DNA of 62,962 nucleotides, the filler included, from Aduncisulcus paluster (lineage: Eukaryota), in assembly GCA_024181965.1 (NCBI GenBank). It is 6 parts of 6 records of this genome, joined end to end, with 100 filler letters (N's around TTAATTAATTAA, not from the genome) between each part and the next. Parts side by side here need not be neighbours in the genome. Positions count along the whole stretch, not along the records: positions 11,956 to 32,977 come from BQXS01009995.1; 5 more parts are not named here. One strand, given 5' to 3'. Below, one piece after another: positions 1-62,962 of the stretch. A model generated the notes under the pieces. That model saw only the letters and a program-made list of their open reading frames with translations. It made no database searches and had not been told where the DNA came from. A program made the translations under genes and the position numbers. Within the stretch, counting starts at the first letter, position 1. Each line of letters starts with the position of its first letter.

Positions 1-250
1 CAATCAATTCAGCATCTTTATCAATGAAACCAGCACCATGAGAAGTGATGGTGGAAGGCACATCCACATCGACATCAAGAACTCCTTTCTTTAATTCTTC
101 GGCCATGAGAGCAAGGACTTTCTCCCAGAGATCAGATGTTCTCTTGGTAGCTTTGGCAAGGAAAGACGCATCTCCTTCGTATGGTTTGTAGTTAGCTGCG
201 ATGAAACCAGCAACATCCAATTCAGTTTTAGTAGCTTCGGGTTTTGACAT
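1..250 (-). CDS. pflB: Pyruvate formate-lyase (formate C-acetyltransferase), N-terminal part, runs off window start
   Basis: Manual translation from ATG at 250: MSKPEATKTELDVAGFIAANYKPYEGDASFLAKATKRTSDLWEKVLALMAEELKKGVLDVDVDVPSTITSHGAGFIDKDAELI. This matches the PflB N-terminus (FIQKNYTPYEGDESFLAGATEATTTLW...STITSHDAGYINK). Not in the ORF track. Confidence 0.93.
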   Translation of the reverse strand, partial: MSKPEATKTELDVAGFIAANYKPYEGDASFLAKATKRTSDLWEKVLALMAEELKKGVLDVDVDVPSTITSHGAGFIDKDAELI

Positions 251-629
251 AATTATATGATTGCAAAAAAATAACAAAGACACGAGCCGATAGGGGACAA
301 AACTAGGATGGACGAAAAAGAGAGCTCAGAGCCAATACTATTCGGGCCACACAATAAATCGTTCGAGTGCCGAAATAAATATAAAAACAAATGAAATTAC
401 TTGATCATATTATAGATATTTATTTAATGCCTTGGAAGCGATCAGAAAGGACAATCTCTCAAATGAAGGGAAAACAGAGAAAAAAAATCAAACAAACTAT
501 CTTCAATATAAAATATCAAAGTTCATAAACACATTAAGTGTCATAATATATCCGATTTTAAACCACGGCATAATGGGGAACGACAATGTCATACCATGAC
601 ATTCCACAGTGTAGAACAAGGGTTCAAAA

Positions 630-2203
630 TCATTCGGATGTGCTACTCTTTGTGTCTTCCTTGTCATCATCATCTTCCTGATCGTCCCCTCCTTCCTCTT
701 GTTCATCTTTATCCTCCTGTTCTTCAACATTGTCATAACCACTCACCACTTGTTGGAGGAGACAGCTATCAGTTAAAAAGTCTTTTGAGAACATCTGTTT
801 CCTAACAGAATCAACCACCTCCATACCATCCTTGAAAATACTACTTGTGCAAATAATGGCGTACTTACCACGACTTGAGTCTGGAAGTTTCCCCCCACTT
901 GCGAGAAGGAGGAAAGTCTCGTCTCCTGACGAACCAACATACACCTGTGCACCGGCAGCCATTGCTAAAGTTGTGAAGAGTTGTTGCATCTTCTCAGATC
1001 CAACGGATGTCGTAATGATGATGGCATAATCCTTAAAAACTGGGCTTTCCCGAGCACGATCAACTGTAGCTCTAAGGTCAAAGGTTTCAATACCATTCCT
1101 TTCAAGAACTTGATTAACTCCTACTGTGCACTCCTCTCCAGTGAGCAGATGTTTCTCAAAGGGAGGGGCAACAGTAATATCATACAATGCCTTGGCCCAT
1201 GAAATGCCGACGATAGTGGCTCCTTTACAAACACAGAGAAGGAATTTCAAGGTCTTGGAAACTGTTTTGGCAATCAAGATTGTGTTCTCATCAATGGTAT
1301 CACTTTCATCGAGTTCATCAAGAAAATATCCACGACTCTGAATGTATTCACTCACAAGCTCATACTCGCCCGAATCAAAACCAGTTGTAATAATTTGTGT
1401 GTTCTCGCCAACGAGATTGGATACAGCCTGAGTTTGAGTTTGGGATGGGAGTTCCGGCATTGAAAAATCTTCTTCCATCTCAAAGTCTTTTTCTTCAGCC
1501 TCTCCGAGATCTCTTTTCTTTTTTGATTTTGGCTTTTTGGTAGATTTGGCTGATTTCTTCTCAGGAGGAGCAAGTTCATCAGCACTAGAGCGAGTCTTGC
1601 CTGGTGATGATTTTTCCTTTTTCTCTTTCTTCTTCTTGGGTTTTTGTTCCTTTTCGGAACGAATCTCTGTTGCATCAAGTTTACCAGTTGATTTAGCAAT
1701 GGTTTCTTCAAGGACATCCTTTAAATTAGATGAAGAATCGAACATATAATCAGTGATTATTATCTTAAATTTATCAGATTTAATCACCACAGGGAGTTGT
1801 GAAAGGTTGATGGATGTAGAAGCAGCGAAGTGGATACATGAAGTCTCATACAACAATTCGATCGGATATTCTGGCATAAACTCCTCAGAAAACAGAAATT
1901 CTATGCCTGATCCATCTTTTAAAAACTCTAAAAAACCATCATAGGAGCTAAATTAGAATAGGAAGCGTAATTTGTAAAGAGAATAAAAAAGAACATACTG
2001 AATGCAATAGCACATTTCACTGGCTCTTCAAGTTTAAGTTTCGTTAATTTTGAATTATCTGGAACAGGAGAAAATTCTTCGGAACCTAGAATAATGCATT
2101 TGTCTTTACGCTTGGCAAAAGATACCTTATGGTATGCTCTTCGTCCTTTTAGAGCATTAGTAACAAAATAAGATGCATAAATAATAAGATCCTCTGGATT
2201 CAT
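630..2203 (-). CDS. C-terminal tandem BRCT-domain protein (DNA damage response/MDC1-like), at least one intron (1928-1998)
   Basis: BRCT motif 'KTVSKTLKFLLCVCKGATIVGISW' and a second repeat 'PVFKDYAIII...LAMAAGAQV...FLTDSCLLQQ'. A GTATGT donor at 1998 and TTTTAG acceptor at 1928 join ORF 1928-2221 in frame to ORF 630-1877. True start uncertain. Confidence 0.7.
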
Positions 2204-2533
2204 GTTGCAATCCCACGACAATCAGAAGATTGTATCGAGGAACCTGAAATAAGAATAAAACAGCATATTTTCTGCACAATATTAAATAAGCATACCTTTT
2301 AATCAGATAAATGATAAATATAAGTTGCACTTACAAAGCGATGCGTGAGATAAATGAAATCAATAATAGAAGGAAATTGATCAAATATTTTTTCTGATAC
2401 TCTAAAAGATTTCATTCGAAATGGTTATTATTTTGGCATCATACATTTTCAGAAATCAAAAATAGTCATATCGTTGGAATCGCGGAGATAGCAAAAGTAA
2501 TAATATCATAATATCTGACAATATTCAAAATGA

Positions 2534-4426
2534 ATGAGACTACAGCTCCTTAATCTGGTATCTACATTACAAGCCGAGGTGGAGAAATTTTTTGATGATT
2601 TGTCGAGGAATTCAATGGATGACGCGGGAAAAAGATTACGTATTGGGTCGTTTAGGATGTATAATTTTCTAAAAACTACTTATCACTTCGAAAAAGCTAT
2701 GCTATCTTCCCAGATTACATGTTGGCGAGTTCTTTCTCGTTTTATATTTTTTGAGCCTTTTCTTGCTGTGAGAGATATTTTTATGTTTTTTAAGAATCCA
2801 TCTCGCTATAAATTAAAGAGAATATTTATGATCTCTACATGTATCTTGACTACAGTTATTCTGCGTAGCATGTACGATATATCTGTGATGTATCATTTTT
2901 TGAGATCTCAGTCATATTTAAAATTGTATACTATGTATAATATTATTGTTATTTTGGACAGATTAATGAATAGTCTTGCATCTGACATTGCTGATAGCGT
3001 TGAGTATAATTGCCAGATATTGACTGATTATATAATAAGAAAATTTTATTCAAACAAATTTATTGGCAGTTTTAAACAAAATAAGAAAGGGATGGACCCT
3101 GTTCAATTACCAGAAACCATTTCTATTCCTTCCGAAGATGATCCCCCCAACCCTGAACAAGATGATGATTTCGATGATCATGATGCGAAGGAATTATCAA
3201 AAAGTGGGACTTTGATTGGGTTATGGAGCGAAGATAAGACTCCTAAATCTCATTCTGATGATCCTTCATCAACCGTCTCTCATGATATCCCTATCATTCC
3301 TGCAAGCGGGTCAAAAGATCCCATTTTATCAGGCGATAGCACTGGTGAGAAGAGTGTTGTTCAGTCTTCACTCTCGGCTGAAATAACCGATGTCACTTCC
3401 CTCATTATTCCTGACTTTGGATCAAGCCAACAACCCTCTGCAACCCTTGAAGACACCACTTCAAATAATTCATCACATTCCGTTTCATCTGAATCTCCGA
3501 TGTACATTATTCCTTCGTTACTTGTCCTTCTTCTCCATACCATCCTTCACACAATGTTGATGCAGTGCCAGATGACTGTTCTTCTCATATGTATTACATC
3601 CAAGAGCGTCAGTATGGTAAGTCTGATGATATCAACAAGGTTTAAGATCTTGAAGAAGGTTGTACTAAGACGACAAGGAGATAGAACGATATTCCAATCG
3701 TTTTTAGCCGATTCATACAATCGATTCACAACTCTCCTCTATCTTGTATTGGTTTCTACGGGGGCAGAATCATGGATAGAATTTTTACCAGATTATATTT
3801 ATAAGTTTCTTGAGAAACTATGTGATCAAAATTCTTGGATTGATCCAAGTTCTATATATAGGTATTGTTCAACTCTTTTCATTATTCTCTTCGTTTATCT
3901 AACTGATTTGGTTGTTGATTGTATCAAACATTGCTTCATTTTACGGCATAATTCTCGAAATTGTACAATATATGATGCTTTTCAACTTATTCTCTCTAGT
4001 GATGTTGTGTCTCTCAATGATATGATATTTCTCAATGATGATGCTAAAAATAGTGAGATCGGTGGAAATAATAATAATACTATGGTTAAAAATAGAATCG
4101 GTTCTATTCCTCCAGGTCCTGAGAGGTTTTTCCCCATTCACGAACAAGATGTTTGGACAAGAGTTGCCAAACGTGTCGGGTTTTCACCTGTAACAATTGT
4201 TACGCTAACCCTTTATGTTCGTAGTAATTCCGTAGTTTCGATATTGTCTTCTTTATCATCTCGTCCCCTATCAATAGTAATTGGTACAATTGTTGGATTG
4301 TGTGGGGGATTAGTTGTTTTTGCATTGATGAATATTCGAAAGGAAACACGTAAAGAAGTCATTGTTCCTACTAATTTAAAAGAAACATTTGAAAATTTGA
4401 AATATGTTGAAAGATTCGACATTTAA
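2534..4426 (+). CDS. TAPT1: TAPT1/Emp65 family ER membrane protein (DUF747)
   Basis: 'MYHFLRSQSYLKLYTMYNIIVILDRL' and 'VVDCIKHCFI' match TAPT1/Emp65 conserved blocks; multiple TM segments; low-complexity insert. Confidence 0.85.
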   Translation: MRLQLLNLVSTLQAEVEKFFDDLSRNSMDDAGKRLRIGSFRMYNFLKTTYHFEKAMLSSQITCWRVLSRFIFFEPFLAVRDIFMFFKNPSRYKLKRIFMISTCILTTVILRSMYDISVMYHFLRSQSYLKLYTMYNIIVILDRLMNSLASDIADSVEYNCQILTDYIIRKFYSNKFIGSFKQNKKGMDPVQLPETISIPSEDDPPNPEQDDDFDDHDAKELSKSGTLIGLWSEDKTPKSHSDDPSSTVSHDIPIIPASGSKDPILSGDSTGEKSVVQSSLSAEITDVTSLIIPDFGSSQQPSATLEDTTSNNSSHSVSSESPMYIIPSLLVLLLHTILHTMLMQCQMTVLLICITSKSVSMVSLMISTRFKILKKVVLRRQGDRTIFQSFLADSYNRFTTLLYLVLVSTGAESWIEFLPDYIYKFLEKLCDQNSWIDPSSIYRYCSTLFIILFVYLTDLVVDCIKHCFILRHNSRNCTIYDAFQLILSSDVVSLNDMIFLNDDAKNSEIGGNNNNTMVKNRIGSIPPGPERFFPIHEQDVWTRVAKRVGFSPVTIVTLTLYVRSNSVVSILSSLSSRPLSIVIGTIVGLCGGLVVFALMNIRKETRKEVIVPTNLKETFENLKYVERFDI

Positions 4427-4761
4427 TTGAAGACTCGGAATCGTTATGAACTCGTTTATAAGCCTTATAACCCTGAGGGTTCCATAGAATTTGGCCCAAC
4501 CCATTGAAATAATACGCACCATTCAATAAATAATGCTTTTTTTTATGGTTGTTTGAGGTGTAAGCCTCATATTTCGGTCAATTATTATTATTATTTTGTG
4601 AATAAAAAATAACAAAATTAAAGTTATTTATCAATGCATTACGATTGTTCTTCAATTCAATTGAATAAACATTTTTTGATTTTGAGGGTCAGAAAATTAG
4701 GGGAATTTCCGAATAGGGGGGGTATTTCGAAATAAAAGGGTAATAAACTTTATTAGTTAGG

Positions 4762-4871
4762 AATAAACTTTATTGCCGACCAATTTCGAAATTGACCCCC
4801 AATTTCGAAATAGCTAGGGAATTAATGAAATTGCGCAGCAATTTTGAAATTGGTCGGCAATAAAGTTTATT
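4762..4871. mobile_element. 110-bp foldback/MITE-like element with 33-bp terminal inverted repeats
   Basis: AATAAACTTTATTGCCGACCAATTTCGAAATTG (4762-4794) vs reverse complement of 4839-4871, 1 mismatch; internal AATTTCGAAA repeats; no clear TSD. Confidence 0.6.
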
Positions 4872-5434
4872 GGTGGTTTGTACAGCAAATCGATGTCATT
4901 TAGAGCATCATTGGATTTAGAAAGGGCTTCTCAAGCGATACAAGATGCTGAGATTGTTGATCATATGGATCATTTGATGACACATCCCTTAGAACCCCAA
5001 AGCCGACGCAGCCAACATGGATGTAAGTGTATATACATTCGAGAAGCTTATATGGAAGCAAATGATGAAGATTTTAAGTTCTTTTTTGGCTATTTTTTAT
5101 TTTTTTGATTTTTGCAAAAGGTCTACTAAGAATCATAAACATAATTAAAAATAGTGTTATTCAAATAACTTTTGTCGCTTTGATTGTTGATTCCACATTT
5201 TTTTTTTTTATGGTTCTGACTTGCAGATCCTTTTCATAATCATGTCTTCTTTCAAGGAGATACAAGAGGTTTAATCATCTGATAATCGACAATATGACAA
5301 TATATAATCAATAAGATGTTAAACTTTTGAAAAATGAGTTATTTATTCTACTATTCCATGTCAAACTTTTCTGACAACTGATCAAATTTCTTGAGGAGAA
5401 ATTACCTTGGAAAATTGAAGAAATTTGTTTTATC

Positions 5435-7489
5435 ATGAAAATTAAAGGATGTGATTTAATAATTACTTTAATTCAAGGAGTGTATAGAGCTTCACCAATG
5501 TTTGTGAAAGTGTCTTCAAAACTGGTTGGAAAGTCAGTTCTTTTGGAAATTAATGGAATTCCAGTTAGTGTTCCTTTATTTGTTGCCGAGGGAGGGTTTA
5601 TTGCAATATCTCCATATCATTCGGATGAGCATACATTTCGTAGTTCATTCTCGTCGAGTTTAAGTACGGTTGATTCAACCAGTATTTCAAGAAGGAAACG
5701 ATTTAAGCATATTGATACCCCGGGGGATTCTGTGGATGTTATCGAAAATGTTGATATTCCATTTGAGTGTCCATTTTGCTTCTATCCTTCAATATTTATC
5801 CCTTCAAATTTTGAATCTAACTTTTTGGATATTATTGCAAAGATATTGAAACGTAGTTCTGAGAGTGATTATTCTATTCTTGATTCATTTTCTTGTATTC
5901 CACCTGGTTTGATAAATGTTCCTATTCCTTATACTGTAGAAAACAAACAAATTTTCGAAGCACATGAAATTAGAAAAAAAGATATTCTTCGGATTTGTAA
6001 GTTTTCTGTATATTCTTTATTTCATATATATGTTGTATCAGTTGATCCTGTGACCAAAAGCCGAACCATCATTGGACTTTGGCAATGTGACCTTATGAAG
6101 AAATATATTGATATTGTTCGTTCATCAATGGTTCGAGGAACACGTTTTGAAAACGATTCTTTTCTTCGATTCATTTTTGGAAGTCATGTTGATTTCTTTA
6201 GGAGTTCTTCCCGATTTGCTGGGCCGTCACCCAAAGAATCTCCGTTATTATCGGCGAATTCTGTCCATTTAAGTGAATTCTCATCCAAAACAACGAGTTC
6301 TCAAACATCATCAGCCGATGTGGAACCTTCTTCGCCTGTTGAGATTATTTCTGATACCTCAACAACTCCTTCAACCCCTTCAACCATTGAATCTCACACT
6401 CCAAGTGATGTCGGCTACGATTGGCACTGTCTTATTCCAATGATGGTACCAAAAAGCCTATTGGAAGTGTTCAATAATGAAATGACGGCTGCTTGTGCTC
6501 TTCGACTGGATCGGTTTCAAAAGGCTCTGTCTTTATGCACACTTCATGAAGGAAAGAATTCAGCTCAATTTACAGTTATATCAAGCCGGAAAGGTACTCG
6601 TGAAGGATGTGTAAATATTGACATTTATTTTTACAAATTAGAGGATGTGCCAATGAGAATTTGTGTATCTGATATTGATGGAACAATTACGAAAAGTGAC
6701 TTAAAATCAATTTTTGAACCCATGGTAAGAAAACCTTTTCATTCGCATATCCACACCATGTATCATAAATTACGAGACACAAATAGTGCAATCGTATATT
6801 TGACAATGAGAAGTCTGGGGTGGTATGAAAGTACATCAAAATTACTTGCAAAGGTTCCACGAACTGATAGTCCAATTGTATCAGAAAAACTTGTGTATGA
6901 AGATTCATATTCAAAACAAAAGAAGGATGAGAAAAAAGAGAAGAAAAGACTTAAGAAGGAAGAGAAGACTCAAAAGAGGCTCTTTCGTCATGGAATTATG
7001 TTCGAAAGTGATCATTTAGAATCTCCAAGACCAGATCCAAAGCTATCTGTTCCGAAGGGACTTCCTGAAGGGGCAAAACTATTGTGCCCTGTTTCTGCAT
7101 TATCAAATTATACAGTCGCAAAAATGTCTTGGATAATAACACTAGAAGAACTATTCAGTCCATTTTTATGGGAACATGAAAAAAAATTTCTTCGACATAA
7201 ATCGATCAGTGACAAATCATCTGTGTCTCCTTCTTCAGGAGCATCAACACCACAAATGCATTTAAAAAGTTCAGAAGGAAGGAAGAGTGTTATCAGAGTT
7301 GCTATTGGAAATGCTGATTCCGACAAAGCAGCGTATTTTTCAGGAGGTATCGTTGCTTCTCGAGTGTTTTCGATTAATTCTTCAAGTATTGTAGAATCAT
7401 ATTCTAAACTATTTGATAAAATTGAATTTAACTATCACGAAGCTCTATTTGGTCTTAAAGAAAGCATATTAAGAGATTTGGAGGATTAA
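5435..7489 (+). CDS. PAH1: Lipin/Pah1 phosphatidate phosphatase (LNS2 HAD domain)
   Basis: HAD motif I 'CVSDIDGTITKSD', motif II 'IVYLTMRS', C-terminal 'IGNADSDKAAY...VFSIN'; N-LIP-like N-terminus 'ASPMFVK...VLLEING'. Confidence 0.9.
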   Translation: MKIKGCDLIITLIQGVYRASPMFVKVSSKLVGKSVLLEINGIPVSVPLFVAEGGFIAISPYHSDEHTFRSSFSSSLSTVDSTSISRRKRFKHIDTPGDSVDVIENVDIPFECPFCFYPSIFIPSNFESNFLDIIAKILKRSSESDYSILDSFSCIPPGLINVPIPYTVENKQIFEAHEIRKKDILRICKFSVYSLFHIYVVSVDPVTKSRTIIGLWQCDLMKKYIDIVRSSMVRGTRFENDSFLRFIFGSHVDFFRSSSRFAGPSPKESPLLSANSVHLSEFSSKTTSSQTSSADVEPSSPVEIISDTSTTPSTPSTIESHTPSDVGYDWHCLIPMMVPKSLLEVFNNEMTAACALRLDRFQKALSLCTLHEGKNSAQFTVISSRKGTREGCVNIDIYFYKLEDVPMRICVSDIDGTITKSDLKSIFEPMVRKPFHSHIHTMYHKLRDTNSAIVYLTMRSLGWYESTSKLLAKVPRTDSPIVSEKLVYEDSYSKQKKDEKKEKKRLKKEEKTQKRLFRHGIMFESDHLESPRPDPKLSVPKGLPEGAKLLCPVSALSNYTVAKMSWIITLEELFSPFLWEHEKKFLRHKSISDKSSVSPSSGASTPQMHLKSSEGRKSVIRVAIGNADSDKAAYFSGGIVASRVFSINSSSIVESYSKLFDKIEFNYHEALFGLKESILRDLED

Positions 7490-7683
7490 GGCTTCATTTT
7501 ATTTAAATTACGGCATTTTATTATTGATCTATTAATAATATTATATTAATGTAAGGACAAAACGTATTTATATTTTAAATTATATAACAAGTGGTCTGTT
7601 GATATGATCATATAGAGAGGAGATATGAAACCGTCAAGAACGATAGATTTTACTATGAACAATAAATAAATTAGTTAGTTGAC

Positions 7684-8025
7684 CTATTCAACAATAGGCT
7701 CATCAATAATAACGGGTTCCTCGATAACAACGGGTTCCTCAATAACCTCAACCTTCTCTTCGACAGCGACTTCTTCAGCAGAGTCGATGAAGTTAGGCTT
7801 GACGTAGAAGAAGAAAGCAGCGACAGCAGCAGCGATGACAGCGAGAATCACAGCACAGACAACGTGACATTTCTTTCCACAGAGCTTGCACTTTCCACCA
7901 CAGCACTTCTTCTTGGATTCCTCCTTAGCTTGTTGCTTCTTGAGCTCAGCTTCCTTCTCTTGTTGAGCTTTGAGGGCTTTCATCTCTTTCTTGGAGAGTT
8001 TCTTTTCTTTTGGGACCTTAGCCAT
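7684..8025 (-). CDS. Small single-pass membrane protein (Lys-rich N-terminus, Cys cluster, acidic EEPVVI tail)
   Basis: 113-aa ORF with one hydrophobic helix (VVCAVILAVIAAAVAAFFFY). The copy at 8109-8385 is a gap-flank duplicate. Confidence 0.75.
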   Translation of the reverse strand: MAKVPKEKKLSKKEMKALKAQQEKEAELKKQQAKEESKKKCCGGKCKLCGKKCHVVCAVILAVIAAAVAAFFFYVKPNFIDSAEEVAVEEKVEVIEEPVVIEEPVIIDEPIVE

Positions 8026-8987
8026 GATGATCGTAACAAAAAAAAAGAAAATTCCAAGAAAATTTCTATGTAATAAATCCTTGGTTCANNNNNNNNNNNN
8101 NNNNNNNNCAACCTTCTCTTCGACAGCGACTTCTTCAGCAGAGTCGATGAAGTTAGGCTTGACGTAGAAGAAGAAAGCAGCGACAGCAGCAGCGATGACA
8201 GCGAGAATCACAGCACAGACAACGTGACATTTCTTTCCACAGAGCTTGCACTTTCCACCACAGCACTTCTTCTTGGATTCCTCCTTAGCTTGTTGCTTCT
8301 TGAGCTCAGCTTCCTTCTCTTGTTGAGCTTTGAGGGCTTTCATCTCTTTCTTGGAGAGTTTCTTTTCTTTTGGGACCTTAGCCATGATGATCGTAACAAA
8401 AAAAAAGAAAATTCCAAGAAAATTTCTATGTAATAAATCCTTGGTTCATGCACGTATTTAAGCAATCACTGTTGTGATAATTTGAGTATTTGATGTTTTT
8501 TTATCAATAAATTAAAGCTTTTTCCTCGGTGGGAATCAATATTCATCCCGCCCCTAAACAATCGTTATTTTCGAAATTATAAAATTAAGATCAAATTTAT
8601 TAGGAGATTTTAGAATTATCTTTTCAGATGAATAAGTTTTTCTGATTAGATCATTCTGATTGTCATTTCTGATATAATCCGAGAAGTAAAATATAGCATA
8701 TATTTTTACTCTATGATAATATTTTTTAATATTTTGAACTATTATGTTAAGTTTTGATGATAATATTATTGTATTCTGCTCAATTCACACCCTCACAATG
8801 ATTTTGGCCAATGGCTCAGTCAGTATTGAAATGTCAGTGAAATTGAAAAGTTTATTTATCATTATGGGTTGATTTGATCCGGAAAATGTTATTAAATTAT
8901 GATTTTGAATGAAAATTGTTGTGTGAATCTTGAAATTGACTTCTTGAGTCCATAACACAATTGTAAAATATATATAATAACACAAAA

Positions 8988-9455
8988 ATGATTTATTCGA
9001 TGTTGATTAGTAATATTGCCGGGTCATTGGTATTCCTGAAAGATTATTTTCTATGGCAAAAGGACAGACGTACAGACAAGCTGATTCCACAGGAAAGGAA
9101 ATTTAAACCCTTAAATCATGATATGACAACATCATTTTCCCCAGTTATTGGGGCCTTACTTCAGTTTGCCAAGCGAGCTGTGCCTATCGCTGCACCAACA
9201 ACTCGATGTGTATTTTTTGGTTGGAAAACGAAGGAATATACAGCTTATTATTATAATATTCCCACTGGAATTACTTTTACATTTCTTGTTGATCATGAAC
9301 ATTCTCGTGAAGATGTTTTAGTTGTTTGTAAACTAGTGTATAAGGCTTTTGCTGAATATGTTCTTCAAAATCCTGGGGTTGAAAGGGATCAGTTTATTCA
9401 AGCTCCATTATTCATCGAGAAAACAGACAAAATCATCAATGACTTTAACCGTTAG
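8988..9455 (+). CDS. Sybindin-family TRAPP complex subunit (TRAPPC1/Bet5 or TRAPPC4/Trs23)
   Basis: Longin-type N-terminus 'MIYSMLISNIAGSLVF', 'YYNIPTGITFTF', 'VYKAFAEYVLQNP...IQAPLF'. Confidence 0.8.
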   Translation: MIYSMLISNIAGSLVFLKDYFLWQKDRRTDKLIPQERKFKPLNHDMTTSFSPVIGALLQFAKRAVPIAAPTTRCVFFGWKTKEYTAYYYNIPTGITFTFLVDHEHSREDVLVVCKLVYKAFAEYVLQNPGVERDQFIQAPLFIEKTDKIINDFNR

Positions 9456-9881
9456 TCAGATTTTCTGTTCTCGCCAATTTCAATATTTTTAAAAGACCCA
9501 TAATTTTTTTTAATGGTGATTTACATAGTAAAACACTGAAAATTAGCTGGAAGAGTTATTATAGTACAGTATTATAGTGACTTCCAACTTGGAAGCATGT
9601 TGAACATGACACTGCGAGTGAGCGGCTCAGTCTGAGCCTCATTCTCGAGTCGAGAACATCGGATGTCTTGAAATTAGGAATCAACAATTCTTAATATGCA
9701 ATAATTTCACTATTAAAGAACAAGAACGCAATAATAAATTATGGGAAATATTTTGAATTTCTGAAATTAGTTGTGGCAGTCCTGTTTTGATTACATTCCA
9801 AGGTTCTTTGATCCAATTATATATAATATTTATTTTTTTTTTTTTGACAGCTTTTTTAAAAAATAACCTTCTTAATATTAT

Positions 9882-11507
9882 ATGTCTGTAACACCCCTTG
9901 ATATAGAAACTATTGTTCCTCCTGTTAAGCCAGCTGCACGAACAAAAATTGTTGCCACGATTGGCCCTGCTTGTAACACTGAAAGCAAACTACTTGAATT
10001 GTTTTCGACTGGAGTTGATGTTTTCCGCTTGAATTTTTCTCACGGAGAATTCACTGAGAAAGCTGAAGTCATATCAATTTTGCGCAAAATTGAAGGAAAA
10101 TCAAAGAAACCGTTGACAATTATGGCTGATTTGCCGGGGCCCAAACTTAGAATATGTAAATTTGAGATGGGTCAGACTATGCTTGAAAATGGATCATTGT
10201 TCACCTTTGATTCTCAAGTTGATGTGTTGGGAACCGATAGTAGGATCGCTGTCGATTCTCCTGAGATTTTTTCAGCACTTAAAGTTGGAGATCGTATTCT
10301 TTTGGATGATGGACACATTCAAGTATCCGTTACTGAGGCATTCACCGATAAATGCGTATGTAAAGTTATTTCAGGTGGTCCTCTTAAGAATAGAAAAGGT
10401 TTTAACCTTCCTGACAGTCCATTACCAGCCTCAATTCCAACCGAACAAGATAAGGAGATTATCAAGTTTGTTCTTACCCAAGATATTGATGCCGTTGCCC
10501 TGTCTTTCGTCCAAACTCCTGATGATGTTTCACGTGCCCGTGAGCTTATTGGTGATGATTTGATGATTATTTCAAAATTGGAGAAACCCACTGCTCTTGA
10601 GAGGAAAAATCTTGAGAGCATCATTGATCTTTCCGATGGAATTATGATCGCTCGTGGAGATATGGGCATTGAAGCTGATGTTTTGAAGCTTGCATTATAT
10701 CAGAAAGATATTGCAAGCATCTGTCGTCTAAGAGGTAAGCCCTGTATTATCGCAACTATGATGCTTGATTCAATGACCAAGGCTCTGATTCCTACACGTG
10801 CTGAGATTTGTGATACTGCGAACGCCGTTCTAGATTTGAGTGATGCAACAATGCTTTCTGCTGAGACTGCTGTTGGCAAACATCCAAATCACGTTGTTTC
10901 CTTCATGGAGAGTCTATTATCCAAGACTGAGCGTTCAGACCATTGGATGCGCAACGCTTTGATGAATCGGAAACAACTCGCTCACACTGATTCTCCGAAG
11001 GAATGTGGTAGTGTTCTTGAAGATCATACTCCTGTTGGTGTTGTTCATTCATTTAGAGAATCCGACTCTCTCCTAAAGTCTGCTCGGTTAATTATTTCAA
11101 AGAAAGATCACAAATATCAGCGGGATAGGATTGCCGATTCAATGGCTCAGGCTGCTGTCCTCGTTGGAGAAGCAATTCCTGCCCGAGTTATTGCTCTCTA
11201 TGCTCATTCTCTCCGCGATGTTCAGAGAATATCTCGTTTGAGACCCAATGCTGATATTCTGGCCATGACATCAGATCAACATGTTGCCCGAGGATTGAAT
11301 TTTATGTGGGGAGTGCATCCAGTATTCATGACTAAGGAAGAGTATGGACAACTTTCTTACTCAAAGATTGTTGATGTATGTAAAACTTTCCCAACTAGGC
11401 TTCATCTTCTGAAGGACGAGGAGAAGATCGTGTTCATTGGAACAAAACCTATCGATGTGCCAAACACATATAATAGGCTCCGTATTTTAAATGCAAAAGT
11501 TGAATAA
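9882..11507 (+). CDS. pyk: Pyruvate kinase, prokaryote-type (K+-independent signature)
   Basis: 'RTKIVATIGP', 'VFRLNFSHG', 'ADLPGPKLRI', 'IISKLEKP', 'GIMIARGDMGIE', 'PTRAE', 'MLSAETAVG'. Confidence 0.97.
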   Translation: MSVTPLDIETIVPPVKPAARTKIVATIGPACNTESKLLELFSTGVDVFRLNFSHGEFTEKAEVISILRKIEGKSKKPLTIMADLPGPKLRICKFEMGQTMLENGSLFTFDSQVDVLGTDSRIAVDSPEIFSALKVGDRILLDDGHIQVSVTEAFTDKCVCKVISGGPLKNRKGFNLPDSPLPASIPTEQDKEIIKFVLTQDIDAVALSFVQTPDDVSRARELIGDDLMIISKLEKPTALERKNLESIIDLSDGIMIARGDMGIEADVLKLALYQKDIASICRLRGKPCIIATMMLDSMTKALIPTRAEICDTANAVLDLSDATMLSAETAVGKHPNHVVSFMESLLSKTERSDHWMRNALMNRKQLAHTDSPKECGSVLEDHTPVGVVHSFRESDSLLKSARLIISKKDHKYQRDRIADSMAQAAVLVGEAIPARVIALYAHSLRDVQRISRLRPNADILAMTSDQHVARGLNFMWGVHPVFMTKEEYGQLSYSKIVDVCKTFPTRLHLLKDEEKIVFIGTKPIDVPNTYNRLRILNAKVE

Positions 11508-11855
11508 GTACATTTTTAAAAAAAATTTTTTATCAGTTTTTCAACTTGATCAAAATAAATTCTTCTCAAATTTGTTTTTCCATCTTCAATATAGAGGACT
11601 TTTTCGAAAAATGGCCTTTGTTAGTATGATGGTATTACAATGTTGTTTATTTATTATTGACAGAAACTATTATTATTATTTATTATTTTGAAGTTATCAT
11701 CTTATTATATTAAAGGATTAAGAATGTTTTATTTTTTGGTTCCGGTTTGGTTTCAAATCCAAAAACTGGGAATTTATATTTTATTTCAAAATAGTAAATT
11801 TGCTCCAAGCATAAATTCTGTAGAACAGCTAACAATAATATTATTGTACAAATGC

Positions 11856-11955
11856 NNNNNNNNNNNNNNNNNNNNNNNNNNNNNNNNNNNNNNNNNNNNT
11901 TAATTAATTAANNNNNNNNNNNNNNNNNNNNNNNNNNNNNNNNNNNNNNNNNNNN
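11856..11955. other. Artificial contig-joining spacer N44-TTAATTAATTAA-N44 (also 32978-33077, 43614-43713, 49687-49786, 56920-57019)
   Basis: Identical 100-bp structure five times; the 12-mer gives stops in all six frames. Confidence 0.97.
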
Positions 11956-11993
11956 AAAACCAATAAAATCAATTCGTTTGTTCTTTTCAGGCA

Positions 11994-12260
11994 TTATTTC
12001 TTGATTCCTAATAATTCAACATCAAATATGAGAGTGGAATCAGGTGGAATAGAATCGCCAGCTCCACGGCCCGTGGCATGGGCACCATAAACATAATCAG
12101 GATCGATTTGATTACAATCGTGGCTCTTTCACCAACACATAATGTAAGAAAGGCTTCATCCCAAACACTGATAACCATACACATTCCAACTGCAAATTCA
12201 AAAACCTACGATATCGCTTTCCATGATTGTCACATTGTCAATCTGGGGTGAAATAGCACA
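11994..12260 (-). pseudogene. FKBP-type peptidyl-prolyl isomerase pseudogene
   Basis: Manual translation: VFEFAVGMCMVISVWDEAFLTLCVGERATIVI / (5-nt insertion, frameshift) DPDYVYGA[HATG]RGAGDSIPPDSTLIFDVELLGIKK*. Upstream 'SPQIDNVTI' lies in another frame with stops. Confidence 0.85.
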
Positions 12261-12300
12261 AAGATCAGTATTAAATGTATCGGATGATCAGGATCTGGCA

Positions 12301-12340
12301 TTGGAGTTGGAGTTGGAGTTGGAGTTGGAGTTGGAGTTGG
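12301..12340 (+). repeat. (TTGGAG)n hexamer microsatellite
   Basis: About 6.5 perfect copies. Confidence 0.9.
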
Positions 12341-12492
12341 GTGGAATTAAATGGGAGAAGGAAATGTCGTGTTCCATGAAGCATCAGGGGATTAGATTCG
12401 TAGCAGTATACAGACATATATATAGCATCGTATTCCGAGTTCTTGATATCTCTGATTGTCTTGATAACCATTTGAGAAAGTATTTTCTATTA

Positions 12493-15348
12493 TTATATAT
12501 CAATGGTTGCTCTCCCTATCTCTTCTCCCTTGATATAGCAAATACACAAATGTGGACAGCATAGGACTTTCTCAATGGAATCTGGGACTCCCATGAAATC
12601 ATTGTGAATTCCCTGTCTTCTTTTCCTTATGAAAGTCGTCAGATAAGGAGGAAACACAATCAATTCAGATCCTTCACAAACCCCACAGCACTCTGCCTCA
12701 TAGTTGGGCAGCACAATAGACACAAAGACAGAATGAACGAGGGGAACTTCTTCAGGGATCATCATGTCTCGAATAAGATCATGATCATGTCCAACTGAAC
12801 CTTGGGCAGAATAATCATCATCGGAATCATCAGTGAAAGACTCTTTCAGATTAGAAGATAGAGAGTGGATATTCTCATAGAGGGCATTTTGAGAAGAATC
12901 ATCGGGAGCAGTTCTAATTTTAGATTCAGTAGGAATCATTCCTCTCTCCACACTGATCCTTTCCTCACTTATCCTTTCCTCTTCCTTTTCCTCTTCCTCT
13001 TCCTTTTCCTCTTCTCCTCTTTCTTCTTCTCCTTCCTGTTGAATAATACCTTCACATAAGCTGATATCACCTTCAACGACAACTCTACTGATAAAAACAA
13101 CGAGAGGTTTTGGAATCTGTTGTTTCCTATGATGGTCACTTGAACCAGTTCCTGATAGACTAGACAAAGGAGCTGATGATTTCACAATGTCCTGGCTCAG
13201 TGTAGCTCCTTCATTTTTGAATGCATTGATAATGTCTATCCTACTCTTCTTCTCAATATCTCTCACTTTCACAAGTTCCATTCCTATTCCATCGTATTCA
13301 ATGCACTTTCGGACAAATCTCGGTGTAAAGTCCCCATTTGGGAGGATATACTTGCTCGAAGCCCTGATCTGTCGCATTCCACTAACATCTCCACTCACAT
13401 CCCCAGTGTCTCCATCTGCACCTCCAGCCGTCCTTCTCTTCCGTTTCTCGGCATCAAGGACAACGGCTCTTCTCAGATCACCCATTTCATCCACACACAG
13501 TTCAGGTACAAGCACATCTTCTCCATCTCCAAGCTTGACTATGCTATCTCTGTGCTTGACCATAGATGGACTGTTCTGTCCAAATGGATGCATAATCCCA
13601 AGATCTACTCCTAGCTCAGACTCTGAGTGACTACGCATGAATGGCAGGTCAATATCTGTTGATTGTTTGCCACGAGGAGATCCTTCTCCTTTTCTTCTTG
13701 TATAATTTCTTCCAGTAATATCCAATTCTCCCCTCACGTGAGTACTAGTAGTATGCTTAGAGTATTGAATTGGATGCAAGAGAGAGATAGACTCATTATT
13801 ACCTATATCATCATTTCCATGTGTAGAGACGTATCCTTCTCCTTGAAGCTGCATGCGATCAAGTCTATGGCATGTCCCATCCTCTCCTTCTGCTCTATCT
13901 CCTTCTGCTCTATGTCTGGTAATATGTATAGGACCAGGTGTCTCTTCTCTCTCACTCATGTCTCTGTCTAATGGATTCCTGCCGTCACCTGAAGTGCCTA
14001 GAATAACACTCTTGGACTCACATTGCCTGATAGTTGTCCCGGAAACATATATAATACCCTGCCCGACTCCAACAATCCCGCTTTCCTTCTCTTTTTCCTC
14101 TTGCAGTCGTCTGATCTCCTCTCCTTTCCGCTGATCCTTCTCCACAAGCATCGTATACAGTGACAATGGAGGAGTGCCAAGAATAGGACTAAGGATTTGC
14201 TCTCCTATTTCTGCTCTCCTGACAGAGGGATGTTCCAGTGTACATGATCGACATCCTGTTGATATTGCCCCAATATGTGTTGATATTGCCCCAATATGGC
14301 TTGCAGAAGACTCATGTCCAACAGTGGTATGTGGTCTGCCTTTCATCCCCCCTCTTACCCTATCCAGGTCGGAATATGTTGGATTATCTTCATTATCTGC
14401 TTGCTCTTTTTCTCCTCCTTCAACTATGTGAAGAGCTATATCAAGAAATGATGTATTGGCGGTCTTTTGAGGCTCTAAGGGGGAGTATGGGGGACTATTA
14501 CATCGAGGGGAGGATGTGTGTGTATGTTTAGCTATTCCAATGGGTAATGGGCTCTCAATTGGCGATATACTCTTTCCTGAGTCACGCCTGGACCCTGATT
14601 GATTCCCCTTCATCCTTGAAAGCTGGATGGACAATGGATGGGGGGAGATCTGTTCTTGATGGTATGGAAGGGCAACATCAAGCATATCCATAAAGAAATC
14701 ACGTTGTATTTGCTCCGTTTCTTTGGGATTTGACTCTTGGTTTCCGGGTGCTTGAGTTGGTCTAGAAATCGCAGTAAATGAATGATTTGGGGGGTTTGAT
14801 TGTCCCAGCTTCTCTGATGTCATAGTAAAATCAAATTTATCACCCCCAATCGATTGTTTAGACGTTGATTTGCTTGCTTGATATAATTCTTGAAATGTTG
14901 TCGGCTTGGATTGAATTGGAGACGTTGGGGAGGTAAAAGGAATAAGTTTCTTTCTAATTTTGGTACCAGTTGAAGAAATTGGTCGTCGAATTTTTCCCTG
15001 CCTTTGAGACAAGGTCTTAAAACCTCTATTTCGACGTTTTCGAATTGGAATGGCACTATTTTCATTCATAAATGCTTGATCTTTCATAGGAATCATTTTA
15101 TCGGGTTCTATTTGTTCGATATCATCCACTATAACCTCTTTACATCTTCCAAATTCTGTTTTAGATGGTTTTGAGGTAGAAGGCATAACAGCTGAAGATA
15201 TAAATCCCGAAGAGGTTTCATGATCATCTCGATCTGATTTTTCCACCAAAGCCAGGTATTCCTTCACAATTTCATCATCATCATCACTTACATCCAACTC
15301 TTCATCCAATAAAACTTCTGAAAAAGAAGATTCTTCTATATTGCTCAT
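12493..15348 (-). CDS. Hypothetical low-complexity protein, 951 aa
   Basis: Long uninterrupted ORF; no recognisable family; short internal tandem duplications. Confidence 0.7.
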   Translation of the reverse strand: MSNIEESSFSEVLLDEELDVSDDDDEIVKEYLALVEKSDRDDHETSSGFISSAVMPSTSKPSKTEFGRCKEVIVDDIEQIEPDKMIPMKDQAFMNENSAIPIRKRRNRGFKTLSQRQGKIRRPISSTGTKIRKKLIPFTSPTSPIQSKPTTFQELYQASKSTSKQSIGGDKFDFTMTSEKLGQSNPPNHSFTAISRPTQAPGNQESNPKETEQIQRDFFMDMLDVALPYHQEQISPHPLSIQLSRMKGNQSGSRRDSGKSISPIESPLPIGIAKHTHTSSPRCNSPPYSPLEPQKTANTSFLDIALHIVEGGEKEQADNEDNPTYSDLDRVRGGMKGRPHTTVGHESSASHIGAISTHIGAISTGCRSCTLEHPSVRRAEIGEQILSPILGTPPLSLYTMLVEKDQRKGEEIRRLQEEKEKESGIVGVGQGIIYVSGTTIRQCESKSVILGTSGDGRNPLDRDMSEREETPGPIHITRHRAEGDRAEGEDGTCHRLDRMQLQGEGYVSTHGNDDIGNNESISLLHPIQYSKHTTSTHVRGELDITGRNYTRRKGEGSPRGKQSTDIDLPFMRSHSESELGVDLGIMHPFGQNSPSMVKHRDSIVKLGDGEDVLVPELCVDEMGDLRRAVVLDAEKRKRRTAGGADGDTGDVSGDVSGMRQIRASSKYILPNGDFTPRFVRKCIEYDGIGMELVKVRDIEKKSRIDIINAFKNEGATLSQDIVKSSAPLSSLSGTGSSDHHRKQQIPKPLVVFISRVVVEGDISLCEGIIQQEGEEERGEEEKEEEEEKEEERISEERISVERGMIPTESKIRTAPDDSSQNALYENIHSLSSNLKESFTDDSDDDYSAQGSVGHDHDLIRDMMIPEEVPLVHSVFVSIVLPNYEAECCGVCEGSELIVFPPYLTTFIRKRRQGIHNDFMGVPDSIEKVLCCPHLCICYIKGEEIGRATIDI

Positions 15349-15879
15349 ATTATATTTACCTTTTTCTATTCAAATTGAAATTACATGAACAATTTTGGAA
15401 CAACAATATGTTGTTCGTCCACAAAAAAGAATTTGATTTTTAATGATTGGTGGAGATTAAAAAAATATCTGAAATTATAATTCACNNNNNNNNNNNNNNN
15501 NNNNNAGAAGGCATAACAGCTGAAGATATAAATCCCGAAGAGGTTTCATGATCATCTCGATCTTATTTTTCCACCAAAGCCAGGTATTCCTTCACAATTT
15601 CATCATCATCATCACTTACATCCAACTCTTCATCCAATAAAACTTCTGAAAAAGAAGATTCTTCTATATTGCTCATATTATATTTACCTTTTTCTATTCA
15701 AATTGAAATTACATGAACAATTTTGGAACAACAATATGTTGTTCGTCCACAAAAAAGAATTTGATTTTTAATGATTGGTGGAGATTAAAAAAATATCTGA
15801 AATTATAATTCACGATTAAAACGTATGTTTATTTTGCAATATCATGAAAAGTATTATAAGAAAAATGATTAATTCCCAT

Positions 15880-16307
15880 ACTGTTTGGAAGAGCACAAAG
15901 AAAGTGGTTTGGACTCATTTTGAGAAGAGAAAACTGGATTGGCAATTGTGCCACTTTCTGTTGCTAAAGAAAGAATCAAAGAACGCTTGAAGAAGAGCAA
16001 CTATCAAGAATCATTATCAAAGAATAGGACGACAAGTTCGGCTTTTTTCAATGGTTGGAAACAACATTGGGGAATAGTATTGATGTCATTGATGCCATTG
16101 ATGTTATTGATTTGTTATTCGAGGTTCAAATGAGTTAAGCGAGGGGCAGTTGTGCCATTTTCTTAATTATTTTCAGAGAGAATGGGTGGAAACCAAGAGC
16201 AACGAATAGAACCAGAAAGTTGAGTGTTTTAAATTTGTAGCAGTATTTTAGGGAGTAGTATGGCAAATAATAAACATTTAAGTTCAGTTTTATGTCAATA
16301 AAAAGAA
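15880..16307 (+). mobile_element. Decayed transposase relic (Mutator-like?), dispersed repeat copy 1
   Basis: About 16067-16307 matches the reverse complement of about 27055-27390. Broken frames give 'WTHFEKRKLDWQLCHF' and 'LCHFLNYFQREWVE' with stops. Confidence 0.45.
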
Positions 16308-16382
16308 CAATAGATTGATTCTGTTTCACTACACAGTTTAGTTTTCTTGAATACGAAGCACCACCGAACTATTAATCAAAAA

Positions 16383-17609
16383 TTATCTCAGATAAGAAGG
16401 TTCTTGTTCCAATCTTGTTTTAGCCACAATTAAAGCTTCTTCATATTCTCCAACACTTTCTCTGAGAATTTTAATAGCGTGATTAATATCAGATTTTGTC
16501 CTCACAGAGATATCAGCTTTGAATAACTCGAAATCAGAGAGTGCCAAATCCACCTGAGTTTGAAGTTCAAGTTCCTTTCTAATCATCTCCTCAAGCTCAA
16601 TTTTACACTGGTCTTTTCTATCTAATATGTCGTTATTCTCAATCTGGAGGCTTCGAACAGCAAGTTTCTTTGAGGGAGTTCTGGGCTCATGTAGAGAAGA
16701 AATGGAAGATGTTGATCCTGTAACAAAGCTAGAAGAGCCAGCTAAACTTGGAGATAATGGTTCAATTCCTTTAGAACCTGCAGCCTCCTCGAGTTTGGCC
16801 ACCTTTTCGGCAATAGTTCTTTCAGTATCTTCAATTTCGTCTTTATATTTAATTCCAAGCTCAATCTCATCGTCAAGCTGCTTTGCAAGGTTTAAAATAA
16901 GATTAAAAACAAGTTTTTCAGTCTTTTCTACTCGAACTGAGGGTAATTTATCCATAACTTCTCTCTTCTGACCCTTTGTTCGGGGTAACAACCGTTTCTC
17001 TTCCTCGCTTTTCTTCAACATAAGAATAATATTCTCCATGCGAAGTTTAGTCCTCTGAATTAAAGGATCTATCTCACTTTCTCCTGAAATAACAGGAGGA
17101 ACCTCACAGTGATCTTCAAGCCATTCTTCACTGCCTTCATTAAGAATAACTCTAGTGGTACCGGTCAAATAGGTCGTACATTCCTTGCCAAAGATTGTAA
17201 CAATATCACGTTGATCTCTTCTCTCCCATTCTCGCCGAAGAGTCCTCATTGCTTTTAATTCCTCTTTAACCTTTTCCATCTCCTTTTCACGTCTATGGCT
17301 TTCCTTTTCCTTCATGTCATCCTCTTCAATAGCTCTTCCGCCAGCTCCACCCTTCAATAAAACGTCAACTTGATTCTGGAGCATATCCCGTTCACGTTGA
17401 CGTTCTTTAAGCTTACGTTGCAACATAGTTATTCTGTTTCTAAGGTTACTCGACTCAAATCCGGAATATTTTTCAATATGCTGACTTAATACACGATTCT
17501 TTTGAGAAAGTCGAAGATTAACACTTGACTCAGCTTTAATCTGAGATTTCAAATGTTGAATGGTTTCTTTCAATTGTGACTCGATACTTTTGCTTTCCTC
17601 GGACGACAT
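16383..17609 (-). CDS. Coiled-coil protein, unknown function
   Basis: ORF with heptad-rich E/K/L segments; first ATG at 17609 (MSSEESK). Confidence 0.75.
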   Translation of the reverse strand: MSSEESKSIESQLKETIQHLKSQIKAESSVNLRLSQKNRVLSQHIEKYSGFESSNLRNRITMLQRKLKERQRERDMLQNQVDVLLKGGAGGRAIEEDDMKEKESHRREKEMEKVKEELKAMRTLRREWERRDQRDIVTIFGKECTTYLTGTTRVILNEGSEEWLEDHCEVPPVISGESEIDPLIQRTKLRMENIILMLKKSEEEKRLLPRTKGQKREVMDKLPSVRVEKTEKLVFNLILNLAKQLDDEIELGIKYKDEIEDTERTIAEKVAKLEEAAGSKGIEPLSPSLAGSSSFVTGSTSSISSLHEPRTPSKKLAVRSLQIENNDILDRKDQCKIELEEMIRKELELQTQVDLALSDFELFKADISVRTKSDINHAIKILRESVGEYEEALIVAKTRLEQEPSYLR

Positions 17610-17919
17610 GACACAAAGATAATGGGTCAAAAATTTTGAAATCTTAATTCCTGTATATTGAATTGAAATTTGATAGCCGAAGAAAATGTAATTTTTATTC
17701 TGATAGTCATTTTAATTTCTTCATGGCTATGCGATATAACAGATATAGCTAGCTGTACGATTTGGTCTGGATCTGTTGTCACCCGTGAAATTTTTAAATA
17801 ATAATAAAAACCACGAGTTTTTTGATATTACTCGATCACAACTATTAAAACACCGAAGGGTATCTACTTCATAGAATAGAACTAAAGGAGTATTGGCGTT
17901 TTGATCAATTTACACAGAT

Positions 17920-18141
17920 ATGGCAAACATATGGTCATTTGGTGGGGCTTTAGTAGCAATATTGTTAATAATTTGTTCATGTACATATATAAAAGGGACA
18001 CCATTCCTCGCCAAGTTTTTTTTGAAAGAGAAACATGGTTTTAAGGGGACGTTCTACAAAGCAGCAGTAATTGGAGAGAGATTACATGTTATTGTCTGTG
18101 CTTTATGTATCATAGCAGCAATATCTCTTGTCTTCATGTGA
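17920..18141 (+). CDS. KSH1: Protein Kish (TMEM167/Ksh1)
   Basis: 73 aa; 'LVAILLIICSCTYI...HGFKGTFYKAAVIGERL' is the Kish family signature. Confidence 0.93.
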   Translation: MANIWSFGGALVAILLIICSCTYIKGTPFLAKFFLKEKHGFKGTFYKAAVIGERLHVIVCALCIIAAISLVFM

Positions 18142-18458
18142 TAAATTATAAGATATTATGCCTTGTTCGAGAGACTCGTCCAGACCCTCAATTATTATAA
18201 TAAATTCCCAATTATATTGTAATTTTATCAAATGTATTTAGATATTTCAGCTTTATGAGCCAATATTCCTGGATTGAGATGTCATTTTCACTGAATTTTT
18301 TTCAGAAAGCTGGAATATGGATAATCTCAATTAGATCACCAAGTATCAAATTTAATTTTTGATATGTTACTAACAACCAAATAATTGCTCACTTATAATT
18401 TCTGTTTCTATGCACATTTCTTGCAGAAATAGAAATTCACTGCTTTTTGAAGGCTTCA

Positions 18459-19969
18459 ATGAGTTTGATTGCTGGAAAATATGAAATTTTGCAATCCCTT
18501 GGTAGTGGGACCTATGGGACCGTGTACAAAGTAGAATCTACTGATAAATCAAAAAGAAACGTATGTTAATTTGAAATTTTTGCTAAACAAAGTTTTTATA
18601 AAAGCTACAAACGTAACGCCAATATATTTCTTCAATAGAAAACCTTTGCTTGTAAAGAAATCGATTATGGTAAAATGAATGATAAAGAAAAAGAACTCTT
18701 AGTTTCGGAAGTTAACATTTTACGTGAGTTAGACCACCTTCATATTGTTCATTATGTTGATCGGTATATTGAAAAAGAGAAGACTAAATTGTATATTATT
18801 ATGGAATTCTGTGGTGGTGGTGATTTGGCACAGTACATCAAGAACCACCGTGCCAAACGTCACTATGTTAAAGAAGACCGCATTTGGAATATATTTGTTC
18901 AGATTTTGATGGCTTTATATGAGTGTCATCATCANNNNNNNNNNNNNNNNNNNNAAAAAGAAACGTATGTTAATTTGAAATTTTTGCTAAACAAAGTTTT
19001 TATAAAAGCTACAAACGTAACGCCAATATATTTCTTCAATAGAAAACCTTTGATTGTAAAGAAATCGATTATGGTAAAATGAATGATAAAGAAAAAGAAC
19101 TCTTAGTTTCGGAAGTTAACATTTTACGTGAGTTAGACCACCTTCATATTGTTCATTATGTTGATCGGTATATTGAAAAAGAGAAGACTAAATTGTATAT
19201 TATTATGGAATTCTGTGGTGGTGGTGATTTGGCACAGTACATCAAGAACCACCGTGCCAAACGTCAATATGTTAAAGAAGACCGCATTTGGAATATATTT
19301 GTTCAGATTTTGATGGCTTTATATGAGTGTCATCATCATAAACCCAAGAAAGTTCTTCACAGAGATCTCAAACCAGGAAACATAATGTTGGATGAGGATG
19401 GAAAGATCAAGATTGCCGACTTTGGTCTTGCACGTACCCTTGGTCAGGAGTCTCTTGCAAAGACTACCGTTGGAACTCCTTTGTATATGGCTCCTGAACA
19501 GATCGGTAAAGCCGCTTATGATGAGAAATGTGATGTGTGGGCCCTCGGATGTGTTTTATATGAGCTCGCTGCTCTTTCTCCTCCATTCACTGCCAAGACC
19601 ACTGATTCTCTCCATGCAAAGATCAGGCTGGGAAAGTATCCTCCTCTCTCCGATAAAGTGTACTCACGGTCATTAATGGCCATAATTGACAAAATGCTCT
19701 GCAAATCGCCCCAAAGAAGACCCACAATTGGGGACTTGCTTCGCGATGCAGCCGTCCAGCCCTATTATAGGGAATATAAGGAGGCTGAGAGAGACACTGG
19801 CTTGAAGAGTCGTGAAGATCTTCTGAAACAACAAGAGCTTGCCCTAAAGAAAGAAAGGGAGCTTATTGAGAGTGAAAAGAGAGAGTTAGCTCGCAAAAGG
19901 GAAGAATTGAAAAGATTATCTGAGCAATTAGATCGGAGAGAAGCTATCTTACGAAGGAGAGGCTTCTGA
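18459..19969 (+). CDS. NEK2: NIMA-related kinase, NEK2-like; intron 18561-18638; 404-bp gap-flank duplication inside
   Basis: Exon 1 MSLIAGKYEILQSLGSGTYGTVYKV... splices (GTATGT..AATAG) to KTFACKEIDYGKMNDKEKELLVSEVNILREL. HRDLKPGN, DFG, GTPLYMAPE and a C-terminal coiled coil follow. About 342 aa after removing the duplication. Confidence 0.93.
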
Positions 19970-20134
19970 GAAGGACAATAAATATTATTTATTGAATAAA
20001 TAAAAACAAACGAACAACAACAATGATTCAGCGAACTTAAAACTTGATTCACAGCCTTTGATCGCCGATCTGCGTTTGACCCTAGTTTGAAATTCGAAAA
20101 TCCAATTTTCTCTCTGTTTGAATTTCGGGTCGCA

Positions 20135-22444
20135 ATGGTATTTTCTTTGGAGTTGAGTATGTTGTTTCACCACAAAATCATCATGATTTATTTGATTTTT
20201 TGATTCCTTAACGATTATCTTACAATCGATAATTTTATTTTTATTTTGTCTTATTTCATCTTAATTTGAACAGTTACAAATATTGTATTGAAGTTTATTT
20301 CCTTTTTTGCGACTTTATATTTTAATTCTATTCTTCCATCTGATGTTAGAGTATGGAATGAAATCATTTGGCAATTCTTGTTTGTTTTCATTGTTGAAGC
20401 CTGTAAATATGCTGCCAAACGTGTTAACGCTCGTATGACATTTATTGTTGGTCTCAACAGAGGTGATACGGGCGAAGATTTACCCGATGTTGTTACGAAA
20501 GATGAATATCTCGCTGATGATTCCAAACCTGATACGGGCGAAGATTTACCTGATGATGTTACAAAAGATGAACATCTCGCTGATGATTCCAAACCTGATA
20601 CGGGCGAAGATTTACCCGATGATGCTACTAAAGATGAACATCTCGCTGATGATTCCAAACCTGATACGAGCGAAGATTTACCCGATGATGCTACAAAAGA
20701 TGAACATCTCGCTGATGATTCCAAACCTGAACAAACTGGTTCAACCACTGAAAAGAATGAAAAAGATTATATTCTCGTAAAAGTCAAGATAACCAAACAG
20801 AGAAACGCCATGACGGCTTCAATCGGTCATTTATACGGTGCTGCCACTGCCCTTGTCCTCTATGCTTTGATTGCAGGCTCCCAAATAGGTCTACAATACC
20901 TTGCGAAGGTTGTTCCCAAGAAGATTGTTAAGAAATACCTTCTCTGGGCTTTCCGTCGTCCCGATGTCCCCTTTGGAGTTGGTCTTAAGCTTGAGATTGT
21001 CTTTGGAAGCATAATTTTAGAGAATATCCTCAATTTCTTCTATTCTTACTATTCTAAACTTGGTATTGACTGGTCTGTCATGATATCTAGGATTGTTGGC
21101 ACTGGGGCCAGGGTTGGGATTGTTTATTGTGCCCACTGGTTACATAATAATGACCTTTCCAAGCTTAGACGACTTAAACTTGACTCAGAATCCATGATTA
21201 TCTCCCTAAGTTCCTGTAGTTACCTCATCTTCCAGCTTGTTATGGCTCTTGTGTTGTTCTTGTGCCATTTCAAACACTTCAAATCCCAAGCCAAGTACGT
21301 CAAAGATGATTGCATGATGAGTGGGTTCAGTAGGTTTGAAATGACTGAAAAGCAGATTGCCAGAGCTGGCCCTGAGGCCGGAACCATCAAGAATAACTTC
21401 AAATACCTTCTTCCAAAGGGTATATTAAAGTCTGCTGTGATGCGTATTCCAGAATTACCAATGCTGTTTATCTCTCTCAAATTGCACTTATCCATCGGTG
21501 ATTCCAACGCCAGCAATGAGAATGAACAAGTGTTTGCTCCCCTTCGTCTAATGTTGATGGCACAGACCTTTGTGTATGCTTTCAAGAATGTTGCAATTGA
21601 TCCGTTGTTGCGCAAGCTTCAGTGGAGTGTGTATGAACGAATGGAACACATTAAGACACCCGAGAAGGCTTCTGTCTTTGCTGCGTCTGTTTGCCGTCGT
21701 CTTGTGGGACTGTCGTTTGGCCTTATGCTCCTTCCTTCCCTTTCTATCCCCATATCACACTTGATTGGACCTCTCTCTTTCGTTTTATTCAACAAGATAT
21801 TCTCCAATGAAGAAATTGTGATGCATTACGTTCATTTAATGATAACAATCATTCCATTTATTCGTTATTTATTCACATTCATGTGCCTCTCTTCAATAGA
21901 AGAAGCTGTGTATTATGTATCCGAATATTTCAAGGTCCTCCAGGCCAAGAGAGTATCATTACTCACACAAACACCAAAGAGCATTCGTAATTATTTCAGA
22001 CTTGGAATGCCTGGTGTGTGTTCTGTATGTGCCGTCATTTGCATTGGCATGACCTTGTATTTCATTGATATGCTTGATTCAGATACATTTAAACCGATTG
22101 AAGTCTACGCCACATCCATGCACTTGTGTGCCATTACAATGGTGGGATATTTCATGATAATGCTCTCTTCTGCAAGCGGTCTCGTATCTCATTTGACTAC
22201 TCAGTTATACAAACCATTTATCACTATATTTGGAACATGTCTGTTGTTCTGTGTTGGATTATTCGTTATTAATTGGTTTACTTTTGGAATGAGCAATGTA
22301 TTTGGGAAGGGAATAAGGTTTATTATTAGTATCACTGACTTTAATGATACTTATCTTGCAATGGCTTGTTTGTCAGGCCTGTTCGTATGTGGAATTGCCG
22401 CAATGTTCTTTTACAAAAGATTTCTCCAACCTCTGACTCAGTGA
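20135..22444 (+). CDS. RFT1-like multi-pass membrane protein (MOP flippase superfamily); intron 20157-20273
   Basis: ATG 20135 plus a GTATGT..AACAG intron gives MVFSLELITNIVLKFISFFATLYFNSILPSDV...FIVEACKYAAKR, resembling the Rft1 N-terminus (..LFLSREAFRRA); many TM helices. Confidence 0.6.
20464..20730 (+). repeat. In-frame 66-bp tandem repeat x4 (DTGEDLPDDVTKDEHLADDSKP)
   Basis: Four near-identical units inside the RFT1-like ORF. Confidence 0.95.
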
Positions 22445-22644
22445 TAATGATTATCAGATAATCAATGGCATGATAAAATAAATTATATTGTGCCACAACT
22501 CAGTTGTCAACTGGCTGCCGCAGCCATCGCCAACATCACTGAATCAGTCACTGATAACTTGAGATCTATCGTGCTCACAGTTGTGAGTCACAACAAATTA
22601 ATGATATTTATTCCAATCAAAAAGAGGATGACTCAAAAGAAAAA

Positions 22645-24574
22645 CTAATCCCGTCGTGCTTCTTCTTCTTCTTCTTCTTCTTCAGAAGATGAAGTATCAG
22701 CTTGAGTTGCCCCCATTTGAGTCTGAGTACCACCCATTTGAGTCTGAGTAGCCCCCATTTGAGTCATCCCCGTTGCAATAAACACTTTGGGTGTATCTCT
22801 TAACACCTTTTCCCTTGCGGTCTGTGTTCGAGAAGGTGCACCTGATGTTTTATCCTTGTCTTGTTTTTTCTCAGAATCTATATATAAATCCCTACGATCT
22901 CCTCGATCTCCTGTGATACGCTTTACCATCTCCACTATCCGCTCGTTCCAGCATACTCTACGTCTGCACTGAGGACATTGGGTATCAACAAGAGAGAGAG
23001 AGGGGATAAGAGGAGGAAGAAGAGGAGGAAGGCGAGTGGAAGAGGAAGAGGAAGAAGAGGAGGAAGAGGAAGAGGAGGAAGAGGAGGAAGAGGAAGAAGA
23101 AGAGGAATGTTTAAAACTCAATCCATGAGCACATTTTGATCTATACGATTTGTTTGATTGGTATCTATAGGCTAAATCAATGGGTGGATTTGAATCGTAA
23201 GCAGACGTTGAAGTTAAAGAAGTCTGCTCAGACGTAGAATATTTCTCTTTGATCTCTCTGTCTTGTTCCAAAAGATAATACCGGGCAATACAATGAAGAT
23301 GAGTCAAAAGAGAACAATGGGGACACTGCGAGAACGTGTGTGTCAACGGAAGGAGACAAATCGAACACACAAGCTCGGAAGAAGATCTTTCGGCCGATTC
23401 TTGACTCTCCACGGATGATGAAGTTGAAGCATGAAGGGGAACAATACAAGGAGTTGCAGGAATGCTGCAGTCAAATTCATCAACACAATATTCGTCATCG
23501 TGGCTTGCTTTTGAATGGGAATATCTCCTTTTTGCAGAGAGCTTTGATTTTTTTGTTGATATCGCTGTTTGATGGCCGCTGGAACACTTTGACGTTGGAG
23601 GAATTGAACTGTGCTTTCTTGTTCCTTCCCGTTTGGACATAGATATTATCCTTTCATCAGGATCTGACAGGGAATCACACCGGTAATGCGACTCCTCGGA
23701 GCTGTCATCACTGCCTTCAACACCAAGATCCCATTCTCCATCATCTTCATCACTGTGGTCATCTTTTTGATTATAAATGACAATTCCACTGCCATCTTTC
23801 CCGCGCCGACGTGTTACGGTGAGAAACGAACACATATCGAGTGGAACCCTTGAGAAAGTGATCGTGGCTGGTAATGGGGGATATAATACATCTCCGACTC
23901 TAAATTGTTTCCCAATATAACCTCCAACACTCATTGTCTCAGCATAAGTCCAATTTACATTCAAAGGTTGAACGTTCCACTGGGATTTACGGAGAAGCAA
24001 TCCAAGAACAAACATGTGGAAACGAATACTCTTGACAAAAGAATGCTGTGGAATATAATCCTGAACATCAGCAACTTTCGCTGGATGCTGCCATTGCCAC
24101 TCAAATTGAAGAGCTGCTGTTCGACAGGAGAATCCACTCACAAAACAAACCATTTTCCAAGGTCTTTTCCTTTTGGTCTTTCTAGCACCTTGTTTTATCT
24201 CACCATTATGTTGGCGAATACGNNNNNNNNNNNNNNNNNNNNTGGAAACGAATACTCTTGACAAAAGAATGCTGTGGAATATAATCCTGAACATCAGCAA
24301 CTTTCGCTGGATGCTGCCATTGCCACTCAAATTGAAGAGCTGCTGTTCGACAGGAGAATCCACTCACAAAACAAACCATTTTCCAAGGTCTTTTCCTTTT
24401 GGTCTTTCTAGCACCTTGTTTTATCTCACCATTATGTTGGCGAATACGTCTTCTTGGATTAATTGTAAATCCAATGTAACACTGATTGTGGAAGCGAGGA
24501 TGTTGAGAAACGAGGCAATATACACCACAAAACCCATTTAGCCCAGAGAAAGACCTGGCACCCTCACTTTCCAT
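22645..24574 (-). CDS. SLX1: Structure-specific endonuclease SLX1 (GIY-YIG + RING), split by a 226-bp gap-flank duplication
   Basis: 'GVYCLVS...[34 protein letters not shown]...[12 protein letters not shown]'; C-terminal CSIC..CPHC..HLHC..CPQC. About 567 aa after collapsing the duplication. Confidence 0.93.
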
Positions 24575-25113
24575 CTAATTTTAACGATAAGAACCAGATG
24601 ATATTTTCTCGTTGCGCAGAAATAATGATTCCGTGGTTTCAAATTAAAATCCCGGATTAAAAATAAAAGGGCCTTTTTGACATTCTGAGATGGATTTTTA
24701 CAAACGCATAATGCATAATTATTAATCATGTTTATGATAAATATTCAATTAACATGTTATAATTTATTTTTTCCATGCTTTCGATAACGAAAAAACTTTT
24801 TTCATTTGGTCTGGACTCCAGAGCGGGCCGCCGAGAAACCCAATCTTTTGGAATTATTGAAAGATCATTCTAAAACGCAGATGATCAATTTTGCACTTTG
24901 CAAGGTGCCACAAACCCAAGTTATTGTTCCACCGGACAAAACTCATGAAAATGTTGTAATACCACGGAAAGAATGGAAAATAAAATAGTTAGAGATCCAT
25001 TTTGAGCAGAATTAATAAGAAAAAATTAAGGTTTTAGGTGATTCTGGCGGCGCCGGTAGATAGTCTAGTGCAGTTCTTTTTGCCCCTTCTTTCTTGAAGG
25101 ATAAAGGCAGTTG

Positions 25114-26440
25114 ATGTCTGCCGAGATTCAATTTGGTGTAGATGAGTTAGAATTTGAGTCATCAGTATGTTTTTTTTTTTAATTTCTTGTGATTAATTTT
25201 ATTTCTGTCTTTATTACGTGTTCTGATCATCAATCAAATGTTATTAATAATTTTATTTCTCCCCCAACTAATTATGTGGTCATCTTGATTTCAATAGGAC
25301 GATCTTGAAACATATAAGCATGATCAGACAATTCCAACAACAAAGAGTGCTGAAATTACCAGCAAGAAAGGAATTTTGAATATTTTGAAGATAAATTCAT
25401 CTAGTTTTAGCTATGAAAAACATTTTGTTACGGCATGTGCCTTCCATTCAGCTTCTAAAGTCATTGCCATAGGATATTCAATTCCACCAAAAAAGGTGAC
25501 AAAAGGAGCCATTTCCAACCGCGGAAGACTATGTATATTCAATGTTGATGAAGATAAGAACCCTTTAATTAACAATATTGTTCTACCGTTTATCCCCAAT
25601 TTCATTTCCGCCATTCCTTGTACTGATCAGATTCTTGTAGTTGGTACTGGCGATGAAAAGGCCGATAGATATATGATTTACAATTTGGAAACAAATAAGG
25701 CCAACAAATATCCTCTCCCACAGACAAAACATGATGGCATCATTCGTTCCGTATTCAATGTAAGTATTTCCGACTCAGGGAAACTCATGGCGATGTCCAC
25801 TCTTGGTAGAGTTATTGTTGTCCATATCAAGACAAACAAGGTATTGAGAGAGTTTCGGCACGATAAGTCGATCAATTGCACCTCTTTCTCGTCTTGTGGT
25901 GGATATCTCTACTGTATTGAAGCCAAAGGAAACACAATGCACGTGTGGAACCTTAAGACCGGCAAGAAGAAAGTGATAATCTCGTTACGGGACAGTGATG
26001 TCATTCACTCCGTCTCTCGTCACTACAACCCGACTCTCAACATTGGGAGAATTGTGTGTGGATGCGACCTGGGTATTTCCGTTGTGTATGATGAGAAATC
26101 GATGCATTCTATCAAAACCGCGAGCAAGAGTCTCTTCTCCACTCCAACTATTAGTGTATCCTCCGTGTCCACTTTCTCTAACCTTACCACAGCCCTTTCC
26201 CACGTGGCTATTCATCCTTCAGGCTCAATCATACTCGCTGTAACTCCCGAGAAGCGATGTGGAATCAAGTTCTACGATTTGCAACGGGCTGTGTGTTTTT
26301 CAAACTTCCCAACACAGCATACCAGACTCGGAAAGGTGACAGCTTGTTCATTCTCCCCCAATGGTCGACTTGTTGTGTGTGGATGTAAGAGTGGACATGT
26401 CGCAATGTGGAGACTTCGTGATTGGTGCGAAGAGGAATGA
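25114..26440 (+). CDS. UTP18: U3 snoRNA-associated WD40 protein UTP18; intron 25165-25297
   Basis: C-terminus 'CFSNFPTQHTRLGKVTACSFSPNGRLVVCG..GHVAMWRL' and 'FSNLTTALS' are typical of Utp18. Exon 1 (ATG 25114) joins in frame via GTATGT..ACTAAT..AATAG. Confidence 0.85.
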
Positions 26441-27054
26441 TTTATTTCTAAGAATAAAATTTATTGTGCATTTTTTTTCTTCTAGTTGATGCTTCGGACG
26501 AAGCGTCAATTAATGATAATAAAACGATAGAAATAATTTCAAACTTAATATATTCTTATTTAATCAATAAAATCTTCAAGACCAACAAAAATAATGCTTT
26601 ATCCAACGATTCAGTTTAGACGAGTTTATTTTGTTACGTATACAATATAATTTGGAGTAATTACCTCCAAATGAATAACCATTGATCTATATTAACTGAA
26701 ATGTTCAATTCTAAACATCGAAATATGATGTTTTATTCTCTTTCTCGGGATGAGTTTTTTATCGATGAGAATAAGAGGATAAAACATGATAAAATATCGA
26801 ATTCCGTGTCAAAAACATCTCGTGGAGCAAATAGCATGTTTTTATTGATTTGATTCCCCTATTTATACTGTGTCATTCATAACATCTTCATTGTACAACG
26901 TCTTAAGAATATTTTCCCCGATATTTCTGGAGTATCATGATAAAAATGTAGCTTACAGTCATTGCAACTCGAAGTTCATGGTATTATTCTCTCTACTGTT
27001 TGTTATTGTGTCAATGATATCTGTTTGGCTCTCGAACCTTTTCACGCATTATCA

Positions 27055-27390
27055 TTCTTTTTATTGATATAAAACTGAACTTAAACCTTTGATATTGTAT
27101 ACTGTACTATACTGCAATTATTCCCCCTTCGAATGCTTGTTGTTGCTTGTTATTGTTTGTTGTTGTGTGTCAATGATATCGTTTGTTATTTGCCATACTA
27201 CTCCCTAAAATATTGTTACAAATTTAAAACACTCAACTTTCTGGTTCTGTTCGTTGCTCCTGTTTTCCACCCATTGTCTCTGAAAGTAATTGAGAAAATG
27301 GCACAACTGCTCCTCGCTTAACTCATTTGAACCTCGAATAACACATCACTGACATCAATAACCTCAATGGCATCAATACTATTCCCCAAT
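27055..27390 (-). mobile_element. Dispersed repeat copy 2 (inverted relative to 16067-16307), with a ~95-bp insertion
   Basis: Shared sequence, e.g. TTGCCATACTACTCCCTAAAATA...GCTTAACTCATTTGAACCTCGAATAAC. Confidence 0.7.
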
Positions 27391-27540
27391 CTGTGCCCTA
27401 ACATCTTGAACTTGTTCTGTCCAATAATGGACTTGATTCTTTTTATTTTCTGCCAACTGATGAGTAAAATTTTCCCCCCTTGCCCCCATCCGTGGGGGCA
27501 CCCCCCTGTACGGTGGTTGCACTGTACATTTCTTTCATTT

Positions 27541-27571
<31 letters not shown>

Positions 27572-27770
27572 CACAAACTTTCCACCGGCGGTGGCTGAGA
27601 AATGTGGGGGGTTCTATACGAAAAACTATCTAATATTTATACTTTTTTCATTCTTTCTTATAAATATAGTTATCTGGTTTATGATATTGATGCTATGTTC
27701 TGTATTTCTGTGCTCAGGTGGTCTGATGTAGTCGTGCACGAATAAGACACATTTTGAGAATAATAATATA

Positions 27771-27962
27771 ATTTTCATAATATATTTGTTAAATAATTTT
27801 ATATATATATATATTTATTCTTGCCTTCATGATTAAAAGGACTGTTTTATTGAACTGGTGTTTTTTGGCCAATAATAACATAATCAGCCCTTAATATTCG
27901 AATTTTCATAATATATTTGTAAAATAATTTTATTTTTATATATATTTATTCTTGACTTCATG
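27771..27962 (+). repeat. ~60-bp AT-rich direct repeat x2 upstream of the CWP-like gene
   Basis: ATTTTCATAATATATTTGT.AAATAATTTTAT...ATATTTATTCTTG.CTTCATG at 27771-27831 and 27902-27962. Confidence 0.8.
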
Positions 27963-28060
27963 TTTAGGTATGGTCAACAGTTTGTCATTTGACAATTCTG
28001 ACATGGTTTTGTCAAATTATCTTTTGCTGGCTAATTTCTTTCTTTGAATACGTATTAAAG

Positions 28061-30751
28061 ATGAAGACAAGATCGTTGATTTTTGTATTCTTCTCTATTT
28101 TTGCCCTATTTTTTGCAAATGCTTTTTGTGCAACAACCTGTCCTAGTTGTACAGATGATGAAGAATATGCGGCCTTATCTCAATTATATTATCTTACTGA
28201 AGGATGGAACTGGGTTAACAGAGAAAATTGGCTCGACTGTGATCTCCCACTGAGCGATTGGTATGGAATTACGACTTCAGCTGACGGACATGTTACAGAA
28301 ATAGTTTTACCTGATAATAATTTGAAAGGACAATTCCCATTCGTGATAAGTGACCTTGAATTTTTGAAAAATGTTGACCTCTCATCGAATGATATGGTTT
28401 CTCTTCTTCCCGATAGTGTTTGTGAGCTCGTTAACCTCCAATATCTAGACGTTAAAAGTAATGGTTTAACAGGGACTATTCCATCTTGTATCTGTGACAT
28501 GGAATATCTTAAAGGCCTCGACCTCGCCCAGAATGATTTCTCTGGTCCCTTCCCTCAATGTACGATTTTTTCTGATAACCCATTGCCTGAACTCCAAACT
28601 TTGAGTTTCGCTTGTAATCTTATTACCAAAACTGATCGTTTTAACCTCTATACAAATTTGATTCACCTTGAGACATACAACAACCTTCTTCCCATCCCTT
28701 GTGAATTCATTGGTGACTTCCCAGAAGGAGGATACATCTGTGAGAGTCCTTGTGACGAAGATAATCCTACATCATGTATTCTTCCCGAAGCATGTCGTGG
28801 TCCCCATTATTGCAACGGTAATGATTGTCCCGACTGCATTATTGTTGATGATTGCTGTTATGAACTTAAGGAACATGGTGGACACGAACACCATTCACAC
28901 TATGACGAGTATTGGAAACGTATTGAGCACGTTGGAGAAGTTTGGGTCAAGGATGATTCCCTTGAGCCTTCTGACTTTGAAATGGCCATGTTGGCGACTG
29001 CACACAACAAAAAACTTCTTAAAGCTTATGTTCGTGGAAAGAAGAACAGTCTTGTTCAAACCAAAGCCGATTGGTCTTTCTTGGATCTTTCCGATGTCAT
29101 CTCCGGTGAAGATGTTATGGCTCTTCTTGATGCTCTTCTTGAAGATGTTGTTGAGGGTGAAACAACCGAAGAAACCATTTCCAACTTATATGATCTCGCT
29201 GTTTCCAGAGGTATTGATGTCTCTCTGTGGTATACTCTTGATCTTCCCGACTATCTCACTGAAATTGTGGAGGCTCTTAAGGATGAACAATGTGCCGATG
29301 GTGGTCCATGTCGTCCTATTGTATCATGCGCTGGCCCCGATTGTGTGACAACTCCTATTCCTTACTGTACTGGCAGTGATTGTTTCCTCTGTGCCCTCTG
29401 TGATCTCAATGATTGTCCAGAGCCTGAGGATTGTCCCGTCTGCACATGTCCCGAGGCTAATGTCACTGTGTTCCAGGATCATGAGGAATGCCCGGATGAA
29501 TTTGAATGTTCAGCTTGCCCAATTCCTGATTCTGAGGACTGCACGTGTTCTGAAGAAGAAAGTACTTCTTGTGAAGTCTGTGAAAAGTGTGTTCCTCCCC
29601 CTCCTTGCCCTCCCTCAACAATGTGTCTTGATCCAAAGAAATATTGCCGTGTTCCCGATGATCTCAGAGAAGTTCATGAGCACAACTTAAAGAAGAAATA
29701 TACAAACCGTCATAGGAAGAACAAGAAACATAACAGAAAGGAAGTTAGAAAAGAAGACAAGAAGAACAAAAATAAGCATGATTCGGAGTCTTGCGAGGAA
29801 ACGTGCTCCAAGTCTGAGTCTTGTGAGGAAACATGCTCCAAGTCTGAGTCTTGTGAAGAATTCGATATGAGTTGGAGGCCTTCCTCTGACAGTGGTTTCG
29901 ACGAAAAGAGGCGTCGTGGTTATGAAAGAAACCGTGGAAACACCAGAGCTAACAGTTCTCGTGGATCTCAGTCTGACTCTGACGATAGACACTATGGTTA
30001 TGAAGAACGTGGAGGTTGGCATGCTGACATCGATGCCGAATTCGAAGAAGAAATTGATATAAGTGGTAGGGGTAGTTTTGGTGATTATGACTGGGATTTC
30101 GATTTCCAAGCTTTGATTGACATGGATCTTGATATTGATATTGACTATGAAGAGTTCTATGAAACGGCTTGGAGAACAGCAAACTTATATGGTGAAGACA
30201 TTGAAGATGTTATTGATGATATGCTTGCTGAACTTGGTGTCAAAGATGATTTGATTTTGCAAGCAGTTGCTGAGCTTATATGCTGCCCCACTGTTGGTTG
30301 TGCTCCCATCCAAACCTGTCCAGAATGTCCTCCATGCCCTGGAACTGACATTCCCATTATCCCTAATCAAACTGAAGTTCCATTCCCCGAGTTCCCTGAT
30401 CCCATTGAACAACCTTGTGTGGCTCCTGCCTGTCCTCCATGTGCTCAGTTCTTCTGTCCTCATTGTCCAAAGAAATCATGCCCTTCATGCCAAAAATGTC
30501 CAAAATATGCCATGTGTCCTGATGAACCCTCATGTGAGCCTTTGCCCCTCTGTTCATTCTCTGAGACTAAGGAAGAGGACAAGCACTGTGAAGATAGTTG
30601 GGGAGACAGTTGCTCCTGTGAAACTTCAGAAACATCCGAAGCATCTTCCTCGGAAGAGTGCAGTGTAAACTGTGAAAAGGGTTCTTGTCCTATTGTGTGG
30701 CAGGTTCTGTTCGATTATGAGGAAGATTGCCAAGATTACATGCTCGAATAA
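28061..30751 (+). CDS. Secreted LRR + cysteine-rich protein, Giardia cyst wall protein (CWP)-like N-terminal half
   Basis: Signal peptide MKTRSLIFVFFSIFALFFANAFC; LRR N-cap 'LYYLTEGWNW..NWL....WYGIT'; 'VCELVNLQYLDVKSNGLTGTIPSCICDM' resembles CWP LRRs; Cys/Pro-rich, basic and acidic blocks follow. Confidence 0.8.
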   Translation: MKTRSLIFVFFSIFALFFANAFCATTCPSCTDDEEYAALSQLYYLTEGWNWVNRENWLDCDLPLSDWYGITTSADGHVTEIVLPDNNLKGQFPFVISDLEFLKNVDLSSNDMVSLLPDSVCELVNLQYLDVKSNGLTGTIPSCICDMEYLKGLDLAQNDFSGPFPQCTIFSDNPLPELQTLSFACNLITKTDRFNLYTNLIHLETYNNLLPIPCEFIGDFPEGGYICESPCDEDNPTSCILPEACRGPHYCNGNDCPDCIIVDDCCYELKEHGGHEHHSHYDEYWKRIEHVGEVWVKDDSLEPSDFEMAMLATAHNKKLLKAYVRGKKNSLVQTKADWSFLDLSDVISGEDVMALLDALLEDVVEGETTEETISNLYDLAVSRGIDVSLWYTLDLPDYLTEIVEALKDEQCADGGPCRPIVSCAGPDCVTTPIPYCTGSDCFLCALCDLNDCPEPEDCPVCTCPEANVTVFQDHEECPDEFECSACPIPDSEDCTCSEEESTSCEVCEKCVPPPPCPPSTMCLDPKKYCRVPDDLREVHEHNLKKKYTNRHRKNKKHNRKEVRKEDKKNKNKHDSESCEETCSKSESCEETCSKSESCEEFDMSWRPSSDSGFDEKRRRGYERNRGNTRANSSRGSQSDSDDRHYGYEERGGWHADIDAEFEEEIDISGRGSFGDYDWDFDFQALIDMDLDIDIDYEEFYETAWRTANLYGEDIEDVIDDMLAELGVKDDLILQAVAELICCPTVGCAPIQTCPECPPCPGTDIPIIPNQTEVPFPEFPDPIEQPCVAPACPPCAQFFCPHCPKKSCPSCQKCPKYAMCPDEPSCEPLPLCSFSETKEEDKHCEDSWGDSCSCETSETSEASSSEECSVNCEKGSCPIVWQVLFDYEEDCQDYMLE

Positions 30752-31379
30752 GACCTAAGTAGAATTGTTTATGAATTTTTGATTTAATATATTTACGGTT
30801 TTCAATGAATGAGCTGGTGTAAATAAAACTTTATTCTGAGAATTAGATCTTCAATAATCACAAAAATGATTTGGATTATAAATGCCAGAATGTCATGACA
30901 ACTCTATAAATACCAAAAACAATAACGCAGTGCTAATACTGATTACCGGAGGATATTCCATTTCACCATTGTAATATGCCACTTTTTTACCATATAGAGG
31001 ACACTTTCCCACAACAAAATACCCCACAAGCACAGAAATATTTTCTTTTCTTGGATAAATGGCCAACATTAACCAATGCATATGATATTAAGCTCCAAAA
31101 TGTCATCTTAATTATTTCTCTTCAATTGTTAAATGCAGAGTTTTCACTGCCAACGGAAACTGCTAGGATAAGGCGAAAGAATTATTGTCGAAGACACTTT
31201 AACAAATGCTCGACATGTTATTGTATCTCGATACTGTGGCTTCCGCTCGAAGTCGTTTATATCAACTCAAAAAATCGACACTCACTAACCGCTGGAAATT
31301 TAAACATCATTCGAAGGTGAGGCATGGTTGGAAATTAATCTTGAAAGATGGTATCACAGAAGCCCTACTGTGATAGTCA

Positions 31380-32110
31380 AAACTGTTTCTAGGCCGCATT
31401 TATCGCCATCGCAATCGGACACATGTCCCTGAGAATCGTCCATCCGGTTCAACATGATTATCTCACCCAGAACCAGTTCTCGAAGTCATACCTCTCAAGT
31501 ATTAACTCAAAGTAGTGAATCATCAAGTAGATGGGAGTAACATCTTCCGGATCCTATTCATAGAGAAGAAGTACAGAAGAACCGAATCAACATCATATCG
31601 AATCGTTAGGGATTGTGACCAGAGGAACAATGTCGGCCACAGAATATGGGACCCTGATCACCACACTGCCATATGTCCTTTCACATATGGACAGCACTTC
31701 GTTCTGTTTCTTGGTCTACGGAGAAGAAATGCAGAGGAGGGACTTTCGCCTGAAGAAATCCATGCCTGAGAAAGGATAGCTTCAATCATATCGTTGGAAG
31801 CATCCGAGGAATGGTTCTTCCTTCGCCTCAAGGAAGTGTTGATGGTTCACGCACACTACCTTTTTAAGCTCTTGTTTATTAAAAAAAAGTGATGAAACGC
31901 TCACAGAAATGATGTTGAAGCTAAGGAGTTCAGTTGGAAGAGTTGAACATGAAGTGGCATTTTGTGTTATAGGTCATTGGCGATGAATTTTTAATGCCTT
32001 CGGTTTTGATGTAACAAAAACCACCTTATCTTGCGTATCAGTGGTCGAAGAGAGAGATTTTGGGAACATATCGTTCCTGAGTCTTATTAATGGCAGACTA
32101 GAGATGTCCC
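31380..32110 (+). pseudogene. Possible decayed DNA-transposon transposase (CACTA/Plavaka-like)
   Basis: GC-richer non-genic stretch with broken frames 'MSATEYGTLITTLPYVL', 'LMVHAHYL', 'NAHRNDV'; only weak motif resemblance. Confidence 0.25.
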
Positions 32111-33077
32111 GTGTTTATCCACTCGTAGATGGCTTTTGAGCGTTGTATATCCAGAACTCTCTTCTCTTCACTCCTTTCCTTCTCTTCTTCTTTCCTTTTT
32201 TTTCTCTATTCCACCGCCAATAACCTTAATAATATAATAATAAATCCCACCACGCCCTATGATGCCAATCAATATTTGGACTTTTGGCATTGCCCTGTGG
32301 TGGGATTTAATAGTTTAATAGAAAAAGAAAGTCTCCTTTTCTCCTTCAATTTTTTTTCTATAATGAGAAACGAGGACCTTGACAGGATCATCAAGGTCCT
32401 CAAATTTTGGATTCCATTTCTTTTATCATAGGTCCCTTCTTCATTGCCTTTCTTCGCATTTCCAACATCTTGGTTTCTTCCTCTTCTGCTTTGATAATCG
32501 TCGAACGCGATACAATGTCCATCATAGTTTCTATATCTTTCTGAGCTGATTGCTAATGCAAGATCGGGGATTTGGTCACTGGAAGAGAGAGGGAAGGACC
32601 AACGAAAACGTTGCCGCACGCCCGAAAAAAATGGATGGGATATACGGTGGAGTCATCTGTTACTATCATTGGGCTATTTCTCCTCTTCTTCTCAACTCGT
32701 TTCCAAAGTATAAGTGACATCTAAAACACTGGAACCTACTTTAATGGCTTCTGCGCATCTCTTCTGCACCTGCAAGTAATAGCCAAACAAACATATGTTG
32801 GACTTTCATATCCTTCTTGTAACTCAACAATATCTTTGGTAAGTGTGGCCAAAGAAGCAAGCGATGAGCCTTCATTGTTCTCCCAACTTCGTTCTGAGTT
32901 CTCTTGGAATATTTTCCACACAACATTGTAGGGATATGGCCTTGATATTGCCTGTGAGTGCTACCCCATCAATGAATNNNNNNNNNNNNNNNNNNNNNNN
33001 NNNNNNNNNNNNNNNNNNNNNTTAATTAATTAANNNNNNNNNNNNNNNNNNNNNNNNNNNNNNNNNNNNNNNNNNNN

Positions 33078-33544
33078 ATGCGGAGGAGGACAGAACGAGT
33101 CACAGAGTCATCGCCAATATCATCTTTGTTTTCGGCATAATCATACAAAGTCATGGGAACAGGGAGTTTTTCGCCAATATTTCCATCAGAATCGATGTAA
33201 TATGCAGAAGAAAACCATTTGAATTCATCACTGTTCAATGATACACTAATATCGAAGGTATCAACCACAGCATCACATCCAATAGTAAATTGATGAGTTC
33301 CTTCTTCACATTGATAAATTTTCTTTGTAGTAGAGCTCTCTACATCGTCAGCAGCAAGAGAATACAAAGATTTCGTTACCTCGGAACATGAGGAAGGAGT
33401 TGTTATTGTAACCGTTCCACCACATGCAGATCCATCAGATTGACTAATATATTCAACAGCAAAAGGAGAATTTGTCGAAATATAGGGTTTATCATCAATG
33501 TAAGGATAATATGTAAATCTATTTGAACAACACGTTTCTGACAT
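33078..33544 (-). CDS. Hypothetical protein, truncated by contig end
   Basis: Open frame to the spacer; beta-rich Ser/Thr/Cys composition suggests an extracellular domain. Confidence 0.55.
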
Positions 33545-33816
33545 AAAAAAGGAAGGTTATTGGATAAATATATTTCGTAAAAATTCAAAAAAGAAGGAAT
33601 TCGAGTTATCCTTCTGGTAATACGGGGAAAAAAACGAAAACAAGAATTATAATGGGAAACGAAGGATTTATTGGTGAGTTAAATTGAAAAATATCGTATG
33701 ATATAATCTAAATTCATATTGAAATGTTGGATTATCGATGTAATCACAATATCAGGATTCAGATTGGTCATCGGTCATATCTTACTAATTCTACAAGTGG
33801 ACAATAATATATTATT

Positions 33817-34407
33817 CTATAAAACACCATCGGGGGTGCCACAAAACATTACTAAAGTGAGAGTTTCTGATTCTTTGTTATATTTACCAGTAGTCTTTTC
33901 AGCCTCTACTTTTCGAGGTAATGTTGTTCTAAGTGCATATTTAGAGCCAAGTATCTTTAACACATCATTTTCTATATCAACAGAAAGTGCTTCGTATGGT
34001 TCACCTGGAATTTTGATTGTGGCAACAAGATATTTACAATAGGCATCAGAGCCAGGGACAAGTCCTTCAAAGCCCCCATACATTTCTTGGGCTGAAACTC
34101 TTTGTCTTGGATGAATTTCATATTCTGGAATCTTCTTTCCCTGGGAAATCTGAGTCCATTCATCCTCTTCTTCAATCTCATCATGTTCCCATATCTCTCC
34201 AGATAATAACGAATCATGTTTATGGGCAATTTCTTTTTGTTCTATATCAAATATTCGTTTCTTTTTTTCCTTTTCTATAACTTCTTTTTGCTCCATTCGA
34301 TATTTAGCAACGGTTTTTGGTTCACCTCGCATCAATGATTGTTCTTCCCTTTTTTTGCTTGCTTTTGCAGCAGTGTCGAGAATTTCTGCCAATTGGAGTA
34401 CTTCCAT
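33817..34407 (-). CDS. DNAAF6: Dynein axonemal assembly factor 6 (PIH1D3/Twister)
   Basis: 'PEYEIHPRQRVSAQEMY...CKYLVATIKIPG...LPRKVE...KYNKESETLTLVM' matches PIH1D3. Complete from ATG 34407 (196 aa); 34476-34745 is a gap-flank duplicate. Confidence 0.85.
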   Translation of the reverse strand: MEVLQLAEILDTAAKASKKREEQSLMRGEPKTVAKYRMEQKEVIEKEKKKRIFDIEQKEIAHKHDSLLSGEIWEHDEIEEEDEWTQISQGKKIPEYEIHPRQRVSAQEMYGGFEGLVPGSDAYCKYLVATIKIPGEPYEALSVDIENDVLKILGSKYALRTTLPRKVEAEKTTGKYNKESETLTLVMFCGTPDGVL

Positions 34408-34814
34408 ATGATCCCTGTTGGAGATGGAGCGAAAAAAAAAGACTGGTTTGAAACTNNNNNNNNNNNNNNNNNNNNTCCCATATCTCTCCAGATAATAACG
34501 AATCATGTTTATGGGCAATTTCTTTTTGTTCTATATCAAATATTCGTTTCTTTTTTTCCTTTTCTATAACTTCTTTTTGCTCCATTCGATATTTAGCAAC
34601 GGTTTTTGGTTCACCTCGCATCAATGATTGTTCTTCCCTTTTTTTGCTTGCTTTTGCAGCAGTGTCGAGAATTTCTGCCAATTGGAGTACTTCCATATGA
34701 TCCCTGTTGGAGATGGAGCGAAAAAAAAAAGACTGGTTTGAAACTTTCAACGAATGCAATCAACTCTTTTGATGAACAGCTTCGTTTTTGTTGTGATATG
34801 AAAATATAAACAAA

Positions 34815-35924
34815 ATGGGGAGAAAAAGCGATGGTAAAAATGTCTTAATAAGCAAGAGAAATCAAAAGAAAAAACCAACTATAACAATTATTCGAAAAAG
34901 AATACAATTATCTATTTCTCCGGAAATTAAACCAACCGTGTCGTCAAAAATCTGTGAAAGTACTGGAAAGCTTATTAAAAAGGATAAAACCTGTTCAGAT
35001 ACTGTGTTTTGTTTCGAAAAACAATCTGAATTTGAAAAGGAATTCCCTTCTGGTGTTGTTTATCCTGTACAACAACAGGAAGTGGAAGAATTTGTTAAAA
35101 TAGTTCGTAGAGTTGTTACTCTTGAGCATGAACACAGATTGAAACATGAAAGAACACGTGAAAGAAGGGTCCTTCCTGCTAAACATGCTGTATTCTTATT
35201 TCCAGGAGAAAGTTTCTCTCCTTTTATTAAAATAGGGCTGAGAAAAGTATTGGCGACATTACGCAGTTATCGCAATGAGCTTGAGAGGTGGTTTGCCAAA
35301 AAACAAGATGAATATCACAAAGAAGTGTTTTCTTCGTTAATTGGAATGGCTAAGGAGGATAGAATTAAATATTCTCGGAATTATTTCAGTTCTTTAATTC
35401 CTCCCGCTGGGAAATATCGTCCTTCATGCGTTTCTCTTGCCATAGATATTGATCTTTCCCTTGAGCCTTTGAAAGAGGTTGTTCGTGAGATTCTTCGTTA
35501 TACTCTTGGAAAACCTGCTCAATTTAGCGTAGAAGATTCGGATAAATATGCTGATTCGCCATATTATGGACTTCCTTTTGCCGTTCCTCCGATTCCTGTT
35601 TATGGATTTGTGGGGACATCGCAACTTGGGTACATAACTATATCGTTGAAAAAAGAAAAGAAAGAGGAATCAAAGAAAACTCAATGTATTAAGGAGATGA
35701 AAGAGGAAAATCGACAGATTGCAAAACAATATCATCTTTCTTCTCAACCAAAACTCCATGATATTTCCAAAATCTCTGTGTATAAGCCGCCAAAAGTTTT
35801 GTATGATCAAGCTAGTGCCATTGCCATTGTGCTTGGAAATGAACATCCAATGTTGAATAAGAAAATTCAATCTCTTCATTTTAAAAATATCCAATTGAGA
35901 AGAGGATTAGATCGTGAGATTTGA
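34815..35924 (+). CDS. Divergent L7Ae-fold RNA-binding protein, possibly SECIS-binding protein 2-like
   Basis: Ordered blocks 'IGLRKVLATL', 'PSCVSLAID', 'LKEVVREIL', 'IPVYGFVGTSQLG', 'ASAIAIV' align by eye to the L7Ae domain of SBP2 with insertions. Confidence 0.45.
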   Translation: MGRKSDGKNVLISKRNQKKKPTITIIRKRIQLSISPEIKPTVSSKICESTGKLIKKDKTCSDTVFCFEKQSEFEKEFPSGVVYPVQQQEVEEFVKIVRRVVTLEHEHRLKHERTRERRVLPAKHAVFLFPGESFSPFIKIGLRKVLATLRSYRNELERWFAKKQDEYHKEVFSSLIGMAKEDRIKYSRNYFSSLIPPAGKYRPSCVSLAIDIDLSLEPLKEVVREILRYTLGKPAQFSVEDSDKYADSPYYGLPFAVPPIPVYGFVGTSQLGYITISLKKEKKEESKKTQCIKEMKEENRQIAKQYHLSSQPKLHDISKISVYKPPKVLYDQASAIAIVLGNEHPMLNKKIQSLHFKNIQLRRGLDREI

Positions 35925-36663
35925 TCAAAATTTTGAAATCTTAATCAGAAGTTTTTTTTTTTTTTTTTTTTTTTTAATGATAGGAGTTCATTTCTGTTTT
36001 ATTTTGAAATATTTTTTCATGGTCGATTTTTCTTAAAATCCTTTGTTTCTTATCCTTAACAGGTTCAGCTTTTGAATTGCAACAAAAAGACAACATTGAC
36101 GTTTTGAATTCATGAACAAGTACAAACGGGAAAATTTTGCACAAAAAATCTATTCTCCACTTGTATGGGCTTGAACATGTGCCAGGTCCCGTTGCGGGGA
36201 AAGAGGCATTGCCAATACACAATATGATGATTTTGTTTTGACTCGGGGGGGTTTATTCAATTGTGATTAGCATATTCTAATAAAGATTTATGGTGTTCGT
36301 ATTGTTCCAAATCACCCAATGCGGAATAAAGTATATATTAGGAAAGTTTGTGACGGGTCATTAGGGTGGGACTGAAATTGGTTGCTGTGGGATGATGATT
36401 ATGTTCGGGTGGGTTGGAGTTTATATTCATAGCCTTATTTGTCAAACATTTGGTTTGTGAAAGAATTAAGTTGTAATTCTTGTTGGGATTGATTTGATTT
36501 GATTTAATAAATTTGTCGACCCGTGGATAATTTTTATAAAGTTTTATTCACGATTAACATTCTAAAGATTACCATAATGCTCCAAGACTCAGCTTGTGCT
36601 TCTCAGCGTAGCCCAGGTAAGCCAAATAAGAGGAGGCAAGCCCCACTCCAATTGCTTTCCCAG

Positions 36664-36685
36664 CACACACACACACACACACACA
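36664..36685 (+). repeat. (CA)n microsatellite
   Basis: About 11 CA units. Confidence 0.9.
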
Positions 36686-37628
36686 ATATGATTTTGTTTG
36701 CACCCCGTTTTTTTCCTTCTGCACGAATCTTGTTTGCTAAATTTTGGAATTTGCATAATTTTCGTTTATAATTGCAAAAATTAATCCTTCTATACCGCCT
36801 TGAGAAAGAATAACTCTTTTGTTTCTCTCAAACTTCCTGTAACATATCAATAGCCCTTTTTTGCGCTGTTTTAGATCTAATTTAAAATGATTTCACTTGA
36901 TGGGGAACAGTTATGGGAGGAGTAATTGTCTTTGGCCTTGTAATCAAAACAGAACCATTTCGATCTGCTTGCCACAGTCTTGTCATATTTTTGTCGTCAT
37001 TTCCTCCTTGAAACTCACTTCATAGTCGCATATTGTGGTGATATTGTGGTGAAAATTATCACATTGTTTAATTATTATTTGCAGGAACTGAATCTTTCGA
37101 ATGATCATGAATATGAAATTCTTCATCTCCTGTCCAGCTTCATATTGAATTGGATGGATGTTATTTATATCGAAATTGCACACGAACATTTGGTTTTAAG
37201 ACTGTATTTTATAAAATAGGACTTCTTATTGAAATTTGTTCTATTTTTAGAAAATCTATTTTTAGAACCTCTCCTCCGTAATCGCGCGAAATTACCCTAG
37301 ATATGGAAGATTTGTTGTTTTTAATTGTTTATTGGCTGCATTTTGTTGTGCTCTCATCAAATTCTTTCCTCATCGGTCCTATTTTCAGTAAATCCACATT
37401 TTTTGAATTTGTTTTCCTCTCAGATTCTGACCTGACCCAGTTTCAGAAGAGAAATGGTTCTCAAAATTACATAAATAGCCACGAATTGCAATTTGTTAAA
37501 CGAAGGATTTCGTATTGATTTCCATGAAGTTCATTGAATGAACAGAAAATAAATCTTCATGAAAGTTTCTTCAGACTCTGGATTCCAGACAAAACGAGAT
37601 GTATAATTAAAATAGCTATTTATTAATC

Positions 37629-40600
37629 CTATAATTTGAATCCACTCACCTTTCCCCTCAATAACTCTGTAAATGCCTTGCTTTCTCTTGAATGAATGGA
37701 ATATTTCACATTATAATCAGAATACCTTCTCTTACTCCGTTCATGAGACAAAGGAAGAGATTCCTCTTGAAGTTCGTGAATTATAAGAGAGGCTTGATCA
37801 ACACGACCAGGATATGGAGAATGGGTAATGGAAGAAATTGAATCAAATACGCTTGGACTCGAAACACCTTCTATTTCTCCGGTTCTTTCTTCTTCCAATC
37901 CAGAAATTGGGGAGAACTGGGGGAAGATTGCCGGAAAAGCAAATAAAGACGATCGAGGGAGATATTTCGGATCTTTATCCTCAACAAAGAAATATTGGTC
38001 TGGAAACGAGAGTGATTCTGTGGATTTTGGAGGGAAAAGAGGGAATTTCTCATCACAAGAATCCTCACTGAGATCCTCCTCAAAACATAGAAGATCATCA
38101 AGAACAGCCTTCTCGTGAATACGGATATCCCGTTCGTTCTTTAGATAATAAAACCGACGTTTAATCCGATTAAGAATTATATATTCCAAAAATAGATCAG
38201 TAACATGTTTTAAATTGTCTTCAGATCCTATATTTCTATTCTTAGAAAGTGAGAATGAAGCAACCTTTAATTCCTGTGAGGAATCAGATAACGGAATGGA
38301 TTCGAAAGATTTCTCTTTCATAACGGTTGTTTTGAAAATGTCAATGTATTGAACACTTTTTTGTTCTTCTCCTTCTTTTTCAAGAGAATTTGTTATAATT
38401 GATTTCTCAACCGATTTATCTGAAATCGGAATCGAATCGTTTTTCGCCTCCTTAACAGTGTCTTCAAAGATATTCAAAGCAGATGATAACGGTTTTGGAG
38501 ACATTCCAATACTGGTTGTCGATTCAAGGTCTTTTCTCGAGGATTGTACAATAAACACCTTTTTATCATGTCTTATTGGCTTTGAAATGGTTACCTTTGG
38601 TTTGGATGTTTCTTGAACAACACTGACTTCTCGCTCATCAGAATCCATTACATTTACAATCAATGATTTAGAAATATCGGCTGAATCTTTCGATTTTGTA
38701 TCAATATATTCTGGACCATTGCTCTCAAGTTTCTCTTTGGCAAGTTTCTCTTTGGCAAGTTTCTTTTGAGATCGCATTTTCATCCATTCAGCCATTTCAG
38801 TGTCAGAATCGACAATCCTCCGATCTCTCCTCTGCTTGGGTGTTTCCTCACTCTCTTCTTTTTTGGAGTCCGATATCGTTGAATCATTAGTAGGCTGAGG
38901 GATTACAGCAGAAGCAGAAGAACTCGGAAAAATACGAGAATATTCAGTATCAGAATTCGTAAAAGATTGGGACGTTGTCGATTTCTCTTCTTTCTCAGTT
39001 TCAGTCCCAAAAATAGAACCAAACATGGAGGAAGATGCCCCATCAGAGACAACAGAAGAAAAAATTGAATGAGTTGGGTCAGAATCTTGAGGAATAACCC
39101 CAAATAACCCCATTCCCCTTTTTGAATCAGTCACAGAAATTGAAGTTNNNNNNNNNNNNNNNNNNNNCGTTGAATCATTAGTAGGCTGAGGGATTACAGC
39201 AGAAGCAGAAGAACTCGGAAAAATACGAGAATATTCAGTATCAGAATTCGTAAAAGATTGGGACGTTGTCGATTTCTCTTCTTTCTCAGTTTCAGTCCCA
39301 AAAATAGAACCAAACATGGAGGAAGATGCCCCATCAGAGACAACAGAAGAAAAAATTGAATGAGTTGGGTCAGAATCTTGAGGAATAACCCCAAATAACC
39401 CCATTCCCCTTTTTGAATCAGTCACAGAAATTGAAGTTGAAGGTGACCGTATATTATTCTTTTGGCCAAGAGATTCATATTTTGGAGGTTTCGAGAGATT
39501 ATCTTTCCTTTCGTATTCCTTTAGTTCTTTCTCAATTTCTATATCAGGAGAATATGAAGAAGATTCCTCATCGTTTCCTTTTTTCTCACCTTGAAATTCG
39601 GTGAATTTCTGTATACGATCCGGAATACTTTTAAGATTAAGACTGATGCATCGAATAAATTTTGGAATTTTAGCATTCTCACCACGCCAAGACACCTGAG
39701 AAAATTCCTCTTGTTTTGAGAAAGTATTAAATTTAGAAATAACATTTACCATTCCACAGTGGGAATGATCCCCTGCCGATTGATGTGCTGGCTGTCCCTG
39801 TCCGCTTCTTTTCTTCTGATTATACTGCAAGTGGTAGAAACAAAAACTTATACTTGAATGCATTGATCGAGTGTGTTCCTTAGGTTTTGTAAGGACAATT
39901 TTCTTTCCACCAAGGGTATCGGAAGTGATCTTTGAATGTAATGACATTGCCAATGCTTTCAGCGATTCGGGAGAGAAAGCTGTGTGAGACAAAAGGGAGT
40001 CAAGTACATCCAACCTGGGAGGAGGGGAATCTTCCTTAAAAGATAATGATATCGCTTGTTTCATCGAGGCACAGGCCTCTAAGGATGGGAAGACACAGCG
40101 GCCATTCTCGTTGGTAACAGCGTATACATGACTTTTGGGATAATACTTTGAAATGGATTGATGAGAGGTTGAGGGGTCAAATACTTTCTCGAAAATACCA
40201 TATAAATCTAAAAATAAACTTGCGTGGGATGATGGACAACTCGCTGGATCATTTTCAGCCCCATATTTCGGTTTGACAAGATCACAACCACCCTCCTCGC
40301 GACAAGAGATGTGGGGATGCCCATAAGGGAGTGGATTAAGCATCAAAAGACGACTTAGGGTATCAGCTTTTAATAAATGAGGATAAAACGGCAAGGATTG
40401 CGTATTTGGAGGTTCTTGTGACTTCTTCATCCTGTCTTGGATTGACCCGATGCTCCACACCATCGATGCTCTAAGTCTCGTAACAGCAGGCTCAAGAAGG
40501 CAACAAGCAGGCACACTGAACTTAAACTTATGGATGAGATTCACTAGAGAATATAGATCATGACTGTCAATGTACATGACAGCCTGGAGAGCAGCAGCAA

Positions 40601-41309
40601 CGGGAGGAGAACTCAGAGAGGCCCGATCAAACAGTGACAAGAGAGCTGAAAGGTTTCTCTTCTGATTTAACCGCAGCAATAGTGCAAGGGAGAGAGTTTC
40701 AGTTCGGTGAAGAGTAGTTTTGAATACATTATGATTCCTTTGTTCTTTATGCTTGAAAATCTTCTGATAACCGGCTAACAACGGATCTAAACATGCACAG
40801 AGATGCTTGTGGGTCAACATGATATGAAGCCAAGTTTCTTTCTCAGGATCAAACACCAATTGGGCTCTAAAGGTAAGGACAATATAGGTACGAACAACAA
40901 GTTCTAAACAACTGCAAGCTCTTGTTAAAAACATCAATCCTTCAATAGATTGGGGATTAATGGAGGAGTGATGAATTGAACCCGATTTCGAATGAACATG
41001 GGAGGCAAGATCAAGACCTATTGCATGAAGACGATCCTCAGCAAAAGGAAACACATCTTTCATTGGACGACGAGTATATTCAAGAATTTCAGAAATTAAA
41101 TAACCAAGAGAATATTCTAATTGGTCAAGAGTTAGAACAGATTTTGAATCTTGACGAAATCCAGCTTCAGATCTTTTATATTTTTTCATGACACGATAAG
41201 GATCGTGGAGAGGATGACCCTCTGAAGAGAAATATTCAAAATAACTTAAATCGTTATTCTTTTCTCTCTGGAGGGCCTCTTCTCGTTGGCACATCCGATA
41301 CATTTTCAA
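37629..41309 (-). CDS. SAC3: SAC3/GANP family protein; in-frame 291-bp gap-flank duplication; 5' end uncertain
   Basis: 'MCQREE..QRE..NDLSYFE', 'VMKKYKRSEAG', 'FAEDRLHAIGLDL' match SAC3/GANP N-terminal blocks. Confidence 0.8.
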   Translation of the reverse strand: MKMYRMCQREEALQREKNNDLSYFEYFSSEGHPLHDPYRVMKKYKRSEAGFRQDSKSVLTLDQLEYSLGYLISEILEYTRRPMKDVFPFAEDRLHAIGLDLASHVHSKSGSIHHSSINPQSIEGLMFLTRACSCLELVVRTYIVLTFRAQLVFDPEKETWLHIMLTHKHLCACLDPLLAGYQKIFKHKEQRNHNVFKTTLHRTETLSLALLLRLNQKRNLSALLSLFDRASLSSPPVAAALQAVMYIDSHDLYSLVNLIHKFKFSVPACCLLEPAVTRLRASMVWSIGSIQDRMKKSQEPPNTQSLPFYPHLLKADTLSRLLMLNPLPYGHPHISCREEGGCDLVKPKYGAENDPASCPSSHASLFLDLYGIFEKVFDPSTSHQSISKYYPKSHVYAVTNENGRCVFPSLEACASMKQAISLSFKEDSPPPRLDVLDSLLSHTAFSPESLKALAMSLHSKITSDTLGGKKIVLTKPKEHTRSMHSSISFCFYHLQYNQKKRSGQGQPAHQSAGDHSHCGMVNVISKFNTFSKQEEFSQVSWRGENAKIPKFIRCISLNLKSIPDRIQKFTEFQGEKKGNDEESSSYSPDIEIEKELKEYERKDNLSKPPKYESLGQKNNIRSPSTSISVTDSKRGMGLFGVIPQDSDPTHSIFSSVVSDGASSSMFGSIFGTETEKEEKSTTSQSFTNSDTEYSRIFPSSSASAVIPQPTNDSTXXXXXXXTSISVTDSKRGMGLFGVIPQDSDPTHSIFSSVVSDGASSSMFGSIFGTETEKEEKSTTSQSFTNSDTEYSRIFPSSSASAVIPQPTNDSTISDSKKEESEETPKQRRDRRIVDSDTEMAEWMKMRSQKKLAKEKLAKEKLESNGPEYIDTKSKDSADISKSLIVNVMDSDEREVSVVQETSKPKVTISKPIRHDKKVFIVQSSRKDLESTTSIGMSPKPLSSALNIFEDTVKEAKNDSIPISDKSVEKSIITNSLEKEGEEQKSVQYIDIFKTTVMKEKSFESIPLSDSSQELKVASFSLSKNRNIGSEDNLKHVTDLFLEYIILNRIKRRFYYLKNERDIRIHEKAVLDDLLCFEEDLSEDSCDEKFPLFPPKSTESLSFPDQYFFVEDKDPKYLPRSSLFAFPAIFPQFSPISGLEEERTGEIEGVSSPSVFDSISSITHSPYPGRVDQASLIIHELQEESLPLSHERSKRRYSDYNVKYSIHSRESKAFTELLRGKVSGFKL

Positions 41310-41653
41310 AATATACAGATACCTCTGATCAAAAAAACAAACAATGAGCTCAAACAGCTACAAATGATCAGTCTTGCGATTACGAATTCGGGTATTTTCT
41401 AATTGAGAATATTGAAATTAAAATTGAATAAAATAGATAGTTTAGTATTCAGAATTTTTATTTATTGACATATATAATGAGTATATCAGTAGAACGATTC
41501 TACATCATGTCTACGTTGATATAGTGGATATTATTAAGAAATATATTCAATCAACGAATATAACTTCAATATAGTATACGAATATATTAGCTATATTGGA
41601 CAGAATCAATTTGTTTCTCGAGAGATTCCCAATCACTTCCTTTCGACCTGACT

Positions 41654-42132
41654 ATGGATATTAGGGCGCTTGGAAAGCGCATGGCCCTTGCTCAAAAGGG
41701 TTATGCTGCTCAAAGATTACTCACCGAGAAAGAAATAACTGAGAAAAGCCGCCAAAAAATGTTGGACCTGGAAGAAGCTCGTCAAAGACGAATGCTTGGA
41801 TTATTAAGGCGAGATTCCGAAGAAGAAAGTGAATATTCAGTCGAAGAAGAGGAAGAAAAACCCAAATATGATCCAGGTGCTCCCACTATTCTTGGAGATG
41901 ATAATTTAATTGAATATGCAATTGATGATGATGATATCCAGGATTTAGCCATGATTGATGAGGATGAAATTGAACTTGAAGATCGGGAATTTGAAGAGGA
42001 TGAAGAAGAGAGTGGATTAATGAGTGAAGAAGAAAAAGCAGAGATTGACTCATATAAGAAAGATAAATCGAAAACACATGGGAAAGAAGACATAAAGGAA
42101 GAAAAACAAGAAGAAGAGAAGGATGATGAAGA

Positions 42133-42171
<39 letters not shown>

Positions 42172-43613
42172 AGAAGAAGAGGAAGATTCCAAGTATAAGC
42201 ATTCAAAAAGGAAAAGAAAGGTGATTAATCTTGATATACCCCATACTAAAAGTGAAAAATTGCTTGATTCGCTCGGATACACCCCTTCCATACCCGAAAC
42301 TCTAGAGATGAATAAGATCTGTAATTCCCTATCAAGTGCGGATGAATTGAAATATCTTGACCGATTAGTTCGAACTCACTCCCTTCGTGGAGGAGGAGGA
42401 TCATTTGAGGGTTGTGTCAACCTTTTTAGTAATTGCATGAGCCGAATTGAACTCCTTTCATCATCTGTCGAAGCTAACGATAAATCTGATATTCTCATGG
42501 AACGTGTGGATGCCAACAGTCGTGTTCTTCTGTTTCTTTCCAAAGAGATTCCAGAACATGCGGTGTCTGTGTTCCGGGGAAGAATCCTTACCTCCTTCAA
42601 AATGTTGTTTCCCCCAAACAAACCACCATTTCCTCCTTCTCTTCCTACTCTACTCATTCTCAGAATGGTTGGTTCCATATTTTCAACGAGCGATGCCGAA
42701 CATCCCGTTGTGACTCCCTCTCTGCTCCTTCTGAGTGGTCTCTGCCTCCATCTCTCCCCTTCTCCATCTCTCTCTTCCTTTCTATCTCTGCTCTTCACTG
42801 TTCAGGTCGCACTTCACCAGCTTGCTCGTTCGAAGAGGTACATGGGTGAGGTGTGGAATGCCTTAGAAAGGCTGTGGGAATGTGTGGGAGCAGTATCTTC
42901 ACATGACACTTCAAAAAGGAACATTGGAGTTGAACTAGATGCTTGGATGGTATCGCAAATGAAGATAGAGCAGGTCAAGCTTGGAATTATCCCCGCTTCA
43001 GATGATTCGAGTGATGTTTCAGTTCGTCTCCTTTCCTCCTCAACAACACTTCTATCATCTGCTTACATCAATGTTCAAGTCGGTTCAACACCCACCCATC
43101 TCTCTCTTCCTCTCTCTTCTCTCTCCGTGTCCACTGTCCCTTGTCCTTCTCTGCCTCTCTCTGTTCTCTCAGCCTTGATGAAAGTATGTATCCTTGTGTG
43201 TGACATATGGGGATCAGATGAGTCGATTGTTGATGCTTTTCCCGACATGATTGATATTATAATCAAGAAGACATTGTGCATTCAAACACTCGTCGAAAAG
43301 AGAATGTTGGAGTGGGAAGACGTTGTATCATCATCGCGTATGAAAGATCCTTCAACCAACTATTCCTTGTCATCCACTTTTGGGGCCATTTCTTCCTCAT
43401 TCAAACAATTCATGGATATTCTTGAAGCTTCCAAAGCTAACTCTTTTGAAAAACGTAAACCGCTCTCTCTTTTGCCCACCTTGGTGCCCTCAACCGTTCA
43501 GGTGGACCCTGTATGGAGTGCTGACTATAAACCAGGCGCAGTGAATGCTCCTTCATTGGAGTTGGCACAGAAAAGGATCCAAAAGAGAAAAGATGCCCGT
43601 GCAACTAAACGTG
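41654..43613 (+). CDS. NOP14: Nucleolar protein NOP14, 3'-truncated by contig end
   Basis: 'LEEARQRRM', acidic tract, 'IFSTSDAEHPVVTP', 'SKRYMGE', 'RKPLSL' are Nop14 blocks. Confidence 0.88.
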
Positions 43614-43713
43614 NNNNNNNNNNNNNNNNNNNNNNNNNNNNNNNNNNNNNNNNNNNNTTAATTAATTAANNNNNNNNNNNNNNNNNNNNNNNNNNNNNNN
43701 NNNNNNNNNNNNN

Positions 43714-44915
43714 TCTTTAAGAGAGTTTTTTATCAGGGATTCCATATTAAAATCTGATTCAGCAATGCCAAACATACCTCCAACACAATGGAGAGTAAGA
43801 TTATTTGATTCTGAACGAGAAGGCGCGGGAGATACTGAAGTGACGGATGATGAAACGGAAGAAGAATGTTTTGATTTGAGGGTAATATCTGTTTCATCAA
43901 GACTCTTGTCTCCTCGACGTCTTTGACCAGCTTTACGAAGTTCGTCACCCCCACACACAAAATCATACACGCACAGGCGGACCCAAGGATAGGAATATCG
44001 GATAGGAAGTGATTCCACGGATGGGGGCAAGGGATGGGAGAAGAAGGAACCGGATGAGGAACGGGGATGGGAGGTGTCATAGAGACCTAGGGTGGGTGAG
44101 GGAGCAGAAAGCATGGAGGGAATCGGTGGTGAGGACGGATCGAAGAAGCAGAAACGGGGAAGGGATGAGAGAGATGATGGAGAAGAGAATGAGGAGGAGG
44201 GAGAAGTGAAATCAAGATCAATGTTGATTCCATTTCCAAGTTCTCTCGATTTTGACGGGATTTTTATCTTGGGTGAAGATATGGAAGAAGATTCTTTATC
44301 ATATGAGTGAAACAAATTGAGCTTATCTAGTTCAAAAGGATTGATATAACCGTAATTAACGAGTTCATCGCCATACCCATAAATTGAATTACTCAACCCA
44401 GATGTAAGTCCCAAAATTAAGGATTGAACGCAAGCTTCGGTAACACTCATCATGCCATATACACTACCACTGACATCTTTGCCAAGATCTTTATACTTTT
44501 TCTTGGTTGATTGATCAGAAGAGATCATTGGAGATTCTGGTTGAAGCCGGCGAACAGCAGCTTGCATTTTTCGAAAAGGAATATGTACAGATTCAGTATG
44601 AATTCGTATTCCACTTATTCTTGTCTCAAACAGAGGACGTAAATCAGAGGTGATTTTTGATTTCATATCACTTGGTATAGGAACGCTCTGTGGGGGTGGG
44701 GGTGGTATTACAGGTGGAGGAGGGGCACTAGGAGGTGGTGGAATGGAAGGTGGAGGAGGTGTTGTGTCTGCAAATGATTGAAGCAATTTCATATCTGCGA
44801 GAGAAACGATTGAACGTTTATCAGGCTCAAAAAAAGCTTCAACGTCATCATCTGAGTCTAAATCTTGTTTTTTCGTTGAATATCTTCTTTTTTTGTTTTT
44901 AAATCGTTTATCCAT
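43714..44915 (-). CDS. Hypothetical Pro/Ser-rich protein, truncated by contig end
   Basis: Open frame from ATG 44915 to the spacer; polyproline tracts. Confidence 0.7.
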
Positions 44916-45068
44916 CCATAAAGTTGGCCAAAAGAATGATTTTGAAATTGTTGAAAATTATGACCGTAGTATGGTGGAAATATTGATTATAGCATCTTAG
45001 TTTTGTTGCATTAATTATTTATCAAGGACATCTCTAGACCATACTCGAATAATCAGTCTTTTCCAGTC

Positions 45069-47249
45069 TTGGAGCAACTTTATTCAATTTGTCGCCAATC
45101 TAAGATGGAAGCCCTGGAAATTCAGTCAAAAATTTTTGAAAGGGAGCGTCTTATTGCTGAAGAAGCAATTATTATCAAAGAAAGATTGAAATATGCACTT
45201 GATTGCCTCGAAAAACAATTTGCAAAGTATAAAAAAGATAGTGAAGCTGAAATATCCGAATTAAAGAGCTCTTTAGATGAAGAAATATCGAAACGTGAGC
45301 GTATTACACGTGAGATTGCCCATGTTAATGGTGATCTTCACAGTGTCATGGTTCAGCGTGTTCAAGATGCTCAATTACAATTTCAAAAAGAAAAAGAGGC
45401 TCGAATCTGTGTAGAAAAAGATTTGGAAGGACTTAAATCCGAATTGGTCTCTAGAATTGGAATGATTGGCGATGTCGTCTCAAATGCTTCCAGATCAGAA
45501 GAAATAGCTCTACAAGCAGAAAAAACCATTAAAATATTAAATGGTGATATTTCTACTTGTAAAAATAGAATATTATCACAATCGGAAGTCATATCCACAT
45601 TAAAACAACAGAATTATCGGCTTCACCATCAATTATGCTTCAAATTAAGCAAGGAAAGTGGGAAAACCTTCAAAATTATTGATAAAATTATCACCGAAAA
45701 TGCCCATTTACATTCAGAGCTTGATCAGTGGAAATTCCGTGCTCATCAAATTTGTGAATGTGAATCTCATCTTGTTGATCAACAAGCTGAGTTTATTCTC
45801 AACAAAACAATGCAATTGGAATCTTCAAATGTTTCTCACAAAGTACAAGAGATTAAGAAATCAGGGTTAACTTATCGGTCCCAAGCTCCTGAATCATCTT
45901 TTGATCCACGTGACAAAGGTATAACGAAAGAAGAGGAAGACGAGGAAGATTCTGAAAAAGAATCATTTCATCTAAGTGATCTTGCCTCAAGGGATAGAGA
46001 AAAGATTTATAATAGACAAAAGAAAGAAGAGGAAGAGGAGGATGAGGATAAAAATGGAATGGAACGGGATATTGTCGCTCCGCAGCCATCTCATGAGATT
46101 ATCCAAGAATCTCAACTGAACTCCTCTATTATTGAGCGGATATCAAAGGTAGGAACATCATCTTCCTCCTCCTCCTCCTCTTCTTCTTCTTCTTCTTCTT
46201 CTTCTTCTTCTTCTTCCTTATTGGTGGAGGTTTGTCAATTGAAGACTCGTTTGTCCCTTGCTCGGTCTGATCTCTCACAGACTCGGGCAGCTCTATCTGT
46301 GAAGACCCAGCTCCATAAAGAAGCTAACCAGCAACTTGCCCATGTCAAAACCTTGCTCGAGGACCTTCAAAAGAAATATGAACATGAAGAAATCAACCAT
46401 CAACATGAACAGTCTCGCCTCAGTGCCCTGATTGAACTTTGTGAGTGTAAAAATGAACGGTTGCAAGCCAAAATAGACTTTATTGAGAAAGAAAAACGTG
46501 ATGTAGACATTGAAAATGAACAATTGAAACACCAGATAGATGCTTTGCAGGCTTCTCTTCGAGTGAGCAGCTCCTCGTCATCCAAGAAAGAGGAAGAATA
46601 CCTTCAGCAATTGAGTCGTTTGCATCGGGAGATATCAAGCCTTCAAAAGACGTCTCTTCATCGAGAAAAAGAATGTTCGAGCCTCCGTTCAAAAGATAAC
46701 GAGAGTATGAAGGAAATAAGTATAGGGAAAAGAAGAGTGCAATTTCTGGAGGAAGAGAAGAAAGAGAGGGAAAAGCATGTGAGTGAGCTTGAGAAAGAGT
46801 TGGTCATTATCTGGGAGCAACGTAGAAAGAACAAATCATTGATATCCGGCTACTCATCGGGCAAAAAACGGAGGATTTCTTCAACATCTTCGGCTTCTAG
46901 CTCTCAAGAAATCGAAGCGTCCGAACATCATTTGCTCGCTGGTGAGAAACAGACAGATCTAAAATTAGACGAGAAAGATGGAGAGAAAGGAGATCTTATG
47001 GGGCCGGTTAGTTCTTCAAAATCTCCATCTTCCATTGATTGGAATTTCATTGAGAAGGTTGCGAAAAAGAAGGATCAGGAAGTTTCTCAACCTTTCTTTG
47101 ATAAGGCACAATTAGTTGGAAAAGATGAAGAAATCAAGATATTAAAAGAACAATTGACTGAGCAACTCGAACAGACTATGAAATTGCGTGAAGAGATCCA
47201 TAGAATGCAGATGGAAAGGAGGAAGTTGGATGAAATACTGGAAAAGTGA
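45069..47249 (+). CDS. Long coiled-coil protein with poly-Ser tract
   Basis: 726-aa ORF, heptad-rich; start uncertain (ATG 45105 or an upstream exon). Confidence 0.75.
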   Translation: MEQLYSICRQSKMEALEIQSKIFERERLIAEEAIIIKERLKYALDCLEKQFAKYKKDSEAEISELKSSLDEEISKRERITREIAHVNGDLHSVMVQRVQDAQLQFQKEKEARICVEKDLEGLKSELVSRIGMIGDVVSNASRSEEIALQAEKTIKILNGDISTCKNRILSQSEVISTLKQQNYRLHHQLCFKLSKESGKTFKIIDKIITENAHLHSELDQWKFRAHQICECESHLVDQQAEFILNKTMQLESSNVSHKVQEIKKSGLTYRSQAPESSFDPRDKGITKEEEDEEDSEKESFHLSDLASRDREKIYNRQKKEEEEEDEDKNGMERDIVAPQPSHEIIQESQLNSSIIERISKVGTSSSSSSSSSSSSSSSSSSSSLLVEVCQLKTRLSLARSDLSQTRAALSVKTQLHKEANQQLAHVKTLLEDLQKKYEHEEINHQHEQSRLSALIELCECKNERLQAKIDFIEKEKRDVDIENEQLKHQIDALQASLRVSSSSSSKKEEEYLQQLSRLHREISSLQKTSLHREKECSSLRSKDNESMKEISIGKRRVQFLEEEKKEREKHVSELEKELVIIWEQRRKNKSLISGYSSGKKRRISSTSSASSSQEIEASEHHLLAGEKQTDLKLDEKDGEKGDLMGPVSSSKSPSSIDWNFIEKVAKKKDQEVSQPFFDKAQLVGKDEEIKILKEQLTEQLEQTMKLREEIHRMQMERRKLDEILEK

Positions 47250-47353
47250 TTCCTCTTTGAATATATAAGTACTTGATTCGAACAAATGTCGTTGATGCTG
47301 TTTTAACCTTCATTCGAAGTAAAAATTATCGCGATTTGAATGCCAAATATGAT

Positions 47354-47463
47354 CAGGGGTGTACATCTGGCGGTCACTTGAAATTGTAAAATGCAGCCAC
47401 TTGGCAGCCAATTGCAGCCAAATTTCTCGTTGGCAGCCAGCGGCTGCAAGATGTACACCCCTG
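47354..47463. mobile_element. 110-bp hAT-like MITE
   Basis: Perfect 15-bp TIRs CAGGGGTGTACATCT / AGATGTACACCCCTG; four internal GCAGCCA motifs; 8-bp flanks AATATGAT/TATATTAA match only 5/8. Confidence 0.75.
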
Positions 47464-47709
47464 TATATTAATAATATGTCATATTCAATATGATATTTGA
47501 AATATCAATAGCAATACTAGTAAATTAGTAAATATTGATATTTATCGATTAAAATATATTTTTTGCTGAAGTTTATTCGCTTCTTAATCCTGTTCAGTTT
47601 TTTGAATAGAGTTGTTAGCCGAATAAGCAAAATCAATCACAATATTCTCATATTTGTGACCGGAGTTTTTTGATTATACAAGATTTTTGTTTCTTTTTGA
47701 ATATTAATA

Positions 47710-49686
47710 ATGCCTGGTTTAATAGTTCCATTTGAAAAGCCTTCTATTTCAATAGAAGAACAAATTCAAATTCAGACCGAAGCACTTGAATTTGCAAAGA
47801 AACAGATTGCTGAATATCTTCCAGAACTTCGTTATGGTACTGTTGAATACCAGGAAAAGATTCATCAGATTGCTTCATCTCATGCAAAAACTCTCAATCG
47901 TCGATGCTCCGTGTGTGGGAAGAAGTATCTTATTGGAGCCACTATCGAACGTCGTCCTAAAGGCTTGAATGAAAAGGAAAAAGAACACCAGAAAATGGTC
48001 CAAAGGATGGTCACTTCTGGAATTTCTCCCTTTGAATGTGCTGATGGTGTTATTGAGGTTACTACTGAACAAAGAAAATTTTTGTGCTCTAAGATAAAAG
48101 GATTATTGCCCAAAGTGGCGGTTGAAGCTATTTTAGCTACTATTCCTTCAACGCCTCCTCCATCCAAAGAAATGGAGAAGACAACTCCCGATGTTGAAGA
48201 ACTCCTTGAAGAATGTGTTATTGAATCCGTAGAAGACGGTGAAAAGTCTGTGGATTCACATAAATGTGAAGTTAGCGCTCCTCCCATCCCTCAAACCTTC
48301 CGTCTTGATCGCTGTTGTTCAGTTCCTAGTTACCGTCTTGCTGTTGAACGTAAGGAAGCCAAAATGCCATTTAAACATTTTCATAACATCATAAATGCTC
48401 ATCCTGAATGCTTGTTATGCATCCATTGCAGATGGGCTCTCAACGAAAAGGTTAAAGATGGACAACGGACCATCACTCTCTCAAATGGGGAGAAAACAAC
48501 TTCTGAAGATTGGTCTAGGCGCCATTTGCTTGGAGAGAAGTGGCAACATGATTTTTCTCTTGGAGTTTTCCGTATTCTTCGTCCTGATGGTTCTGTGGAT
48601 AAATATCCCTTTACTCAGCGCCTCACATTCTATTCACCCGGTGCTTCCCCTGTCACAAATATGCTCAGTCAAATATCTATTCTTGGTGGCATGGATTATG
48701 AATCCTTTTTGCGGAAGCTGAAGACACAAGATATTACTCCCAAGGTGATACGTTGCGTCCACACATTGCCTGAATTGGCTGCTTCTTGTATTACACAGCT
48801 CCATGGAAGGAATGCTGGATGTGTTGGCCGGGATGAACTCTCTGATTGGGAGTATCTGTTTGATATGTTCCAGAATTGCTTGCGTTGGACTATGACGATA
48901 TTGTCTTCTTACAAGAAGGTTAAACAGATGTGTACAAGGAGAATATATCATTGGATTTCTGATCCATTCGGTTCTAGAGCTTTGTACAACAACTTGTTTG
49001 AAGTTCTTATTATGGCTACCCTCTGTAGAGTCCCTCGTTCACTCATAATGCGTCCAATAATGATGGTTATATTCACACAAATGGCAAGGAACTTCCCTCA
49101 TTTCCAAGGAAAGGATAAGAAGACACTGTTACGCCAGATATGGGGACATGGGAAGAACCAAATCCTCATGAGAGAATTATTTGCTGCCCTTTCGATGCTT
49201 GGACCATTCAGTTCAGGTGGCATTGACGAGATATGTAGAGAGATGGATATTTATGGTGGTTTATTTGGAGAGGATGTTTGCTTGACCACCAGAAATGATA
49301 TGATCCGTATCCTCGAAGAGATCAAGAGTCTTGAGACTGCTTGGATTCACCCTATGATCTCTCTTGGTGAGAAGGGACATATGTATGAGGAACGTGAGCT
49401 CACAGACGAGATTTTTAATTTCTTCGTGCAAGTTCTTGATCTTGTCAACAAGATCAATGCTGGTGTTGTGGCCACACACGATGATGAAATTATATTGCAA
49501 TTCATTGAGAGAAACATCAAGACCCTTGATAAGATTAAGGATAAGTCATTCGTGCAAATCACTGATTCTGGAGAAAAGCAGAGAGAGGAATCAATGCAGA
49601 AACTTTATGAAAAGCATCAAGGATATCCCGGGTTTGTAGGAGGGAAGAAATGTGGATGGTGTGGAAAAGAATTCAAATGTCGTGGT
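47710..49686 (+). CDS. Hypothetical protein with three CxxC pairs, truncated by contig end
   Basis: CSVC, CIHC and CGWC motifs; long globular-looking ORF; no family recognised. Confidence 0.75.
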
Positions 49687-49786
49687 NNNNNNNNNNNNNN
49701 NNNNNNNNNNNNNNNNNNNNNNNNNNNNNNTTAATTAATTAANNNNNNNNNNNNNNNNNNNNNNNNNNNNNNNNNNNNNNNNNNNN

Positions 49787-50691
49787 GCACGAAGTTTTTG
49801 ACAGAAACCACAAGAATCAATATGTTTCTTGCACCTTTCTCTTAATCTTGGGATGTATAACTTCATGGTTCTAATGTATTCCATCATTTTGTTGATTCCA
49901 ACATGATTGGCAAAGACATTGTCATGGGCTCCTCTCTGGGTGCACTCCCAGACTGCGTGGTTAGAATAATTACAGAACGGGCATCGAGGTGGGGAGCGTG
50001 GCTTGGGAGTTCTCTGGGCTTGGGGTGCAGTGAAATATTCATTAGGATGTCTCGGTGTTGGGCCTGATGTGGCTCTGTATGGCATAGTCGAGACTGGCTG
50101 AGAACTTGGCACATACATTGGCACATAAGAGCGTAATTGGTGACCCACAGGTGGGACTGATTGTGGAACTGGTTGTGGAGCTTGTGTGGCAGTGAAGGAC
50201 CCACTATGATATCCTGACAACACTAGTGGAGCTGGAACATCATCCCAGCTCTTCATAGCTTTGGCTTTGGTTCCATCACTTGGGGCTGCACTTGTGATAC
50301 CCATGAGTTGGTCGTGGTGAGCCTTGTAATCAAGGGCACCTCTTAAACACAGGTTTACGTATGCCTTCACGTCGTCCAAGGCTTCTGATTGGAGCTGAAA
50401 GTCACCAGTGGGGCGATATCCTGGACTTCGAGCCACTTCAACGGCTCTCTGGACCCTCTTGGTGAATGGCACTGGGCCCAGGTTTCTCACAAACAAATCA
50501 ACCATATCGCGATGGTGTGTAGGGCTATTTTTGATGATTAACCTATGCTCTTCGCATAGTTTGGTCCATTCATAGCAATACGTTAAGATTTGTGAGGCAG
50601 AGATGGATTGGCCGGTTGATTGGCACTTTATGACCTCTAATTTAGCAAGGAGGTTTGGTATAGTTGGTGCGGGGCTCTTCGGTATCTTCAT
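49787..50691 (-). CDS. Gag-like protein of a second retroelement (truncated by contig end)
   Basis: CCHC zinc knuckle 'CPFCNYSNHAVWEC' after a Pro/Gln-rich linker; ATG 50691 lies just downstream of a putative LTR. Confidence 0.65.
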
Positions 50692-50739
50692 CTTTGGAGT
50701 CCTTTGGAGCGATTGGTGCAGATTCGACAGTGTCAAATT

Positions 50740-50847
50740 TGTGATGTGTTCTTAGGAAACACTTGGAACAAATTTACTCAATAAAGAAAAACACCGGTTG
50801 ATGTCTAAAAATAGAATCTCTGAGAATGATACCTTGGGATCATAACA
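50740..50847 (-). repeat. Putative 5' LTR (108 bp) of the second retroelement
   Basis: TG..CA ends with a 6/7 inverted match (TGTGATG / CATAACA) directly upstream of the gag-like ORF; no second copy in the window. Confidence 0.45.
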
Positions 50848-50875
50848 TCCTACCCCATCTATAACAGTAGTCCCG

Positions 50876-53800
50876 TGTGGTCTAACAACCTAATAAATAT
50901 CTAATGGTGAGCCAATTTATTGATTCAAATATCATCATTGTATATTCCGGCATACATATCTTATGCCACACTGCCCTCTTTCCATCCGAACCGGGAGATT
51001 CCGAATGTCGTATCCTTCTCCCTCTATAATCATTCATAAAAGAAAAATTGCTAAAATTTTACATATCAATTAGATTCTCAATCATATAGTTCTTGAAAAT
51101 CTCTAAACCACTAACAACTTCCGCTCTCTCCCAAGACTTAACCTTTTGTCTACCTATAGCCCATTCGACCAGATAAAACATACCTTCTGGTAATCTTCGG
51201 TGTTCGATGATCTGAATAACCTTTCCATCGAACTTCTCTTTCAAGTCAATCTCTTGATTTCCAAAGAACTCCCTCAAGCTGCTTATATGCAGAACTTTCT
51301 TTACGTCCTTTGCTATTTCAATCTCATAATGGAATTTGTCGAGCTTTTTCGTTATTTTAAACGGTCCCAGCATGGATGCCTCTAATTTCTTCTTATTTTC
51401 GTTCACGACGAGGACTCTCTGTCCAACTTTGAATGCAATCTCTTCGGTCTTTCTCCTTTTTAAGATAATGTCCTGTCGGAAAATTATCTCTTGGTGAATT
51501 TTCCTCAGAAATTCTTTCAATCCTTGGGCTGTGGTTGTTGACGCTGTTTTCTCTTTAAGTAGAGTTTCCAACGTTCCTCTTCTCCCATTTGGTTCATTTA
51601 CATAGCCAAAAAGAGCAAAATGAGGTGAACAACCCAATATTCTGTGCTTTGTGTTGTTCATCACGAACTGGACATATTGAAGGACGGTGCTCCAAGAAAT
51701 GTCTCTACCGAGTTCTAACTTCGCAATTCTCATGAATGCATTGATCGTCTTATTAGCCCTCTCGACGAGCCCGTTTCCTTCGTGATGATATGGCGTGGAC
51801 ATGGATTGTTTGATTCCAAACAAATTATATATTTGTCGCATTAATGCATTGACAAATTGTTTTCCATTGTCCGAATGGACTACCCTGGGTATTCCATATC
51901 TCAGGAATATCCTCTTTATGATGGCATCGGCGGTTTCCTCCGCACGCAAACTCCTCAATGGTACCAGCTCGATGTACCTGGTAAAGTTGTCGATAAGTAC
52001 CAGAATATACTTATAACCGAAACCATCCTCCTTGTACGGACCATTGGTATCGACCGACAGGGTGTTGAAAGGATTGTATTTATATAGAGTTCCGAACTCC
52101 TTGAATGGCTCTGGATTTCTCAATTTCTGACAGATAATGCATTCTTTCGCTATCTTCTTAGCCTCTGCCTCGATTTTCTTGCCTTTCCAACCTTCTTTCT
52201 TGGCGAAGTCAATAAGTGCTTTTCCACCATCATGCCTCGCTGCATGACGCTCTTTTAGCCTCTTTTGAATGTTTTTCAACTTCTCTTCCAACTTGTCCAT
52301 CTCCAATTCTGTTGTCGATGGCATTTCTTCGGGCTCCTTACTCTTTGCCCCTTGACTCGCTTCCTCCGCGGCCTCTGCGGTGCTGACTATGCTCCTCGAC
52401 AGGAAATCCGCTTCTGAATTGTCTAATCCAGGTACGTGGACCAGTTTATGTTGGTATTCGGCGAGGTACATTTTATACCTTAGAATCGTGGATGATGGAG
52501 ACTTCTCAATAAATAATAAATTTCTGTGGTCAGTATATAATTCGAATTCGCGACCTAACAAGAACTGTCGCCATGTTTTGCAAGCCCAATATAAACCGAA
52601 AGCTTCTTGCTCAATTGTAGGCCAATTCGATTCACGTTCGTTGAATTTTCTGCTTGCATACGCTATTGTTCTTTCATTTCCATCTCCATCAATTTGTTTA
52701 AGGACTGCTCCCACGCCTAATTTCGACGCATCGGTATACACCCTTAACGATAGTTTCGGGTCGTATAACCACCGAATTTCAGCGTTTGTCACTCTCTTTT
52801 TTAATTCCACAAAAGCATTTTCGCATTCTTCGTTCCATATAAGACTTCCCGGTCCATTTGTTGCGTGGTACAGCGGTGTGGCTACGACCGCCATGTTTGG
52901 AACGAATTCTCGTACAAAGTTTAACATGCCAAGAAAAGATCTCAACTGTCTTTTCGTCTTCGGGACTGTGAACATGTTAATTAGCGTTTTCTTCGATTCA
53001 GCGATTGCCATCTTACCCTTTTCGAAGATGAAGCCCAGATATTTCACTCTAGTATTGCCGAAATTGCTTTTTTCTAAATTTAAAATGAGATTTCTCTCTT
53101 TTAATATCTTCAAGACTTTCTTCGTCCTGTCGACCAGTTCTCCCTTCGTCTTGCCTTTTATCAGGATATCGTCCAGATATATTGCGACTCCCTCACATTT
53201 TCCTACTGTTTTCTCCATAATTCTTTGAAAATGTGACGGGGCTGTCATTATCCCGAATGGCATCACATTCCATCGGAACACACCCCATGGCACGGCAAAG
53301 GTTGTTAAATCCTTACTACCTTCCTCGATCTTAACATTGTGATAACCATTCTTAAGATCAAGCTGACAGAAATATCCCGCTTCTTGGATACCTTGGAAAA
53401 GGTCGTTTTGGAGTGGGATAGGAAAAGTATCAGCTTTTATCTTTGAGTTCAGTTTCCTATAATCGATCACCAGTCTCAACTTCCCATTGTTGCACACAAC
53501 AAGGCACGGGGCGGGATTTCCAGCTTTCGTAGGTTCTATGTGCCCCCGTTGCAGTAAATCTTCAATTTCTCTTCTTGCGAATTCCTGTCGTGCGAATGGT
53601 ATCGGGTAAATATTCTGTTTCGGTGGTAGGTCGTTCTGGTCGTTCAACTCAATTTTGAATTCGTCGACCAAGGCCGTTTTGTTCACATTCACCCCTTCAT
53701 AATAGTCTGCTAATACAGGAAAAAGGTCTTTTCGAAAGTCTGGAGCTATTTTCTCCTTCATTTTCGCTTCATTAGGGATGTTTCTTATCTGTATACCAAA

Positions 53801-55591
53801 ATCTTCCGTTTCGATGTTATCACAAGATAAATTTGATAATAAATTATATTTTAAACATGTATCCCTCTTTATAATTAGTCCCGGCTGCTTTTTCCCTCTG
53901 CTCTTCACCACCAAGCACTCTTCTTTAATTACCACTCTTTTCCCATTTGCGTTTTTGATCGCAAATACAACTTCGACTTTAGAGTCGATAATCCTTTCGG
54001 ATCCATCAGCAAGTGATAAGACTATTTTACAAGGTTTCCTTTCAATTTTTAACTCTTTTACCGTCGATTCTTNNNNNNNNNNNNNNNNNNNNCTTATCTG
54101 TATACCAAAATCTTCCGTTTCGATGTTATCACAAGATAAATTTGATAATAAATTATATTTTAAACATGTATCCCTCTTTATAATTAGTCCCGGCTGCTTT
54201 TTCCCTCTGCTCTTCACCACCAAGCACTCTTCTTTAATTACCACTCTTTTCCCATTTGCGTTTTTGATCGCAAATACAACTTCGACTTTAGAGTCGATAA
54301 TCCTTTCGGATCCATCAGCAAGTGATAAGACTATTTTACAAGGTTTCCTTTCAATTTTTAACTCTTTTACCGTCGATTCTTTTATGCAGGATGCTTGCGC
54401 CCCTGTATCCAGTAGAATATCGATTTCTTTTCCCATTATCATCCCTTTTTCCTTAAATCTTGACAAATATTGATTCGAGTTTACTACTGCTTTTAGCTTT
54501 CTGCATCTAGATGTCCAGTGGCCTTTCATCTTACAGAAATCGCAGTAGGGTTGGGATTTCGGTTTACCTTGTCTGTCTTGCTTCTGTTTGTCATAATCTT
54601 TCTGCTTGTGCTTCTTGGTTTTGCTGACACCTTCTGACTTTCTTTCCGTATGAGGCTTCTTCTCTCCCTCAAACGTCTTCTGTTCTTCCTCTTTGAGTTC
54701 ATACTTCAGCATCCCCAAGCTCTTGGCTTCCTCAAACACTCCCAGAATTTCCATCCAAACTACATTCGCTTCCCTCATCAGAGTTTTAATCCCCGTAGTA
54801 GAGTTCGGCGCCTGATCCACCTTTTCGAGCATCATTACCCGCTCAGCGAATCTTGCAGGTCTAAGACCTGAAATAAACTTCTTCTTGATCTCTGGAATTA
54901 TGCCCTTGGCGTCCTTCACTCTACCGAATAACCCTGTTGCAAATCCCGTGTAATTATCAAGCGTCCACACACAATCGTCCATTTTCAATAGTTTAATGCT
55001 ATCAATCACGTCCTTCGTTGTAGATCCTCCAAATGATTCGGTAAGTTTCTGGAATAGGTCATCGTCGATTTTCTCCGAAGCTTCCTTAAGTTTCGACAAC
55101 AACTTGTCCAAATCATCTTCGGTTTTAGTTAATCTGTCTTTATACTGCTCTAATTTTTCAGCATCAGCCTCCTGATCCAGTTCCTCGATCCTTTTCTCGA
55201 TTCTCCCTTTTTCGGCCTCTTTCGCATCCACTTTATCGCTAATGTGGACTAGTCTGTCCTCTAATTTCACTAGATCTTCCAGATAAAGGGCTCTTAGGGA
55301 CTCCAATCTCCCTGGTTCAATTAGACTTGTCCATTCCTCTTGTCCACCTCTATTCCTGTAAGTTTTATATTCACTACGGAACGTTTGCCAGCTCTCCCGA
55401 CTAAGGGGACCGAGTTTTGGAGTCTTGACTTCAACAGTTAACATTTAACAAACCAATAAAAAATTTATAGATGTAATACGGAACAAGTATTAATACTGTG
55501 GTCTAACAACCTAATAAATATCTAATGGTGAGCCAATTTATTGATTCAAATATCATCATTGTATATTCCGGCATACATATCTTATGCCACA
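50876..55591 (-). mobile_element. Full-length Ty3/Gypsy LTR retrotransposon (chromovirus-like)
   Basis: Identical 95-bp LTRs (50876-50970, 55497-55591; TGTGG..CCACA); TCCCG TSD at 50871-75 and 55592-96; PPT GGAAAGAGGGCAG before the 3' LTR. Confidence 0.97.
51059..55444 (-). CDS. Single-ORF Gag-Pol polyprotein (Gag-CCHC, protease, RT, RNase H, integrase, chromo-like tail)
   Basis: CDFCKMKGHWTSRC; LLDTGA; LDLKNGY, MPFG, YLDD; YTDAS..IEQE..TDH; HHCC, SVD..SDNG..VER, GPF; 'IIEHR..YLVEW..SWE'. Contains a 309-bp in-frame gap-flank duplication (real length about 1358 aa). Confidence 0.97.
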   Translation of the reverse strand: MLTVEVKTPKLGPLSRESWQTFRSEYKTYRNRGGQEEWTSLIEPGRLESLRALYLEDLVKLEDRLVHISDKVDAKEAEKGRIEKRIEELDQEADAEKLEQYKDRLTKTEDDLDKLLSKLKEASEKIDDDLFQKLTESFGGSTTKDVIDSIKLLKMDDCVWTLDNYTGFATGLFGRVKDAKGIIPEIKKKFISGLRPARFAERVMMLEKVDQAPNSTTGIKTLMREANVVWMEILGVFEEAKSLGMLKYELKEEEQKTFEGEKKPHTERKSEGVSKTKKHKQKDYDKQKQDRQGKPKSQPYCDFCKMKGHWTSRCRKLKAVVNSNQYLSRFKEKGMIMGKEIDILLDTGAQASCIKESTVKELKIERKPCKIVLSLADGSERIIDSKVEVVFAIKNANGKRVVIKEECLVVKSRGKKQPGLIIKRDTCLKYNLLSNLSCDNIETEDFGIQIXXXXXXXXESTVKELKIERKPCKIVLSLADGSERIIDSKVEVVFAIKNANGKRVVIKEECLVVKSRGKKQPGLIIKRDTCLKYNLLSNLSCDNIETEDFGIQIRNIPNEAKMKEKIAPDFRKDLFPVLADYYEGVNVNKTALVDEFKIELNDQNDLPPKQNIYPIPFARQEFARREIEDLLQRGHIEPTKAGNPAPCLVVCNNGKLRLVIDYRKLNSKIKADTFPIPLQNDLFQGIQEAGYFCQLDLKNGYHNVKIEEGSKDLTTFAVPWGVFRWNVMPFGIMTAPSHFQRIMEKTVGKCEGVAIYLDDILIKGKTKGELVDRTKKVLKILKERNLILNLEKSNFGNTRVKYLGFIFEKGKMAIAESKKTLINMFTVPKTKRQLRSFLGMLNFVREFVPNMAVVATPLYHATNGPGSLIWNEECENAFVELKKRVTNAEIRWLYDPKLSLRVYTDASKLGVGAVLKQIDGDGNERTIAYASRKFNERESNWPTIEQEAFGLYWACKTWRQFLLGREFELYTDHRNLLFIEKSPSSTILRYKMYLAEYQHKLVHVPGLDNSEADFLSRSIVSTAEAAEEASQGAKSKEPEEMPSTTELEMDKLEEKLKNIQKRLKERHAARHDGGKALIDFAKKEGWKGKKIEAEAKKIAKECIICQKLRNPEPFKEFGTLYKYNPFNTLSVDTNGPYKEDGFGYKYILVLIDNFTRYIELVPLRSLRAEETADAIIKRIFLRYGIPRVVHSDNGKQFVNALMRQIYNLFGIKQSMSTPYHHEGNGLVERANKTINAFMRIAKLELGRDISWSTVLQYVQFVMNNTKHRILGCSPHFALFGYVNEPNGRRGTLETLLKEKTASTTTAQGLKEFLRKIHQEIIFRQDIILKRRKTEEIAFKVGQRVLVVNENKKKLEASMLGPFKITKKLDKFHYEIEIAKDVKKVLHISSLREFFGNQEIDLKEKFDGKVIQIIEHRRLPEGMFYLVEWAIGRQKVKSWERAEVVSGLEIFKNYMIENLIDM

Positions 55592-55642
55592 TCCCGAATA
55601 GAAGTGTAGTGGCGTGAGGGAAACCACAAGAAGTCTATAAAT

Positions 55643-55714
55643 TGGCGACAGTGGGGATTGAACCCAAAACCTTCTATAGGTTGAACGAAGTCATCACCAC
55701 TCAGCTATAAGACT
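55643..55714 (-). pseudogene. Degenerate tRNA-like sequence (Pol III A and B boxes)
   Basis: TAGCTGAGTGGT (A box) ... GGGTTCAATCCCCACTGTCGCCA (B box/T arm, 3' end) over 72 nt. Acceptor and D stems do not pair. Confidence 0.45.
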
Positions 55715-56143
55715 TGAAAAGAATCTTTTGATATTTTTTATGTATGATATTTTCTCACAAGCTCATATTGTCACTCACGATTTCGCTGTTCAATTATAAC
55801 GAACCTTATTATAACCAATAAACTAAAGAAGTAGGGTCATGGAATATTACTATATTAATAATTCTATTATAAGCTCTTAGCGAAGATTACATTCTATCTC
55901 TCGAACGCTTGCAGCTACAACAAATCTAATATCGTTTTTGAGCATTAGAATTAAATTGTATCTTTTTTTGTACATCAAAATGGCCTCTTCACTGAACAGG
56001 TCAGATTTTCATTTTGACCCTCCTTTTGCCCAAACTCGATCAGTGTACCTAGGGTTCAGGAACATTACTACCCTACCATCTCCATGATATGCGCCCCCTT
56101 ATGTGGCCATATGTTCAAATTAGTTTTTAGCTTCTTTTTTCAT

Positions 56144-56404
56144 TGAAATTGTTAAAACGTCAATTTCGATCTTATTTCAACTAATCTTGACCAGAATCAT
56201 TTTAATTATGATTAATAACCATATAGATTCAACTCATCCAGTTATTACCTCTCGTTCTAACTGAAATTGTTAAAACGTCATTTTCGACCTTATTTCAGTT
56301 AATTTCAATCATAATCGTTTTAATTATGATTAATAACTATACTAATTCAATTCATACAGTTATTACCTCTTGTTCTACTTGAAATTGATAATTCGTCAAT
56401 TTTG
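56144..56404. repeat. 118-bp tandem repeat, about 2.2 diverged copies
   Basis: TGAAATTG..CGTCA unit starts at 56144, 56262 and 56380. Confidence 0.85.
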
Positions 56405-56542
56405 TTCGTGGCACCCTTACCTCGAAGGATTCCGCTCATACTTGGTATGATTATGTTTTCACATCATCTTATTGTTTTGAAAATGTCAATTTCTTGTCTC
56501 AAAATAAACTTATTACATTGGATTGATAGTTTCAAAATTTCT

Positions 56543-56919
56543 TTACTCTGATTCAGGTACCATGGGCTTTAATTCCGGAAATTCCTCCAGGTAATCCTCC
56601 ATGGCAATACTATCCTGAACTTCAGAAAGAGGCTCCCACGTATTTTCGGAGTCTTCGTAACCCATCCAATGGACAAGAAACTCCAAATCAGCTTTATCTT
56701 CGCCTCTATGATCTACGATGGCTTCTATAAAGTATTCTCCATCGGATAACGACGCCATTTCCTTAAGTTTTGCTAAGGAATGGCTTCCTTTAACCTCGAC
56801 TAAACGTCTGAGGTGAACATTGTAAGTTTTTTCCTCATTTAAACTCGAAATCATTACCATATTCTTCCCAAGGTTCTCTTTAACCTGGAACGGACCTCTC
56901 AAACGAGCAGAAAGCTTAG
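56543..56919 (-). mobile_element. 3' end of a third Gypsy element: integrase GPY/F tail plus canonical chromodomain
   Basis: KLSARLRGPFQV...VHLRRL...EYFIEAIVDHR..EFLVHWMGYEDSENTWEP; open to the spacer. Confidence 0.9.
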
Positions 56920-57019
56920 NNNNNNNNNNNNNNNNNNNNNNNNNNNNNNNNNNNNNNNNNNNNTTAATTAATTAANNNNNNNNNNNNNNNNNNNNNNNNN
57001 NNNNNNNNNNNNNNNNNNN

Positions 57020-57353
57020 ACAATAGGACCTGAGAAAAAGATGAAGATACAATAAGGGGATTTCCTTCAATAGAAAGGCATTCAAGGAATGTCAAAGATT
57101 TCAAAGGATGTAAAATATCCCATGATGAAATACAATTATGAGAAATATCAAGTTCTTTCAGTTGAGTTAACTTTTCAATTCCAGTGAGTGAATGCAATTC
57201 GTTATGAGAAATATTTAAGTGTAATAATAAAGGATATGCTTTTGCAATTTGAATTAAAGAGGAAATTTGCTCAGAATCATCTCGAAGCTTCCCAGAAAAA
57301 GAGAGAGAGAGAAAATGCTTAAAATCAACAAAGTCAAGACTTTCAACACTCAT
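57020..57353 (-). CDS. Leucine-rich repeat protein, truncated by contig end
   Basis: 'LLHLNISHNELHSLTGIEKLTQLKELDISHNCI...LECLSIEGNPL' SDS22-like LRRs. Confidence 0.85.
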
Positions 57354-57635
57354 ATATTATTTAATATGTCAATAAAATAAAAGAATATGCGATAATTATT
57401 GATCAAAATGAGCAACACTCAGCAAAAAACGATTTTTTGAAATGGCCCCATCTAAACTGAGTTTGCTGATGAGATTTATCAACAAAACAACAATGCTGTC
57501 CACATTACTAATGTAGTGGTTTACAAAATACAAGGTCAGACACATTTTATTGAGCAATAATATTGTTTTCCAATATTAATACTATCATCAAGAATGAACT
57601 AATTAAATCTTATTAAATTGAAGGAATCAATAAGA

Positions 57636-59063
57636 CTATTCTAAAACAGCACCTTCATGCTGCACAACAATTGCTGCAACATGACGTGCTTCTTCAAGAG
57701 CTTTGATGAAAATTTCCTCGGGAATATCTGGAATGGAAATATCGTTCTCAAGCAATACCCGCAAAACACCAGAACAAAAGGCATCTCCAGCTCCATTGGT
57801 ATCAACAAGATCGGATGAGGCTACTTTTTCAGCAGGAATCGCTCCAAAAATGGCTGATTTTGCCAAGACCCCTTCTCCTTCTTTCCAACATTTTTCACAG
57901 CATTCAGAACACTCCATTTTACATCCTCTACAAACTCCAAGGGTGAGAGTGGCTGAATCTCCATCTTCTTCACTTGTAAGATCCTCAGAACAGGGGCAAT
58001 CAACATCTTTACCCACTGAAGACACGTCAGAGGGGGAGATGGAAGGAGAGGAAAGACAATACCGGATTGAATCGGCACCACAGGTCATGATAACACTCCT
58101 ACTCTGCATGTGGGAATGAACTTTGGAGGAGAAAGGGAGAGAAACAATTCCCGTGACAGCAAGACGGCATTTTTGGTCGAAAGTGGTGTCTGCAGAAAGG
58201 GGAGGAACTACCTTGTGATCAGCAAGACATTCACGGAGAGCAAGGATCTCAGCATCATTTCCTATCACCAGTTGTGCGTATGTTAAGGCTTTGATAACAC
58301 GACTAGTGAAACATCTTACAACGAAAGGTGAAGCAAGGTTGAGAACAATAGGAATCTTATTCTTGGTGGCTATTTCCATGGCACGAAGGGCAGCATCCCA
58401 TGCGTCAGTGAAGAAAAATCCTGGCATGAATAAAACAGAGGAAGAACTTAGCTCTGACACGATGGAATCGATATGTATCCCAGCATAATGGGCAGAAGCA
58501 CCAAGCATGGCAACTAGGGCACGTTCATGATCGTTTTCATTGACAAACACACCACAACATCCGGTGTGAGTTGGTTCCTTAGTTGTGGGGTGTTCTCTAA
58601 TAGTTATTAGTCGGGGAGAGACACCATGTTCTTGAATAAGCTTATCAATGGCTTTTCCGTTCGTATCGGCACCAATAGCGCCTGAATATATTACTTTGGC
58701 AACAGGTTCCTCTTTGGATTGAGAAAGAAGGCTGGCGAGGATTCTTGCTGTGTTTAGACTGCTTCCTCCGGGAATACACCTTGAGGTTATATCTTTGGGG
58801 AGCATAGAAATGATAGATTGAAATTCTTTTCCAGAAACAATACTAGCACCTCCTATTTTGACATTGGGATTTTTCTCACTGAAAATAAAAAGAAATAAGA
58901 TGAAAGATTGGTTTAATATAAATAAAGGATCAAACACCACACAAAAAATTTGTTATCATTCGAAAAACGCTTGTCGAACATACATTGTTTCGAGAACACT
59001 CAGAGGGAGACGATATGAATGATCTAATAATGGATTCCCAAAGAAAAATATTTGTTTTGACAT
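57636..59063 (-). CDS. ADK: Adenosine kinase (PfkB family); intron 58879-58983
   Basis: Exon 1 MSKQIFFFGNPLLDH... joins in frame via GTATGT..TTTCAG. Motifs 'PGGSSLNTAR', 'TGCCGV', 'NLASPF', 'IGNDAE', 'VDTNGAGDAFCSG'. Confidence 0.92.
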
Positions 59064-59609
59064 ATTTCAAGCCAAATGCTTAATAATCACTGAGATATAG
59101 CCCAAAAAGTAAGGAAAACGTCACTCAATATTAATGAAGGTAAGAAACCACAAAAATTGGACTCGAGTCGATCAAATATGTTGTCATATTCAATATTTTT
59201 CCAGAATACAAATTAATTTCTGATTAAAACAATTGGAAAGCAGAACAAAGTAAAAACTCAATTTCATCGTGTCTCTTGACGAATCTGAGGTGTTGGATAA
59301 CGCAATTATTCTTAATAATATCTAAGATTTTATTGATGAAAAAAGACTAAAATTGGTTTACAGTTATTTTTATTATAATAATATCTTTCATTGAACGGGT
59401 GCAGAATTTTCATTTGTTTTAGATCTAGCGTGTATTAAGTCAGGATCAGGAACTAAATGTCAGAGATTTGTTTCGAATTAATATTATTTTCCTGGAAGTG
59501 ATTTTTAAGTCCGTGAAAGTCACCTGAAACGGTTCAGAAGATGATTTTTGACCACGCTCTGATTTTGCCTGAATCATATTGTTTTTATTTTTTTCATTCT
59601 TTTTGATAC

Positions 59610-61055
59610 ATGCCAATCTTAACACCTGGAACCTGTTTTAAGAACGCTTTTGATGTCAAATTTGACCTTTGTGGAAAGCTTTTAACTAGTGCTGAAGCTT
59701 TAGATGCTAAGCTTCAAGCCGGAGAGGAATTTGACTTTAAAAAGATAATTTACTCAAATTTGGGAAATCCCCATGCCCTTGGTCAGGACCCAATCTTTTA
59801 TTTCCGTGAAGTTATGGGGTTAGCTTCAATGCCCCATTTGTTTGATGATGAGTCCACCAAAGCTTCCTTTGAACCTGAAGTAATTGAACATGCCAGGAAA
59901 ATTTCTGAATCCTTTGGTCGTGGTGGAACAGGAAAATACACAGACACTCAAGGAGTGATGTTTGCGAGAAAATCTGTTGCCGAATACATTTCCAAGCGTG
60001 ATGGCTACCCTGCTAAACCTGAAGATATTTACATGTGTGATGGAGCCACCCCCGGTATCCAAATGGTTCTTCGTATTGCTCTTAGAGAAAAAACAGACGG
60101 TGTCATGATCCCAATCCCTCAATATCCCCTCTATAATGCCTGTATTACTCTCTACGATGGTGCTGCTTGCCCATATTATCTCGATGAAGAAAAGGATTGG
60201 GCCCTTACCCTCGAAGAAATGGAACGCGCCCATGCTGAGGCTGTTAAAAAGGGAATTAACCCCCGAGTATGTGTTGTCGTAAACCCAGGAAACCCCACTG
60301 GAAACGTTCTCAATGTTGAGATCATGAAAGATATCGCCAAGTTTTGCCATGAGAAGAAAATGCTTCTTCTTGCCGATGAGGTGTATCAGCGTAACATTTA
60401 CATGCCTGAAGAATTCCCCTGGGTATCCTTTAAGAAGATTGTCTGTGACTTAGGGTTGGACAAGAAAGGATTTGAGCTTTGCTCTGTGCATTCCACATCA
60501 AAAGGAATGGTTGGTGAATGTGGACGTAGAGGAGGGTACTTCGAGCTTATAAACGTCAGTGATGAGGTTCGTTCTGCTATTTTGAAGCTTACTTCTCTCT
60601 TGTGCGTTAATTCTGCAGGTCAGATTATGACTCATCTTATGGTGTCTGCTCCTCAGAAGAAAGGAGAAGGAAAGGCCAGAGATGCTTGCTATGACCAATA
60701 CAAAGGAATCTTCGAGTCCCTTCAGAGGAAAGCAAAGAAATTGCACAAGTTCTTCACTTCTCTTGAAGGTGTGACTTGCTGTTCTCCACAAGGAGCTCTC
60801 TACCTCTTCCCAAGGATCACAATTCCTGAGAAGGCCATTCACAAAGCCAAGGAAGAAGGAATCCCTGCCGACGAGTTGTATTGTGTCGAAATGCTTGAGA
60901 GCACTGGTCTCCTTGTCATGCCTGGATCTTCATTTGGTCAAAAAGAAGGTACCTACCACTTTAGAACTACGATTCTCATGGGTGAGGATGATCTAGAGGA
61001 TGTATTGCCTCTTTTGAAGAAATTCCACACCGGCTTCATGTCGAAATACGAGTAA
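59610..61055 (+). CDS. Alanine aminotransferase (PLP class I/II)
   Basis: 'NLGNPHALGQ', 'PIPQYPLY', 'NPGNPTG', 'ADEVYQ.N', 'HSTSKG..GECGRRGGY', 'PGSSFGQKEGTYHFRTTIL'. Confidence 0.96.
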   Translation: MPILTPGTCFKNAFDVKFDLCGKLLTSAEALDAKLQAGEEFDFKKIIYSNLGNPHALGQDPIFYFREVMGLASMPHLFDDESTKASFEPEVIEHARKISESFGRGGTGKYTDTQGVMFARKSVAEYISKRDGYPAKPEDIYMCDGATPGIQMVLRIALREKTDGVMIPIPQYPLYNACITLYDGAACPYYLDEEKDWALTLEEMERAHAEAVKKGINPRVCVVVNPGNPTGNVLNVEIMKDIAKFCHEKKMLLLADEVYQRNIYMPEEFPWVSFKKIVCDLGLDKKGFELCSVHSTSKGMVGECGRRGGYFELINVSDEVRSAILKLTSLLCVNSAGQIMTHLMVSAPQKKGEGKARDACYDQYKGIFESLQRKAKKLHKFFTSLEGVTCCSPQGALYLFPRITIPEKAIHKAKEEGIPADELYCVEMLESTGLLVMPGSSFGQKEGTYHFRTTILMGEDDLEDVLPLLKKFHTGFMSKYE

Positions 61056-61453
61056 TTTCGGTGCGTTGTATTTTGTTTGCCCGCTTTCGCTTTATGACAA
61101 AAAATAATGGTGATCAGATTTTATTAATGCCCTTTGAAAATCAATTAAATTTAAATTTATCCGATTGATTTCGAAGGAGCGTGAATATTGAGTAATAAAA
61201 GAGAAAAGCAGAGTCTAAAGTCCTTATTTATGTGCTTAGAACTTAAGTGAAGAGTCTTCATAACAAACTGATCGAAAATACGAATATTCTTGAGATTTGA
61301 GTGCTTAGAATCAATTCACAATGCTGTGAAAAGGTATGAATGGCAATATTTATTGTGTAATTGTTTGATATAGCTGAAAGTTTGAGCCATCACAAAAAAA
61401 AAAAAAAAAAAAAAAAAAAAAGCAAAAAAAAGGGCAGAAAATTACAAAATTAA

Positions 61454-62245
61454 TTAAGCAAATCCTTTTGAGGTTTTTTTCCCTTGGACAAGAGAATGGT
61501 AATCGCTGATTTCGATACCAACACTCTTGGCGTATTGACAAGCAAAAACACGGAGTTGACGAGGCATTCCACGGCTTTTCCAACTGTAAAATCTAGTTTT
61601 CTGTTTTTTAACTTCTTTTAAAAGTCGGGATTGATACTGCGATTCATGCTCACTAGCCAATTTCGGTCGCAAGAAACGGACTAATGGGAGAAGGTCAGTT
61701 TGTTTGTAAATATAAAAATGCATATACCAAGTAGCCTGTAATTCATCGCTATTGTGAGGAGTTAGAGGACAAGATGTGGTTGTTTGGGAATTAGATGTAC
61801 TGCAGTCAAAAATGGGATAAGGATCTGGTTTCGATAGTGAAGATAGAACATCTGAACAAACTTTGCGATACCGCGAAGATAAGTCCATATGTTGACGCAA
61901 CTTATCGCCCAAGAATGGGACTGAAGAAGCTTTAGATTGTTTTAAAATGCTTGAAAGTTCATCACACATTGAAGAAAAGGGGGAAGAGGAGAAGGAGAGT
62001 GAGAAAGAAGATTCTTCAACGTCTTTGATGGTTGGCTCAAATATATCCAGGCTGAAAGATGTGGATAAGGCACAGGAAGAAGAGGAATCGCAAGAAGAGA
62101 AACATCTATCCGGGGAACTAGATTGAATGAAACCACTCTGTTCTTCTCTAAATGCTGTCCCCTCTTTCGATCTAAATTTGCCAGAAAACACATCAGAAAT
62201 AGGATCTGAAAATATTGATGCTGCCCGATAAACTGTAGCTGTCAT
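61454..62245 (-). CDS. Hypothetical Ser-rich protein, 263 aa
   Basis: ATG-started ORF convergent with the aminotransferase; no family recognised. Confidence 0.65.
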   Translation of the reverse strand: MTATVYRAASIFSDPISDVFSGKFRSKEGTAFREEQSGFIQSSSPDRCFSSCDSSSSCALSTSFSLDIFEPTIKDVEESSFSLSFSSSPFSSMCDELSSILKQSKASSVPFLGDKLRQHMDLSSRYRKVCSDVLSSLSKPDPYPIFDCSTSNSQTTTSCPLTPHNSDELQATWYMHFYIYKQTDLLPLVRFLRPKLASEHESQYQSRLLKEVKKQKTRFYSWKSRGMPRQLRVFACQYAKSVGIEISDYHSLVQGKKTSKGFA

Positions 62246-62962
62246 ATTGGGTAATTAATTACGGATATACCAAAGAATATATCCAAAAAATTAATAATAA
62301 GTCGACTTTGAAGAGTCGAGCGACGAAAAGAAAGTGTATCTAACAGATTCATCCAAAGTGGGGTTTATGGATCTGAACTGAGGAATCTTTGGCAAGATCA
62401 CGAGTAAAAAAATGTGAATCATATTAAAATATCTTTTGAACTATTTTATTATGGTTATTTTACTGAGCTGACTGGAATTATGGCATCGGACGAAACTGCA
62501 CTGATAAGTTTATTGGTAATTTAATTAAATTTTATAAAAGAATTTTTACAGAAATATTATTTTACATTTTTAAATTTACAATATATTCCTGATTCAGACG
62601 ATACCGTCCATGCTTTTTAATATGCCATATTTTCGCTTTCGGCTACCGATGTGTGAGTTTTTCAAACAATATTTTACTGATTTCACATTAATGACATTTT
62701 TATTGGATTCAATAAAGTACAAACTGTAACGATTGTTGAAGAGCATATCTGTAAGCCCCTGAAATTCTTCTTTGCGAAGGCTGCTATTGCCATTGGAAAG
62801 AGAATAGCTCACGCCCATTTGACTACGTCTCTGGGTCGTGTTGCTGGCGGAGGCTTCTGCACTTCGTCTCGGAAGTAATAAGGGTGCTGGTGGTGACAGT
62901 CTGATGCTGCAGTATTTGCAGTTACCTGACTTCTGATGTTACCCTAATGTGATTACTTTGAG

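Follow-up and report, generated by a model that had tools for sequence, protein, structure and literature searches.

In hAT chemistry the first nick is made one base into the flank, and the palindromes that arise in V(D)J and Transib-RAG reactions are even and lack an offset base. The palindromic insertions reported for the hAT element Ac/Ds are centred on the complement of the element-adjacent base, with arms of up to 20 nt in yeast, where 66 of 140 footprints had arms of at least 3 nt (PMC5873905). Several DDE enzymes, among them 'a subset of retroviral integrases', reportedly form flank hairpins, and in V(D)J P nucleotides and Transib-RAG a flank hairpin opened off centre gives a palindromic addition (PMC5499845). 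One-step creation of hairpins by template switching is also documented, a single event (four-point, or Ripley-type quasi-palindrome) inserting the adjacent reverse complement so that a hairpin-capable repeat results (PMC5453318, PMC8794818). On a larger scale, switching at replication forks is described to give direct-inverted-direct products, the ODIRA-type inverted triplications arising by two leading/lagging template switches (PMC10766183), and snap-back synthesis in SD-MMEJ yields templated inverted insertions at repaired breaks which extend repeats (PMC5728401). Many genomes contain more short perfect palindromes than expected, and arguments about their origin usually rely only on the sequence as it is today.

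The palindrome described here can be polarised, since an intact gene and sister copies preserve the ancestral letters, and it can be placed in an order of events. It was found in Aduncisulcus paluster, a little-studied free-living relative of Giardia, within a stretch of 62,962 nt which was analyzed as a whole (the window) and which consists of draft scaffolds joined by N44-TTAATTAATTAA-N44 linkers. The original prediction held it to be a hAT-type excision footprint in an FKBP pseudogene, and its minus-strand reading of the site was confirmed directly from the sequence, 12083 to 12064 being GCCCATGCCACGGGCCGTGG with GGT before and AGCT after. The site contains the following features.

12064-12083, minus strand: the 20-mer GCCCATGCCACGGGCCGTGG, which replaces the ancestral 8-mer GCCCGTGG with a net gain of 12 nt (the four codons HATG), laid out as direct, inverted, direct
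12077-12083, minus strand: GCCCATG, which is the first copy of target bases 1-7, in direct orientation and with a G>A at 12079
12069-12076, minus strand: the inverted templated core CCACGGGC, exact reverse complement of the ancestral 8-mer
12064-12076, minus strand: a perfect 6+1+6 palindrome, CCACGG G CCGTGG, formed by the inverted copy and the re-copied CGTGG and counted among the 69 odd palindromes of the window

With the ancestral 8-mer GCCCGTGG numbered t1 to t8, the 20-mer is t1 to t7 (G>A at t5), then CCACGGGC, then t4 to t8; a parse with seven inverted letters followed by t3 to t8 is equally valid. The arms GCCCATG and CACGGGC flank a centre C at 12076, the complement of ancestral base 8 (G), and form with it a 7+1+7 palindrome with one mismatched pair. 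The predicted string (7 nt, the complement of base 8, the inverted 7 nt and CGTGG) therefore fits with one mismatch, while the perfect 6+1+6 palindrome running from 12076 to 12064 is an addition to it.

The site resembles Ac/Ds footprints in that the centre complements the joint base, partial direct copies of the target lie on both sides, and the arm of 7 is within the yeast range (PMC5873905). It differs from them in lacking any known element, transposase or occupied site, in fitting several target lengths and in lying within a multiplied pseudogene fragment; also unlike Ac/Ds footprints, most palindromes in the window have no flanking direct copy. The single-base centre separates it from V(D)J and Transib-RAG products. 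The direct-inverted-direct layout is that of the inverted triplications, also named DUP-TRP/INV-DUP. ODIRA-type events, however, span kilobases and use pre-existing short inverted repeats (PMC10766183), whereas the event at 12064-12083 spans 20 nt. Templated inverted insertions of the SD-MMEJ type require primer repeats and a loop (PMC5728401), neither of which is evident at this site.

The host sequence is an FKBP_C remnant in two frames, both pieces matching Pfam FKBP_C (PF00254) just over the cut-off of 21.1 bits. The prediction of an FKBP pseudogene was to this extent correct, but only residues 47-109 are present, and the remnant is one copy of a repeat family and not a lone pseudogene.

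12107-12202, minus strand: FKBP_C piece in frame A, FEFAVGMCMVISVWDEAFLTLCVGERATIVIK, corresponding to residues 47-77 of the intact relative P0002, with 27 of 31 identities
11994-12104, minus strand: FKBP_C piece in frame B, DPDYVYGAHATGRGAGDSIPPDSTLIFDVELLGIKK plus stop codon, with 32 of 37 identities to P0002 and one 4-residue gap
12105-12109, minus strand: 5-nt insertion AAATC, which puts FKBP_C profile positions 66 and 67 into different frames

The frame A piece (21.8 bits at 12107-12199) covers profile positions 36-66 and the frame B piece (22.2 bits at 11997-12104) positions 67-94, so that the frame break sits exactly between two adjacent profile positions. Translation of 12202 to 12107 in frame A gives FEFAVGMCMVISVWDEAFLTLCVGERATIVI(K), and that of 12107 to 11994 in frame B gives (I)DPDYVYGAHATGRGAGDSIPPDSTLIFDVELLGIKK followed by the stop. 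There is no intact reading frame for the full domain, the two pieces being in different frames and split by the 5-nt insertion, the placement of which slides by up to 3 nt, as far as 12108-12112. The remnant comprises only the C-terminal 63 codons of FKBP (residues 47-109), is 86-87% identical to the intact 109-aa protein, and reads V-W where FKBP has a conserved G-W. Residues 1-46 of P0002 had no tblastn match anywhere in the window. An ORF at 12274-12471 was considered as the FKBP N-terminus and dropped, since no database protein shares its words and residues 1-46 of P0002 are unmatched in the window. The remnant lies 38 nt from the end of the scaffold which spans 11956-32977.

P0002, an intact FKBP1A-like protein of A. 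paluster of 109 aa, was the best database relative. Its tblastn alignment to the remnant showed a single 4-residue gap exactly at HATG, and the frame-breaking 5 nt were absent from it also. A further search restricted to the short length class yielded P0010, a 39-aa A. paluster protein annotated 'hypothetical, partial', which has a 316-aa gene model (P0011) as cluster mate. Both begin with SHDCNQID, which is how the sequence ahead of the 5-nt insertion translates out of frame, so that they represent sister copies of the decayed fragment at the site. All three of these close relatives read YGA----RGAG without HATG, as the predicted derived insertion requires, and P0002 has YGARGAG and not GAHATGRG, which upheld the proposed ancestral codons. 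Four further FKBPs read YGARGAG, YGERGAG or YKDRGAG at the same place and lack the extra residues. GAHATGRGAG occurred in none of 10 database matches (9 of 91 candidates in one search, 1 of 1 in another).

To examine the same site in DNA, contigs from two runs of one sample (X1 and X2) were compared with 11956-12500 at 80% likeness; this may be the sample from which the assembly of the window was made, in which case the contigs confirm the letters but are not independent biologically. One X2 contig fits to +12069 and continues with GCACCATAACCATAAT, which on the gene strand is ...GGT TAT GGT GCC/CGT GG (the slash marks the joint), and three site-bridging contigs (record 2 of X1, records 11 and 12 of X2) lack exactly 12 letters. 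Since the contig end reads GGTGCC/CGTGG and three contigs are without the 12 letters, the proposed ancestral GGT GCC CGT GGA GCT is correct. The 12-nt insertion is real, derived and in frame. Observation and ancestral reconstruction in the original prediction were thus confirmed, whereas its mechanistic claim was partly supported.

In 200,000 trials for each of three compositions, a random 12-mer matched the reverse complement of ancestral sequence lying within ±30 nt over at least 8 nt with P = 0.0024-0.0087 (adjacency to the template not required), and the 8-nt inverted match of the real insert directly adjoins its template. The longest direct match of the insert is 4 nt, which ruled out tandem duplication as the source of the 12 nt. 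Given the rare inverted match and a direct match of only 4 nt, the insert is an inverted templated copy of its own flank and not a product of slippage or chance, and the event adds a new case to a known type of mutation, the inverted templated insertion. It could be argued that this is an ordinary indel which is palindromic by chance, or a selected lengthening of an FKBP loop, as the insertion is in frame, adds four codons and lies at what we take to be the position of an FKBP surface loop. Chance would have to produce the 8-nt inverted match (P 0.002-0.009) before adjacency is considered; the lengthened peptide was missing from all ten database matches; and selection on the protein is implausible because the host is a frameshifted fragment without its N-terminal half. 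We regard this reading as most improbable and close to refuted.

No microhomology was visible at the switch points of the 12-nt insert. The G>A at +12079, a later change in the original prediction, is not private to the copy in the window: no other letter was listed there, at a 5% threshold, among insert-bearing contigs, and the substitution is therefore either older than the spread of these copies or part of the event itself. At +12082 a G>A is carried by 16979 of 24991 depth in X1.

The contigs place the remnant in a multi-copy setting.

11956-12468, no strand assigned: repeat-family stretch with many variants, one end being the scaffold end at 11956 and the other boundary lying near 12459-12468
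12291-12338, no strand assigned: hexanucleotide microsatellite (GGAGTT)n, inside the repeat unit and upstream of the FKBP fragment

The 545 nt were matched by 1098 contigs in X1 (307 at a likeness of 99+, 430 at 95-99, 317 at 90-95 and 44 under 90) and by 280 in X2. Summed depth, which is not copy number and was taken only as a sign of very many distinct variants, was 115k-1.16M over most of 11956-12468, save the bin of the insert and the microsatellite, which reads skipped at 12286-12346 (hence the coverage gap at 12298-12335). The locus-unique contig at 12469-12500 had a depth of 1.4k in X1 and 388 in X2. Among the contig ends listed, ten leave the sequence of the window at +12459 with a common continuation. 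P0011 and an X2 contig end at 12005 represent copies whose ...ELLG runs into sequence resembling that from 12383 onward, which indicates that the repeat units are at least partly tandem or rearranged. No second copy was found in the window, where blastn gave only matches of at most 31 nt at E values of at least 0.34, and the upstream flank of other copies had no match there with up to 3 mismatches.

In X1 the depth on the 12-nt insert was 42,318 at +12072 and +12076 and 24,991 at +12082, with neighbouring bins at about 284-310k. The 5-nt insertion, by comparison, was left out in one X2 contig (depth 3994 of 20983) and in none of the 361,623 depth of X1. The nearby frameshift of the original prediction, AAATC at 12109 to 12105, is real, being missing from P0002 and from that X2 contig. 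Because P0010 and P0011 carry the frameshift peptide without HATG, and given these depths on both insertions, the 5-nt frameshift is family-wide and older, and the 12-nt insert marks a sub-lineage. The order of events is accordingly that an FKBP fragment acquired the 5-nt frameshift and multiplied, that the 12-nt insert arose in one lineage, and that this lineage multiplied further. The 12-nt insertion would have happened once, other copies, that of the window included, having presumably inherited it.

To set the site against the rest of the window, perfect palindromes were counted and compared with 100 first-order Markov simulations per 2-kb block. Odd palindromes (one-base centre) with arms of 6 numbered 48 (18.2 expected), those with arms of 7 numbered 17 (4.9 expected) and those with arms of 8 only 2 (1.3 expected), so that there is no excess over 7-nt arms. 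Even palindromes were enriched less than odd ones, with 25 observed and 14.9 expected for arms of 6, and 10 and 4.4 for arms of 7. For arms of at least 6 outside ORFs of 150 aa or more, 45 odd palindromes were observed with 12.5 expected, and 26 even ones with 10.7 expected; inside such ORFs the figures were 23 and 13.9 (odd) and 7 and 11.5 (even). The predicted enrichment in non-coding DNA was therefore borne out. C or G stood at the centre of 15 of the 17 7+1+7 palindromes (binomial p 2.7e-5 for a G+C content of 38%), while the simulations gave 1.95 such C/G-centred palindromes per window and a maximum of 7 in 300; for odd palindromes with arms of 6 the centre was C or G in 26 of 48. By manual count the outermost arm base was C or G in 7 of the 17 7+1+7 palindromes, i.e. 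without bias. The non-coding DNA of the window thus contains an excess of odd, C/G-centred palindromes of 13-15 nt.

Palindrome chains were present at 4705-4871, 9581-9656, 19976-20003, 22442-22594 and 47465-47562, in the first of which inverted copies alternate and the arms measure 45-50 nt. Of the 138 palindrome sides in the window, 10 kept an adjoining direct copy of at least 3 nt, which makes the arrangement direct-inverted-direct. A dispersed 210-nt repeat pair (16066-16275 and 27181-27390) was aligned for polarised indels and had none in the shared part. A search of the literature on intergenic palindromes in Metamonada returned nothing relevant, and in the body text of the short published announcement of the Aduncisulcus genome repeats and palindromes go unmentioned.

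We favour, with a confidence that we would put at about even, a transposon-free cause, namely an erroneous strand switch (a 'U-turn') by DNA synthesis in the course of replication or break repair. Synthesis would have run through target bases 1-7 (GCCCGTG) and then turned round, the opposite strand would have been copied from base 8 to 1 (or 8 to 2) to give C CACGGG(C), and the original template would have been resumed three or four bases behind the departure point (CGTGG...), leaving the direct-inverted-direct arrangement. The single G>A at a CpG may have come after the event or along with it. The same kind of process may lie behind both the odd palindromes of 13-15 nt and the longer chains of inverted repeats in the non-coding DNA of this genome. 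The derived state of the insertion and its exact 8-nt reverse-complement match adjoining the template both argue for this, as does the evidence of a general inverted-copy process in this genome, where odd palindromes are in excess and chain arms reach 45-50 nt, far beyond short footprints; in addition no transposon signal was found in the window. We infer both the enzymology and the non-involvement of a mobile element.

We have to admit that the strand switch has features that fit less well. By our own derivation it has the four-point order 3-4-1-2 on either strand, with the return point behind the departure point, and among the high-confidence events of Loytynoja and Goldman, 794 from human-chimp and 90 from human-human comparisons, none is reported with point 4 before point 1 (PMC5453318). 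The copied fragment of 8 nt is also below their strict limit of 14 nt, 2->3 fragments under this length being treated as noise-prone although convincing short cases exist (PMC5453318). Template switching does not predict that centres should be odd, that they should be C or G, or that arms should be limited in length, while the window shows all three, and a fixed-geometry enzyme is the more natural account of odd, C/G-centred palindromes limited to 7-nt arms. The lack of visible microhomology counts against copying with a fold-back as well, and the absence of a transposon rests on 63 kb only.

The hAT-type excision of the original prediction is the principal competitor, and we consider it doubtful and less likely than the copying error. 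In this account a flank-hairpin element inserted in the progenitor copy, duplicated its target and was excised, leaving on the left flank a hairpin with a one-base offset. Opening of this hairpin about 8 nt away from the tip would have given an end that was then joined to the second target copy, trimmed or not. The letters agree with one mismatch, the published Ac/Ds signature is the same as that of the 20-mer (PMC5873905), and an excision of this kind would naturally produce a direct-inverted-direct arrangement. The odd centres in the window and the stop at 7-nt arms suggest a fixed geometry. Metamonads are reported to be without Ku and DNA-PKcs, although A. paluster is outside the set of that paper (PMC8516963), and this absence makes long, unusually opened hairpins conceivable; for the same reason unusual break processing is plausible under either the hAT or the switch model.

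It had been proposed that a centre base complementary to the ancestral base would distinguish the two mechanisms. Such a palindrome, centred on the complement of the joint base, is present at 12076, but the same 20 letters result if synthesis switches strands after t7, copies back from t8 to t1 and resumes at t4, so that the test cannot separate hAT excision from a strand switch and the feature is not diagnostic. The next-base rule, applied to other palindromes, gave the predicted base at 7 of the 10 sides with a direct copy; these were mostly reciprocal pairs of overlapping palindromes, which makes this support nearly circular.

Several searches bear on the presence of an element. No hAT, MULE, Transib or other cut-and-paste transposase domain was detected in the 33 pieces and ORFs scanned in the window, none of 502 TIR-like pairs there had a flanking duplication of at least 5 nt, and the contig forms listed comprised only empty and footprint-like forms, with no element-occupied site. 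The published Ac/Ds rule and the fit of the letters stand beside a lack of transposon evidence in the 63-kb window and the listed contigs. The target length is also ambiguous: the first target copy at the joint keeps 7 of 8 bases (one substituted) and the second 5 or 6 of 8, and although an 8-bp target had been assumed, a duplication of 5 or 6 bp with an untrimmed right flank fits equally well. A symmetric 8-bp target preference would predict C or G as the outermost arm base, in contrast to the 7 of 17 seen. Footprints explain the palindrome chains poorly, to which the original prediction had extended them, as the adjacent direct copy is kept at so few palindrome sides (10/138) and inverted chains with arms of 45-50 nt are not footprint-like. 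Finally, two events, insertion and excision, would be needed in the master copy before multiplication.

An intact Ty3-like element with a target duplication of 5 bp is present in the window. A hairpin-capped break might also be made by another DDE enzyme or a structure-specific nuclease, opened off its tip and joined without classical end joining, with no resident element involved. This would account for a loop-less, odd-centred palindrome as well as hAT excision does while making a resident element unnecessary, and one may speculate that the 5-bp target duplication of the Ty3-like element corresponds to the length of the re-copied CGTGG. The match in length may be a coincidence, however, and such an enzyme has no evident link to the C/G centres; we consider this explanation unlikely.

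Snap-back synthesis of the polymerase-theta type would have a resected 3' tail fold on itself, extend and anneal across the break. Inverted templated insertions are its known product (PMC5728401), and alternative end joining has been reported in some Ku-less metamonads (PMC8516963). It needs a pre-existing inverted primer repeat and leaves a spacer loop (PMC5728401), whereas here the whole right arm is new and a single-base centre replaces ancestral base 8. Inspection of the ancestral letters, without computation, revealed no primer repeat that could template C CACGGGC, and this form of end joining appears quite improbable as the source of the insert.

Taken alone, the insertion is minor and its mechanism ambiguous. 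Combined with the excess of odd, C/G-centred palindromes of 13-15 nt across the window, it provides a concrete, testable handle on the underlying process, be it transposon footprints, replication U-turns or unusual break repair. We would tentatively entertain, as a possibility, that this fornicate lineage, belonging to the metamonads and thus to a group reported to be without classical end joining, runs a hairpin-type mutational process of fixed geometry which turns 7-8 nt of flank into loop-less odd 7+S+7 palindromes (S being C or G) and, by iteration, into inverted chains in non-coding DNA. If that were true, the FKBP-fragment family would offer many polarisable copies for event-by-event measurement, and the insertion at 12064-12083 would be the first dated product. 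Among the odd palindromes with arms of 6, those at 15325 and 15653 are an assembly duplicate pair.

The FKBP fragment, a decayed C-terminal remnant on the minus strand, is a member, together with approximately 260 nt upstream (window 11956-12468), of a repeat family that has a very large number of variants. The 545 nt at this repeat were covered by 1098 contigs of sequencing run X1, in which the summed depth of the repeat exceeded that of the unique flank by a factor in the hundreds, and the scaffold end itself falls inside the family. The sister copy P0011, a 316-aa A. paluster gene model annotated as a tRNA 4-demethylwyosine synthase-like protein, has an N-terminus consisting of MESDI followed by SHDCNQIDPDYDYGARGAG...ELLG and then TDASWNMSRS. 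The start of this model corresponds to an out-of-frame copy of the repeat fused to sequence resembling the window from 12383 onward, and P0011 is probably a chimeric gene model. Considered together with a loose contig end at window 12005, it points to tandem or rearranged units of the FKBP-fragment repeat.

By inspection, the 5-nt frameshift insertion of the FKBP fragment sits within a quasi-palindrome that pre-existed (window 12101-12112), with the ancestral letters CGATT GT AATCG and then ATCGAT. The fragment's two indels, this one and the 12-nt fold-back insertion, are therefore both at hairpin-capable sequence.

Palindromes of 15 nt, with two 7-nt arms around a single base, numbered 17 in the whole window against 4.9 expected. 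The centre was C or G in 15 of the 17, and the centre triplet was A-S-T or T-S-A (S, C or G) in 13.

Examples of palindromes of 7 + one base + 7 nt
1746-1760
4456-4470
9581-9595
9642-9656
22442-22456
22580-22594
37529-37543

Longer inverted structure was observed in one intergenic chain.

4705-4871, chain of alternating inverted copies, intergenic

Its 50-nt arms are 74% complementary and its 45-nt arms 89%, with palindromes of 13-15 nt nested inside, as if a single unit had been folded back repeatedly. Another palindrome chain (22442-22594) is adjoined by an ORF at 22645-24363 whose gap-cut N-terminus matches the GIY-YIG nuclease domain. A perfect even palindrome of 20 nt, TCAATTTTGCGCAAAATTGA, is present at window 10074-10093 within the pyruvate kinase ORF, where it encodes SILRKIE; approximately 0.1 even palindromes of this arm length are expected per window, and no obvious change in the length of the pyruvate kinase protein was seen at this site.

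All seven 20-N gaps were bordered on both sides by 206-300 nt that were 100% identical.

20-N gaps in the window
8089-8108
15486-15505
18935-18954
24223-24242
34456-34475
39148-39167
54073-54092

The gaps appear to be false, their ends having been duplicated, and ORFs and repeats spanning them are thus counted twice.

Retroelement sequence was identified at two locations.

50876-55591, complete Ty3-like LTR retrotransposon
49735-50736, integrase zinc-binding domain (Integrase_H2C2) in an ORF at a scaffold start

The two 95-nt LTRs of the complete element read TGTGG...CCACA, its target duplication is 5 bp long (TCCCG), and its single 1461-aa ORF comprises protease, RT, RNase H and integrase. 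Because both LTRs are identical, a recent insertion is suggested. The ORF at the scaffold start is a partial, second retroelement copy.

A dispersed repeat pair of 210 nt in inverted orientation was also present on one scaffold (16066-16275 and 27181-27390; 92% identity, no indels), and five tandem units of 66 nt (20398-20793, up to 95% identity) fall within a 718-aa ORF at 20288-22444.

Follow-up and report, generated by a model that had tools for sequence, protein, structure and literature searches.

The chain of short perfect palindromes described here lies in the genome of a free-living relative of Giardia, Aduncisulcus paluster. It sits in a 200-nt spacer separating two convergent genes, an ORF at 20435-22444 and a gene on the opposite strand to which we refer as SLX1-like (Table 1). 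The upstream ORF contains five 66-nt tandem repeat copies at 20398-20793, and it gave no usable protein match in the Atlas. Partial contigs from other loci match 21909-22084 within this ORF and suggest that it may belong to a paralogue family.

All counts reported below refer to one 63-kb stretch of DNA (the window), in which six contigs are joined. The joins (11856-11955, 32978-33077, 43614-43713, 49687-49786 and 56920-57019) are artificial, and the window is not a continuous piece of chromosome; the linker at each join consists of 44 N, a 12-nt word carrying stops in all six frames, and another 44 N. The window is eukaryotic, with few introns and a G+C content of approximately 37%. Gene models are simple ORFs, and those recognized include SAC3, a Nop14-like protein (a single weak match in the protein search), lipin, a TAPT1-like protein, a NEK kinase, TRAPP sybindin and pyruvate kinase, in addition to a Ty3/gypsy element. 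The NEK kinase ORF has 100% identity to an NCBI protein assigned to A. paluster. Neither an Rfam family nor a tRNA was detected anywhere in the window. The draft genome of this free-living fornicate comprises 29.4 Mb in 25,863 contigs (PMC9933649).

A direct duplicate of 206-300 nt, 100% identical, is present on both sides of every 20-N gap in the window (Table 1). These exact duplicates look like a scaffolding artefact. They interrupt ORFs (e.g. the NEK kinase and the SAC3-like gene) and count features twice, and they were excluded from the innermost-spacer, direct-repeat, mismatch, arm-length and centre-base counts given below.

Table 1. Positions of genes, palindromes and related features in the window. 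Spacer-1 denotes palindromes whose two arms are separated by a single base
Feature	Position	Strand	Remarks
Gap-flanking duplicates	7749-8408, 15178-15805, 18551-19254, 24017-24448, 34187-34729, 38877-39438, 53784-54381		
Upstream convergent ORF	20435-22444	+	669 aa from first ATG; no Pfam family; TGA stop
Downstream convergent ORF	22645-24294	-	GIY-YIG domain; similar to SLX1 structure-specific endonuclease subunits
Putative poly(A) signal AATAAA	22477-22482	+	33 nt past stop of ORF 20435-22444
Putative poly(A) signal AATAAA	22607-22612	-	33 nt past stop of SLX1-like gene
Spacer-1 palindromes in chain	22495-22507, 22501-22513, 22512-22526, 22538-22548, 22543-22555, 22580-22594		
Exact triplet, 8-nt unit	22442-22463		First 7 nt, reverse complement of all 8, last 7
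Exact triplet, 7-nt unit	22495-22513		Overlapping palindromes 22495-22507 and 22501-22513
Isolated 15-nt palindrome (7+1+7)	22512-22526		2 nt in common with preceding palindrome
Near-triplet, 7-nt unit	22537-22555		Palindromes 22538-22548 and 22543-22555; second pivot uncomplemented, original base kept
Near-triplet, 8-nt unit	22574-22594		Left joint one base short
37-nt core	22543-22579		Also at another locus of same genome, flanks differ
Exact triplet, 10-nt AT-rich unit	19976-20003		Directly before mapped poly(A) site
Two spacer-1 palindromes, 2-nt overlap	4456-4481		30-55 nt past stop of ORF 2534-4426
Four unrelated 13-15-nt spacer-1 palindromes in a row	9581-9656		126-201 nt past stop of ORF 8988-9455
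Two spacer-1 palindromes	37529-37589		40-100 nt past stop of SAC3-like gene (-)
110-nt element with 15-nt TIRs (47354-47463), then four AT-rich spacer-1 palindromes (47465-47507)	47354-47507		
Spacer-1 palindrome	61248-61260		Mid-spacer, with ORFs 59610-61055 and 61454-62245 converging on it; +193 and +194 nt past their stops

Structure of the palindrome chain

An initial annotation of this locus described six spacer-1 palindromes between 22495 and 22594, with three direct-inverted-direct triplets among them, making up half of the convergent spacer. All six palindromes read exactly as described and lie where that annotation placed them, and the three triplets are real. The estimate of one half is fair, with palindromes covering 65 of the 100 nt in 22495-22594 and 95 of the 203 nt in 22442-22644. 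In addition, we identified a fourth triplet at 22442-22464, whose arms measure 7 and 8 nt and which extends over the TGA stop codon of the upstream ORF.

The chain was compared with 3000 dinucleotide-preserving shuffles of the same stretch. For arms of at least 5 nt, 22495-22594 holds six spacer-1 palindromes, against a shuffle mean of 0.18 and a maximum of three, and none of the 3000 shuffles reached six. When arms of at least 6 nt are required, five palindromes remain, compared to 0.06 in the shuffles. Across 22442-22644 the corresponding counts are nine against 0.30 (arms of at least 5 nt) and seven against 0.09 (arms of at least 6 nt).

Contigs crossing the spacer are available from X1 and X2, two coded runs of one sample; X2 is RNA-type by our guess, and the contigs show neither strand nor level. 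The X1 contig over 21629-22627 and the X2 contig over 21629-22648 both have no differences to the window. Because the X2 contig matches the whole of 21629-22648 in this way, the chain is not an error of one assembly. The chain region folds better than shuffled sequences on both strands (z of -2.1 for the + strand and -3.8 for the - strand), and the + strand fold pairs the two ends of the chain, weakly (z -2.1). We also considered the chain as a MITE and rejected this assignment, since there are no convincing terminal inverted repeats or duplication around 22495-22594.

The triplets follow a simple rule. For a unit S of m bases, a triplet opens with S short of its final base, continues with the reverse complement of the whole of S, and closes with S short of its initial base. 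Triplets that obey this rule exactly are present with m = 7 (22495-22513), m = 8 (22442-22463) and m = 10 (19976-20003), and three more have m = 5. Two near-triplets, at 22537-22555 (m = 7) and 22574-22594 (m = 8), fit the rule with one deviation each. As a control we searched for the even-centred form, which occurs in one AT-only case at m = 5 and in no case at m of at least 6. Adjacent unrelated palindromes at 9581-9608, 4456-4481 and 22501-22526 have no duplicated unit in common. A central-base rule for pairs of adjacent palindromes, drawn from a single-break model, was also tried and discarded; it fits two of three pairs, no better than chance.

Excess of one-base centres in non-coding DNA

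Perfect palindromes with arms of at least 6 nt and at least two G/C per arm were counted in the 21 kb of the window that lie outside ORFs. For spacers of 0 to 5 nt the counts are 1, 21, 4, 13, 5 and 4, and the means of 100 shuffles range from 3.6 to 4.4; the expectation is 4.4 +/- 1.9 for spacer 1, and the single palindrome at spacer 0 compares with 3.6 expected. When each palindrome is given its innermost spacer and duplicates are removed, 20 palindromes fall at spacer 1, and spacers 0 and 2-13 hold 1, 4, 6, 5, 1, 3, 5, 6, 3, 2, 1, 2 and 4. The excess is confined to the one-base centre, with spacers 0 and 2-13 at background.

A spacer-1 excess and a sharp drop above arms of 7 bp had both been predicted in the initial annotation, and both are borne out at the scale of the window. 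The excess is exclusive (20 versus 1-6 at the other spacers from 0 to 13), and arm lengths peak at 6-7 nt and then fall to a single case at 8 nt. With at least two G/C per arm, spacer-1 palindromes number 9 at an arm length of 5 nt, 13 at 6 nt, 6 at 7 nt and 1 at 8 nt; without this filter, arms of 5-9 nt give 35, 27, 14, 2 and 2. Given the base composition, AT-rich palindromes are common. C or G occupies the centre of 29 of 45 palindromes (15 of 20 once the G/C filter is applied), compared to 33% C+G in the non-coding background.

Few of the palindromes appear to be decayed. Among arms of 7 nt there are seven perfect palindromes against 0.8 expected and 45 one-mismatch copies against 23.4 expected, and approximately 13 of these 45 are perfect arms of 6 nt. 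That the palindromes are mostly perfect, with little decayed excess, fits a recent origin. In two instances (24810-24822 and 37577-37589; 9756-9768 and 41085-41097), palindromes at unrelated loci have identical arms and a different centre base.

Location relative to gene 3' ends

The palindromes lie predominantly downstream of genes. Thirteen are located no more than 250 nt after stop codons (4158 nt in total) and none is located within 250 nt before start codons (4930 nt); one is in a stretch that is both 3' and 5' flank (377 nt), and six are elsewhere (11,689 nt). A palindrome lies within 300 nt past the stop in 13 of the 19 genes with a readable 3' flank, or in 7 of 19 when at least two G/C per arm are required, and the other six of the 19 have no palindrome within this distance. 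Distances from stop to palindrome range from 4 to 242 nt, and the sequences are all different.

One poly(A) addition site could be mapped. X2 behaves like RNA in that one of its contigs ends at 20010 with 11 unaligned A residues and its depth is 0 over 20016-20191. This places the site at about 20007-20010, 7-10 nt after the AATAAA at 19995-20000. Of the AATAAA motifs in the 28-nt triplet at 19976-20003, two are on the + strand and one is on the - strand. Judging from the mapped site, the AATAAA at 22477-22482 is read as a putative poly(A) signal of the upstream ORF, and the one at 22607-22612 is likewise a putative signal of the SLX1-like gene. The X2 contig across the whole spacer was set aside as a map of 3' ends because it ends at a low-complexity repeat. 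For each gene of the convergent pair the first GC-containing palindrome begins at +51. Since AATAAA is found at +33 and the first GC-containing palindrome at +51 in both genes, the 100-nt chain probably fills the space between two predicted cleavage sites.

A second genomic copy of the core

The core of the chain (Table 1) has a second copy in the genome. Its flanks are known from one X1 contig, whose unaligned ends of 30 letters precede 22543 and follow 22579. Inside the window itself we found no second copy of the spacer or of its 31-nt core. The copy elsewhere does not contain the 13 nt at 22580-22592, and past the position equivalent to 22579 it continues with the 7 nt that follow 22592 in the window. 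The inserted 22580-22592 corresponds to the reverse complement of the adjacent 8 nt followed by a partial repeat of those 8 nt, and the pivot of the palindrome at 22580-22594 is the complement of the base present in the second copy. This palindrome is a derived inverted duplication, because the second copy is without those 13 nt.

The second copy represents a site without the insertion, rather than a site holding an element. The palindrome at 22543-22555 is common to both copies. The palindromes to the left of the core differ between the two copies, a pattern that speaks for repeated events at one place.

Transposon-related sequences

The initial annotation had attributed the chain to cycles of hAT insertion and excision. 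hAT elements make 8-bp target-site duplications, with T in second and A in seventh place of their target consensus. The units inferred from the triplets are 7, 7, 8, 8 (with one base lost) and 10 nt long, and the hAT consensus was rejected as a description of them, as it is not common to these units. Direct 6-mer repeats are about twofold enriched at all distances of 6-24 nt, with no peak at 8 nt (6 versus 2.6, like the other distances from 6 to 24 nt). Neither a hAT nor a MULE domain was found in any of the 32 ORF translations of the window.

Only two elements with inverted ends of at least 15 nt are present in the window, at 4762-4871 and 47354-47463. Both are 110 nt long and MITE-like, and neither has a clear target-site duplication (0 and 2 nt). 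The element at 4762-4871 is a foldback structure whose arms of 26-45 nt end in AATAAA-containing palindromes with a one-base spacer. The ends of the element at 47354-47463 begin with CAGGG, which we take to resemble hAT ends, and this element directly abuts the chain at 47465-47507.

Possible origin of the palindromes

The palindromes have the appearance of young inverted duplications in which a few bases were copied from a local template, each pivoting on a single base. Our tentative interpretation is that the chains are scars left one upon another by hairpin-ended breaks, for which hAT-like excision is the foremost candidate source, and we assign this reading a probability of roughly 0.4. 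Excision by hAT elements is taken as the leading candidate because it is the only documented source of an exact one-base-pivot scar. Work on Hermes is said to show that hAT elements nick one base into the flank, giving an odd centre. A study of the hAT elements Ac/Ds describes their footprints as palindromic insertions centred on the complement of the element-adjacent base, and in S. cerevisiae the arms reach 20 nt and 88-89% of joints use microhomology (PMC5873905). Hairpins on the flanking DNA are reported for hAT, Transib, MULE and RAG enzymes (PMC5499845). The window agrees with the footprint description in that spacer 1 alone is enriched and the pivot of 22580-22594 is the complement of the base in the second copy.

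The sequence data show the signature, its derived state at one site and its location; the hairpin intermediate, transposon and repair route that we infer would act as follows. A broken end would be closed as a hairpin with one strand shorter than the other by a base; a nick roughly 6-7 bases away from the tip would open it, and rejoining would proceed through the short homology made by this off-tip nick. If each flank carries S as a target duplication and each hairpin opens well away from its tip, the extensions would share the reverse complement of S and anneal. The product would then be S without its last base, followed by the reverse complement of S and by S without its first base, which is the triplet rule. 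If only one end keeps its extension, a single palindrome of 13-15 nt would result. Such scars would accumulate in the short stretch beyond the poly(A) signals. Metamonads are reported to be without Ku70-Ku80 and DNA-PKcs, and alternative end joining is given as full in C. membranifera and partial in some other metamonads (PMC8516963). An absence of classical end joining in the host lineage would favour long extensions and homology-guided joints.

The hAT reading thus stands only in part. The one-base complement pivot, the spacer-1 excess, the arm peak at 6-7 nt and the insertion at 22580-22594 agree with it. However, the unit is not a constant 8 nt, direct repeats have no 8-nt peak, neither a hAT gene nor a target-site duplication is seen in the window, and the location at 3' ends is not what the model predicts. 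Both the 3'-end restriction and the C/G pivot require extra assumptions in a hAT model, namely a bias in insertion or tolerance and a target preference.

A less probable but possible origin, to which we give some weight, is independent of transposons. A DNA polymerase might turn around at forks or breaks that are stalled in a transcription-termination zone: the strand would cross at the next base pair, copy back a few bases and perhaps cross again, leaving either S, its reverse complement and S, or a single palindrome, and the stalling G:C pair would become the pivot. A one-base turn-around tied to termination zones could in this way write palindromes of 13-15 nt, which may serve as two-way RNA polymerase stop signs. 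It would account for the spread of unit lengths between 5 and 10 nt, since no fixed target duplication would be involved, for the preference for C/G pivots (29 of 45 versus 33%), for the location almost only past gene ends and between convergent poly(A) signals, and for the observation that no transposon is seen at palindrome sites in the window. The inserted bases, at 22580-22592 and in the triplets, repeat sequence lying no more than a few bases away as its reverse complement, as a template-switch mutation requires, and template switching is accepted as a source of new perfect inverted repeats in a study of rRNA (PMC8794818). However, no documented template-switch process yields only a one-base pivot, and among the events attributed to switching in that study 4-nt loops dominate (56%; PMC8794818). 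General switching should also produce spacers of 0 and 2-13 nt and a range of copy-source distances, and these spacers are at background here. If, instead, the palindromes were selected as two-way elements past the poly(A) signal, for example in RNA polymerase II pausing or termination, with inverted duplication as their route of birth, the contrast between 13 in 3' flanks and none in 5' flanks would be in keeping with this, as would their presence within 300 nt of the stop in 13 of 19 genes (7 of 19 with at least two G/C per arm), the matching spacing of AATAAA (+33) and first GC-containing palindrome (+51) in the convergent genes, the palindrome at 61248-61260 in the middle of another convergent spacer, the palindrome at 22543-22555 shared with the second copy of the core, and the better folding relative to shuffles (z of -2.1 and -3.8). 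We nevertheless regard selection as unlikely. The palindromes all differ from one another in sequence, and one spacer holds a stack of several unrelated ones; six of the 19 genes have none, and there is no Rfam match in the window. Moreover, selection on structure would neither favour spacer 1 over spacers of 3-5 nt nor preserve perfect pairing at the innermost positions; since no hairpin can close on a loop of one base, palindromes that are perfect down to one centre base do not derive from hairpin selection.

Ordinary alternative end joining, in which a polymerase theta-type enzyme copies nearby sequence after an end snaps back, is more doubtful still. Metamonads are reported to be without Ku and DNA-PKcs and partly to keep alternative end joining (PMC8516963), and the roughly twofold enrichment of short direct repeats at all distances of 6-24 nt is compatible with such repair. 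However, an end can snap back only around a loop of several bases, and the offsets of templated insertions vary; instead of direct and inverted stretches at varied offsets we found an inverted class restricted to spacer 1. Chance, base composition, or an artefact of assembly or sequencing can hardly be credited. The window does hold assembly artefacts in the form of gap-flanking duplicates and artificial linkers, and AT-rich palindromes are frequent by composition. However, the later counts omit duplicated stretches, the X1 and X2 contigs agree across the spacer with no differences, none of 3000 shuffles reaches the observed count, and the excess holds when at least two G/C per arm are required.

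Relation to known systems

Elements at transcript ends offer one comparison. The hairpin rule for transcript 3' ends in Mimivirus and the bidirectional intrinsic terminators of bacteria involve real loops, usually once per gene. Similar to the palindromes described here, they lie after genes and between convergent genes and are usable from both strands. In A. paluster, however, AATAAA is present, unrelated palindromes are chained, and six of 19 genes have none. Hairpins of the V(D)J or RAG type have no one-base offset and yield even-centred palindromes, whereas spacer 0 is not enriched in the window (1 versus 3.6 expected). They resemble our case in that off-centre opening leads to palindromic addition, as described for V(D)J P nucleotides and Transib/RAG-type hairpins (PMC5499845).

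The hAT footprints of Ac/Ds in S. cerevisiae, Arabidopsis and Candida albicans are likewise palindromic insertions made from flanking bases, with a one-base centre that complements the original base and with microhomology at the joints (PMC5873905). Their arms are several to 20 nt long in yeast, whereas the arms reported here fall in a narrow range of 6-7 nt, and the scars are natural and stacked up to seven per 200 nt. The palindromes also differ from Ac/Ds footprints in having a unit of 7-10 nt instead of 8 bp, a pivot that is mostly C/G, a location almost only past gene 3' ends, and no element seen at or near most sites. Template-switch mutations share with our palindromes the production of a perfect inverted copy of adjacent sequence in one event; the events reported for them favour loops of about 4 nt and are unlinked to gene ends (PMC8794818), and the pivot in A. 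paluster is exactly one base.

Palindromic break-repair footprints are known as a kind. In the literature searched we found no description of palindrome chains in A. paluster or in fornicates; the genome announcement (PMC9933649) does not mention them, and the hAT footprint literature searched covers experimental footprints only. As far as that literature goes, the density, narrow size, C/G pivot and confinement to the zone after the poly(A) signal are new. If the palindromes are repair scars, they would constitute a readable natural record of how hairpin-ended breaks are mended in a eukaryote that branches deeply and lacks Ku-dependent end joining. Repair would then have written much of the little intergenic DNA it has, as in the 65 of 100 nt between the two poly(A) signals described here. 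If no transposon is involved, the one-base pivot, C/G preference and 3'-end restriction would together form a mutational signature, of which the literature searched holds no description.

Other features of the window

The Ty3/gypsy element lies on the - strand at 50876-55591 and carries a gag-pol ORF of 1461 aa and two 95-nt LTRs. Because both LTRs are identical, the insertion is recent. We had considered the LTR pair as a mutation clock, and identical LTRs give no information for that purpose. A chromodomain fragment of a second element is present at the end of a contig (56546-56917, - strand). The best relatives of the pyruvate kinase gene (9882-11507, + strand) are alphaproteobacterial or from other bacteria, at 35-47% identity, with no close eukaryotic relative among the best 120 matches listed. 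A protein search aimed at placing the organism likewise yielded only relatives of bacterial type for this enzyme, with identities of 40% or less. On this pattern of similarity, the gene may be a lateral acquisition.
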